A stretch of 63,579 bases of DNA, counting the filler, from Basidiobolus ranarum (Eukaryota), in assembly GCA_040143965.1 (NCBI GenBank). It is 39 parts of 39 records of this genome, joined end to end, with 100 filler letters (N's around TTAATTAATTAA, not from the genome) between each part and the next. Parts side by side here need not be neighbours in the genome. Positions count along the whole stretch, not along the records: positions 60,426 to 61,952 come from JASJQH010011797.1; 38 more parts are not named here. The stretch is one strand, 5' to 3'. Positions within the stretch are counted from its first letter, which is position 1. Every line of letters begins with the position of its first letter. A program made the translations under genes and the position numbers. Below the pieces are notes generated by a model that did not search any database, was not told the DNA's origin, and was given only the letters and a program-made list of their open reading frames with translations. Positions 1-63,579 of this stretch are shown one piece after another.

Positions 1-389
1 CAAATGATTGGCCTAAAAACATTGGAATGTCTTGGTTATACATTTGATGGGGTCAGTTACAGTATAAATTGTTTATTGTTATGCATTCAGTAATTTGTAA
101 GTTACAAACTAGGGGATGAACTTACTTTTTCAGTTATCCAAAATTGTAATTTGGCAATAGTAAATTGGTTAACTTGGTATGGGCTGGTACAATATCTCCG
201 TTAAAATCATTGTGTCCAATTGTGGTGGGATAGTGCCATATTGTTCCTTATAGTGTCCAATCGAGTGTTATAGGACCCAGCCATGGTAACTGACAGATTG
301 CGCCAGATAGTGTACTAGCAGGCTGGATTGAGTGGCACAATCTGACCTGGTCCAATGGAACAAGCCTATTGATTTTATTTGTGTTAGGG
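1..389. mobile_element. Candidate terminus and subterminal region of a CACTA/CMC DNA transposon, inserted in Copia RT
   Basis: Ends ATTTGTGTTAGGG (377-389) exactly where Copia KGYAQ coding resumes; matches the end at 62235-62247 (ATTTCTGTTAGGG); GTGCCAGATTGTGCC-like subrepeats in both orientations; bases 1-63 recur inverted at about 42518-42583. Confidence 0.5.
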
Positions 390-1541
390 TTCTGAGCATA
401 GCCTTTTACTAGTACTGTTGCCTTGTACTGGTTGATAAGTCCATCTGAGTCAAGTTTCAGTTTCAGCACCTATCAATTACCAGTATCTTTTCTTCCACTA
501 GGTAAGTGCACAAGGATCCAAGTTTTATACTTGATTTGCAATTGAATTTCTTCGTTGGTGGCTTTTGTCCATTCTGTGGCTTTATCAGATTTCTCTTTTT
601 CTGTATCTGATGATTCCATGCTCTAATTCAAGACATCCAATGTCCTTGGTAGAATGGTCAGATATTTCACTTACAGGCCATTTCTGATTTCCACTTGGTA
701 GGATCTCTGAGACCAGATTGCCTGAATTATGTGATTGATTGAATACTTGTTGTGACTGATTGCATACATTACCAGCTATATTGAGAGTAGAACATTTCTG
801 AGGTATATGATAGGTCATGAAAATATTACATTGTTTTGGAGTGCAGGTTTCACAACTTGTTAACTCAGAATTTGAGTTATTGGGAAATTGATTTTCAGCC
901 AAAATCAAATTCCCTTGATTAGAAGATTTCAGGTTTTCTTTAATAAATATAATGACTCTGGAGTTGATGATTTGATTTGTGCCAGCAATTAGGAGACAAT
1001 AGCCTTTGTTCTGGTATACTGTTGGGACACATTTAATTGCTTTTTTGTCCAATTTTCTATAATGAGGTTTAGGAGTGTGAGCCTATACTATTGGTCCAAA
1101 TATTTGAGATGATTCAAATTAGGCTTTTTTCAGTCCAGATTTCAAAAGGAGTTTTAGAGTCATGGTTGCTCCATGTTGGACTTCCATTTTGGAGATATAT
1201 AGCTTTTAAAATAGCTTCACCATAATAGGTCTTAGGGAGATCTGAAGTAAGCAGCATTTTACCAGCTTTTTATACTATAGTCCTATTCATCCATGAAGCA
1301 ACTCTGTATTGTTCTACACTACATGGAATAGTAAGTTGCTGCTCAATTCACTTTCTTGATAAAAGACAGTCACAGTTTCATTGATAAAGTTAGTTCCATA
1401 TTTACTGTGTAGGTATTTGATTTTTATTCCCTCTTCCTTGATTAATATGGACTTTCGAATTATCCTCAATATTTGCCTGATTTTTAGCTACATAATACCC
1501 TAATACAGTAGTATCTGGTTCTGGCTAATTGATTCTTTGGT
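390..1541 (-). mobile_element. Degenerate Ty1/Copia pol (integrase C-terminus, linker, RT start)
   Basis: KLKLDSDGLINQYKATVLVKGYAQ and DKKAIKC..YQNKGY motifs; linker similar to 6111-6437. Confidence 0.85.
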
Positions 1542-1730
1542 NNNNNNNNNNNNNNNNNNNNNNNNNNNNNNNNNNNNNNNNNNNNTTAATTAATTAANNN
1601 NNNNNNNNNNNNNNNNNNNNNNNNNNNNNNNNNNNNNNNNNGTATATAAGAAGAACTGATATGCTGCATGAATTTTTCTTGATCGTCCTCCAAATATCCC
1701 TATTAATAAAAACATCTGCTAATTTCACAC

Positions 1731-3181
1731 TATCCCTCAACTAAATAGTCATATTAACTGATCCTAAACAAAGTCTCAATTCTCATATTGCTTTCTAGTT
1801 AATGGTTTCATTAATATATCTGCAATCATTTCTTCATTAGAGTAATAAGTTAAGCTTGACAAAGTATTTGGAAGCCTGTTGGAAGTGGCTTGGAGAATTA
1901 GAGGAATTGGTGGTTTTCACTTGTTGCTTTGTTGAGTACAAAGTTGACATTTGTACTTTTGTCATGATATAAACAAAGCCACATGTAGTTTCTGATAAGA
2001 AAGGTCCAGGAGCATGTGTGAAAGGTTTGAGGCTTCTAGCACAAGTCTGAAAGATCTATACATCTGAGAGCTTCTAAGTGGGTAACAATATTCCAAGTAA
2101 ATTCCAATTGAAAACAATGCGTAATATCTGAGTGAACTATAGGATAACTAAATATTAAGCTATATATGGCTATGTAGGTGTTTAGGCAATGCTAATTTCA
2201 GCAAAGTCACCCAACTTATTCTCTATATGCTTTACTAAAATGCTATATAGTAGCTATATGGTTAATTCTAGCATGAAACATTGAATTTCCAGCTAATTTA
2301 ATACATCTTGGATTATGTCAAAATATTGAAGTTGGTGAACTTTGAGAATAACCTGAATCTGTTTAGAGTTTTCTTAAGCATATTACTTCTTTTGTTGTCT
2401 CACAGGCAGCCATGTATTCTGCATCTATTGTTGAAAGTACAAATGCTGTTTGTTTTCTGAATTCCAAGAAATAGCTCCATCATATTAAAGAAAAAAGTAT
2501 CTTGTTGTAGATCTCCTGACTTAAATATCTCTTCTCCAATTTGCATCTTAATATCCCATTAGATCAAAGTTTGATACAGAATGTATGTATTTTAAGCACA
2601 GACCAACAGTACCTTTTGTATATCTGAAAGTTTGCTAAATTGCTATGATTTGATCAGATCCATAATTTTGAATATGTTGGCACATAACTGCCACCCAATA
2701 TACAATTTCTGGCCATGTTGAAACTATGATATACATCAAACTATCAACCATAGATTGATAATGAAATATCTGGTTTTCAAGTACTTCCAACAAAATGTGA
2801 TTTGAGCCATTTTGATTCAAGTTAATATTTGTCTTAGCTGGGATGGATACTGGCTTTCATTCTTCCATTTGAAACTTCTTGATTTTATCAAGGAAATACT
2901 TAGACTAGTTTAAAATTATTGTCTTGGTAGTTGTATCTATCCTTATTTGGACTCCCAGAGAGTATGACATTTTGTCAAGTTCAGTCTTTTTGAATTTAGC
3001 AGCTACATTTGATTTGGTTTTCTTCAAAGTCTGCAAGTTATTGGTTGCTATAATAAGGTCCTCTTCATAAAGGGCTAATAAAGCTGGGTTTTTCTTATTG
3101 GGCCTGAAGTAAAAACTTTAGTTGGCATTACTCTACTGAGATTTGAGTGTTTCCAAGAGTGTATCTATCTTGCTTGGCTAG
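1731..3181 (-). mobile_element. Degenerate Copia family A RT/RNase H with PPT
   Basis: YQSMVDSLMY, ISWN..KQ and STIDAEYMAA motifs; PPT-like TTGAGGGATAG near 1730-1740. Confidence 0.85.
1857..2203 (-). repeat. Solo LTR of Copia family A nested in family A RNase H
   Basis: Aligns end to end with the LTR at 38629-38976; flanks AAGCT/AAGTC look like a decayed 5-bp TSD. Confidence 0.8.
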
Positions 3182-4407
3182 NNNNNNNNNNNNNNNNNNN
3201 NNNNNNNNNNNNNNNNNNNNNNNNNTTAATTAATTAANNNNNNNNNNNNNNNNNNNNNNNNNNNNNNNNNNNNNNNNNNNNGGTAGCGTAATAGGTTTAG
3301 GACAATACCGAATAAAAAGACTATTAGCCTATAGTGCAATTTCACATGTAGGTTTTATGCTTTTAGGATTAGGTATAAATACTGAACAATCGGAGATAGC
3401 AGGAGTGGATACTAACAGAAAGAAAGTGTTGAGATAATATCAGGGGAAAGGGGAGCTGATTATGAAGGCTAAGACTGTCAAGAACAGGTTACTAAAAATA
3501 GTGCTATACTCCTGAAGAAACTAAATTGGGTCAGAAATGGGTGTTTTTTAGTCTCAATACAGATGAATGTTATACGAGGCTCTAGGATTTATTGAATTAC
3601 GACAGCTATCATCAGTGATACGATAGATGTTTCACTGATATACCCATGTTGTGTCTGTTGATACGTTAGTAAGATTGCTAGATGCATTCTCTCTAGCACA
3701 CCGTGGTGAAGCTAGGGCTGTATAGGCAGAATGATGTTAAAATAGTGCATGTATGTATGCAAACAGTCACATAGTTGACTTTTATAAACTATATTTAAGT
3801 CTAGCTGTGTACTGTACCATAGAACCTCATCAGAAGCTGCTGATTTTTGTTATCCCACCAATCCCTAGGTATAAGCACCAATTTATATCACTAGGGAGAC
3901 CAGATATATAATTGTTGACCAAAATATAGTTCTATGTAATTTCCCCGAGTCACTGATAGAAATACCACTGTTACCATCCTTCGACGAATATTGCTCAAAT
4001 TTGACGTCTTGTATCAAAAGGTTCCATGTACCTGACGTTTATTGTTTGTGTATTCATCTTTATACCAGATATAGAGATGTAAAATGTGTATATGTTAATG
4101 GAAACTGGTGTACTAAGTAAACCAGTAGATCTGTACATTAGAGGCGAGAGAGTAAAAGATATGCTAAAAAATAGTCTTTGAAAGGTAATGGTATGTTTCT
4201 AGTTAAACAAACTCTAGGCAAATGAACCTTTTTTCCCGATAAATGGACAAGAATTCACGAAAAGATGTATTGTGTAGTGGAAGTGACAGTAATAAGCTTA
4301 TACAAGATAGCCACTCGAGCTGAAGTTTTGGAAGCACACCATCGATGCTTTTTAAGAGACTAACCAAGCAGTTAAATAGCAAGGCTTTAGCCAATAACCC
4401 AGTTAAC

Positions 4408-4790
4408 TTACTTTCCAGCGTCGTTACACATCCGAACCAACTCAATAAGTCCTCTATTCCAAGTATTCTTCAAACGATCTTGTAGCTTATCCATAATGGT
4501 TGGTGGCTTCCGCAGTCCAAAATTTCGTAAATGAGTTTTCTTCAGAAAATCCTATAAATAAAAGGATCGAATAAGAAAGCAGAAACATACCAAATACAAG
4601 GAACAAAGAAATTTACATCATCACGAACAAGAAGAGGGACTGCAAGCTCAAGCTTGCGTCTCAGAGAAATGAAGTCCTTTCTAAGTCCAACCGCCTCGTC
4701 CTCTAACTCTTTAAGCAAAGCATATTGGTAGGTCATACATCCAATGACGCCCCCAGTAAACCCATAAGCAAAGTTTGAGGGTTGCGACAT
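4408..4790 (-). CDS. Small spliced gene, probable MICOS subunit Mic12/Aim5-like (exons 4790-4617 and 4551-4408; a third exon is possible)
   Basis: 65-bp GT..TAG intron joins MSQPSNFAYGFTGGVIG.. in frame to ..MDKLQDRLKNTWNRGL; N-terminal GFxGG helix plus KxxWN motif; CpG intact. Confidence 0.5.
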
Positions 4791-4921
4791 GGATATGGGG
4801 GTCCAAGAAGCGTAGCTAAACNNNNNNNNNNNNNNNNNNNNNNNNNNNNNNNNNNNNNNNNNNNNTTAATTAATTAANNNNNNNNNNNNNNNNNNNNNNN
4901 NNNNNNNNNNNNNNNNNNNNN

Positions 4922-6460
4922 AGCTTCTTGAACAGCCATAGAGCTTGCCATATATTCTGCTTCTGCAGTTGATAATGCAACAGTTTGTTGTTTCTTGCTA
5001 ATCCAGCTTATTGGCCCACCTGCTAGCTTAAACACATATCCAGTTCTGGATTTATGGTCTTCTGTAATGTTAGCACAGTCTGCATCAGCATATCCTTCCA
5101 AAATAAGGGACATTTTGTACTTCTTACTAAATTGTATTCCATGATGTATTGTTCCTTTCAGATAGCATATTATCTGTTTCACTGCTATCCAATGTTCCAT
5201 TGCAGGATTTTCCATATACTTGCTTACTATGCTTACTGCTGTAGCAATATTAGGCCTAGTACCAGTTGTAGCATATATGAGACTTCCAACTGCACTACAG
5301 TAAAGAATATGTTTTATGATTTCAATATCTTCAGAGGTCTTTGGTTTTGTATCCTTAGTGAGTTTCAGCATACATAGTGGATTTGAAGCTGTTTTATATT
5401 CTGACTTATTGAATCTGTTTAAAACATCTCCAATAAATTTTAGTTGTGTAATACAGAGTGTTCCAATAGTGGAATTTTGATGTATCTGCATTCCAAGACA
5501 ATATGCCGGTGTTCCAAGATCTTGCATTTCAAACTTGGTAGATAGCCAGGTCTTAGTTTGTTTCATCAGATTTGAGCAATTACTAACCATTATGATATCA
5601 TCAACAGAGGGCAATTATCACTTTGGTGGCTTTGATAGACTTGAAGTATATGCATTGATCAGCTTTGCTAAGATGGAAAAGATGATTCATGAAGATCTGA
5701 TTGATTTGGTATTCCATGCTCCAGGAGCCTGTTTCAGACCATACAGACTCCTCTGTAGCTTGCATACTTGATATTCTTTTCCTTTTGCAATATATCCCTC
5801 TGGTCAATCCATGTATATATTTGCTTCAATTTCTCCATTAAGAATTGCTGTCTCAATATCCATTTGTTCAGTCAGCATTCCTTGGTGTGTAGCAATGGCA
5901 AGGATTACTCTAATTGAGGTAAATGTAACAACGGGAGAAAATGTTTCATCATAGTCAATGCCATGTTTCTGAGCATAGCCTTTTACTACTAATCTTGCTT
6001 TGTACAGGTTGATAGATCCATATTAGTTAAGTTTCAGTTTCAGCACCCATTTATTACCAATAGTTTTCTTCCAGTTGGTAAGTCCACAAGGGTACATGTG
6101 TTATTCTTGATTAGGGAGTAAATTTCATCCTCAGTGCTTTTCTCCATTCTGTCACTTCATCAGATTTCAGAGCTTGTGTCAAATTTTCTGGTTCAGAAAA
6201 TGCTATATGTGCAGATATATTCCACCTTTTTTCTGTATTGAAACTGTTAATTTCATGCTCTGATTTGAGACATCCAAAGTCCTTGGTAGAATGGTCGGAT
6301 GTTTCACTTACAGGATGTTTCTGATTTCCACTTGTTAGGATTTCTGAGACCTGATTGCCTGAAGGTTGTGATTGATTGAATGCTTGCTGTGATTGATTGT
6401 ATACTTCCAATAATTGATTGCATCCAATATCAGACAAATTGAGAGTAGTATATCTCTTAG
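4922..6460 (-). mobile_element. Degenerate Copia RT/RNase H
   Basis: VDDII, SAVGSLIYA..TRP, GYADAD and ISWISKKQQTVALSTAEAEYMA motifs; frameshifts. Confidence 0.93.
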
Positions 6461-7027
6461 NNNNNNNNNNNNNNNNNNNNNNNNNNNNNNNNNNNNNNNN
6501 NNNNTTAATTAATTAANNNNNNNNNNNNNNNNNNNNNNNNNNNNNNNNNNNNNNNNNNNNAAATTAATTGGTAGATTATTAAATGCACTTTGGTTTCGAA
6601 AATTTTATGAGGTTTGGAGTGTTCACATAATTGGTCTAAATTCTAATTGGACTGACGCAGCCCATTCTAGAATAGTACCGAAACCTGACCCTCATATAAC
6701 TGCGGCAATATGATGAGTCGACAATATAGTGCTTTAATCTAAAATGAGTTGACAATATGACTGGTGAATTGATGGTCGATTATGTATATATAGTGAGGAT
6801 ATCCTTCTTGCTTTCCTCCTGTAGCTCCTACTTTACTCCGATCTCACAACGACGAAGCAACCCCAAAGCTACGGGAAACGACGTGAAGTTCAACACAAGA
6901 AGAATTCCAAACCCACTCCAGTAACATCCGCCAGCAACAATATACGCCCGTAGTAAGCAAACAAATCAATCTCCCCTGAATAAACCCAACTCAATCCGAC
7001 CTCACCTCACCCGAAAGACTAGCAAAC

Positions 7028-7455
7028 ATGGTAAGTCAAGCACTATTTTCAGATTGATATACAAATAGAGAAGTCGTGGATAAGCCTGTTGTGAGTGATA
7101 CAATATGATGTGAAATGGCTTATAATAATATATCAAGCAAAGCAGTGATGCATTGAATGAAAGACACTAATATTTGCACTTTATTTCGGTACGACGAAAA
7201 TTCTAGTTGACTCTTGATATCTTGAATCCCAGTGTTGAAACCCAGAAGCTCACACACAAGCTCAAGCAATTAGTTGCCGCACCAAACTCGTACTATATGG
7301 ATGTGAAGTGTGCAGGGTGTGTGAACATCAGTACAGTGTTCAGTCACTCCGATACAGTGGTATCATGCAATCGATGCGATACAATTCTGTGTCAACCCAC
7401 TGGTGGCTTAGCAAGACTTACCGAGGGTTGTTCCTTCCGCAAGAAGAAGTTTTAA
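7028..7455 (+). CDS. RPS27: 40S ribosomal protein eS27, divergent (ATG exon 7028-7030, intron 7031-7206, exon 7207-7455)
   Basis: [58 protein letters not shown] donor, CTAAT branch site, TAG acceptor. Confidence 0.95.
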
Positions 7456-8360
7456 TGGTACTTTTATGTTAATTTAAAGCATAGAAGTACTACGAAGATA
7501 GGTTATTTAATTTCAAGGTGTATGAAATTGCACACATTAGTATAGTGGAGTCGATTTACCAGAAGTATTTACTGTATAGTGTTCAATATATAGTTAGCTT
7601 CTGATGTAAGCTATCAGACTGCTTTTTGTAGTCTGTACAAAATAAACTTCTGGACTTGATGTTGAAACTATTGAATCTTAAAATGGTCATTTTGCATACG
7701 CTATACTTTTATCCTTGGTTTCTGCCAATTACTATAGCCCTTGTGATGTGAGAAATAATCGCAATATATAGGTGCTTAGAATGCAACACAGCTGATCAAA
7801 GGTTTCCAATGTATAATTTGTCAGGGAGTAATACAATTATAATTACTTAATAGTACATTTGCATGTAGGAGTATCACTGATTACTACCACGATAGCTCTA
7901 GATGTAGTATCTCTGAGAGCATTTTGGTATTTAAAGATGATACTATATTGTAATTATGTCTTTCTATCCCACTCTTTACTCATAATACCCAATATCGCCC
8001 ACTTCGGAATATTTCAATATAATAAAACGCAGATCTAAAAATGGAATACGTACCCCCATCTGCAAATGAAATACATTATGGTATACTCACATCATCAAGN
8101 NNNNNNNNNNNNNNNNNNNNNNNNNNNNNNNNNNNNNNNNNNNTTAATTAATTAANNNNNNNNNNNNNNNNNNNNNNNNNNNNNNNNNNNNNNNNNNNNA
8201 TAGATAAGTGGGGGTAATAAGACATACTTGTTATATAGATATAGAGATATTCCTATTTAGAATATAGGGGCTATAGATATGTTGCTTTCTGTTTCTGATA
8301 TATGTATCATTACAAAAGTTAACTGTGATGTTGAATAAAGATTAATTATCTAGCAAAATC

Positions 8361-9738
8361 ATGCTGGAAGGCAGGGAGTTTTGGGATGTAGTGTCTGAAG
8401 ATGAAAAGGAACCTACTGACCCTTCTTTATTGGAAGCTTACAAGAAAAGAGGCCAGAAGGCTTTTAATGTCATTTGTCAAAGTTTGAAGGATTCACAACT
8501 TGTGAATATTCAATATGCAAAGACTTCCTGTCAAGCTTGGACTATATTGGAAGAGTGTTATGAAGCAAAGTGTCTTGCTAATAAGCTCTTTCTCAGACAA
8601 AAATTCCTCAATATACAGATGGAAAAGTCTGAAAGTTACTCATATTACAAATGTGAGATCTTTGGCAAAACAACTGGAAAATATTGGTGCAACTTTACAG
8701 GAAGAAGACATTATTATGACTCTTCTAAGTAGTCTACCAGAACAGTATTCACACTTGGTCACAGCTTTGGAAGCAAGATCTGACAAGTTGTCTTTGGAGT
8801 CTGTGATAGCCAGGCTAATGGATCAACATATACAAAGTAAGAATTTGGAAAAAGAATCTCAGGAAGTGGCTCTTTTTGAAGTTGCAAAATGTAGCTTTGG
8901 CAGGTACAAACTTTACAAAATAAGGAAATCAGATCTATACTATGGTTGTAACAAACCAGGACACCAGATAAAAGATTGCAAATCAAGAAGTTACAACCAA
9001 AATCAGAAGTCAGAGCAAGCATATCAGGCTTCAACCAAAGAGGAAGTTTTACTCTTTTCTGCCCTATCAGTGACCTCTGAACAAGACTGTATGCTGTGGT
9101 ATATTGACTCTGGAGCCTCTCAACATTTCTCTGATCAAAAAAACTGACTTAAGACACTCAAAACTGACATAAACAAGAAGATATATATGGGAGATGACAG
9201 GTCACTAGAAGCTCTGGGAGTGGGAGAAATTAAAGTGGATCTTGGCGGCATCTCTGGGGACATGTATTTGACACTGAAAACTGTGCTATATATGCCTGGG
9301 ATAGTAAAAAATCCGTTATCAGTGAGCAAAGCTACATCTGAGAGATATAGCTTTAATTTTGATCAAAATGGCTATACAGCCAGGGATCAAAAAGAGAATT
9401 ATGTAGCTTCTGGAGCTAAGCTAAATAACTTTTATACACTGCATTATATTAGGCCAATATATGAACAAGTTAGTACTGCAACAGCTGAAGTGATAGACTG
9501 GAAAATCTGGCATAGGAGATTGGGTTATCTAGCAGCTGAAAATATGAGAAATTTAATCAAAAACAAGATGGTTTTGGGACTAAATTTTGTAATTCCACCA
9601 GATTTGGAGCTATGTGAAGGTTGCTTATATGGTAGGCAACACAGACAGCCATTTGTGGGCTCTGGAATGAGCAAAATTGATCAAAAATTGGGCCGGATAC
9701 ACTCAGATCTGTGTGGCCCAATGCAGACAAAATCCTTA
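8361..9738 (+). mobile_element. Copia family B gag-protease-integrase (frameshifted)
   Basis: UBN2-type gag, zinc knuckle YGCNKPGHQIKDC, WYIDSGASQH, WHRRLG, CEGC, IHSDLCGP. Confidence 0.95.
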
Positions 9739-9838
9739 NNNNNNNNNNNNNNNNNNNNNNNNNNNNNNNNNNNNNNNNNNNNTTAATTAATTAANNNNNN
9801 NNNNNNNNNNNNNNNNNNNNNNNNNNNNNNNNNNNNNN

Positions 9839-10260
9839 TGGTAAAAGTGTAAGAAAACCAATAAACACCTGGTTGCTAACATTGGATTGAACTCTCCACT
9901 CCTCAATAATCAAAGCTGCTTCCTTTACTATAAGTATTATGAGTGGACTAATGTTTGCTGATAACAAAGAGTCCATAACAAAACTGTCATCTTCTTCTTC
10001 AACTTCTGATATACTACCATCAGTACAGGAATAACCAAGGTCAACATCTAGCAGCAAGTCCTCAAAGTTGTCTGGACTTACTGGTTTGAACAAAGTTGCA
10101 TTTTGACCTACATCATTCTGGTCATATAGCTGTGATAACTCCATGGTATCTTGACTTTTGGCAGTGTTACCAAAACTTTGAGGCAAACTACAGTGAGTGG
10201 ACTCAATAGGCAAAACTAAAGTCAATTTAGTGCACTTATTACTGTTGTTATATACCAGGC
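9839..10260 (-). mobile_element. N-terminal region of CACTA/En-Spm transposase
   Basis: Homologous to 34364-34690, 27390-27733 and 62250-62540, which run into the Tnp2-type core. Confidence 0.75.
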
Positions 10261-10292
10261 TTTGTGGAGCTGGTGGCTTTGTACAGTGACCA

Positions 10293-10790
10293 TTGTAGTA
10301 TTGCATTTTATGCAAACATTTTATTGCAAAAGTTGTCCATAAATCTGCTTTTATTAGCTAAAGAAAGAAACTTGCAGAAAAAGAGCAAAGCAGAAGAAAC
10401 AAAAATTTCAATCATCAACAGCAGCATTGATACTATCCAAACATGCACAAAACCACAAGATTCAAACTCAGTTAAGCCATGGCTTTTCAATGAATCAAGA
10501 ATCACTCTGATTGGACCATTATTGGGCAAGTTAGAGTCAAGTCTAGAACAAGGAATATCTCTGACCTAAGCATGAAGAAAAACAGCTAAGCCACTTTTTT
10601 AAGCAAAATTGTTATTTAGCAGCTTATATTGTCAATATCTTGGGATCCAGCCAATGAGAAGTACTGAAAATATGCACATGCATCAATCATCATACTCTGC
10701 TGATGTGTACCAAATATCTAAGCCACAGCTGATGTAATTGCAATTTTATCACTGATTCTTTATTTTCTAAGCCACCTTTAACTAGTTAAT
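10293..10790 (+). repeat. About 500-bp repeat associated with the CACTA transposase (second copy about 35270-35768)
   Basis: Near-identical sequence in two contigs, both next to transposase fragments but in opposite relative orientation. Confidence 0.85.
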
Positions 10791-11476
10791 ATAGTCTATA
10801 TGCTGGAAAGTGATTAAGCTTTCATATATATTCCTGATCTTCCTTTTTGGCTCAAAAGAACTTCTTCCCAACAAGTTTCCCAACACTCTCCACTTGCACT
10901 TTTCCCTTTAACTATTCCTTTCCTTTAATACAAACATATTCTTCTTGTCAGAACAGAAAGATAATAAATTCTCTTATTGCAACTTTATGATTGTTTTTGA
11001 AACTGTTCAAGTATTGCAATATTGAATCTCTTAGAACTCTCTTTTTTTCCACACTGAGAATATATTTCTTTTGTCAAAATCCTTCAATATAGTCTTAAAG
11101 AAGTGATTCTTTTCTTCTTTAAGTTCAAAGCATCAACTTGAAGAGAGCACAAAGATAGCTAAGATTATCATAAGGATTATTTTCAAAACACTCTTTTCCC
11201 ATCCATCCATCCATCTCTTTAGTCTAAAGGCACACTTTAAAGTTGTCTTTAACAGTTTCTTTCAGTGAAGAGTATATCTTCTAGCAATATCTGTAAGCTT
11301 ACAGTAAATATAAATTCAGCTTAGCTGAAGATTTGTAGTGGAATATTAGTCTTTTCATTTGAAAGATTGATAACACNNNNNNNNNNNNNNNNNNNNNNNN
11401 NNNNNNNNNNNNNNNNNNNNTTAATTAATTAANNNNNNNNNNNNNNNNNNNNNNNNNNNNNNNNNNNNNNNNNNNN

Positions 11477-13014
11477 AGTTTTCTTAACCATATTGCTTCT
11501 TTTGTTGCTTCACAGGCAGCCATGTATTCAGCTTCTGTTGTTGAAAGTGCTATGGTAGGTTGTTTCTTTGAATTCCAAGAAATAGCTCCATTACAGCAAA
11601 GAAACAAGTATCCAGTTGTAGATCTCCTGTCTTCAATATCTCTTCCCCAATTTGCATCAATAGATTGATAAGGAAATTTCTGGCTTTTATTTGAATCCAA
11701 CAACATCTGATTTGAGCCATTTTTGGTCAAGTTAAGATTTGTCTCCATGGGGATAGATACTGGATTACATTCTTCCATTTTAAACTTCTTTAGTGTATCT
11801 AGGATATACTTAGACTGGTTTAAAGTTATTGTTTTGGTAGTTCTATCTATCCTAATTTGGATTCCAAGATAGTACATCAGTTCACCTAGATCAGTCATTT
11901 TGAATTTGGCAGATAAGCTGGATTTGGTTTTCTCCAAAGTCTTCAAGTCATTGGTTGCTATAATAAGATCATCTACATATAAGGCTAATAAAACTGGGTT
12001 TGTCTTATCTGGCCTGAAGTAGATACTATAGTCAGCATTACTCTTTTGGAATTTGAGTGTTTCTAAAAAAGCATCTATCTTGCTATTCCAAGCTCTTGGA
12101 GATTGTTTTAAGCCATAGAGTGTTTTCTGGAGTCTGCAAACTTTTTTAGGGTTTTCTGGGTCCACAAATCCATCTGGCTGGTCCATATAGATCTCCTCAG
12201 CAAGCTCACCATTCAAAAAAGCTGCTTTAACATCCATTTGATGTATAATAAACTGATATTTAGCTGAAATTGCTAAAATCAATCTAATTGAATTAAACTT
12301 TGCTACAGGAGCAAAAGTTTCTGTGTAATCTATTCCTGATGTTTGGGAATAGCCTTTGGCTACTTGTCTAGTCTTGTACCTTTCTATATTGCCATCAGAG
12401 TTGCATTTAACTTTAAACACTCATTGGCAGCCAATTGATTTTTGATCATCAGGTAAGTTGGTTAAAATCCAAGTTTGATTATCAATCAAAGCCTGGTACT
12501 CATCAGCCATTGCAGATCTCCAAAATTTCGTGTGAGGGCCATTCAGGGCCTCTTTTACAGTCTGGGGTTCATGTATTTGAGCTGTGCAGGCATAGGCCCA
12601 ATTTTGGGACTCATTGATATAGTAATCAGGGCTATTTCTAATCCAACTTGATCTCCTGGTTTGGGATAAAGGTACGACAACTTCTAGCATTGTATTGGGC
12701 ACTTCAGTAGGCAAATTTTAGTTGAAAGGTCCACAGGTATGCTATTTTCTTCAATGTTTTGGTTTGAATCAATTTGAATGATTGGATCAGGAGAAAATTG
12801 ATTTTCGTCATCATCTGAGGTCATTTTGGGTGAAAATTTTTCATTTTCATTAAACAAAACATCCCTGGACTTGATTAACTTGGAAATTTCGGTATCATAG
12901 AGTCTGTAGGCCTTAGTTTGAGTACAATAACCCAGAAATATGCATTTCTTACTTTTTGGATCAAATTTAGACCGATTTTTGGTCATAATTTTGACATAAG
13001 CAATGCATCTGAAG
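11477..13014 (-). mobile_element. Copia family A integrase C-terminus to RT/RNase H, with an in-frame internal deletion
   Basis: SKFDPKSKKCIFLGY, QMDVKAAFLNG, LYGLKQSPRAW, LYVDD; FPYQSI joined directly to DANWG. Confidence 0.96.
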
Positions 13015-13787
13015 NNNNNNNNNNNNNNNNNNNNNNNNNNNNNNNNNNNNNNNNNNNNTTAATTAATTAANNNNNNNNNNNNNNNNNNNNNNNNNNNNNN
13101 NNNNNNNNNNNNNNTGATTGGGCTTTGCGAACTGCCGGTTTTACAAGCTGGAGATGGGTAAATATGGAACTCGACGAATATTCTGGAGAGGACCCAGCTT
13201 ACTGGCAAGATTTCCTGATTAATTGCCCTATCATAGCCCTGGAAGCAATAAAATAAACCACTCATTCGCCCATAATAACGGGATTTTGCCTCATTTGTCG
13301 ATTTTGAAACTTTATTGTTACCCACGAATTCAATGTAGCCGCATGAGATGAGCGTCTATATACTTGCTACCATTCAGATATAAATAAATGAAAATCCATG
13401 TAAAGAAAGTTACACAGGACTCCCCTTATGGTGCACCTGACTCTCCTAATATAGTGCACTTAAGTAAGCAAGTTGCATTCTTAAGGCTAGTCTGGGAGAT
13501 GAGTCACTTCCTTGGTTAAGCTTTATTTTAAGAACGCACTCCAATCGGAGAATGAATCGAAATGAAAATAGCCGGTTGGATTGTTACATCTATATTATGA
13601 TGTTGAGGATGTCATTATTGCATATATATCACGATCTGAGAATGCCGATATTTCGCTTCAGTATATGTGAATCCTAAGCTGAGTGAAAACTGGGTGAAGG
13701 CTGATTCTAATTCAGGACTTCTTTCCAGCCGTCGTTTATGTGGGGGAGTCTCGTGTATGATACCACGCAGTGAATTCGTATATAATG

Positions 13788-13856
13788 GCATAATTCTGAG
13801 TAATAGAAAAGCATAATTCTAAGTAATAGAAAAGCATAATTCTAAGCAATGGAAAG
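13788..13856 (+). repeat. 23-bp tandem repeat x3 (GCATAATTCTRAGTAATAGAAAA)
   Basis: Read directly from the sequence. Confidence 0.9.
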
Positions 13857-14751
13857 CCATATCTTTATTTTCTGATATCGATTATGCATCTTATCTTATC
13901 TATCGAGCAGAAGAGTGCACCAACATCAAGTGGAAGTGAATGTGATTTAATACAAGTTAGTTTGTTGTTGACTTACAAATCTTGCATAAATTCATGAAAA
14001 GTCTAATGAGTGTAGACGAAAGAGCATTGAATCTTGATTGGAGCTAATAATAGACTCATGGGAAAATCAATGTGTCAGTATAGACTGGATTGGTTGAAAT
14101 CATCTAGATAGTTATTGCCAAGGTGATGGAGAAACCTGGTTAAACGAATTTTTTGACAGGAAGAAGGGTTAGGTAATCCGGACCCTAACCCTAAGTAAGT
14201 AAGTACTACCTCCGGAAACATACATATATATCTTCAACTCACCAGAACTCCATAAATGAGGCTATGTTGCAACGAATGCTCTTTTAAACCTTTTACTTTT
14301 CTCAAAACTTTGTGCCATTGTTTTTCAAGAAATTCTTGTTGTAGGATTACGTTAGAAATCCCCAATTCAATGCTGGAGATAAGCATATTGAAATTCCATA
14401 TCAACGTATCAGGAATGAATATGCTTGACCCATTAGAGTATTATCCAGCAAAAGATAAGAAGGCTGATCTTTTGAAACAAACCACTTTTAAAACATAAAA
14501 CCAAAGAACCAGATTGAACCGGGGAATACACATAATTAGCTGACAAACAACGTTGAAACATATGATCTCTATGTTGATGTGTAAATTATTTTTAAAAAAT
14601 TCGAAATACAAAATATTTAAATTTGGAAATTAAAATAAATAAACCATTGCANNNNNNNNNNNNNNNNNNNNNNNNNNNNNNNNNNNNNNNNNNNNTTAAT
14701 TAATTAANNNNNNNNNNNNNNNNNNNNNNNNNNNNNNNNNNNNNNNNNNNN

Positions 14752-16288
14752 TGAAGTAGATACAATAGTCAGCATTTACTCTTTTGGAATTTGAGTGTTT
14801 CCAAAAAAGTGTTGATCTTGCTATTCCAAGCTCTTGGAGATTGTTTTAAGCCATAGAGTGTTTACTGGAGTTGGCAAACTTTTTTAGGGTTTTCTGGGTC
14901 CACAAATCCATCTGGTTGGTTCATATAGATCTCCTCAGCAAGCTCACCATTCAAAAAGGCAGCTTTAACACACATTTGATGTATAATAAACTGATATTTA
15001 GCTAAAATTGCTAAAATAAATCTAGTAAAATTGAACTTTGCTACAGGATCAAAAGTTTCTATATAATCTATTGCTGGTGTTTGGGAATAGCCTTTGGCTA
15101 CTAGTCTAGCCTTGTGCCTTTCTATATTGTCATCAGAGCTGTATTTAACTTCAAACACCCATTGGCAGCCAATTGATTTTCTATCATCAGGTAAGTTGGT
15201 TAAAATCCAAGTTTGATTGTCAATCAAAGCCTGGTACTCATCAGCCATTGCAGATCTACAAATTTCATGTGAGGGCCATTCAGGGCTGCTTTTACCATCT
15301 AGGTTTCATGTATTTGCACTGTGCAGGCATAGGCCCAACTTTGGGACTTGTTGTGCACCAACATACAAAGTTGTTTAACTTAAGCCATATCTATACAACT
15401 TGCATAAATATCTGTTTAGTTTATCACTAACTAGTCCCATGACCTTATCCAGTGACTTTATAATGTGACCTATCACTTGACTAACTATCTATTTGCTTAT
15501 CCCTTCTATCAGATCATATGACCAGTCACATGATCATTATCCAAGCAGTATTAACCTCTGAGTCATCTGCCTAGACACAAGTCAATATGAGTCACAAGAT
15601 TCATAACGAATGATCTTTCACTGGCAAGACTTCAGCTGATGCATGACTCACTTATCTATCTATCTATCTATCCAATCACATTTTCTTTTATCAGAATTAG
15701 TCATCTAATATCTTGGCGCTGACTAATTCACTTTGCTATCAAAAAGTATAAATAAAGCTAACTGAACCTTTTGGTTTAGTGTGTGTCTCAACAAACATAG
15801 GATCTCAGCACTGCTCAGTGTTTCTCAACAAATTCAATATTCCTCTCTCATTTCTATTCAAGCCTAGTATCCACTAGCACCTATAGAACACCAAGCCTTG
15901 CTGCCTAGCAAACCTACTCTCTACCATAACATAGCAACCCACTGCTATTCCCAAGACATATATTAGTTAGATCTGCTCCGCTTATATATCCTGCTTAAAC
16001 AGCTCTAAGATTCCGCACTTAACTGTTTCTTTGGTTCAGTAAAGTTCAAAACTTTTTATCCACTTTTCTCTTGAACACAACAGGACTCATTGATATAGTA
16101 ATCAGGGCTGTTTCTGATCCAATTGCATATCCTGGTTGGGGATAAAGGTATTTCAACTTCTGTTATTGTATTGGGCACTTCAGTAGGCAAAATTTTGATT
16201 GAAGGGTCCATAGGAATGCTATTTTCCTCATTGTCTTGGTTTGAATCAATTTGAATGATTGGATCAGGAGAAAATTGCTTTTTGTCAT
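14752..16288 (-). mobile_element. Copia family A linker/RT, interrupted by a solo LTR
   Basis: KARLVAKGYSQ and KAAFLNGEL; collinear with 12000-12810. Confidence 0.93.
15349..16082. repeat. 734-bp solo LTR (family D) with 5-bp TSD GGACT
   Basis: TGTTGTG...CACAACA termini; GGACT at 15344-15348 and 16083-16087; empty site in the paralogous Copia copy near 12607. Confidence 0.92.
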
Positions 16289-16388
16289 NNNNNNNNNNNN
16301 NNNNNNNNNNNNNNNNNNNNNNNNNNNNNNNNTTAATTAATTAANNNNNNNNNNNNNNNNNNNNNNNNNNNNNNNNNNNNNNNNNNNN

Positions 16389-16900
16389 GATTTACTACAT
16401 AATTGAGGGATTACAATCTCTTCACTTGCACTATTGCTGGAAATGAACATATCTGGTAAATTAATCAATGCTTCATCATTACTTGGGTTTGTTTCCGGCA
16501 TGTTAATGCCTTTCAAAGTAGTTATTGGACTGCTAGACTGCTCATCAATGAAGTCCTCTATTCTTGATGTTTTTTCCTTTTGTTCCTGCAGCCTTTGGCT
16601 TGGAAGCCAATTCTGATTTTGATTTTGAATGCTTTTTAAATAGCATTGAAATTATCAGTTGGTAAACTTGGTGTAGTGAAATTGCTTAGAAACAGCTTCA
16701 AACAAACCAAAATTACCATCCATTGCTGAAAATATCTTGTAAATCCCCTGGTGACTCATTTATGACACTGTGTCAGAATCAGTTGATGAAATTGATAGGC
16801 TATACCTAAAATTTAACCCTTACATAGGAGGTCTTCTTTTTTCTACAATATCCTTCTAATTCCACAATACAAACATTAAAAGAAGCCCTGCTATTTTTGT
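16389..16900 (-). pseudogene. Decayed copy of multicopy unknown ORF ('ORF2', ASKPKPAG.. family)
   Basis: Aligns with 46815-47305 and 55820-56290. Confidence 0.75.
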
Positions 16901-16972
16901 CACAAATTCTTGCACTACAGGAACCAGAGGCTTCATAGAAAAAATCTTCTCAAGCATAGTCACTGTACAACA

Positions 16973-17352
16973 TATTGGGAAAATATGGGCTGTTTTGAGG
17001 AACTTTAGAAAAGTGGAGTTGTCAATGGCTTTGTGAGATTAATTATCTATTGTCCAGAAATAAAGCATTTATATATATTGGTGGAAATATGGCAAACCAA
17101 CATTGGGGTTGTGTTCAGAACATCTGTGGGAGTAAAATGAGCAATCTTTGGGGCAATTTGGATGAGTTAGAAATTTCCAATATGGAAATTGCTCATTCTC
17201 ACATTATTCACATTTATATATAATATATGTCCAGATTGTCAGTTAAGTGATATTTGACTAAGTAATGTTAGCTAACTTATATGAGATATATGAAATAGTT
17301 AGGTGAATAAAGATAGAGGTAACAAATATGTTAAAGGCAAGAAACCTCAACA
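16973..17352 (-). repeat. 3' LTR of Copia family B
   Basis: TGTTGAGG...CCCAATA; preceded by PPT TTGAGTGGGAG (17353-17363) and RNase H. Confidence 0.88.
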
Positions 17353-17924
17353 CTCCCACTCAACTATATATTCATATATCTCAATCCTAACTTAAATCTT
17401 GATTCTTCAAATTTTGATTTGGGTAATAGTTTGATAAGGATGTTAGCAATCATGTCCTTGGTTGGACAGTACTCTAGTTGGAAGTGCTTATTCTAAATAG
17501 CTTCCCTGACAAAGTGATGCTGATTGTCAATGTGCTTACTTCTAGCATGAAACTTGGGATTTTTTGTGGAAGTAATACAACTTTGATTATCCTTGAAAAT
17601 TATGGTGGGTGAACTTTGATAATGCCCAAGTCTTTGAGCAGTTTCCTTAAGCACATAGCCTTCTTTGCTGTATGTGATGCTGCCATGCATTCTGCTCAGT
17701 TGTCAAAAGTGCTATGGTGGGTTGTTTCTTGCTATTCCAAGATATGGCTACTTCACTATGGAGAAAGTTAAATCAAGTGATAGATCTTCTGTCCTCGATA
17801 TCATGTCCCCAATCTGCATCACCAAACCCAATTAGATCCTTATTCTCATCCAAATATGTGTATCACAATCCTTGATCAATTGTCCCCTTCAAATATCTGA
17901 AAATCCACTTAACTGCTGTATAAT
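17353..17924 (-). mobile_element. Copia family B RNase H end and PPT
   Basis: DADWG, SWNSKKQPTIAL, KNPKFHARSKHID..HHFVRE. Confidence 0.92.
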
Positions 17925-18024
17925 NNNNNNNNNNNNNNNNNNNNNNNNNNNNNNNNNNNNNNNNNNNNTTAATTAATTAANNNNNNNNNNNNNNNNNNNN
18001 NNNNNNNNNNNNNNNNNNNNNNNN

Positions 18025-18478
18025 CAACTCACTCTTGGATCAGCTTGCTTCAGCCAAGGTGTTTACAAAGATTGATCTAAGAGGTGCTTACAACCTTGTC
18101 AGAATCAAACCAGGAGACCACTGGAAAACTGCCTTTTGAGCTTGCCATGGACACTTTGAATACAATTTCATGCTGTTTGAACTTACCAATGGCCTGCAGT
18201 CTTTCAACACATGATGAATGATATCTTCAGAGAGTATCTTAACCTATTTGTGGTAATCTAACTTGGCAATATCTTGCTCTCTTAAAGGTCTCAAGACGAA
18301 CATAATATTGATGTTTCCCAATGCCTAGAAATGTTGAAAACCTCTGGGCTCTATGCTAAACTTGAGAAATGTGAATTTGATCAAGCTCAAGTTAAATTCC
18401 TTGATATAACATCAGCCCATCAGGCATCTCCATGGACCCAGGAAGGTTAAATCTGTTCTGTCTTGGGATATTCCCAAT
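18025..18478 (+). mobile_element. Degenerate Ty3/Gypsy reverse transcriptase
   Basis: [34 protein letters not shown], and LYAKLEKCEF. Confidence 0.93.
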
Positions 18479-18512
18479 GATGTCTAGAAGCCATCACTAA
18501 AGAAGGGGATAC

Positions 18513-19036
18513 TGTCATGATTCTGATCTTGGCATACTGGTCCACTGCAAATAGAACTCCTCTATTATTAGACTATGACATCATATCTGCTGTGCCATCC
18601 CTTCTTGGCAATCTGGTGTCAGTTCATCCAGCTTACCTTATATAGAAGTCATATTCTTTGGAACATTCCATGAAACCAAACCAATCATGTCACATCACAC
18701 ATGGTGTATCTCTGCCAAGACCTACCATGGAAGGTCACCTGATATCCTTACATCATCCCTCTTTGTATTGGTCCTTGTAATCCCCAACACCCCAACTCTT
18801 CAACTTGCTACAGTATATTCCCTATTAAGTATATTATGATTCACCTTGCAATATCTACATAAACCCCATGTATTCCTTGATCAGACCTAAGTCTTATCAA
18901 TGCCAGTTATCAATAAAGATTCTTGCCAAAGTATCTTCCCTGTCCTATCTTGTCTTGTGGTCTGCATCCAAGTACTCTCCTGCCTTCTAGCCTCTTGTCA
19001 TTGTTTCCAATCCTTGTCAAGTTTTGTATTGTGACA
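18513..19036 (+). repeat. Full 524-bp LTR of Gypsy family C
   Basis: TGTCA...TGACA termini; PPT AAAGAAGGGGATAC at 18499-18512; further copies at 22931-23158, 31100-31362 and 52797-53154. Confidence 0.88.
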
Positions 19037-19410
19037 GTTTGATCAGACTACTTGTACTTGCCTGTAGACTTCTCTCCATCCCTGTTCTCCAACCTTGAAA
19101 CCCCCAAAGGTTGGCTTCCTTCTTATTCCCCATCTTTCCCAAGCTTCCTTGCTAAGGCAAAAGTACCTTCCACCTTTGGATAATTGCTCTAAGTGTATCC
19201 TTGTCAAGACACTACTGGTTGAGTTTACAGTTGTTTTTGATCAAAGAAGCTTTGGTACTTGATTAAGATCAAAGGACATTGATACGAGCATGTTCTTTTG
19301 TCAAGGTGCCAATCATTTCTTCAACAGAAAGTTGGACATTGCGTTGTGATTATCATTCCTAGAGAAACTTGTGGTTTTTAAAGTTTCCTCCTCCCAACAT
19401 AGTAAGTATT

Positions 19411-19560
19411 ATGTCTACACCAGCCCCCACAATGGAAGATATTATGCAAGCCCTTACTCAGCTTCAGCAAGAAAATCAAGAACTTTGTACTTCCTTTGCT
19501 CAAGTACAGAATCTAGCACCACCCAACTATCCTGCAAATCCAACTCCCAAACCTAAAATC
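19411..19560 (+). mobile_element. Gypsy gag N-terminus (truncated by gap)
   Basis: MSTPAPTMEDIMQALTQLQQENQEL...PKPKI coiled coil downstream of the LTR and leader. Confidence 0.7.
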
Positions 19561-19660
19561 NNNNNNNNNNNNNNNNNNNNNNNNNNNNNNNNNNNNNNNN
19601 NNNNTTAATTAATTAANNNNNNNNNNNNNNNNNNNNNNNNNNNNNNNNNNNNNNNNNNNN

Positions 19661-19980
19661 ATTTGTACTTATTTAAGTGGAATGTTGAAAAGATTTCCAC
19701 CTGATGGTATTGGGAATATTGGTAGTTGCTTGTTGGGATTGTTAGTATATTCTCATGGCATCAACTTACATTGGCAGATCTCAGGCAGATTCAGCAGCTG
19801 TTCAAATATTTTTAATTTCATGTGAGAAACTTTCTTCTAGGTTTAAATATTATCAATCCTATCTATGCCAGCATTCAATACATTCCCTGTTGAATCCATT
19901 ACAATTCTTGGAGATCATAGGCCCTTGCTACATATTCTGGGAGTTACCAATGGAGTGTACCTATGGCAAAATGATTCACC
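19661..19980 (+). mobile_element. CACTA transposase C-terminal fragment
   Basis: LCQHSIHSLL...GPCYIFWELPMECTYG. Confidence 0.85.
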
Positions 19981-19992
19981 ATCTAAAGTAAT

Positions 19993-20340
19993 TGTTAAAG
20001 TATTTAGGAGTCTGTTGGAAGTAGATTGAAGAATTAGAGGAATTGTTGGTTTTCACTTATTGATTTATTGGGTAGAAAGTTGACATATATAGTTTTATCA
20101 AGATGTAAGCAAACCAACATGTAGAGTGTGTTAAGGAAGGTTGCAGGAACATGTGTGCAAAGTTTTGGGCTTCTACCACAAGTTTGGAAAATCTATATAT
20201 CTGTGAACTTCTAAGTTTGTAAATATATTCCAAGTAAATTCCAATTGAGAATAATTGATAATATCTTAGTAAATTATAAGATAACCAAGTACTAAGTTAT
20301 ATATGACTATATAGGTGTGTAGGCAATGCTAATTTCAACA
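19993..20340 (-). repeat. 3' LTR of Copia family A
   Basis: TGTTGAAATTAGC...CTTTAACA; PPT TTGAGGGAGAG at 20341-20351. Confidence 0.92.
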
Positions 20341-21195
20341 CTCTCCCTCAACTAAATAGTCGTATAAACTAATCCTAATCAAGGTCTACATCTCTCAAAT
20401 TTCTCTCTAGCTAATGGTTTGGTAAGTATATCAGCTATCATATCTTCTGTATAACAATAAGTTAAGTCAATAAACTTGTCTTTGATAGTCGCTCTAATGA
20501 AGTAATGCTTAATGTCCATATGTTTGCTTCTATTATGAAACATGTGATTTTTAGCTAGTTTGATATAATTTTTATTTTTTTGAAATATTTTTGTTGGTGA
20601 ATTTTGAGAATAACCCTAATCTGTGAAGAATTTTCTTAACCATATTGCTTCATTTGTGCTTCACAGGTAGCCATAAATTCAGCTTCTGATGTTAAAATGC
20701 TACTGTAGGTTGTTTATTTGAATTCCAAGAAATGGCTCCATTACAGCAAATAAGTAAGTATCCTGTTGTCAATCTCCTACCTTCAATATCTCTTCCCTAA
20801 TTTGCATCTGAATATCCCATAAGATCAAAATTTGATCCAGAATATGTGTATTTTAAGCATAGATCCACAGTACCATTCAAATATCTGAAAATCCACTTAA
20901 CTGCTATGATTTGATCAGATCCATAATTTGGACAATATTGGCACGTAACTCCCCCAGAATATGCAATATCTGGCCATGTTCCAACCATGATATACATCAA
21001 ACTACCAATCATAGATCGATAAGGAGATATCTGGCTTTCATTTGAATCAAGAAACATCTGATTTGAGCCATTTTTGGACAAGTTGAGATTTGTCTCTGTT
21101 GGGATAGATACTGGATTACATTTTTCCATTTTAAGCTGCTTTAGTATATATAGGATATACTTAGACTGGTTTAAAGTAACTGGTTTGGTAGTTCA
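20341..21195 (-). mobile_element. Copia family A RT end/RNase H
   Basis: PYRSMIGSLMY, GYSDAN, SKHMDIKHYFI. Confidence 0.93.
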
Positions 21196-21295
21196 NNNNN
21201 NNNNNNNNNNNNNNNNNNNNNNNNNNNNNNNNNNNNNNNTTAATTAATTAANNNNNNNNNNNNNNNNNNNNNNNNNNNNNNNNNNNNNNNNNNNN

Positions 21296-22830
21296 AATCC
21301 TGCAGTGATTAAACAACCTTCATGTCCAAATGGTTGTTTGGCTTTCACCAGTGATCTGAAAAATCTGAAGTCATGTACTGTTTGCATACAATTGGCTATC
21401 ACTGAATCTGGTAAATATCATTCACATTTGGCTTACATACCATTGATTCCTCATTTTAAAGTTTTGATGAAATCACCCAAATATAGATCATTGATCCAAT
21501 ACCAAAGAACTCAGTGTAAAGCTAATGGTATTACCAATATACTGGATGGATATCACTACCTGAATCTGAAAAGACAAGACTTCTTTGAAAACACATATGA
21601 TCATGCATTTGCATTAACTCTGGATGGTTTCTCACTAAACAAATATACCTTGGAAAGGCTTGCTAGCTGATGAATTCAATCAACTTAAATCTTCCTCCTT
21701 CTGAATGGTATAAGTGTCATAATATTTGATACTTTCCATCATATCTGGACCTAAATCACCCATGTTTATAGATAGCTTCTGGAAGCCTTTGAGTATGGAA
21801 TTTGAACAGTTATCTAATGGGGTTCAGATGGGTGAATTTTTTATTAAAGCTAATAACAATATATATATTGGTGACATACCTGCCATCAGTAAACTTGGAG
21901 GCTTTTGCTGGCACAATGCACTATCTTGCTGCAGATTTTGTCAAATCAAGGGATTTTACTCAATCAGGCATATGAATTATTACTATCCAAATACAACTCT
22001 TAGCTCCATGATTTTACCAGCAAGAGCCTGGTCAGATTTCAACACAATCACTGATGTCAATTCACCCAATAGTCAGTCTAACATCAAACTTGGTATTAGC
22101 TGTAAGCCTAAGATTATATTGCTAAAGGGAATCAGCTGGAGCCAGAGCTTCCCATTAGGCACTATGCACTTACTATTGAACAACATTGTGATACTACTTA
22201 CTCTGCTATATAGTGAAAAATTCAGTATTACTGAGCCAATTGAGATAGGATCAAAGTTTTACTTGATTGGCACAATGCTTCAAAATGTCAGGATACTATC
22301 ATATTTTACCAGAGCTCCCATCAATATCAACTTATCTAGGCACTTATTCAAATGCAAAAACTGGAAGTATTGAGTTTGTATATATTTAAGTGGAATTTTG
22401 AAAAGATTTTGGCCTGTTAAGTATTGGCAATATTGGGAGTTGTTTGTTGTTATTGTTAATATCTTCTTATGGCATCAACTCATATAGGTAGATCTCAGGC
22501 AGATGCAGCAACTGTATGAAGATTTTATGAATGGATCTGAAAAACTTCATTCCAGGTTTAAAGAACATAGACTGAATCTATGCCAGTATTCAATACATTT
22601 GCTGCTACATCTTTCACAATGCTTGGAGATTATAGGCCCTTGCTATAAATTCTGATAGTTCCCAATGGAGGGCACCTGTGGTGAAATGATGCTCTGTGTG
22701 AAATCATCAGTATTACTGTATGCCAAACTGATTAACAAGGTATCAGCAAAATCAGTGAAGGATGTAATGCAATGGGTCAAGCAGCCTCCAGAGTATATTA
22801 GCGTGCGACCAACGGGCTCTTTTCAATGCG
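21296..22830 (+). mobile_element. Degenerate CACTA/En-Spm (Tnp2/Transposase_21-like) transposase
   Basis: CPNGC, LTLDGF, NLNLPP, ISGPKSP, GDIPA, HNAL.CCRFC, PLGTMH, FPMEGTCG; stops and frameshifts. Confidence 0.9.
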
Positions 22831-22930
22831 NNNNNNNNNNNNNNNNNNNNNNNNNNNNNNNNNNNNNNNNNNNNTTAATTAATTAANNNNNNNNNNNNNN
22901 NNNNNNNNNNNNNNNNNNNNNNNNNNNNNN

Positions 22931-23158
22931 AGGTGACCTTCCATGGAAGGTCTTGGCGGAAATACACTATGTGTGGGATGACATGATTGGTTAGGTTTCA
23001 TGGAATGTTCCAAAGAACATGACTTCCATATAAGGTAATCTTGATGAACTAACACCAGATTGCCAAGAAGGGATGGCACAGCAGATATGATGTCATAATC
23101 TAATGATAGAAGAGTTCTATTTGCAGTGGATCAGTATGCCAAGATCAGAATCATGACA
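22931..23158 (-). repeat. Gypsy family C LTR (5' part) inserted in CACTA transposase
   Basis: Reverse complement of about 18513-18740; terminus TGTCATG at 23158. Confidence 0.9.
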
Positions 23159-24465
23159 ACTGTTGCTTGCCACAGTCCTGGTACAAGTGGAAAATACTGG
23201 TTAATTGTATCACTTATAAGTCTTCAGTAATTAAACTAACTTCACATCCAAATGATTGTTTGGTTCTCACTGGTGATCAATAAACCTGAAGTCATGTACT
23301 GTTTGCACACAATTGGAAGTCACTGAATCCGGTAAATATTGTTCATATTTGGCTTACATACCATTGATTCCCCATCTGAAAGTTTTGATAAAATCACCCA
23401 TATTTTGATCATTTATCCAATACCAAAGTACTCACCATAAATCTGATGGTATTACCAATATATTTAATAGATAGCACTACCAGAATCTAAAAAGTCAAGG
23501 TTTCTTTGAAAAACACCTATGATCATGCATTTGCATTGGCTCTGGATGGTTTCTTGCTAAACAAATATACCATTGGAAAGGCTAGTTGGCCAATAATTTT
23601 AATCAACTTGATTCTACCTCCTTCTGAATGGTATAAGAGTCATAATATTTTTATACTAGCCATCATATCTGCACCTAAATCACCAGTACTTATAGACAGC
23701 TTCTTGGAACCCTTGATTATGGAATCTGAATGGTTATCTAACAGGGTTCAGATGGGTGAATATTTTATTCAAGCAAAGATCTTGTATGTATAGGTAACAC
23801 TCCTGCCATTGGTAAACTTGGTGGTTTTTGCAGGCACAATGCACTATCTTGCTGTAGATTTTGTCCAATCAATGGAGTCTACTCAACCAGGCATACACAT
23901 AACTACTATCCAAATACAAAACTAAACTCAATGATTTTACAATCAAGAACCTGGTCAGATTTCAACATGATGATTGATATCCATTCTCCAAATAGTCAGT
24001 CTGACATCAAGCTTGGTATTAGCTGTAAGTCTAAGATTATATTACTAAAGGGGATCAGCTGGAGCCAGAGCTTTCCACTAGGCACTATGCATCTACTATT
24101 CAACAATATTCAATACTACTTACTCAGCTATATAGAGGAAAATTCAATATGAATGAGCCATATGAGAGAAGATCAAAGTTTGAATCAATTGGAAAAATGC
24201 TTGAAAATGTCAAGATGCCATCATATTTTACCAGGACTTCCATCAATATCCACGCATCTAGGTGTTTATTCAAATACAAAGACTGGAAGTATTGGATTTG
24301 CATATATTCAAGTGGAATCTTGAAAAGATTTCTGCCTGATACATATTGGCAACAATGGGAGTTGTTTGTGGATATTGTTAATATATTCTTTTGGTATCAA
24401 CTCTCATTGGCAGATCTCATGCAGATACAGCAACTGTGCAAAAATTTTGTAATTAGATATGGAAA
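23159..24465 (+). mobile_element. Degenerate CACTA transposase
   Basis: Same motif order as 21296-22830. Confidence 0.9.
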
Positions 24466-24565
24466 NNNNNNNNNNNNNNNNNNNNNNNNNNNNNNNNNNN
24501 NNNNNNNNNTTAATTAATTAANNNNNNNNNNNNNNNNNNNNNNNNNNNNNNNNNNNNNNNNNNNN

Positions 24566-24718
24566 CATTATGGTGTTCTGCCTGCAATTCCCTTGTTGTA
24601 ATAATTCTATCCAAATTTTGTACAGAGGGTTGTCCAATAGTGGGCAAAGTAGCCATTATGGTAGTTGATGGTCTTGACATTGTTTTGGTTGAACTTTGCT
24701 CAACTATTGATTTACTAG
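24566..24718 (-). pseudogene. Fragment of multicopy unknown ORF2
   Basis: Matches about 46668-46820. Confidence 0.75.
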
Positions 24719-25860
24719 AGGGCCATTGAGGGCCTCTTTTACAGTTTGGGATTCATGTATTAGAGTAGTGCAGGCATAAGCCCAATGTTGGGACTCATTG
24801 ATGTAGTAATAAGGGCTATATCTTATACTATTTGAACTTCTGGTTTGGAATAAAGTTACTACAACTTCTTATATTGCATTGAGCACTTCAGTAGGCAAAA
24901 TTTTGACTGAGGGGTCCCCAGGAATGCTATTTTCTTCATTCTTTTTGTTTGAATCAATTTCAAAGATTGGATCAGGAGAAAATTGTTTTGTGTCATTACA
25001 TGAGGTCATTTTGGGTAAAAGGTTTTCATTTTCACTAAACAAAGCATTGCTGGGCTTGATTAACTTTGAAATTTTGGTATCAAAGAGTCTGAAGGCCTTA
25101 GTTTGGGTATAATAACCCAGAAGTATGCATTTCCTACTTTTTGCATCCAATTTTGACCAATTTTTGGTCGGAATTTTGACATAAGCAATGCATCCTAAGA
25201 TCCTCATATGATCTGCATCTGGTTCAAAAGCAAACCATGCTTGATCTTGTGTAGAGCTAGACTAACCACTAGTAAAACTCCTTTTCTATCAGATATATGG
25301 CTATGGGAACAGATTCCACCCACTAAATTTGAGATAAATTGTGTGCAATTACCATATATCTTGTCATTTTTATTATAGTCCTGTTAGCTCTTTCAGCAAC
25401 TCCATTTTGTTGAGGTGAATAGGGGGCAATAGTGTCTTGCTTAATTCCATGAACTTTTCAAAAGTGCTTAAATAGTGTTGAAGTATATTTTCAACCATTA
25501 TCAGTATATATTTTCTTGATTTTAGTTTCAGTTTCAGTCTCCACTAATTTTTAAAATCTTGAAAGGCAGAGGGAGCTTTGTCCTTTATTTCCATAAAGTA
25601 GGCCCAATTATATCTTGTATAATCATCAATAATTGTGATTGAATATCTTTTTCAGCCTAGAGATAAATTGTGCATAGATCCACACAAACCTGAATGAATT
25701 AGATCCATTTTTTTACTGATTTAATTAAACCTAAGCTCTTGAATGGTTGCCTGGCTTTTTTTCCATATGGAACCATCACAAATTTCCATTTTGGTTTGAG
25801 GATTAATTTGAATTCCTGAAATTAGGCAATTTTTATTATTTTGCTCCAATAATCAAATCC
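24719..25860 (-). mobile_element. Copia family A integrase region
   Basis: IHSGLCG, IIDDYTRY, PYSPQQNGVAERANRT, GCIAYV, SKLDAKSRKCILLGY. Confidence 0.92.
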
Positions 25861-25865
25861 AATAT

Positions 25866-26099
25866 TATTGGGAAAATATGTGCCGTTTGGAGAAACTTTA
25901 GAAAAGTTGAGTTGTCAACAGCTTTTGTGAGATATTATTTATTGTGCAGAAATGAAGTATTTATACATTTTGGTGGAAATACTGAAAACCAACACTGGGG
26001 TTGTGTTCAGAACATCTGTGGGAGTACAATGAAACTATTTTTGGAGCAATATGGATGAGTTGGAAACTTCCAATATCAAATTGCTAATTCTCACATTAT
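25866..26099 (-). repeat. Copia family B LTR (3' part)
   Basis: Matches about 16973-17205; ends CCCAATA. Confidence 0.88.
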
Positions 26100-26199
26100 N
26101 NNNNNNNNNNNNNNNNNNNNNNNNNNNNNNNNNNNNNNNNNNNTTAATTAATTAANNNNNNNNNNNNNNNNNNNNNNNNNNNNNNNNNNNNNNNNNNNN

Positions 26200-27733
26200 G
26201 AGTTGATGCCATAAAAATATATTAACAATATCAACAAACAACTCCCAATGTTGCCAATACTTATCAGGCAGAAATCTTGCCATGATTCCACTTGATTATA
26301 TACAAATCTTGTACTTCCAGTCTTTGCATTTGAATAAATGCCTAGATGAGTGGATATTGATGGGAGTCCTGGTAAAATATGACGGTATCTTGACCTTTTC
26401 AAGCATTTTCCCAATTGATTCAAACTTTGATCCTATATCAAATGGCACATTCATGCTGAATTTTCCACTATATAGCTGAGTAAGTGGTATTGAAATGTTG
26501 TTGAATAGGAAGCACATAGTGCCCAATGTAAAGCTCTGGCTCCAGTTGATCCCCTTTAGCAATATAATCTTAGGCTTATGGCCATTACTAAGATTGGTGT
26601 TAGACTGACTATTTGGTGAATTGATATCAGTAATCATGTTGAAATCTGACCAGACTCCTGATGGTGAAATCATGGAGTTTAGTTTTGTATTTGGATAGTA
26701 GTAATGCATATGCCTGAAAGAGTAGACTCCATTGATTTGACAAAATCTACAGCACGTTAGTGCATTGTGCCCCAAAAGCCTCCAATTTTACTGATGGCAG
26801 AAGTGTCACCAATACACACAAAGATATTAGTTTTGACAAAGTACCACCCTTCTGAACCCCACTAGCTAACCATTCAAATTCCACAATTAAAGGTGCCAAG
26901 AAGCTATCTATAAGCACTGGAGATTTAGGTTCAGATATGATGGATAGTATTAAAATAATCTGACCCTTATACTGCTCAGAAGAGGGAAGATTTAAGTTAA
27001 TTAAAATTATTTGCCAGCAATCCTTTCCAATGGAATATTTGTTTGGTGAGAAACCATCCCAAGCCAATGCAAACATATGACCATACTTATTCTCAAAGAA
27101 AACTTGACTTTTCAGATTCCAGTAGTGATGTCCATCTAGTATATTGCTAATACCATCAGCTTCATGGTGAGTACATTGGTATTGTATCAATGATCTATAT
27201 TTGGGTGATTTCATCAAAACTTTAAGATGCGGAAACAATGGTATGTAAGCAAAAAATGAGCAATATCTACCTGATTCAGTATTTGCCATTTGATGGTTTA
27301 ATTACTGAAGGATTATAAGTAATAAAATTGACAAGTGTTTTTCACTTGTACAAGGTCTGTGACAAGCAACAGTTGCCAGTCACCTGTGGTAAAAGTGTAA
27401 GAAAACCAAAAAACACCTGGTTGCTAAGATTGGATTGAAATCTCCACTCTTTAATAATCAAATCTGCTACTTTACAGTAAGTGTTATGAGTGGACTAGTG
27501 CTTGTGAATAAAAAAGAGTCAGTAACAAAACCATTGTCTTCTCCTTCAACTTTGGATATAATATCATCAGTACTGAAATAATCAAGGTCAACATATAGAA
27601 ACATGTCCCTAAAGGGGTCTGGCCCTACTAGTTTGACCAAGTTTGCATTTCTACCTATATCATTCTGGTCATATAACTGTGGTACCTCCATGGTATCTTG
27701 ACTTTTGGCAGTGTTACCAAAACTTTTAGGCAA
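26200..27733 (-). mobile_element. Degenerate CACTA transposase
   Basis: AYIPL, DGF, LINLNLP, HNALTCCRFC, FKCKDW. Confidence 0.9.
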
Positions 27734-27833
27734 NNNNNNNNNNNNNNNNNNNNNNNNNNNNNNNNNNNNNNNNNNNNTTAATTAATTAANNNNNNNNNNN
27801 NNNNNNNNNNNNNNNNNNNNNNNNNNNNNNNNN

Positions 27834-29258
27834 GAAGTCATGTACTGTTTGCACACAATTGGCAATCACTGAATCAGGTAAATATTGTTCATATTTGGCT
27901 TACATACTGTTGATTCCCCATCTTAAAGTTTTGATGAAATCACCCAAATATGGAACATTGATCCAGTACCAAAGTACTCACTGTAAACCTGATGGTATTA
28001 CCAATATACTTGATGGATATCACTACGAGAATCTGAAAAGTCAAGGTTTCTTTGAGAGAATGTATGATGATGCATTTGCATTGGCTCTGGGTGGTTTCTC
28101 ACTAAACATATATACCATTGGAAAGGCTTGCTGGCCAATAATTTTAATCAACTTAAATCTTCCTCCTTCTGAAGAGTACAAGATTCATAATATTTTGATA
28201 CTATCCACCATATCTGGACCTAAATCACCAGTACTTATAGAGAGCTTCTTGGAGCCTTTGATTGCAAATTTGAAAGGTTGTCTAATGGGGTTCAGATGGG
28301 TGAATATTCTATTAAAGTTATTATCACTGTATTTATTAGTGACACTCCTGCCATCAGTAAACTTGGAGGTTTTTGCAGGCACAATGCACTATGTTGCTGT
28401 AGATTTTGTCAAATCAATGGAGTTTACTCTAACAGGCATACACATTCCTACTATCCAAATGCAGCACTAAGCTTCATGATTTTACCTTCACAAGCCCAGT
28501 CAGATTGCAATTGATCACTGATATCAATGCACCAAATAGTCAGTCTAATGTGAAACTTGGTATTAGCCATAAGACTAAGATTGTATTGCCAAAGGGGATC
28601 AGCTGGAGCCAGAGCTTCCCATTAGACACTATGAACTTACTATTCAACAACATTCTAATACTATTTACCCAGCTATATAGTGGAACATTCAATATGAATG
28701 AGTCATTCAAGATAGGATCAAAGTTTGAATCAATTGGGAAAATGCTTGAAAACATCAAGATAACATTATATTTGACCAGGACTCCCATCAATATCCACTC
28801 ATCTTGGCATTTATTCAAATGCAAAGACTGGAAGTATTGGATTTGTATATATTCAAGTGGAATTTTGAAAAGATTTCTGCCTGATAAGTATCCACAACTG
28901 TGGGAGTTGTTTGTGGATATTGTTAATATATTCTTATGGCATCAACTCACTTTGGCAGATCTCAGGTAGATATAGCAACTGAGCAAAGATTTTGTAATTG
29001 GATATGAAAAATTTTATTACAGGTTTAAAGAAGATAGACTGAATCTATACTGGTATTCAATATATTCCCTGCTGCATCTTTCACATTACTTAGAAATTAT
29101 AGGCCCTTACTATACATTTTGGAAGATTCCAATGGAGTACACCTGTGATGAAATGAAGCTCTGGGTGAAATTGATAGTATTACCATATGATAATCTGATG
29201 AACAATGTATCTACAGAATCATTGATGAATGTGATTCAATGGTTTAAGAAGACTCCAG
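27834..29258 (+). mobile_element. Degenerate CACTA transposase
   Basis: WPIILINLNLPP, SGPKSP, DTPA, CCRFC, PLDTM, PMEYTC. Confidence 0.9.
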
Positions 29259-29367
29259 TGTTGAAGTTTATTGTCTTTATCATATATGTTATCTCTATCT
29301 TTATACACCTAACTATTTCATATATCACATATTAGTTAGTCAACATTATTTAGTCAAATATCACTTA
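29259..29367 (+). repeat. Copia family B LTR 5' end inserted at the end of the CACTA transposase
   Basis: TGTTGAAGTTTATTGTC start, matching 36497 and 37416. Confidence 0.88.
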
Positions 29368-29546
29368 NNNNNNNNNNNNNNNNNNNNNNNNNNNNNNNNN
29401 NNNNNNNNNNNTTAATTAATTAANNNNNNNNNNNNNNNNNNNNNNNNNNNNNNNNNNNNNNNNNNNNTGTGTTTGTAAAGAATTGATCACGAACTTGTTG
29501 AATCATTCCCAATTATGCCTGAGCTGGGCGGTATAATCACAAAAAA

Positions 29547-29620
29547 CAACAATGGTTAAATCTATATAACAATGGTTAAATCTATACAACAATGGTTAAA
29601 TCTAGACAATAATGGCTAGG
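29547..29620 (+). repeat. 20-bp tandem repeat, about 3.5 copies (CAACAATGGTTAAATCTATA)
   Basis: Read directly from the sequence. Confidence 0.9.
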
Positions 29621-31099
29621 ATCAAATTGTTCTTTCAGTTGCTCAATGTTATATCCATTAACTGATATAAACTTATGTTCCATTGTTTAAATTCTCCCAG
29701 ATAAAGCCAGTTTACAACATGTTATGACAATTTACCACTTGTTGAACAGTAGCTAGGTATTGATTCAGATGCTCACCTTTATTGAAAGCCTGGTGATTGG
29801 CCAAGATATATGGATCTCCTTCTGTGGCCAAAAGGTGATTGAAAAGGAGACCATCCTGTAATGGAGGCAGAGTGTAATGGAGCTAGAGATTAGATGTCTG
29901 GAATATTATTGACAACTTATGGAGTCTTCTCCACAAAGGATCTATCTCTGCTTGTGTGAGATGTATTAGCATCAACAGGTCAGGCATTAAGGATGCAGTG
30001 GCAGGTGTACTGTGATTCTGTGGCATAACTACTTCAGAATGTTTATCTATCAAACTACCCAACTTTCCATGATTAAAAGAAGACTATGTGCAATACCAAC
30101 TCACCCAATGGATAGTTCTCCTGTAGCCCCAAGTGGTACTAGTTAAGCTTGCTTGTTAAGTAAGAATATTCAAGCAGATTCTTTCCCAATAAATGTGACT
30201 ATTGTATTTTGTAGCAAAGTTGAATTGGGTACCTCTCCAGTGAATATCAATGATGTTGGGTTGCTTAAACTTGGCAAAACATTGCTATTTTGCAAAAGAG
30301 CAGGTGGTAATGTTGCATTAGTTGTCCCATTTCTTTCCAAGTAGTTCCAAAGTCACTTGTAATCTGGACATGTAATATTAGTTTCAAGGAATAAACTCAT
30401 AAATTAGTGCCAAAGCTTAAGGTAAATGCCCATTGGCAGATTCTAGTGAGAGTTATAAATCAATCCAATATGGAATGCTCTCAGCTGAACTGGTACTCAT
30501 TATTGACTTTGCCAAAAAGTAAATGACAGCATTAATGAAAGCAAGATGACTTTGTTTCTGAAAAGACAATGAAATTTTATCTATTTCAGTTACCACCAAT
30601 AAATAAACATTCCCCTCTGCCATCAGAGTGTAGGATATCCTGGCAATCCTTGTCTTTTTTGACAATCTACAGTATACACACTTCAACTTTGGCATCAGAT
30701 GGAAGAATCAATCCTTGCCTACATAGTGATACAGTGATTGTGAATATCCCACAGGAATAATGAACCTGTTTCTAATCATTAACTTTCCATTATCACACTT
30801 AACTCTTGCTATATTGTTCACTGTAGTAGTGGCTACTATGACTTACTGTCTATAATTTCTACATTGACACAAGCAGCAGCAGAAATTGTAGTGCATCAAA
30901 GAGATTTAAAAAGTATGACTACTACTTGTGAAGCCTATGGTGATTCTTTAAGTGCTATATATCTGACTTACATTAATGCTTTGGGTACATGTGGTGCATN
31001 NNNNNNNNNNNNNNNNNNNNNNNNNNNNNNNNNNNNNNNNNNNTTAATTAATTAANNNNNNNNNNNNNNNNNNNNNNNNNNNNNNNNNNNNNNNNNNNN

Positions 31100-31362
31100 G
31101 ACCAATACAAAGATGGATGATGTAAGGATGATCAGGTGACCTTCCATAGAAAGGTCTTGGCGGAAATACACTATGTGTGGGATGACATGGTTGGTTAGGT
31201 TTCATGGAATGTTCCAAAGAACATGACTTCCATATAAGGTAATCTGGATGAACTAACACCATATTGCCAAGAAGGGATGGCAGAGCAGATATGATCTCAT
31301 AATCTACTAATAGAGAAGTTCTATTTGTAGTGGATCAGTAAGCCAAGATCAGAATCATGACA
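31100..31362 (-). repeat. Gypsy family C LTR (5' part) inserted in Copia integrase
   Basis: Reverse complement of about 18513-18775. Confidence 0.9.
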
Positions 31363-32362
31363 ACTACTGTACCTGATGCTCCATAGCAAAGTGAAGTTGC
31401 AGAATATGCTAATAGGATGATATTGGAGAAGGCATGAGCAATTTTACACAATCAAAGATTAGATTATCAACATTGGCTGAATCTGTCTCTACAACAGTCA
31501 GTATCAAGAACAGATGGCCAACAAGAATGCTACAAAATTATACTCCGTTTGAAGCTCTCAATGGATCAAAACCAAGTGTGGATCATCTCAGGACCTTTGG
31601 TTGAACAGCATCTTGCCTAATTCCTGCTTGAAAAAGCTTTATGTTAGAGCCCAAAAGCAGAATAAGTGTATTTCTCAGTTACTGCAATGAATGATGGGCC
31701 TACAGACTGTTTGATACATCAGATCAGATGTTAATAAAGTGCAAAGATGTGATTTCTGATGGAAAAGTATATTTTTTGCCTCAAATTGCCATTGTTACTC
31801 CAAAAAATCACAATCATTACTATTAAGGAGGTGTCTGACTAGATTCCATCTCTATCTGAGCCCAATTCAACCAAAAGTCCAGCTGCAATGGTAAGAAAGG
31901 ATGGCTTTGGACATAGTAGATCATCCAGAAGGAGGAATCAAGATATGTTGGAACTCTTCCACTGTTGATATCTATGCTGTTGCAGCCTTCTGTAACTAGC
32001 TTTTAGACTCTAGTTCAAGCTCTGGAGTGTCCAGAATCAAAATTATGCAAAAAAGCCATATGTGATGAGTTTTCTTCACTTGAGGAAAATAAAACATGGG
32101 TTTCAGGTCCTCTAACATGAGGAAGAAAGCCAACAGGTTTCAAATGGGTTGACTTGGTTAAAAATTAAGCTGAAGGAACTATACAAAGGTACCAAGCAAG
32201 GTTTGTTGCAAAGGGTTATTCCCAAGCTCCAGGAGTTGATTTTAATGATATCTTTGCTTCAGTTGCTAAGTAGAGCTCCATCAGTGCAATCCTGGCACCC
32301 TCAGCTGTCCATAACCTTGATTTACATCAGATGAATGTAGAAAGCCTTTCTGAATTGAAATC
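31363..32362 (+). mobile_element. Highly degenerate Copia integrase to RT start
   Basis: TVP..P.Q..VAE, YKARFVAKGYSQAPGVDF, LHQMNV. Confidence 0.85.
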
Positions 32363-32631
32363 TATTGGGAAAATATGGGCTGTTTGGAGAAACTTTAGAA
32401 AAATGGAGTTGTGAATAGCTTTGTGAGATAATTGTTCATTGTCCAGAAATAAAGCATTTATACTTTATGGTGGAAATACAGAAAACTAAAACTGGGGTTG
32501 TGTTCAGAACATCTGTGGGAGTCAAATGAACTATCTTTGCGGCAATTCGGACGAGTTTGAAATTTCCATGATGGAATTGCTAATTCTCACATTATTCACA
32601 TATATATATAATATATGTTCCGATTTGCAGC
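32363..32631 (-). repeat. Copia family B LTR (3' part)
   Basis: Matches about 36605-36874; ends CCCAATA. Confidence 0.88.
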
Positions 32632-32731
32632 NNNNNNNNNNNNNNNNNNNNNNNNNNNNNNNNNNNNNNNNNNNNTTAATTAATTAANNNNNNNNNNNNN
32701 NNNNNNNNNNNNNNNNNNNNNNNNNNNNNNN

Positions 32732-33308
32732 AGAACTTCTAAGTTTGTAAAAATATTCTAAGTAAATTCCGATTGAGAATAATAGATAATATCTTAGTGA
32801 ATTATAAGATAACTAAGTACTAAGCTATATATGACTATATAGGTGTTTAGGCAATGCTAATTTCAACGCTAAGTTGGTAAAAATATTCTAAATATATTCC
32901 AATTTGGTATCATGGGTGATATCTTAGTTCAATATAGAGTAACTAAATACTAGGCTGTATATTGTTAAAGTATTTGGGAGCCTGTTGGAAGTGGTTGGAG
33001 AATTAGACAATTTGGTGGTTTTCACTTATTGATTTATTGAGTACAAAGCTGATATTTAAACTTTTTCATGATATAAGCACACTAACATGTAGAATGTGTT
33101 AAGGTAGGCCACAGAAACATGTGCACAAAGTTTGAGGCTTCTAGCACAGGTTTGAAAAATCTACATATTGGGGAACTTCTAAGCTGGTAAAAATATTTGA
33201 AGTATATTCCAATTGAGAATCATGGATGATATCTTAGTGAAGTATAAGATAACTAAGTTCTAAGCTATATATAACTACATAGGTGTTTAGGCAATGCTAA
33301 GTTCAACA
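32732..33308 (-). repeat. Stack of family A LTRs (two partial, one full at 32963-33308)
   Basis: Three nested or adjacent copies of the family A LTR; the full copy abuts a PPT. Confidence 0.85.
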
Positions 33309-33565
33309 CTCTCTCTTCACCAAACAGTCATATATACTAATCCTAAGGAAGGTCTGAATTTCTCAAATTTCTGTCTTGCTAATGGTGTAGTTAATGTATT
33401 AGCAATCATGTCATCAGTAGAACAATATGATAAGTCAATATGCTTATTCTCTATAGTCTCTCTGATAAAACAACATATAATACCTATATGTTTACTCCTT
33501 TTATGTAATGTAGGATTTCTAGCTAATTTGATATAACTCTGATTATCTTGATATATTGTATTTGG
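33309..33565 (-). mobile_element. Copia RNase H end and PPT
   Basis: QDNQS.IKLARNP..HKRSKHI...DMIA.TLT.PL. Confidence 0.9.
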
Positions 33566-34263
33566 TGCTGAAATTGGCATTGCCTGAGCACCTATTTAGA
33601 TATATATAGCTTAGTACTTAGTTATCCTAAATTTCACTGAGATATTATCCATTATTCTTAATCAAGATCTATTTATAATACTTTTACCAACTTAGAAGTT
33701 CTCAGATATTTTGATTTTTCAAACCTGGGCTAGAAGCCCCAAATCTTGCACACATGCTCCTGGAACCTTCCTTAACACATTCTCCATGTTATTTTGCTTA
33801 CATCTTGACAAAACTATAAATGTCCATTTTATACTCACTAAATCAACAAGGGAAATCCACCAATTTCTCTAATTCTCCAAGCCACTTCCAACAGGCTCTC
33901 AGATACTTTAAAAGACTATGAGCCCCAAGCTTGCACTCACTGTAGTGTCTACTTCTCAAATTTATGAAACATTTCCCTATTCTGAAAATTGGATGGGACC
34001 AATTATCAAGTTTGGAAAATTAAAATGAAAGTGCTGCTGCAAGAAAAAGGTCTTTGGGACACTGTTGCAGGAGAAGAAAACAATGTAAAACTATCTGAAA
34101 CCAAAGTTTTACTCCAGGTAGAAGAAGAACAAAGTGCCTTTAACACAATTTGTCTTAATTTTAAAGACAAATTGCTAATTCAATGTTCAAGAGCTATAAC
34201 TGCCAAGAAGGTATGGAAAACCTTGGAAGACACCTATCAAACATCAAACATAATGGTCCAACA
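33566..34263 (+). mobile_element. 5' end of Copia family A: LTR 33566-33913, decayed PBS, gag
   Basis: LTR match; GACTATGAGCCC; LDGTNYQVWKIKMK.LLQEKGLWD. Confidence 0.9.
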
Positions 34264-34363
34264 NNNNNNNNNNNNNNNNNNNNNNNNNNNNNNNNNNNNN
34301 NNNNNNNTTAATTAATTAANNNNNNNNNNNNNNNNNNNNNNNNNNNNNNNNNNNNNNNNNNNN

Positions 34364-35266
34364 AAAGTCAAGATACCATGGAATTACCACTGTTATATGA
34401 TCAGAGTGATGTAGGTCAAAATGCAACTTTGGTTGAACCAGTAAGTCCAGACAATTATGAGGACTTGCTGCTAGATATTGACCTTGGTTATTCCAGTACC
34501 AGTGGCAGAAAATCAGAAGTTGAAGAAGAAGACAACGGTTTTGTTATGGACTCTTTGCTGTTGGCAAACATTAGTCCATCCATAACTCTTACTGTAAAAG
34601 AAGCAGCTTTGAATATTCAGGAGTAAGGAGTTCAAACCAATCTTAGGAACCAGGTGTTTCTTGGTTTTCTTACACTTTTACCACAGTTGATTGGCAACTG
34701 TTGCTTGCTAGAGACCTGGTAAAAGTCAAAAACACTTGTCAATTCCATGACTTATAATACTTCAGTAATTAAACTACCTTCATGTCCAAATGGTAGATTG
34801 GCTTTCACTGGTGATCCAAAAAACCTGAAGTCATGTACTGTTTGCACACAATTGGCAATCACTCAATGATATAAATATCAATCATATTTGGCTTACATAC
34901 TAGTGATTCCCTGTCTTAAAGTTTTGATAAAATCAGTTAAACATAGATCATTGATGCAATACCAAAGTACTCACCATAAAGCTGATGGTATTACTGAAAT
35001 ACTTGATGGATATGACTGCCAGAATCTGAAAAGTAAAGGTTTCTTTGAGAACATGTATGATCATGTATTTGCATTAGCTCTGGATGGTTTCTCACTAAAC
35101 AAATATACCATTGGAAAGGCTTGCTGGTTAATAATTTTAATCAACTTAAATCTTCCTCTTGCTGAACAGTATAGAAGTCATAATATTTTGTTACTCTCCA
35201 ACATATCTGGACTGAAATCTCCAGTGCTTATAGATAGCATCCTGAAGCCTTTGATTGTGGAATTTG
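34364..35266 (+). mobile_element. CACTA transposase, N-terminal half
   Basis: AYILVIP, LALDGF, LINLNLP. Confidence 0.88.
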
Positions 35267-35995
35267 TACAATGTAGTGTTGCATTTTATGCAAACACTTT
35301 ATTGCAAAAGTTATCCACAAATCAGCCTTTATTAGCTAAAGAAAGAAACTTGCAGAAAAAGAGCAAAGCAGAAGAAACTAAAATTTCAATTATCAACAGC
35401 ACTGCCGATACTATCTAAACATGCACAAAACCATGGGATTAAAACTCAGCCAAGCCACAGCTTTCCAATGAATCAAGAATTACTCTGATTGGACCATTAT
35501 TGGGCAAGTTAGAGTCACATCTAGAACAACCAATATCTCTGACCTAAGCATGAAGAAAAACAGCTAAGCCACTTTTTTAAGCAAAATTGTTATTTAGCAG
35601 CTTAAGTCGGCGATATCTCAGGATCTAGCCAATGAGAAGCACTGAAAATTTGCACATGCATCAATCATCATACTTTGCTGATGTGTACCAAATATCTAAG
35701 CCACAGCTGATGTAATTGCGATTTTATCACTGATTCTTTATTTTCTAAGCCACATTTAACTAGTTAACATAGGACTTGTTCTCAGTGATAGTGCCAGATT
35801 GTGCTGTATATATCATATTGGATAAAGTATTCTAAAATTTATGCGGCACAATTTGGCACTATCCATCACCCTCTGGCATGATCAATTTCAATCACNNNNN
35901 NNNNNNNNNNNNNNNNNNNNNNNNNNNNNNNNNNNNNNNTTAATTAATTAANNNNNNNNNNNNNNNNNNNNNNNNNNNNNNNNNNNNNNNNNNNN

Positions 35996-36496
35996 TTGCA
36001 ACCAAAGAGGAAGTTTTATTCATTTCTGCCCTATTGGTGACCTCTGAGCAAGACTGTGGGACAGGGTATATTGATTCTGGAGCCTCTCAACATTTCTCTA
36101 ATCAGAAAAATAGCAAGAAACAACCCACCATAGCACTTTCAATAACTGAGACAGAATTCATGGCAGCATCATATATAACAAAGGAGGCTATGTGGTTAAG
36201 GAAACTGCTCAAAGACTTGGGCATTTTTCAAAGTTCACCCACCATAATTATCAAAGGATAATCATAGTTGTATTTCTTTAGCTAAAAATCCCAAGTTTCA
36301 TGTTAGAAGTAGGCACATTGACATTCAACATCACTTTGTTAGGGAAGCTATTGAGAATCAGCATGTCCAATTAGAGTACTGTCAAACTGTGGACATGTTT
36401 GCTGATATTCTTATCCAAACCATTACCCAAGCCAAAATTTGAAGAATTAAGATTTAAGTCATGATCAAGATATATGAATATTTAGTTGAGTGAGAG
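35996..36496 (+). mobile_element. Internally deleted Copia family B (protease fused to RNase H) and PPT
   Basis: YIDSGASQHFSNQKN joined in frame to SKKQPTIAL; PPT TTGAGTGAGAG at 36486-36496. Confidence 0.88.
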
Positions 36497-37526
36497 TGTT
36501 GAAGTTTATTGTCTTTATCATATTTGTTACCTCTACCTTTATAAGCCTAGCTTTTTCATATATCACATACAATTTAGTTAAGATTACTTAGTCAAATATC
36601 ACTTAACTGCAAATTGGAACATATATTATATATATATGTGAATAATGTCAGAATCAGCAATTCTATATTGGAGATTTCAAACTTCTCCAAATTGCCCCAA
36701 AGATAGCTCATTTTACTCCCACAGATGTTCTGAACACAACCCCAGCGTTAGTTTTCTGTATTTCCACCAAAATGTATAAATGCTTTGTTTCTGGACAATA
36801 AATAATTATCTCACAAAGCTATTCACAACTCCACCTTTCTAAAGTTCCTCCAAACAGCCCATATTTTCCCAATATGTTGAAGCTTATTTTTGTGATCATA
36901 TTTATTGCCTCTTCTTTATACACATAACTATTTCATATATCATGTGTAAGTTAGTGAACATTATTTAGTCAAAAATCTCTTAGCTGAAAATTGAAACATA
37001 CATTTTATATATATATGCATTATTTGAGAATTAGCAATTTTATATGGGAGATTTTAAACTTTTCCAAATTGTCTCAATAATAGCTCATTTACTCTCACAG
37101 ATGTTCTGAACATTACCCCAGTGTTAGTTTTCTGTGTTTGTACCAAAATATATTAATACTTTATTTATGGACAATAATTTAATATCTCACAAGCTAATCA
37201 CCTCACTATTTTATAAAGTACCACAAAGCAGCTCATATTTCCCATTAAGTGTGATGTATGAAGCAGTTTAGTGTATAACTATAGACTTAAAAAATGTGAT
37301 GAAGATAAGAAGCTCCAACATCTTAGGGTTAGGGTTAGGCTTAGGGGGGGATGAAAAGCACCAGATGGTGTGGACTTTATTTAGCTTAAATACTAATCTA
37401 AACAAAGTGACAATCTGTTGAAGTTTATTGTCTTTATCATATATGTTATCTCTATCTTTATACACCTAACTATTTCATATATCACATATTAGTTAGTCAA
37501 CATTATTTAGTCAAATATCACTTAGC
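36497..37526 (+). repeat. Three family B LTRs (36497-36874, 36875-37247, 37416-37526)
   Basis: Each starts TGTTGAAG; the first two are directly head-to-tail. Confidence 0.88.
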
Positions 37527-37626
37527 NNNNNNNNNNNNNNNNNNNNNNNNNNNNNNNNNNNNNNNNNNNNTTAATTAATTAANNNNNNNNNNNNNNNNNN
37601 NNNNNNNNNNNNNNNNNNNNNNNNNN

Positions 37627-37950
37627 ATAATATCTTTGTCTGCGCGGATATCCGAATTGAAAAGCAGGCCTGGATTCTCTTTGCTTGAGAAAGTAAAAAA
37701 CAGGAAGAACAAATTTCAACCAACCGAAACAGGCCTAATATACACTAGAAGTAGATACGCAAAAGGAGTGTATGCTTATGTAGTCCTTGCTGGGCCTTCA
37801 AAGCGCCAGAGACAGACTTGCAAGTTTTGTGTACAGCGGGGATTGAAGCCTGAACGAGTTTCAAAGAGATGTATATGTGACCAGAGGGCCATGTGTTCAA
37901 GCTGCCATGTTCATCATTTTGCTGAAGAATTGAACAAAAAAAGAATGTAA
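37627..37950 (+). CDS. C-terminus of a protein with a piggyBac-type cysteine-rich domain (5' truncated)
   Basis: RQTCKFC..(11)..KRCIC....CSSCH at the extreme C-terminus; open frame; CpG intact. Confidence 0.5.
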   Translation: MISLSARISELKSRPGFSLLEKVKNRKNKFQPTETGLIYTRSRYAKGVYAYVVLAGPSKRQRQTCKFCVQRGLKPERVSKRCICDQRAMCSSCHVHHFAEELNKKRM

Positions 37951-38628
37951 ATAATTTTAAAGGTACTAACTTTACATTTATGTAGTCTTTGCGTTTTAAT
38001 AAATGGCTTTTTTTATATTTTTGTGATCAGCCACAAACGGACGATTGATTTTTTTGTAAAACCGATGAATTAAAAAACGAAATATTTGTATATATTATAC
38101 AAAAATTGATAGGAACGTTGGGAACATACTAAACAGCTGATAATAAAAAGGATGACTTGAGAAAAATGCTTTTTGATGGTTTAAATTATTCTTTTGTAAT
38201 TTGAAATAGTACTTGTTAATTAAATATTTTCTAGCAACTCCATTACAAAACTCTGATCTTACATGTGCTTAATTTGAACATGGTAATTCTGGTTGATAAG
38301 TCGATGTCCTGGAATTGAAACTGCATGGCTTATTTGTTGTGACCAAATATTGCCACATCATTACTTATAGATGGCAACAAGCGGGGAATGCTTATTGCTT
38401 GTGACATGCATGTTGTAGAGAAAGTTCCACCCACTGATTTTATTGAAATTAATATAGCCTAAATATCTGTATAGTCATATATAGCTTAGTATTTAGTTAT
38501 TTCGTATTTCACCAAGATATCACCTATGATTCTCAATTGGAATTTACTTATAAGTTTGAAATTATATAGACTTCAAACTTGTCCCAGAGGCCCCAAACTT
38601 TGCACACATGTTCCTGAGACCTCTATAA

Positions 38629-39157
38629 TGTTGAAATTAGCATTGCCTAAACACCTATATAGTCATATATAACTTAGTACTTAGTTATCTTATAATTCAC
38701 CAAGATATTATCCATTATTCTCATAAGGATTTTACTTAGAATATTGTCACCAACTTAGAAGTTCTCAGATATATAGATTTTTCAAACTTGTGGTATAAGC
38801 CCCAAACTTTGCACACATGTTCCTGGGACCTTTCTCCGCACACTCTACATATTAGTTTGCTTACATCTTGACAAAACTATAAATGTCAACTTTCTGCTTA
38901 ATAAAGCAATAAGTGAAAACCACCAATTCCTCTAATTCTCCAAACCACTTCCAACAAGCTCCCAAATACTTTAACAGGTTATGAGCCCCAAGCTTACACT
39001 CTCTGTAATGTCCACTTCTCAAATTTATGAAACTTTTCCCGCTTTTGAAAAATTGGATAAAACCAGTATCAAGTTTGGAAAATTAAAATGAAAATGCTGC
39101 TGCAAGAAAAAGAACTTTGGGACACTGTTGTAGGAGAAGAAAACAATGCAAAACTAT
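38629..39157 (+). mobile_element. 5' end of Copia family A: LTR 38629-38976, PBS 38977-38988, gag from 39008 (older partial LTR at about 38443-38620)
   Basis: TGTTGAAA...TTTAACA followed by GGTTATGAGCCC; gag MSTSQIY..VWKIKMKMLLQEK. Confidence 0.93.
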
Positions 39158-39257
39158 NNNNNNNNNNNNNNNNNNNNNNNNNNNNNNNNNNNNNNNNNNN
39201 NTTAATTAATTAANNNNNNNNNNNNNNNNNNNNNNNNNNNNNNNNNNNNNNNNNNNN

Positions 39258-40135
39258 GTGCTCAATGATCAGAAAATGAATATACCAAGGAATAGATAAT
39301 CAGTTCCAATGTCAACAAGAAATGGCAAGATCTATGTAGAGTTCACTAATTTTATCTCTTCAATTTTGATCTGAATATGTTGTTACAGCTATCTTCACAA
39401 AGAATATGTGCTTTACTAGAAGTCTTGCTCACTCTACATCATATCAGGCTTGGTTTGGAGTCAAACCTTATGCAAACCACTTGAAGAACTTTTGATGCAT
39501 TGCTTTTTTTCAAAATTATGAACAAAATTGGTCTAAATGAAATCCAAGAAGTAAAAATTGATATTTTAAGGTTATTGTACCAAAACTAAGGCTAACAGAC
39601 TCTATAATAGCAAAATTCCAAAGTTAAGCAAGTCCAAATATGGTTTGTAAATCAAAATGGGAAAGTTTTACCCAAAATGGCCTCACATGATGAGGAATAT
39701 CATGTATCTCCTGATCCAATAACAATGACAAGTATAGCATTCCTGTTGACCCTATTACTGAAATTCTGCTTACTGAAGTGCTTAATACAATGGTCCAAGT
39801 TGTAGTATCTACATTCCAAACCAGGATATCAAATCAGGTCAGAAATAGCCGCAATCACTTTATCAGTGAGTTGCAAAATTCATGCCAGCATGGCACATAT
39901 ACATGAGCCCCAGATTGTAAACAAGGCCTTGAATGTCTCTCACACTATATATTGGAGATATGAAATGACTTATGAGTACTAGGTTTTGATTGATAATCAA
40001 ACTTTAATTTCACCAACTTGCCAGATGCATGTTTAAAGTTAGATAAAACTCTGATGGCAATAGAGAAGGGTACAAGGTTCAACAAATAGCCAATGGCTTT
40101 TCCCACACATCAGGAGTAGATTATACAAAAGCATG
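39258..40135 (+). mobile_element. Very degenerate Copia family A integrase to RT start
   Basis: Patchy nucleotide match to the reverse complement of 12330-13010 and 24720-25380. Confidence 0.7.
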
Positions 40136-40887
40136 TCACAATATTTATGCCTTGTATTTGGCCCTATGAATCTGATGATATGAAGATGGCTTCTTCATGT
40201 GACCACATGCTGAAATAATGAGGCACAGTAATTAGCATGCGTATTACAATTCTTAAATTACAAGTGACCAGATTTACAACTTTTGGAATGAAAATTAATA
40301 TGCAAGGCTTTATTTAGAGAATCACAGAGGCAATTAAATTCAAAACATTGGGAACCCAACAATTTATGCAAAAACTGTATTTTGAATGGCAAATTACTGT
40401 GTTGCTGCTGCAGAACTTCAAATTAATATGCAAGCCTTTATTTGGATGTCTTAGGCTTTTATTGAGAATCAAAAAATTCAAGAATCTTATTGTGTTTAGT
40501 CTCTGCATACACACATAATTGACTGATCAGACACAAGTCCATAACATCAATAGGGTTTATCAGCAAACAAATGGTGCAAAAATTGCCAAACATCTGAAAT
40601 TTTGAATAGCACTAACACTTGGCAAATAGATGACTCTTGTAACCATTTACATTATGATTAATCTCTTGGATTTTGACAAATTGCTGTAAAGAATTCAGCC
40701 AAAATATCCCTAACTTGCAGTAAACCAATGTCTTGGTACATGTAGATGTGTCATTGCTTGAATAGATTATTCAATGGCTAAAACAATNNNNNNNNNNNNN
40801 NNNNNNNNNNNNNNNNNNNNNNNNNNNNNNNTTAATTAATTAANNNNNNNNNNNNNNNNNNNNNNNNNNNNNNNNNNNNNNNNNNNN

Positions 40888-41535
40888 ACCTTCTTGGCAG
40901 TTTTAGCTCTTGAACATTGAATTAGCAATTTGTCTTTAACATTAAGACAAATTGTGTTGAAGGCACTTTGTTCTTTTTTAACCTGGAGTAAAACTTTGGT
41001 TTCAGATAGTTTTGCATTGTTTTCTTCTCCTACAACAGTGTCCCAAAGTCCTTTTTCTTGCAGCAGCATTTTCATTTTAATTTTCCAAACTTGATAATTG
41101 GTTCCATCCAATTTTTCAGAAGAAGGAAAAGTTCCATAAATTTGAGAAGTAGACATTACAGAGAGTGCAAGCTTGGGGCTCATAACCTGTTAAAGTATTT
41201 GGGAGCCTGTTGGAAGTGGTTTGGAGAATTAGAGGAATTGGTGGTTTTCACTTATTGATTTATTGAGTAGAAAGTTGACATTTATAGTTTTGTCAAGATG
41301 TAAACAAACTAATGTGTAGAATGTGTTAAGGAAGGTCCCAGGAACATGTGCACAAAGTTTGGGGCTTTTAGCCCAAGTTTGAGAAATCTATATATCTGAG
41401 AACTTCTAAGTTGGTAAAAATATTCCAAGTAAATTCCAATTTGGGATAATTGATAATATCTTAGTGAATTATAAGCTTACTAAGTATTAAGCTATATATG
41501 ACTATATACGTGTTTAGGCAATGCTCATTTCAACA
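40888..41535 (-). mobile_element. 5' end of Copia family A: LTR 41188-41535, PBS 41176-41187, gag
   Basis: Perfect GGTTATGAGCCC PBS; gag EKLDGTNYQVWKIKMK. Confidence 0.94.
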
Positions 41536-42411
41536 GGATCTATGCTTAAAATACACACATTCTGGATCAAATTTTGATCTGATGGGATATTCAGATGAAA
41601 ATTGGGGAAGAGATATTGAAGACAGGAGATCTACAGCTGGATACTTATTTCTTTGCTATAAGGGAGGTATTTCTTAAAATTCAAAGAAACAACCTACCGT
41701 AGCACTTTCAACAACAGAAGCTGAATACATGACTGCATGTGAAGCAACAAAAGAAGCAATATGGTTAAGAAAACTTTTAACTGATCTGGGTTATTCTCAA
41801 AATTCACCAACTACAATATTCAAAGATAATCAAAGTTGTATCAAATTAGTTAAAAATCCTATGTGTCATAATAGAAGCAAACACATAGATATCAAGCATC
41901 ACTTCATTGGAGAGACTATAAAGAATAAGTTGATTGACTTAACTTACTGTTCTATAGAAGACATGATTGCTGATATACTAACCAAACCATTAGCTAGACA
42001 GAAATTTGAGAAATTTAGACCTTTATTAGGATTAATTTGTATGACTATTTAGTTGAGGGAGAGTGTTGAAATTAGCATTGCCTAAGCACCTATATAGTCA
42101 TATATAACTTAGTACTTAGCTATCTCATACCTTGCTAAGATATTATCAATTATTCTCAATTGGAATTTACTTGGAATATTTTTACCAACTTAGAAGTTCT
42201 CAGATATACAGATTCTTCAAACTTGTGCTAGAGGCCCCAAACTTTGTGCACATGTTCCTGGGACCTTACTTAACACATTCTACACATTCGTTTGTTTACA
42301 TCTTGACACCGCTCTAAAAGTCAACTTTTTACTCAATCAATCAATAAGTGACAACCACTAATTCCTCTAATTCTCAAAACCACTTCCACCCGGCGCCTAA
42401 ATCCTTTACCA
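41536..42411 (+). mobile_element. 3' end of Copia family A: RNase H, PPT 42053-42063, LTR 42064-42411
   Basis: STTEAEYM..EAIWLRK..DNQSCI..SKHIDIKHHF..ADILTKPL; TTGAGGGAGAG then TGTTGAAA. Confidence 0.94.
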
Positions 42412-43112
42412 TATATANNNNNNNNNNNNNNNNNNNNNNNNNNNNNNNNNNNNNNNNNNNNTTAATTAATTAANNNNNNNNNNNNNNNNNNNNNNNNNNN
42501 NNNNNNNNNNNNNNNNNAACTGTAACTTACCCAATTAAATGTATAACCAACACATTCACATGTTTTTAGGCCAATCATTTGTCCCTCACTAACACAGTAT
42601 CCTGATTTTCAATTTGGCACAACAGTTCTTGCATTACAAAACACCAGTAGTTTTGGCACACCGGTGACAAATCACAGCGCTTGATGATGGATCAATCTGC
42701 AGTATGATAGTAGTGATCAGGATTGCTTGATTCATCATTTTTAGATCAGCAAATTATTTATTCAATCATGTAAGCTTCTAATTGGGTGAAAATGTGAATG
42801 GATTGAGCCATATCAAGCCAATACAGCTGCTCAAGCTTTTTATTGACAGACATTTTTCATTTGATTGTAGTGAAATTGCTTGTATTAATAGGCTATCAAT
42901 GATTTTTTTGATATATGACAATTTCACGCTATCAGTGTTTTATAAACACATAGGCAATCATGATCTAACTAAAGCAATTTATGCTATATTTAACTGCAAT
43001 CCATATCAATTTTGCATGATGCGCTAAACAGTAAAGATAGGATAATGTAAGTATTAACAAGAGTATTCAGCAGTTGCCTAGGTTTGAAGCAGTACATGCT
43101 GATTTGCTTCTG

Positions 43113-44047
43113 TTACTTTTGTTGTCTCCTTGATATTTCCACAGAAGGAACTTTGCTTGAACCTCTGCACTGAGTTGGTTGGTTCAATCCTGCTGAAGTT
43201 TCTCTACCTTGGCTAGCATAATTTGTGGCTTGAGGTTGATGTGCTGTGGTATGTGTTGGCTCATTTGGTCTAGTTTGCGGTTTGTTTGTATCTACAGTCT
43301 CTTCTTCAGATGTGGAGCCTTCACTTAATGGGTCAACCAGCCATTGCTGCTGGCATGCAGCTCTACGCGTCAACCCGGAATGTCTCACTTGAGGTTTGTG
43401 CTTGACAGTTATTGCTTCTTCAACCATGGTAGAAGCTTCATCTCTTTCAACTGGCCGCCATGACCTCTGTTGCATGGCAGAACGTGTTGGAGCAAGTCAT
43501 CTGCCTTGAGGTTTGTGCCTGACAGTTATTGCTTCTTCAACCACGGTAGAAGCTTCATCTCTTTTGACTGGCTGCTGTGACCTCTATTGCATGGCAGAAC
43601 GCGTTGGAGCATATTGTCTACCTTGAGGTTTGTGTTTGACTGTTATGGTTTCCTCAAGCTTGGCAAGAGCTTCACTATCTCTCTCAAACACCCATTGTCT
43701 TGGTCTTGTGGGGGTATGCGTAGTAGTGGATTGCTGTCTTAGTAGATCGCTCTCAGGTGTCAGATCTTCATCCAACAAAGTGGAAGGTTCAATAATTCTT
43801 GTGGTTGGCCTTTGTTGCTGTCGCGTGGTTGTACACATTAAACCACTCCTTGGAGCTGACTCTTCTCCAGATGTAAAAAGCTCACTTGTTGGTTTGGTTA
43901 AATTGGGTAAATTGCATGCGACAACGCGTGAATATGCAGGCCATCCTCTCTCTGGTTCTTCATTGACTGCTTGCTCTTCATCAAAAATGGGAGAAACATC
44001 ACGGACTCTTCCAAGCTGGCATTGCGGTTGATGTGTACTACTAGCTG
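43113..44047 (-). pseudogene. Decayed ORF for a T/S/E/R-rich protein with 39-aa (117-bp) tandem repeats
   Basis: Repeat units start at 43390, 43507 and 43624; EASTMVEEAITVKHKPQ recurs; in-frame stops. Confidence 0.6.
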
Positions 44048-45160
44048 NNNNNNNNNNNNNNNNNNNNNNNNNNNNNNNNNNNNNNNNNNNNTTAATTAAT
44101 TAANNNNNNNNNNNNNNNNNNNNNNNNNNNNNNNNNNNNNNNNNNNNTCCCTTATAAACTCAGTGGGGTAGAATTCCCTTTTAATAGGTATCCATCCAAA
44201 TTATAAGCAAAGCCTAAGAGAAACATTTTGTAATCACTGTCATAGATATTTAGTCATCATTACTGTACTATGATAGTAAACCATTCATGTAATAAGTCAT
44301 GCAGGTAATATCTTAGTTTATGAACAATTCATGTAAACGAAAGTCAGAATTGGCAATTGCAGAAAACATGGCTCATCTCCACCTCTACCTAAAATTGTGG
44401 TGCTAGTAAATGAAATAAAAGCAAGTCATAAATAATCATTTTTGGTAGGTAGAGCTAGTAATGGATATTGTGGAGTTTATGCAAAACTAGTAGCCTATTT
44501 AAAGCGCATAAGTAAGCACACAAAGACGGTCTTTTTAATAAATCACCGAAAAGCTCATGCTTCTAAGGAATATTGAGGCATGAAAGCCGATTCTAATCAA
44601 TACTGCCAAGTGTATATGTTCAAATGTTGTAAAAATAGTGCTAATATCAGCACACGATTCATATCTAGATTTGAACACAATGGGTATCTAATGAGTAACC
44701 AGTTGATAATTCTTGGCGATGGCTGAGACTTGCTATGATTAAACGTTCTCAGGATACAGTGGGAAAAAACCAATGCGAGTTACTACGTACTTGCATTATC
44801 AAAATCCAGGCAGTGAACTTTTGAATACCCTGAATCGTCATCTTCACAGATTCTTCTCATGGTCCTAAATTCAAGTAACGACGGTAGCACAGCATCCACC
44901 ACCTTAATATCTATTCTTTATCTCTGCATTTTGAATGATGGAATTCCCTGTCCTCTTAACCATTGACTTATCCAGAAACTGATATAGGATGTAGTGGGTA
45001 ATCCTGGCACTGTAGTGTTTCAAATATGAGCAAAACTAGTATAAAACATAGCACTGTTGTCAATCGTACAATATAAATGTGTTAAAAATATGCCCTATTG
45101 GAGTAGTTCTTCGAAAGAAATAGCACTAAGTGCATTCTCGCAGTCGGAGGTTTGCAAATC

Positions 45161-45507
45161 TCAGTGAATAAAATCCTCAGCCTCAGTCTGCCTGCATAAC
45201 CCACGCAGCACAACATGGAGGACCTGATGAAAGTCCTCTCCAAGAACAACAACTTGGAATTGAAGTATTTTATCCATGCCTGGAGCAGGTTCATTTGCAG
45301 CAGCAAGAGCAGAATCGTTGACAGGATTGGCATTAGGATTGATGTTCACGTTGGCTCGGTGGTTCGTGTGGACATACTTGTACAAATACTCCACCGTGGA
45401 CATGGATGTGCAGACTTTGACGTTGATGCGAGAGTTATACTTGAGGCTTAGGTATAGTTCGTGTGGGACTACTCAGCAGTTGTCGATGTTCACATAATGA
45501 TAGCCAT
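45161..45507 (-). mobile_element. Collapsed Helitron RepHel remnant
   Basis: DNC*VVPHELYLSLKYNSRINVKVC..VEYLYKYVH (Rep motif) followed by VVVLGEDFHQVLHVV (PIF1 helicase GDFRQILPV motif). Confidence 0.82.
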
Positions 45508-46067
45508 GCACATCACAGTTTGGGTGTGGAAATTAATGATGCATAATCTAATTTCCAATAGTTTGTTAACCTTGGCAATGTTGAGCCAACCATTGTAGTT
45601 TCCACTCTGGGCAACCGAATATTGTAAAAAATGTAACGTCATTTGATTATTTAGATTGATCACACGCTCTTAGATANNNNNNNNNNNNNNNNNNNNNNNN
45701 NNNNNNNNNNNNNNNNNNNNTTAATTAATTAANNNNNNNNNNNNNNNNNNNNNNNNNNNNNNNNNNNNNNNNNNNNGTTGGATAAACTTCCATATTTAGC
45801 ACTCTTTGAGCTGGTGTACCCAGTTACATGGTGAGATTAAGCTTTTTTGCCAGTATATCTGACTCTGGAAGTGCAGATCTTTGTAATGGTGTGAAGAATT
45901 TGGTAGGTGGGACAGTAGAGCCTAAACTCACTAACTCCTTTGCTTTTCCCTTTGGTTACTAACTTCCTGCTCCTTGAGTACTTCTTGAGCTGCTTTTCTT
46001 TCTTTTTCAAGTTGATGATTGCCTATATTCTTAAGATGTTTCATGAATAGGCCTATACTAGCTCAAG

Positions 46068-47033
46068 TCAATAATTGTGTACATTTTGGAGATGTTTCAT
46101 GAATAGGCCTATACTAGCCCAATTGCCATTTGCTTGCACAAACCCAGGGTTAGCCACATGAAATACGTCAAGATCCTTCAGAGTAACACCTGATTTTTGG
46201 TTTTTCCATGATTGGCTCAAATCTAGGTGAATTTGGGCAAGATTACACACAGTTTCCAAAATGTTAAACCACTCATCATCAGAGCAAGTGACAGCAGCTC
46301 TGACATTCAGAGTTTTTTGGTTAGCTGGATTTCCTATGAGATTTCTACCTTCATGTGCCCAAGCAATTTTGGGTTGTTGTGTAGGCTTAATAGTCCAACA
46401 CATATTCTGCTCTGCTAGATTGTCATGGTGATGTTCATTTGTATGGTGTGGGATTGATTGAAATCCCATATGAGAATGGACAGAGGGTGCAGCATGTTGC
46501 TGTAGCTCAAGTACAGCATTCTAAAGATCTTGTATCATTGTTGAGTAACTCTCTAACTGTTGACTAGTTACTTCCAAACTCTGCATTAATTGCAATATTC
46601 CAGCATTATTACTTGTCATTGCCTGTATAGTAGCTTTGTAGCTTTCACTTATGATTGCATACATATCCTTATGGTGTTCTGCCTGCAATTCCCTTGTTGT
46701 AATAATTCTATTGGAATTTTCTATGGACGGTTGTTCAATAGTGGGCAAAGTAGCCATTTTGGAAGTTGATGGTCTTGCTGGTGTTTTGGTTGAACTTTGC
46801 TCAACAATTGACTGACTACATAATTGGGGGATTACAATCTCTTCACTCGCACTATCACTGGAAAGGAACACATCTGGTAAATTAATTAATGCTTCATCAT
46901 TACTTGAGTTAGTTTTCAGCTTGTTAATGCCTTCCAAAGTGGATAGTGGATTGTTAGACTGCTCATCAATTAAGTCCTCTGTTCTTGCTAGGTTTTTTCC
47001 TTTTCTGCCAGCGGGCTTTGGCTTAGAAGCCAA
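46068..47033 (-). pseudogene. Best-preserved copy of multicopy unknown ORF2 (probable CACTA accessory gene)
   Basis: Two long ORF pieces (46521-47033 and 46068-46469); homologues in four other contigs. Confidence 0.7.
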
Positions 47034-47405
47034 TTTTGATTTAGATTTTAAATGCTTTTAGAATGTCATTGGTATGTTCAGATGGTAAACTTGGCGTAAT
47101 GCAATTGCTTAGTAATTGCTTATAATAAACCAAAATTGCCATCCATTACTGGAAATATCTTGTAAATTCCCTGATGACTCATCTGTGGCACTGTCTCAGA
47201 ATCAGCTGATGATATTGATGGGCTATACCTAAAATACCACCCATATGTAGGAGGTGTTCTTTTTTCTACAATATCCTTCTCATGCCACAACTCAAACATT
47301 TAAAGNNNNNNNNNNNNNNNNNNNNNNNNNNNNNNNNNNNNNNNNNNNNTTAATTAATTAANNNNNNNNNNNNNNNNNNNNNNNNNNNNNNNNNNNNNNN
47401 NNNNN

Positions 47406-48767
47406 TACATCAGCTTGTAATTAAGAAGTTGGCTCCTCCGCTAGGTATTGTTTCTTATTGAAATTTGGCCGACAGTATTTGATGCTAATTACTACTCTAC
47501 ATCCAGTTACCCTTTTATCCTCTGTCCCTGAGGTTCAATACGTTGCTTTACGTAATATTTTGCTTATTTTACAAAAGAAACCCGAAGTTTTATCCAGAGA
47601 AATCCGTGTCTTCTTTTGTAAATACAATGACCCTCCATACGTCAAAGTAGAGAAGCTGAAGTTGATGATTAAGCTTGCCAACGAAACCAATGTCGACCAA
47701 CTTTTATCAGAACTTAAAGAGTAATTCACATCAACGAGCTTTTAATGCATCGTCTCTCCAGCTGACAAACATTGTACTTTTAGATATGCAAATGAAGTTG
47801 ATGTTGATTTCGTTAGGAAGGCCATTAAGGCCATAGGGAGCTGTGCCATCAGGATTGAGGTTTCTACAGAAAGATGCATAAACGTTCTGTTGGATCTTAT
47901 CAATACCAAAGTCAATTACGTAGTTCAAGAAGCTGTGATTGTTATGAGAGTAAGCGCCACATCCTTTCTTCTGTGAGTTATTTAGTGCATACTAATGGAC
48001 AAGCCGATAGGATATTTTCAGAAAGTACCCCCATCAATACGAAGGAGTTATTCCTACGCTCTGTGAGAATCTGGAGGCGATTGACGAACCAGAAGCTAAG
48101 GCTTCCTTAATTTGGATCATTGGGGAGTATGCAGAGAGAATCACAAATGCTGCAGAATTGCTTGAAATCTTCTTGGACCAATTTGACGACGAAAGCAACC
48201 AAGTATGTCTTCATTGGTCACATGCCCTATCACAAGTTCTAAATGATGTTTGTGCTCTTTTAGGTTCAGCTTCAATTGCTTACTGCTGTTGTTAAACTCT
48301 TCCTCAAGAAACCAACCGAGTGTCAGGATCTCGTTCTGAAAACACTTCAAACCACCACACAAACATGTGATAACCCTGATATCAGGGATAGAGCCTATAT
48401 TTACTGGCGTCTTCTCTCCACTGATCCTCAAGCTGCCAATGTAAGCCATCATGCATTTATGCTATTAATAGTTGACATCTCTTAACATCGCAATTCATAT
48501 CACTAGGCTATTGTGCTGTCTGAAAAACCACCAATTTCAGAGGATTCGTCCGACTTATCCGAGAGTCTCTTGAATGAACTCATCTTTAACATCTCAACCA
48601 TTGCCTCAGTTTATCACAAACCTGCCCATGTCTTCTTGAGCGATGGTAGAGTTAGTGCAGAAGATGTCCAAAATTCTCACGAGAAAGCTGAGACGTTCAT
48701 GCCAGAGCCTTCTATTCATATCGAAAATGTTCCCGAGCCTACTAATGATCTTCTTATTCAATTTTAA
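47406..48767 (+). CDS. APL2: AP complex beta adaptin, AP-1 beta-like, 3' half (introns 47445-47506, 47721-47783, 47950-48010, 48203-48263, 48441-48506)
   Basis: [78 protein letters not shown]; all five GT-AG introns restore the frame. Confidence 0.9.
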
Positions 48768-50182
48768 CTTGACCACACTGTTTATTTCTTAACTTGCTGC
48801 CATTCATCCACTCTATCAAATGAAAATTAAATTCCATCAAATCAAAATTAAATTCCATCAAATCATTTTAATTCAATGTAAAAAGTAGTCCCTCAAAAGT
48901 ATCATCATTCCAGTATTGAGTATACGTCAATGGNNNNNNNNNNNNNNNNNNNNNNNNNNNNNNNNNNNNNNNNNNNNTTAATTAATTAANNNNNNNNNNN
49001 NNNNNNNNNNNNNNNNNNNNNNNNNNNNNNNNNCCACTTGTAGGGGCTTCTCCAATTGACTTGGAGTATAGTTAATCAGGAAAGTAAATGTTCATTCCGA
49101 TTTGTATTGTAGCACGAATACGAAACTTATTGTTGCCAATTACTCTTAAATTATGGGATATCAATAAATGAAGGCATGTGCACACATTTACTGAACATGG
49201 CAGTCTAAAGACGGATATTAAGGTTGAAATTAAATTCGAACCTCAGATTATTAAGTATATTACATTTTTTTGGATACTCTAACTTCATAAAGTCGTAAGT
49301 TTAAATATCATCTGAACACTTTATCTTCAATTTACGGAATGTGAATACCAAGGCCATCTATGAGTCAACCAATACCAGCTCCTTATAGTAAGTAAGTGTG
49401 GTTCAGGAAAAAATGTTTGCTAATTATTTGGAAACATATGATGTGGTAAGATAAAGTTAGGGAAATATATATATTAGGATGAGCCGCTATTCAGGGAAGA
49501 ATATATATTGCTGTGATATGAGTTCCGTAAATAGGTATCCTAATTCTTCCCCTTTTGAGTAGCAGAGTGAATAATATATTGAGGTGAAGTGACATTCAGG
49601 ACAATATAATATTCAAAGATTTCCAAAACAAAGCTTAGTTTAATTATCGAGCGGATGGTTTTCAAGTATTCAATACTATACTGCTTCCTGTTAGAAACTT
49701 TATACAGTTAGGGAAATCTCCAATAATGGAGTCCACAGCCCACACCAAGCATGCTAAGCCAAGACATTGGGCGATCGATTTGCATAAAACCACAGTTTAT
49801 TATTCAATAGCGAATAATACGTATATCATATACCAAGGTGGTGAGTAGTCAATGTATTCGCATTTAACTCGAGTCCCATCAATCATCATATCAGAATATA
49901 ATTTGCTTGACTATTTGAGGGTTTTCAGTAAGCCCATAATACACTTTTAAGCAAATGTGATGTGTATCAATTTGGGATTGGAATTATATGGTTCATGATT
50001 GTACTGAATAATATTTTACTGCATACATGTAGGCATATTAGTTCTAATGATATATTTTGCTAAGTTGAATAAGTTATGAACATTAATATGATCCTTGACA
50101 TGGAAATATTATCCGATGGACTAAACCTGGCCACCAAATCGAAAAGAAAGTAGAAGTTTCATCCGTCGAAATTGATATAAGA

Positions 50183-50561
50183 CCAATTGAGGCAGCCGAC
50201 TACTTGAAGCCAGAATTTAAGGATGGCAAGATCATCTACGCTTATCCCCATGATGATGATGCTGTGCTTTACCAATTCATGAGACTGATTCAACAGAATG
50301 GCCAGGACTGGTTCAAGGCCTATCTTGCACAAAAGCCATTGGCTGTCCGTGGCACAAACACTCCAGTGTACTATATCAACAATGGTACCTCCACTGTTAG
50401 TTTCACCACTTCGGCATCATTGAACCCAACCCCAGGAGAAAAGGCTACCACTCTTGTTCCCAAGACTACATTCTTCCAGTCATGGGCTCAGACAGGGGGG
50501 CCATCTTCAAGAAGGCGAAAAACCCAGCAACGGCAAAGTTGTATGTGAGCTGGTTGACATC
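50183..50561 (+). pseudogene. Fragment of a periplasmic/ABC-type solute-binding protein (family seen in fungi and oomycetes), frameshift in a G6 run
   Basis: DYLKPEFK..YPHDDDAVLY..LAQKP..VRGT..FQSWAQTG then AIFKKAKNPATAKLYVSWL in another frame; no recognisable N-terminal half upstream. Confidence 0.65.
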
Positions 50562-50661
50562 NNNNNNNNNNNNNNNNNNNNNNNNNNNNNNNNNNNNNNN
50601 NNNNNTTAATTAATTAANNNNNNNNNNNNNNNNNNNNNNNNNNNNNNNNNNNNNNNNNNNN

Positions 50662-50806
50662 TATATCTGAGAACTTCTAAGTTGGTAAAAATATTCTAAG
50701 TAAATTCCGATTGAGAATAATTGATAATATCTTAGTGAGTTATAAGATAACTAAGTACTAAGCTATATATGATTTTATAGGTGTTTAGGCAATGCTAATT
50801 TCAACA
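50662..50806 (-). repeat. Family A LTR 5' part
   Basis: Terminus TGTTGAAATTAGC at 50806. Confidence 0.9.
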
Positions 50807-51017
50807 TTATTTTCATCACTGCTTACACAACCTTTGAAGAGGAAGCTCAAGAGAAACTACTTAAGGTAGTTACAGGCTACTGTGTGACTAGAAAGGACTT
50901 GACTAGCTCAAATGAAGTACTGACAGGTAGATGTTATATTTCTGATACTTTATATTTTTTCCCTTGCTTTGTCTGCATAAGCAAGGAACTTTTAATATCC
51001 TTGGATAAATCTCTACC

Positions 51018-51190
51018 AGTGTATCCTTGTTCAAGACCCTGCTAGCTGAGTTTACAGTTGTTTTTGATTGGATATACCCTTTTTATCTGATTATTCTCAA
51101 AGGACATTGAAGCCAGTATATTCTTTTGTCAGGTGCCAGCATATTATATAACAGAAGCAGGTTATTGCATTGTGGTTTATCAATTCTCGA
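51018..51190 (+). repeat. Diverged copy of the Gypsy leader (5' UTR) seen at about 19192-19365
   Basis: Shared blocks GTGTATCCTTGT, GAGTTTACAGTTGTTTTTGAT, TCAAAGGACATTGA, TTCTTTTGTCA. Confidence 0.7.
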
Positions 51191-51359
51191 CATTGCTAGA
51201 GGTTTGATTCCCTTTCACAAAGACCCAAGAGGCAAGAGACACACCCATATTACAGTACATTGTAGAGTTATTCAACCATGGTTATCACACCCTTTGGACG
51301 CCTCACAAAACCCTTAAGATATAGCATTTATAGTTGCTGCTTTCATCCTAAAAACAACT

Positions 51360-52189
51360 ACACCGGCATAGATCCAGTCTATCTTCTTTAAACCTGTAAT
51401 CTAGTTTTTCATATCTTATTACAAAATCTTCACACAGTTGCTGTATCTGCCTGAGATCTGGCAATGTAAGTTGATGCCGTAAGAATATATTAACAGTATC
51501 TGCAAACAACTCCCAATGTTGCCAATACTTATCAGGCAGAAATCTTTTCAAAATTCCACTTGAATATATACAATCCAATTCTTCCAGTCTTTGCATTTGA
51601 ATAAATGCCTAGATTACTGGATATTGATAGGAGTCCTGGTAAATATGATGGTATCTTGACATTTTGAAGCATTTTCCCAATCAATTCAAACTTTGATCCT
51701 ATCTCAAATGGCTCATTCATATTGAATTTTCCACTATATAACTGAGTAAGTAGTATTGGAATGTTGTTGAATAGTAAGTATATGGTATCTAATGGGAAGC
51801 TCTGGCTCCAGCTGTTCCCCTTTAGCAATATAATCTTAGGCTTAGGGCTAATATCAAGTTTGATGTCAGACTGACTATTTGGTGAATTGATATCAGTGGT
51901 CATATTGAAATCTGACTGGGCCCTTGACAGTAACATCATGAAGCTTAGTGTTCTATTTTGATGGTAGTAATACATATGCCTGTTAGAGTAAACTCATTTG
52001 ATTTGACAAAATCTACAGCAACATAGTTCATTGTGCCTGCAAAAACCTCTAAGTTTACTGATGGCAGGAGTGTCACCTATACATACAATAATAGTAGCAT
52101 TAATAAAATATTCAACCATCTGAAGTCTATTAGATAACCATTGAAATTCTGCAATCAAAGGCTCCAAAAAGTTTTCTATTTGCACTGGT
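51360..52189 (-). mobile_element. Degenerate CACTA transposase, C-terminal half
   Basis: GDTPAISKL, CCRFC, PLDT, YEKLDYRFKEDRL. Confidence 0.9.
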
Positions 52190-52289
52190 NNNNNNNNNNN
52201 NNNNNNNNNNNNNNNNNNNNNNNNNNNNNNNNNTTAATTAATTAANNNNNNNNNNNNNNNNNNNNNNNNNNNNNNNNNNNNNNNNNNNN

Positions 52290-52796
52290 CACCATCCAAT
52301 CTACCTTACCCTGCTGCCTCAGACCATGCCACTTTACTTAAGGACATTAATATACAATTAATATCTGAGTTGGAGCATGCTTAATCCCAATACAAGAACT
52401 TTGCTGATAAGAAAAGAATGCTAAGCCCAGATCTCAAGCCAGGAGGTTATGTTTGGCTACTCTGGAAATATTTCCAAACCACTAGACCTTGTGATAAACT
52501 TGATCGTAAGAGATTAGGGCCTTTTAAAATTATTAAGCAAATCAATTCAGTAGCCTTCCACCTTGAACTCCCAGCCCATTTTAAAGTCCACAATGTATTC
52601 CATGTGTCTCTCTTAGAGCCACATGCCAGAAACACCTATATTTAGTGGACTGGAAGGGATACTCAACAAATGATTAATCATGGCAGCCAGCAACAAATCT
52701 TTCCAGTTCTAAGAAATTTTGCCAGCAGTTTTATGAAGCCTGCCAGAAAAACCTGGCCCTATGATGTCTGGACACCTTCACTAAAGAAGGGGATAC
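52290..52796 (+). mobile_element. Gypsy (chromovirus) integrase C-terminus, chromodomain remnant and PPT
   Basis: KLD.KRLGPFKI...HNVFHVSLLEP (GPY/F), YLVDWKGY....SWQPA.NL, PPT AAAGAAGGGGATAC. Confidence 0.92.
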
Positions 52797-53154
52797 TGTC
52801 ATGATTCTGATCTTGGCACACTGATCCACTGCAAACAGAACTCTTCTATTACTAGATTATGACATCATATCTGCTGTGCCATCCCTTCTTGGCAATCTTG
52901 TGTTGGTTCATTCAGGTACCTTATATGGTAGTCATGTTCTTTGGAACATTTCATGAAACCTAACTGTCATGATTCTGATCTTGGCATACTGATCAACTGC
53001 AAATAGAATTTTCTATTATTAGATTATGACAACATATCTGCCATACCATCCCTTCTTGGCAATCTGGTGTTAGTTCATCCAGATTGCCTTATATGGAAGT
53101 CATGTTCCTTGGAACATTCCATGAAACCTAACCAATCATCTCATCCCACACATA
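52797..53154 (+). repeat. Family C 3' LTR interrupted by a second family C LTR at 52965
   Basis: TGTCATGATTCTG starts at both 52797 and 52965. Confidence 0.9.
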
Positions 53155-53817
53155 TCTTAACAGAAACTTGAGGATTGTTATTGTAGGAAAACTGTCGCAG
53201 TTTTAATCCATTTGGTGTTGACCGTTTACTTACCATCATAAAATTGGCAAGTTAGATTTGATTTTAATCAATTTTTCAGTTTCAGGAGTGAAATTTCAAG
53301 ATCTTGCAAAATAGTTGCAAATGAATGGCTAAAATCTCAGAGAACTATGGATCAACACATGTGCAAGAAACATAACTGAAATTTTACACAATTACCACTT
53401 GAACACTAATTTGTCACCTTCAAAATCTCTAGCCTCTTTGATATATATATATCAAATTTATTGGTGACACTCCTGCCATCAGTAAACTTGGAGTTTTTTG
53501 CGAGCACAATGCACTATCTTGCTGTAGATTTTGTCAAATTAATGGAGTTTACTCTAACAGGCATACTCATTACTACTATCCAAATACAACACTAAACTTC
53601 ATGTTTTTACCATCAAGAGCCCGGTCAGATTTCAACATAATCACTGATATCAATTCACCAAATAGTCAGTCTAACATCGAACTTGGCATTAGCTGTAAGC
53701 CTAAGGTTATATTGCTAAAGGGGATCAGATGGAGCCAGAGCTTCCCATTAGGCACCATGCACTTACTATTCAACAACATTCCAATACTACTTACTCAGCT
53801 ATACAGTGGAAAATTCA
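53155..53817 (+). mobile_element. Internally deleted CACTA element: candidate left terminus plus transposase fragment (from about 53455)
   Basis: 53155-53320 is the reverse complement of about 62085-62247; then GDTPAISKL, CCRFC, PLGTMH. Confidence 0.75.
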
Positions 53818-53917
53818 NNNNNNNNNNNNNNNNNNNNNNNNNNNNNNNNNNNNNNNNNNNNTTAATTAATTAANNNNNNNNNNNNNNNNNNNNNNNNNNN
53901 NNNNNNNNNNNNNNNNN

Positions 53918-54477
53918 CTAAGTGATATTTGACTAAATAATGTTGACTAACTAATATGTGATATATGAAATAGTTAGGTGTATAAAGATAGGGATAACAT
54001 ATATGATAAAGACAATAAACTTCAACAGGATAATGTCTTAGTGAAATATAAGATAACTAAGTACTAAGCTATATATAACTAGATAGGTGTTTAGGCAATG
54101 CTAAGTTCAACAAAAAAAATCATGCTAAACTATCTAAAACCAAAGTTTTCTCCATTTAAAATGGAACACAGTGCCTTCAACACAGTTGGCTTTAATCTTA
54201 ATGACAAGTTGCCAATTCAATGTTCAAAAGTCAAAACTGCCAAGAAAGCATGTAAAGCCTTGGAAGACATCTACTAAACTCATTCTGCTGCCAACAAGAT
54301 GTGAAGTAGATATATCTATGACTTAATGATGAAGCCCAGAGAAGATATTTAATCACCTATAAAGAGAGTCACTAATTTGGTCTATAAAAAAGACAGCATT
54401 GGAGTACTTACTGCTGATCAGGATAACATAGTTACCATCCTGAATAGCTTACCACCCAGGTCTCAGGGCCTAGTAGT
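53918..54477. mobile_element. Nested debris: family B LTR (53918-54027, -) in family A LTR (54028-54112, -) in family A gag (54113-54477, +)
   Basis: Each piece matches its family elsewhere in the window, with sharp TG/CA junctions. Confidence 0.82.
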
Positions 54478-55444
54478 TGTTAAAGTATTTGGGAGCTTGT
54501 TGGAAGTGGTTTGGAGAATTAGAGAAATTGGTGGTTTTCACTTGTTGATTTATTGAGTAGAAAGTTGAGGTTTATAGTTTTGTCAAAATGTAAACAAACT
54601 AAAATGTAGAATATGTTTACAAAGGTCCCAGGAACATGTGTGCAAAGTTTGGGGCTCCTAGAACAAGTTTGAAGAAATCTATATATCTGACAACTTCTAA
54701 GTTGTTAAAAACATTCCAAGAAAATTTCAATTGAGAATAATGGATAATATCTTTGTGAAATATAAGATAACTAACTAATAAGCTATTTATGACCATATAG
54801 GTGTTTAGGCAATGCTAATTTCAACACTCTTCCTCAACTAAATAGTCATATAAACTAATACTAATAAAGGTCTAAATTTCTCAAATTTCTGTCTAGCTAA
54901 AGGTTTGGTTAATATATCAGCAATCATGTCTTCTGTAGAACAATAAGTTTAGTCAATAAACTTGTTCTCTATAGTCTCTCTAATGCAGTGATGCTTAATA
55001 TTTATATGTTTGCTTCTATTATGAAACATGGGATTTTTAGCTAATTTGATTCAACTTTGATTATCTTGAAATATTGTTGTTGGCAAATTTTGAAAATAAC
55101 CCAAATCTATTAAGAGTTCTCTTAACCATATTGCTTCATTTGTTGCTTCACAGGTAGCCATGTATTCAGCTTCTGATGTTGAAAGTGTGACAGTAGGTTG
55201 TTTCTTTGAGTTCCAAGAAATAGCTCCATGACAGCAAAGAAATAAGTATCCTGTTGTAGATCTCCTGTCTTCAATATCTCTTCCCCAATTTGCATCTGAA
55301 TATCCCATCAGATCAAAGTTTGATCCAGAATAGGTGTATTTTAAGCATAGATCCACAGTACCTTTCAAATATCTGAAAATCCGCTTAACTGCTATGATTT
55401 GATCAGATCCATAATTTTGAAGATATTGGCACATAACTCCCACA
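54478..55444 (-). mobile_element. 3' end of Copia family A: RT/RNase H, PPT 54827-54837, LTR 54478-54826
   Basis: KRIFRYLKGT, GYSDANWG..DRRSTTGY, ISWNSKKQ; full LTR. Confidence 0.94.
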
Positions 55445-55544
55445 NNNNNNNNNNNNNNNNNNNNNNNNNNNNNNNNNNNNNNNNNNNNTTAATTAATTAA
55501 NNNNNNNNNNNNNNNNNNNNNNNNNNNNNNNNNNNNNNNNNNNN

Positions 55545-55696
55545 ATACATTGACAGACTAGGTTAAGGTTCCCTAGCAATATAGGCATAGCATACAAGGA
55601 CTGGTAGCTTAGTGGTTAGAGCACCTTGCTAGAGTGAAGGAGGTCCCAGGTTCAATTCCTGGCCAGACCAATATTTCTCCCTAAATAATTTCAACA
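55545..55696 (+). mobile_element. 3' part of the tRNA-bearing TRIM LTR (3' or solo LTR)
   Basis: Near-identical to 61667-61818; ends TTTCAACA and is followed by unrelated DNA rather than a PBS. Confidence 0.9.
55598..55670 (+). tRNA. tRNA-like sequence inside an LTR (loop CT-AGA-GT, short variable loop; probably a Pol III promoter module, not a decoding tRNA)
   Basis: GGACTGG-TA-GCTT-AGTGGTTA-GAGC-A-CCTTG-CTAGAGT-GAAGG-AGGTC-CCAGG-TTCAATT-CCTGG-CCAGACC-A; 73-nt cloverleaf with A and B boxes. Confidence 0.85.
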
Positions 55697-55819
55697 AAAG
55701 ATAGAGTTAAGAATATATCTGCTAACAATATTTTCAACCTTCTGGTATAAAAAAATTCAGCTTTGCGGAGATTTGTAGTAGGATTAAGCTTTATTACTGA
55801 ATAATTAAGTTAACACCAC

Positions 55820-57071
55820 TATGCCACACTACAACATCATGAGAAGGACAAAAAAGAACACCTCTTATGTGAAGGAGGTTTTTAGGTATAGCCCATTAAT
55901 ATCATCAGCTGATTCTGAGATGGTGTCACAGAAGAGTAATCAGGGGATTAACATGATGTTTCAGGTAATTGGTAGCAATTTTGGCTTATTTCAAGCTGTT
56001 TCTATGCAATATAATTACACCAAGTTTAGCATCTGAGAATTTCAATGCCATTCAAAAATTATTCAAAATCTCAATCAAAATTGGCTTCCAAGCCAAAGCC
56101 TGCAGGCACAAAAGGAAAAAATTTGGCAGGAACAGAGGACTTGATTGATGAGCAGTCTAGCAATCCACTATCTACCTTGGAAGGCATTAAAATTCCTGAA
56201 ACTAACTCAAGTAATGATGAAGCATTAATCAATTTACCAGATGTGTTCCTTTTAAGCAATAGTGCAAGTGAAGAGATTATAATCCCCAAATGTGTTGTAG
56301 TGGGGCAGCATTGCACCCATTGGTAGGCTGACTTAGTTCCACTCCAAGCTCATATCATTACTATTGCACTATTTCTATTTTTTTATCCATATTTGACTTA
56401 CCCACATTTTCTAGCCAATCACATTGCACCTTTAGTATTATCCCCTATTATTTCAGATTTATCAGTATTAACCCACCTTAGCCCTATTATTTTCTGCAAA
56501 ATTCTTCAATCCTCCTGAAAATTCCACAAGATTCTTAGAGTATTTGATGATTGATAGAGTTTTGACCAATCAAAATTTGATTTTGCTGGAACATTCCATG
56601 ACTTTCTGGATCATTCTACAACCTTCCAGAACATTCTGTGGATTATTAAACTTTTGATTGATGGTGATATCACAACACAAGATCACCACCAATAGAATTC
56701 TCTGGAAATTTCCAGAAATTGTCATTAGTAATCATTTCTACCATAAGAGAAGTATAAATAGGAGCCATATCCTTTGAAATAAAAATTATCCTGGTTTTCA
56801 ACTAACAATTACTACTTGTGAGCACCCCTTATTTTCATCACCACATACAAGATCTTTGAACAGGAAGCTCAACAGAGACTACTAAATTGCTGGGGCACAT
56901 GAAAGTAGAAATCTTATAGGAAAACTGGTAAACCAGATGACTCTGAATTCCAGAGCTGCAATAACTTGCTCTGATGATGAGTGGTTTAACATTTTGGAAA
57001 CTGTACAGAATCTTGCCTAAAATCACCTGGATTTGAGTCAATTGTGGAAAAATCAAAAACCAGGCATTACT
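55820..57071 (+). pseudogene. Decayed ORF2 copy, interrupted at about 56291-56836 by an unrelated, possibly LTR-like insertion
   Basis: ASKPKPAGTKGKNLAGTEDLIDEQ..; 56890-57071 matches the reverse complement of about 46185-46365. Confidence 0.75.
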
Positions 57072-57171
57072 NNNNNNNNNNNNNNNNNNNNNNNNNNNNN
57101 NNNNNNNNNNNNNNNTTAATTAATTAANNNNNNNNNNNNNNNNNNNNNNNNNNNNNNNNNNNNNNNNNNNN

Positions 57172-57711
57172 AGCACCAACAATGGTGATGAATTGTCCAG
57201 AGCGGACCTCAGTTTCTTTGAGACCCTTGTAGACAGTGACACCAGCACAAAGGATAGGAGCAGCCTCAATGAGAGGAAGGTTATCAGGAATACGAGCAAC
57301 GTGGGAGGCACGAGCAACACAGTATTCTTGGAAAGTACCATCAACACTGTAACCAGACAAATTTTGATTAGGACAAACATTTTCACGACCTTGGATGCAA
57401 TATTCGCAGTTCATACAGGCAGAGTGAAGGCAAACAACGCCGACAGCGTCACCAATCTTAAAATCCTTCACGTTGCTACCGAGGGCAACAACTCGACCAG
57501 CGCCTTCATGACCACCAACCAAAGGAAGTTTGCTAGCCATAGGCCAGTCATTCTTAGCGATATGAAGATCGGAATGGCAAACACCAGTGTATTCAATCTT
57601 AACGAGAACATCATCAGGTCCAGGAGTAGGGACAGAGATGGTCTTGATCTCAATAGGTTTAGTGTGAGATTCAATGACAGCAGCCTTTTGAGTCTTGGGA
57701 ATTTGGCACAT
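57172..57711 (-). CDS. ADH1: Zinc-dependent (MDR) alcohol dehydrogenase, ADH1-like, 3' truncated by gap
   Basis: GVCHSDLH, GGHEGAG, CMNCEYC..G.E.VC, GYSVDGTFQEY, APILCAGVTVYKGLK; TATA-like run about 45 bp upstream. Confidence 0.93.
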
Positions 57712-59405
57712 ATTTACGAATATCGTATGGGAAGGGTTTTCGTTAATCCTCTAATATATATACTACTCAACTTGTGGACGTTCTAGTTCGGTCGAGCGTC
57801 AATTATAATTTACCCAGTCAAGCGATGTGACGGGTTTACGAAATGCCGATTTCACTTATTCCGATATTTACCAATCCCAATAGAAATTTTATTGACATTT
57901 TGCGAAGATAACCATTCACATAATTGTGTTAGTATTATCATACCGAAACGACTTCGAAATAATTCAACAATGCACAGATTTGCCTTGTTCATAGTTTAAT
58001 ACCACTGAGTCCTATCTAACACCTCATTTATGAGATCTTGACGATTTCTCATTAATAATTGGTGGAATGCGAATACGTGGCTGATGGCTATATCTAATCC
58101 CATGAGATTGAATCTGGTTTCTCGACTTGTCTTAAAATGTATTGTTTGGATTGGGGAATTTGTGGATGATCGCATCAACAATCTGGATTTAGCCACTTAA
58201 AAATATTGCCTGTAATCAATGTGAGTTTTACACTTGTTCCGTCGGACCTCGGCTCAAGGTACTATTGATCGTACCGGAGGATATATCATTTTTTGAATGC
58301 GCGATCCAATACAGCACGACCTGGCACTATAGTGGCGAACGTGTCCAAAATGAAATATTTTAAAATTAAAAACAAAATACGTTGAGAAAAAACCATTTGG
58401 TAATTACATCGGCAACTACATTGAATTTAATCCAATTCTGATATATGCTTTAACCGACGATATGCTGTTAACATCAAATTTAGCTTGTTTCAATCAAAAA
58501 AAACCACCACAAGATATAATTTCAAAGCCAAATAAATGACTGTTTCTATTTATTTTCTAGAATTTACATAATATGTGCATGACCATTTAATGGTTGTGCA
58601 TATCAAGAACAATACGTCCAGCAATCTTACCGGCGTGCATATCTTCATATACTTGAGGAATGGTTTCCATATCTTGAACCTTGTAGTGACACTTGACCNN
58701 NNNNNNNNNNNNNNNNNNNNNNNNNNNNNNNNNNNNNNNNNNTTAATTAATTAANNNNNNNNNNNNNNNNNNNNNNNNNNNNNNNNNNNNNNNNNNNNCA
58801 AATTTGCTGGTGTCAAATAGGAATGATTTAGTTTAATTAAATGAAGATAGCTAATTTTAGAAAATATCTTTATCCTTAAATTACATGAATCAGCTATATC
58901 TGAATTAGTACACATTACCAAGGCAACGAAATCACATCCATAATTTTACCATAAGCCATATTAACGAGGCCAAAGTTGGTAAGAATACTGAACAAGAGCA
59001 GTGAATTTAGGCATCAAAAGCTGTAAACTTTACTCTAGGGTCATGGCAAAATATCAATTGGTGGTACATGGGGGTAATGGAAGGTACATGCATTAAAGAG
59101 CACGTTACTACAAATACAAAATCATAAAAATACAGGGGGAAAATGTGTCTCATCCAGTGAGAAGTGAACAATTGAGAAAGTTATAAGAGATGGATGATAC
59201 ACTGCAGTTATAGTTAAGCAAGTTACGTATGAAGAACAAAGTTAAAATTTAGCAGATACTCAAACCATAACAAATAAATTACTGAAGTTAGGAATGTTTA
59301 AAATTGAATTGCGAGGAGAGCACCTTAACCAGTGAAGAGGATTACGGATAGAGGGCATTTCTAATGTGAAAGAAGGGCGAGAGTGGCGGATTTAAGGACG
59401 TGAGT

Positions 59406-59795
59406 CTACATGGCAGTAAACACCAACTCATCATAGCTTTCCATTTGTATCGTTGAGACTTCTTTGGGCCCGTTAGATGGTCTTAGAAATTGGTACACTT
59501 TTAATACTAGCTCTGCTAGTTCCTCTGCTTTAGTAGGCGACATCACAGTCTCTTTGGGACAATCGATGAGAACATTCTTTTCATCATAAATACTAAACTC
59601 TGTGATAGGTGAGGCTGCTGGAGTGGGGATTTCTTGGAATGCTCGCAATATATTACTCAGTGATTTCGAACGAGAAAGGTTGAGTGTTGCGTGAACAGTT
59701 GTGTTTGAGATATCTCGCGAAAAGTTAGACTTGACAGTTTGTCCGCGAAGTAGAGAATTTTTAGTGTCGATAGTTAAGCACGGTTTAGGCGACAT
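59406..59795 (-). CDS. Hypothetical 129-aa S/T/P-rich protein
   Basis: Complete ATG-to-stop ORF in CpG-intact sequence with no other copy in the window; TATAAA about 105 bp upstream; no recognised domain. Confidence 0.45.
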   Translation of the reverse strand: MSPKPCLTIDTKNSLLRGQTVKSNFSRDISNTTVHATLNLSRSKSLSNILRAFQEIPTPAASPITEFSIYDEKNVLIDCPKETVMSPTKAEELAELVLKVYQFLRPSNGPKEVSTIQMESYDELVFTAM

Positions 59796-60425
59796 GATTG
59801 ACTAGTACAAAGTATTCGCAGAAGTTTGATTGATGACTAGCAAACGCGATATACGAAAATAATATGAAGTTCCAATTCAAGGTGAGGAGACTACCGACTT
59901 TATACATTTTAGTTCATGATCTCAGTGTTTCTAAGAACAGGTTTAATTCCCTTGAAGTTTAAGGCAAGTCATCGGAATTTTCCTTTTAAAACTTGTTCAG
60001 ATGTAATAGTTGGGTGATGGGCCATGAATGATGGGTGGTCGACGGGTTGGTGGCACTCATTGGAAAATGATAGAAAAATACATTATCTGGCTTTGTATTA
60101 CTATGATTGAAATCGGTTATGGCTTAATTTAATTATCTATATATATCCTTATCTTAATTTTATATGCTCTCCTTTTCTCTCCTGACTTTATCATACTTGT
60201 CGCAGTAGTATAGTGAAACTTTGGGGTTGAGCCTCTTTCCGACTTTCAACTTGACTAACTCATAACTCTCTGTTTACTCACTATACTAAATCACCCCCAT
60301 CACTCATTTGACACCAACAAGTTTTNNNNNNNNNNNNNNNNNNNNNNNNNNNNNNNNNNNNNNNNNNNNTTAATTAATTAANNNNNNNNNNNNNNNNNNN
60401 NNNNNNNNNNNNNNNNNNNNNNNNN

Positions 60426-61134
60426 CCAATATTGGTAATCTAACTTTTGATCATGTAACATTGATCTTGCCATCTCCACTATGGTCCTATTAGCATATTC
60501 TGCAACTCCATTTTGCTGTGGAGTATAAGGTACAGTTTTTTGTTGCTTAATTCCATGTTTAGAGCAAAAACTAGCAAAGTCTTTAGAGCAGTGTTCACCA
60601 CCATCATCACTCCTTAGTACCCTTATTTTTTTGTGCCAATTCTTTCTCCACCATTGCTTTGTAGTGCTTGACCATAGTTAAGGCTTCAGATTTTCATTTG
60701 AGGCAGCATACCCAAGTATACCTTGTTTTGTCATCAATCAAGGTCATAATTTACGTTTTCCCACCCAGTAAGATGTTTTTCATGGGTGCATAGAAGTCAG
60801 AATGAATCAGGGAAAAATTCTGAGTGGATTTGATCTCTCCAGAGCGTGAAAACAGCTGGCTGTGATGTTTTCCATATAGGCAACCTTCACAAAGATCCAA
60901 TTTAGTGATATTTCCAGTTTCCAAGCCTGAAACAAGCTGATTTCTTATTATTTAGGTTAGTTTTTGTTCACCAATGTGGCCTTGTCTTCTATGCCATGTT
61001 TGACAGCTTATTTCACCAGTTGTAGCCAAGCTTGCCTGCGCAGATGGCAACTCATTGATTTCTAGCTTGTATAAGATTTTAGTTTTGATCCCAGTACCTA
61101 ATTTGGTTTTATTCTGATCTGTGATAGTGCATAC
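60426..61134 (-). mobile_element. Degenerate Copia GAG-pre-integrase/integrase
   Basis: WHRRQGH, CEGCLYGK, LIHSDF, LIDDKTRY, RSDDGGE, VPYTPQQNGVAE. Confidence 0.92.
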
Positions 61135-61336
61135 TGTTGAAATTATGTAAATAGCAACTCATTATTTAGTAGTTAGTTTTTTCATATTCTGATTATTTAG
61201 CACTCATTTCTGTCATTCAAAAAACATGTGTTTATTGCTCTAATTGATAGAAATATTAATTAGATTACTTTGACCAATTTTCACTATTCTCTCAAAACTT
61301 TTCCAAATCACCACAAATTTTCACTCATGTTTAACA
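61135..61336 (+). repeat. 202-bp LTR-like element
   Basis: TGTTGAAATTA...GTTTAACA termini like family A; interrupts the Copia coding sequence; no clear TSD. Confidence 0.55.
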
Positions 61337-61344
61337 GGCATATT

Positions 61345-61952
61345 TGTTATGATCTAAGCATGTCCAATAGTCCTATTTATAGTAAACTAAAAATAGGACA
61401 TATTCAATTCAATAAAACTTAAGTGTCTAATACACAAATCCAATTTTGTCCAAAACACTTCCAAATCCCCTAAATGCTTTTATCAGGTTATGAGCCCCGT
61501 ATAGTGTTAAATCCGGAAATCCTGCTTGAGTGAGAATGTTGAAAGTCTGGTGACTTGTGGTACAAGCAGTAATTCCCAAAGAGGAAAATATGGAGTATGG
61601 TGACTGCATCTGAACACAAAGTCCAAGGCCAATCAGTTGCTTGTATAGCTGAAATGCCAAAGTACTATACATTGACAGACTAGGTTAAGGTTCCCTAGCA
61701 ATATAGGTGTAGCATACAAGGACTGGTAGCTCTGTGGTTAGAGCACCTTGCTAGAGTGAAGGAGGTCCCAGGTTCAAATCCTGGCCAGACCAATATTTCT
61801 CCCTAAATAATTTCAACAGGTTATGAGCCCCAGTTAGTGCTAAATCCAGAAATCCTGCTTGAGGGGGAATGTTGAAAGTCTGGTAGCTGGTGTTACAAGT
61901 AGTAATTCCCAAAGAGGAAAATATAGAGTATGGTGACTGCATCTGTACATAA
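61345..61952 (+). mobile_element. Tandem TRIM: heterologous LTR 61345-61485, PBS/PPT 61486-61536, LTR 61537-61818, PBS/PPT 61819-61869, LTR 61870 to gap
   Basis: Two GGTTATGAGCCC PBS directly after CA ends; two PPTs (GAGTGAGAA, GAGGGGGAA) directly before TGTTGAAAG; 333-bp period; no coding capacity. Confidence 0.92.
61720..61792 (+). tRNA. tRNA-like sequence inside the TRIM LTR
   Basis: 73-nt cloverleaf; D stem GCTC/GAGC, T stem CCAGG/CCTGG, B box GGTTCAAATCC; three differences from the copy at 55598. Confidence 0.85.
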
Positions 61953-62052
61953 NNNNNNNNNNNNNNNNNNNNNNNNNNNNNNNNNNNNNNNNNNNNTTAA
62001 TTAATTAANNNNNNNNNNNNNNNNNNNNNNNNNNNNNNNNNNNNNNNNNNNN

Positions 62053-62247
62053 CAGGAAAGCTACGTTCATAAAGAATCATGCACAACTATTTTGCAAGAT
62101 CTTGAAATTTCACTCCTGAAACTGAAAAAATTGATTAAAATCAAATCTAACTTGACGATTTTATGACGGTAAATAAACAGTCAACCCCAAATGGATTAAA
62201 ATTGTGATGGTTTTTGTACAATAACAATCTTCAAATTTCTGTTAGGG
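62053..62247 (-). mobile_element. Candidate CACTA left terminus (CCCTAACAGAAAT) inserted into another transposase copy
   Basis: Sharp junction at 62247 into the transposase N-terminal sequence; same segment at 53155. Confidence 0.6.
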
Positions 62248-63500
62248 TTATATGACCAGAATGATAAAGGCAGAAATGCAACTTTGATTGAACCAGTACA
62301 TCCAGACAATTTTGAGGACTTGCTGCTTGATGTTGACCTTGGTTATTCCAGAACCAATGGTAGTATATCAGAAGTTGAACAAGAAAATGCAGTTTTATTA
62401 TGGACTCTTCATTATTGGCAAACATTAGTCCACTCATTACACTTATTGTGAAGTAAGTGGCTTGGATTATTGAAGAGTGGAGAATTCAATCCAATCTTGG
62501 AAACCAGATTTTTATGGGTTTTCTTACACTTTTACCACAGTCAATTGGCAACTGTTACTTGCAACAGACCTGGTACAAGGGCAAAACATCTGTCAATTGA
62601 ACAACTTATTATCCTTCAGTATTAAACTATCTTCATGTCTAAATGGTTGTTTGGCTTTCACCAGTGATCTGAAAAGCCTGAAGTCATGTACTGTTTGCAC
62701 CCAATATTTGGCTTACATTGCTGGCCAATAATTTTAGTCAACTTAAATCTTCCTCCTTCTAAATGGTATAAGAGTCTTATTATTTTGATACTATTCATCA
62801 TATCTGGACCTGAATCACCAGTGCTTATATACAGCTTCTTGAAGCCTTTGATTGTGGAATTTGAATAGTTATCTAATGTGGTTCAGATTGGTCAATATTT
62901 TATTGAAGCTAATATCATTGTATGTGTTAGTGACACTCCTGCCATCATTAACTTGGAGGTTTTTGTGGACACAATGCACTATCTTGCTGTAGATTTTGTC
63001 AAATTAATGAAGTTTTCTCTGACAGGCATATGCATTACTACTATCCAAATACAAAACTCAACTCCATGTTTTACCATCAAGAGCCTGGTCAGATTTCAAC
63101 AAGATCACTGATATCAATTCACCAAATAGTTAATCTAACTTCAATCTTGGTATTAGCCTTAAGCATAAGATTATATTTCTAAAGGGGATCAGCTGTAGCC
63201 AGAGCTTCTAATTAGGCACTATGCACTTACCATTCAACAACATTCCAATTCCACTTACTCAGCTATATGGTGAAGATTTAGTATGAATGAGTTATTCAAG
63301 ATATGATTAAAGTTTGAATTGATCGGGAAGATGCTTAAAAAAGTCAAGATACCAACAGAATTTACCATAACTCCTATCAATATTCACTCATCTTGGTGTT
63401 TATTCAAATGCAAAGACTGGAGTTATTGGATTTATTTATATTCAAGTGGAATCTTTAAAAGATTTATTCCTGATGCATATTGGCAAAATCGGAAGTTAAT
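62248..63500 (+). mobile_element. Degenerate CACTA transposase with internal deletions
   Basis: WPIILVNLNLPP, SGPESP, DTPA, FKCKDW. Confidence 0.9.
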
Positions 63501-63519
63501 AATTGTGTACCTTTTTGAG

Positions 63520-63579
63520 TTGGTTCATGAATAGGCCTATATTAGCCCAATTGCCATTTACTTGCAAAAACCCAGGATA
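63520..63579 (-). pseudogene. ORF2 C-terminal fragment, convergent with the transposase
   Basis: Matches about 46093-46152 (NPG..QANGNWA.IGLFM). Confidence 0.8.

Follow-up and report, generated by a model that had tools for sequence, protein, structure and literature searches.

The question raised by one contig of Basidiobolus ranarum (assembly GCA_040143965.1) is what kind of element carries a complete tRNA-like sequence inside its LTR, and which machinery could copy it. The window, which is the whole stretch of 63,579 nucleotides that was analysed, consists of 39 repeat-rich contigs of near-equal length (each approximately 1.5 kb), separated by 100-nt N/TTAATTAATTAA linkers. The contig in question, 1527 bp long (60426-61952), harbours two types of LTR joined by short internal regions, in the order LTR-A, internal region 1, LTR-B, internal region 2 and the start of the next LTR-B. 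The following features were identified:

60426..61134, minus strand: fragment of a degenerate Copia pol (gag-pre-integrase/integrase region) that contains stops and frameshifts
61135..61485, plus strand: LTR-A, 351 bp, without tRNA, TGTTGAAATTA...TTTTATCA, a homologue of the LTR of the autonomous Copia
61486..61536, plus strand: internal region 1, 51 bp, with PBS (61486-61498), a spacer of 26-27 nt and PPT TTGAGTGAGAA (61526-61536)
61537..61818, plus strand: LTR-B, 282 bp, TGTTGAAA...TTTCAACA, with an 8-bp perfect terminal inverted repeat
61720..61792, plus strand: tRNA-like sequence of 73 nt with AGA in the anticodon position and a short variable loop (ARAGORN; Rfam RF00005)
61819..61869, plus strand: internal region 2, 51 bp, with PBS (61819-61831) and PPT GAGGGGGAA (61861-61869)
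61870..61952, plus strand: start of the next LTR-B, 83 nt, differing from 61537-61619 at 8 of 83 bases

The anatomy listed here is real, including every sequence feature described in an earlier, sequence-only reading of the same DNA. The 282-bp LTR that it placed at 61537-61818, the PBS, the PPT and the next LTR were all found at its positions; the 51-bp internal region occurs twice with the 333-bp period it gave, and the 73-nt cloverleaf lying 26 bp before the LTR end was called by both ARAGORN and the Rfam tRNA model. The limits it set for the feature have to be moved. Position 61345 is not an element boundary, as the left LTR spans 61135-61485 and is of a different type, without the tRNA; position 61952 is not the feature end, as the contig ends there (the linker starts at 61953) and cuts the third LTR, of which only 83 nt are visible. 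The description as a tandem array stands for the two internal regions and their period, but not for uniformity, the first LTR being Copia-like. The direct repeat (61468-61619 versus 61801-61952) shows 88% identity at a spacing of 333 bp. Tandem Repeats Finder over 58000-63579 returned 0 rows and called no array, because only approximately 1.4 units are present. To the left, the array adjoins, or sits inserted in, the degenerate Copia pol fragment, where the minus-strand ORF pieces WHRRQGHIG..., HSDFYAPMK... and ...VPYTPQQNGVAEYANRTIVEMARSML were found and coding ends by approximately 61158. The left flank of the LTR chain is CATAC (61130-61134), and the right flank of the LTR-B copy at a second locus, described below, is AAAGA.

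The 5′ end of LTR-B is fixed twice by the junction of the PPT with TGTTGAAAGT (the start motif is also read as TGTTGAAAG, with a purine tract directly upstream at both occurrences). Its 3′ end is fixed by the junction of CA with the PBS, and by the second-locus copy, which diverges at the identical base. The purine tracts GAGTGAGAA and GAGGGGGAA abut the LTR-B starts and resemble the Copia PPT GAGGGAGAG, and the PBS GGTTATGAGCCCC is present at 61486 and 61819. Internal regions 1 and 2 differ at 7 of 51 bases. Units of the array differ by 10-14%, so the copies are old, and these LTR-B copies may be inactive. No ORF fits the 51-bp internal region and the element is non-coding; the minus-strand ORFs 61430-61684 and 61754-61951, aligned with each other and compared with the protein collection, gave 13 candidates, none at E <= 10.

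The tRNA-like unit reached 54.2 bits with Rfam RF00005 (E 1.6e-10, gathering score 29), and possesses box A TAGCTCTGTGG (61727-61737) and box B GGTTCAAATCC (61771-61781). It starts 183 nt into LTR-B, with 26 nt of LTR after it, and is accompanied by neither a SINE body nor a tail. The Rfam alignment contains two non-standard pairs, an A-A pair in the acceptor stem and a G-G pair in the anticodon stem. The cloverleaf is the minimum-free-energy fold, with a stability no better than that of shuffled sequences (z -1.1 and -0.07). Serine tRNAs carry a long extra arm. The unit, with its AGA anticodon, has a short variable loop of 5 nt.

A second copy of the LTR-B end was present on a different contig of the window:

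55545..55696, plus strand: LTR-B end, last 152 nt, with a tRNA-like sequence at 55598-55670; begins at the contig start

This copy differs from 61667-61818 at 5 of 152 bases, and its tRNA-like unit reached 56.6 bits with the Rfam model. It stops at the identical CA, after which an unrelated flank begins (AAAGATAGAG...); such limits mark it as either a solo or a 3′ LTR. The units of the two loci differ at 3 of 73 bases, none of which breaks the TRGCY/YGG/GGTTC motifs, and TAGCT...TGG and GGTTC occur in both. They are the only two tRNA matches of the window, each in LTR-B context, and the host tRNA-iMet is absent from the window. The unit was thus found in both (2/2) LTR-B copies that cover that stretch, which bears out the claim that the tRNA-like segment is a component of the LTR rather than a one-off SINE insertion, and a complete tRNA-like unit inside the LTR of a TRIM-type non-autonomous element is likewise supported. 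For annotation, both 'tRNA-Ser(AGA)' calls in the window should be flagged as LTR-borne pseudo-tRNAs. LTR-B occurs on 2 of the 39 contigs, and neither locus has a full LTR-B, internal region and full LTR-B; the sole full LTR-B stands in the mixed chain, whose first LTR is of the other type, and in no case does a contig span an insertion together with both of its flanks. Searches with DNA patterns gave 0 matches in metagenome contigs (tRNA end to PBS; a 29-nt tRNA-like stretch) and 0 in viral contigs (the 29-nt tRNA-like stretch; box B followed by the PBS).

The element encodes no protein. The window contains autonomous Copia elements:

38629..39157, plus strand: 5′ end of an autonomous Copia, with LTR 38629-38976 (348 bp, TGTTGAAATTAGC...CTTTAACA), PBS GGTTATGAGCCCCA from 38977 and gag starting at approximately 39008
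40888..41535, minus strand: second 5′ end of this Copia, with LTR 41535-41188, PBS and gag (DUF4219 / Retrotran_gag_2), nested in the pol of another Copia
41678..42100, plus strand: 3′ end of an autonomous Copia from this family, with the RNase H C-terminus, stop, PPT TTGAGGGAGAG and LTR start TGTTGAAATTAGC at 42064

The two Copia LTRs (38629-38976 and 41535-41188) are 90% identical, and the PPT/LTR junction recurs on the minus strand at 20331-20348, 54817-54834 and 33299-33316. LTR-A aligned to the Copia LTR 38629-38976 with 223 of 313 aligned bases identical (z 9.4, 200 shuffles), whereas LTR-B reached z-scores of 0.5 against the Copia LTR and 0.0 against LTR-A, its likeness being confined to the termini; the ranges used for these LTR comparisons were offset by one or two bases. 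The 14-nt word CAGGTTATGAGCCC, which spans the LTR end and the PBS, has four exact occurrences, two in the TRIM and two after the autonomous Copia LTR (0.30 expected; none of 100 shuffles attained four). In 4/4 junctions GGTTATGAGCCCC begins at the first base after the LTR, and it is identical in the autonomous Copia. At the other end, where the PPT meets the LTR start, the TRIM reads TTGAGGGGGAA/TGTTGAAAGT; three Copia copies read TTGAGGGAGAG/TGTTGAAATT, and a fourth has a near variant.

The claimed dependence on Copia is accordingly backed by an autonomous Copia family in the window itself, whose PBS is identical to that of the element, whose LTR termini are the same and whose PPT is nearly so. 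Because the match extends over PBS, PPT and both LTR termini, the helper can be named beyond PBS similarity, and the autonomous Copia family of the window is its likely identity. The N-terminus of the helper gag had one match, at 72% identity, in the protein collection (longer proteins only), and no relative of it was confirmed in viral contigs. The RNase H C-terminus, compared with 1.84 billion representatives, gave 65075 matches at E <= 0.001, with a best single-stretch identity of 58-64%; nine of these matches were checked, and the two that were named are both from fungi, Termitomyces sp. and Powellomyces hirtus. The RNase H matches support a Copia of fungal type, at no finer placement. In the protein atlas, the reverse transcriptase of a Copia fell into generic plant clusters only, and an ADH fragment into generic prokaryotic ones only. 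On another contig, LTRs were present in direct tandem, with a period of approximately 377.

The reverse complement of the PBS, GGGGCTCATAACC, places a CAT anticodon within the context of a 7-nt loop. Judged from the anticodon-loop motif only, the PBS would pair with the anticodon stem-loop of an initiator-type (Met-CAU) tRNA. In fungal Helenus elements, the iMet anticodon loop is the dominant primer and is shared with Copia families (Kojima 2024, PMC10886601). Ty5 of yeast and copia of Drosophila also prime reverse transcription from the tRNA-iMet anticodon stem-loop and not from the 3′ end (cited in PMC10886601). The window Copia and the TRIM would resemble them in having a PBS of the anticodon-stem-loop type; Ty5 and copia differ from the TRIM in being autonomous and protein-coding, without a tRNA-like LTR. 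Self-priming by the tRNA-like part of the LTR was rejected, as the PBS complement is unmatched in LTR-B with up to 4 mismatches allowed.

The name Helenus, which the sequence-only reading had given for TRIMs with tRNA-like LTRs, is correct (Kojima 2024, PMC10886601). Similar to Helenus of Pucciniales, the element has a short LTR pair, a non-coding interior with PBS and PPT, and, within the LTR, a tRNA-like part that has both box A and box B. Further likenesses are that the tRNA-like part of the LTR is not complementary to the PBS, that the 'tRNA-Ser-AGA' label is among those listed as Helenus-inflated in Puccinia, Uromyces and Cronartium (the 'Ser-AGA' families include Helenus-9_PSt, Helenus-2_UVF and Helenus-6_CroRib), and that the inferred length of approximately 615 bp lies inside the published range of 311-1263 bp (PMC10886601). 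The 51-bp interior is shorter than the 'only 85 bp' given for the Selaginella Helenus in the main text of PMC10886601, and the likeness to the putative Copia helper extends here, beyond the PBS, to the PPT and the 8-nt LTR termini. Taken together, the element would fit Helenus/TRIMp3 in its fungal, Copia-dependent form with an iMet anticodon-loop PBS, a match made to published descriptions. Fungal Copia-dependent Helenus families have target-site duplications of 5 bp (PMC10886601). Their hosts are Pucciniales, Agaricus and Coprinopsis (Table 1), and Amylostereum in the text; Basidiobolus, to which the single host gene of the window points at 88% identity, is absent from that table (PMC10886601). 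The suggestion that the element may be undescribed therefore holds in part: the host lineage and the particular family look undescribed, but the type is already published, fungal Copia-dependent Helenus families with an iMet anticodon-loop PBS being in print (Kojima 2024, PMC10886601).

The element is probably a non-autonomous miniature LTR retrotransposon of the Helenus/TRIMp3 kind, mobilised by Copia and transcribed by Pol III. We infer that Pol III transcribes it, which tRNA serves as primer, that the Copia family of the window mobilises it and how the array arose, and the proposed course of events would be as follows. A complete unit would consist of LTR-B, the 51-bp internal region and LTR-B, encode nothing, and retain only the cis needs of a Copia-type reverse transcriptase and integrase, namely LTR termini, PBS and PPT. 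RNA polymerase III would initiate in the 5′ LTR, at its tRNA-like unit with intact A and B boxes, and would transcribe what remains of this LTR, then PBS, spacer and PPT, and finally the complete 3′ LTR, approximately 430 nt without a sense-strand T4 terminator. The resulting RNA would repeat, at both ends, the stretch from the tRNA to the LTR end; Copia proteins would then package it, reverse-transcribe it from a tRNA half-primer and integrate the product. In such a scheme the U3 of LTR-B would be 61537-61719, and R/U5 would begin with the tRNA-like unit and take up the remainder of the LTR. The chain LTR-A/int/LTR-B/int/LTR-B would be a secondary product of recombination between related elements.

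An unlikely alternative, though the most probable of three, is a mobile, Copia-dependent TRIM transcribed by Pol II from a conventional promoter, which captured a pseudogene or SINE head as its tRNA-like segment, without a promoter role for it. The 183 bp upstream of the unit (61537-61719) are long enough for a U3 promoter, the unit has its two non-standard stem pairs and no special fold stability, and the Pol III activity of Helenus lacks experimental validation (Kojima 2024, PMC10886601). However, neither copy has lost its A or B box, although 3 of the 73 tRNA-like bases have changed, and the tRNA-in-LTR design arose independently in many lineages (PMC10886601). The lack of runs of four or more T on the sense strand also argues against a Pol II origin of the transcript: none was found in the 467 nt from 61486 to 61952, nor in LTR-B, versus six in the Pol II-type LTR-A and two and one in the Copia LTRs. 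This absence is weakly significant (P(0) 0.17 by mononucleotide shuffling; 4.5% of 1716 background windows also have none), which leaves the Pol II reading some room. At the second locus, the first T4 run lies 35 nt past the LTR end.

It is quite improbable that the chain arose by mis-assembly through repeats, or by a local, satellite-like duplication of 333 bp, with LTR-B never mobile as a two-LTR element. The setting invites such an explanation, with a 1527-bp contig among 39 repeat-rich contigs of near-equal length in a very fragmented assembly, two LTR types joined via a common internal region, and the direct LTR tandem elsewhere showing that LTR arrays form in this genome. Nevertheless, the differences between the internal regions (7/51) and between the LTR-B starts (8/83) argue against a collapsed or duplicated read path. 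The bounds of LTR-B are exact: the PPT precedes it twice, the PBS follows, and at an independent locus with unrelated flank the LTR stops on the identical base. Its termini match the helper Copia. Finally, a functional serine tRNA (anticodon AGA) spread by the element, whose LTR would amplify tRNA gene dosage, is hardly credible: the tRNA model scores are high (54-57 bits) and Kojima allows for a small number of Helenus families that might be tRNA-encoding, but the short 5-nt variable loop in a 73-nt unit with an AGA anticodon and the A-A and G-G mismatches in the acceptor and anticodon stems speak against it, and most Helenus predictions conflict in isotype versus anticodon and are judged non-functional (Kojima 2024, PMC10886601).

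Returning to the probable Helenus-type TRIM, other known systems share single traits with it. Cassandra, a TRIM of plants, and Ajax follow the same design principle, each LTR holding the gene of a small RNA whose Pol III promoter is internal, and tandem LTR-int-LTR-int arrays are said to occur in Cassandra. Their LTRs are 5S rRNA-like, in contrast to the tRNA-like LTR found here, and membership was ruled out, as no 5S rRNA was detected in the contig (Rfam, E up to 1) or in the window (gathering scores). Cassandra, Ajax and Helenus are grouped as TRIMp3 (Kojima 2024, PMC10886601). Tandem arrays are also reported for LTR-11_DR, a zebrafish Helenus, which differs in its animal host, a tRNA 3′-end primer, Gypsy dependence and target-site duplications of 4 bp (PMC10886601). 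Similar to tRNA-derived SINEs (SINE2), the element is short and non-coding, has a tRNA-like part with A and B boxes and is presumed to be transcribed by Pol III; in SINEs, however, the tRNA head comes first, and LINE machinery does the copying. A tRNA-derived SINE was rejected, as the tRNA-like part is internal (183 nt in) and the unit is bounded by TG...CA, PPT and PBS. Retrozymes are likewise non-autonomous LTR elements with a small structured RNA in their LTRs, but this RNA is a hammerhead; the best hit in the contig, Hammerhead_HH10, reached 19.3 bits versus a gathering score of 75 (Rfam, E 0.88), a chance match, and a retrozyme was discarded.

Regarding its origin, the element apparently represents Helenus in an early-diverging fungus, where it was unreported before. 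Fungal Helenus may be much older than the approximately 130 million years inferred from rust fungi, or may have been transferred between fungal phyla along with its Copia helper. A possible but tentative reading is that a Pol III-promoter TRIM arose independently here, in a Basidiobolus-like fungus of the early-diverging Zoopagomycota, beside a Pol II-type relative. One 51-bp core of PBS, spacer and PPT joins the tRNA-less LTR-A on one side and the tRNA-bearing LTR-B on the other, and the tRNA-like unit lies 6 nt upstream of the conserved LTR end, LTR-B sharing the termini alone with LTR-A. A SINE-into-LTR route has been proposed for the origin of Helenus. Here, the sharing of termini only, together with the lack of a SINE body or tail, would suggest that a tRNA gene or pseudogene was captured directly, U3 being replaced wholesale.

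Helenus-type elements swell tRNA gene predictions and scatter Pol III promoters across genomes. As published fungal Helenus is limited to rust fungi and a few mushrooms, a Basidiobolus family would reach a distant phylum and supply a second, independent fungal system. The mixed chain of LTR-A and LTR-B is a lead on the relationship between Pol II-type and Pol III-type TRIMs.

Judging by its sequence, the tRNA-bearing element in contig 60426-61952 is a Helenus-type TRIM (a miniature non-autonomous LTR retrotransposon) of the fungal sort, probably Copia-dependent and primed from the initiator tRNA (iMet) anticodon. The results rest on a 60-kb sample, protein databases and the literature. The sample comprises 39 contigs of 1541 to 1527 bp, longest first, with 100-nt N/TTAATTAATTAA linkers between them, so adjoining contigs are not genome neighbours and features touching a linker are cut by the assembly.

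Features of the element's contig and of the second LTR-B locus
left of 61135, minus strand, degenerate Copia integrase region
61135-61485, LTR-A, 351 bp, without tRNA-like part, starting TGTTGAAATTA and ending TTTTATCA, which abuts the first PBS
61486-61536, internal region, first copy, 51 bp
61537-61818, LTR-B, 282 bp, TGTTGAAAG...TTTCAACA, perfect 8-bp terminal inverted repeat
61720-61792, tRNA-like part of LTR-B, 73-nt tRNA by ARAGORN, 26 bp short of the LTR end
61819-61869, internal region, second copy, 51 bp
61870-61952, LTR-B', 83 nt visible, 8/83 bases differing from LTR-B
55545-55696, copy B, last 152 nt of LTR-B, from the contig start, 5/152 bases differing

The sequence ...TTGAGTGAGAA leads into LTR-B; on its other side come GGTTATGAGCCCC, a spacer and TTGAGGGGGAA, after which TGTTGAAAG begins again. 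The two internal regions differ at 7 of 51 bases, and a direct repeat (61468-61619 / 61801-61952) has a spacing of 333 and 88% identity. Tandem Repeats Finder reported no array at the TRIM locus, since only about 1.4 units are present there. The sequence-only reading had described a tandem TRIM at 61345-61952, and its LTR coordinates, PBS, PPT, twofold 51-bp internal region and 333 period were all recovered. Its left edge, 61345, is no boundary, as the LTR starts with TGTTGAAATTA at 61135 instead. On the right, the sequence does repeat up to 61952, but this is the contig end, where the next LTR is cut, and as an edge it has no biological meaning.

The element shares its signals with autonomous Copia. 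The word CAGGTTATGAGCCC has four exact occurrences (0.30 expected; 0/100 shuffles reach 4), two in the TRIM and two after the autonomous Copia LTR, and the autonomous Copia gag (DUF4219, Retrotran_gag_2) begins about 30 nt past it. The PPT/LTR-start pattern, with up to two mismatches, gave eight matches (1.17 expected; 0/100 shuffles reach 8), namely two in the TRIM, four at Copia 3' junctions, one at a Copia LTR start with a differing left side, and one unrelated. Three of the Copia 3' junctions read TTGAGGGAGAG or TTGAGGAAGAG, then TGTTGAAATT; the fourth is a more diverged variant, then TGTTGAACTT; the TRIM PPT junction is TTGAGGGGGAA/TGTTGAAAGT. Thus the TRIM and this Copia family have in common a PBS identical over 14 nt, the PPT and the first 8 nt of the LTR, and their LTRs resemble each other over the last ~20 nt as well. 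At the RNase H end of the putative helper, the named matches (2/9 matches examined) were fungal, Termitomyces sp. and Powellomyces hirtus. A nested insertion was also present, in which a Copia 5' LTR begins directly after ...AAGCATAGATCC within an oppositely oriented Copia pol (41535-41560); contig 53918-55444 holds the intact version of the interrupted stretch (55340-55370).

The PBS complement, GGGGCTCATAACC, contains a CAT anticodon in loop context, with G/C runs on either side. Initiator tRNAs characteristically close their anticodon stem with three G-C pairs. The PBS complement had no match in LTR-B with up to four mismatches allowed, which excludes the LTR's own tRNA-like part as the reverse-transcription primer.

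The cloverleaf proposed at 61720-61792 was confirmed by ARAGORN and by the Rfam tRNA model (54.2 bits; gathering score 29). In the main copy it is also the minimum-free-energy fold, with a stability not above shuffles (z -1.1), and the copy B fold likewise had no excess stability over shuffles (z -0.07). The TRIM could be driven by Pol II with the pseudo-tRNA as a passenger, which we consider unlikely. As to whether most LTR copies lack the tRNA-like segment, every LTR-B seen that covers the stretch carries it (2/2 in the window, the only two tRNA matches there), with box A (TAGCT...TGG) and box B (GGTTC) kept in both. The same box motifs are conserved in Helenus (Kojima 2024, PMC10886601).

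Over 61486-61952 (467 nt), T runs of at least four are absent from the sense strand; LTR-A has six, and the two Copia LTRs have two and one. Mononucleotide shuffling (5000 shuffles) puts the probability of zero such runs at 0.17; among 1716 background windows of matching length, 4.5% likewise contain none. In copy B, the first T4 run lies 35 nt beyond the LTR end. This absence is weakly suggestive of a need for Pol III read-through, and the odds of the Pol III transcription step itself are about even; Pol III activity of Helenus was called unvalidated by Kojima 2024 (PMC10886601). Pol III would start at about 61720, in the 5' LTR, and the transcript, ~430 nt in all, would comprise the remaining 99 nt of that LTR, the 51-bp core and all 282 bp of the 3' LTR before ending where a T run occurs in flanking DNA. 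Both ends of the resulting RNA would then carry the segment from the tRNA-like part to the LTR end, giving the repeat that strand transfer requires. Copia Gag, RT and IN would act on it in trans, with priming from a tRNA-iMet fragment, as known for Ty5 and copia (in PMC10886601).

LTR-A resembles the 348-bp autonomous Copia LTR of the window (223/313 aligned bases identical; score +9.4 sd vs 200 shuffles); the LTR alignment ranges are offset by one or two bases, and the result is unaffected. Past the termini, LTR-B resembled neither LTR-A (z 0.0) nor the Copia LTR (z 0.5). From these neighbours, the contig order is Copia pol fragment, LTR-A, internal region, LTR-B, internal region and cut LTR-B'. 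The mixed chain most likely arose by recombination of related elements via the shared core, and with units 10-14% divergent the chain is old. That the chain is an immobile artefact of assembly or duplication is distinctly improbable; copy B, whose tRNA-like part scores 56.6 bits, ends in the same terminal CA as LTR-B and continues into unrelated sequence, an independent LTR-B end.

An imperfect 39-nt hairpin with arms 85% complementary lies within LTR-A (61366-61404). The flank of copy B (55700-56300) resembles an ORF-bearing repeat at 46521-47057 (-), …KPKPAGRKGKNLARTEDLIDEQSNNPLSTLEGI…, which is uncharacterised, repeated and without Pfam match. Another Copia family, with PPT TTGAGTGAGAG and LTR start TGTTGAAGTTTATTGTC, is found at 36497-37524, where two LTR copies stand head to tail (period ~377) without internal region between them and a third LTR start follows at 37416. 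Tandem LTR arrays seem to recur in this genome.

In the Rfam alignment, 61720-61792 has two non-standard pairs, in the acceptor and anticodon stems; the anticodon position is AGA, but the variable loop is short, unlike the body of a serine tRNA. A functional tRNA gene at this place is very improbable. The AGA recalls 'tRNA-Ser-AGA', a label among the tRNA predictions inflated by Helenus (PMC10886601). Helenus comprises TRIMs with tRNA-derived sequence in their LTRs, forms TRIMp3 together with Cassandra and Ajax, ranges from 311 to 1263 bp, and has Pucciniales, Agaricus, Coprinopsis and Amylostereum as fungal hosts; for LTR-11_DR, tandem arrays were noted (PMC10886601). The Helenus screen was seeded with Repbase LTRs and then covered relatives of hosts (PMC10886601), so early-diverging fungi were without systematic coverage. 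The literature searched yielded no record of Helenus from Basidiobolus or Zoopagomycota, and Kojima 2024 (PMC10886601) was its only relevant paper on TRIMp3. Among the matches listed, the Basidiobolus retrotransposon and genome literature has nothing on TRIMs by title or abstract start, and PMC13570524, in the part available, merely cites Helenus. The TRIM with a tRNA-like unit in its LTR is real and was correctly classed as Helenus type; the kind was already described, and the host phylum appears to be new for it. The helper match is unusually complete, and the LTR chain is a hybrid one.

The window is almost all transposon debris, with pieces of Copia gag, integrase and RVT_2 alongside Transposase_21 fragments. 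The latter, numerous and diverged, belong to one tnp2-type DNA transposon family, which looks high-copy in the genome and has a conserved C-terminal block (…NSPNSQSN…LLKGI.WSQSF.L.TM…).

Transposase_21 fragments
21723-22373
24035-24463
26296-27301
27835-28969
34870-35418
51532-51993
53442-53816
62053-63579

On the most GC-rich contig of the window (41%), a 117-bp unit occurs three times in tandem at 43381-43674, with 80-90% identity, within a long minus-strand ORF without Pfam match. Just one clear host gene stands out in the window, a zinc alcohol dehydrogenase (ADH_N, 57172-57750, minus strand) of which the N-terminal half is present, free of introns. On this single gene, and assuming that one organism supplied all the contigs, the host is taken to be a Basidiobolus-like fungus. 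The gene product shares 88% and 87% identity with two proteins of Basidiobolus meristosporus and 80-83% with B. ranarum proteins; further matches are at most 61%, except two fused Phytophthora proteins at 44%.
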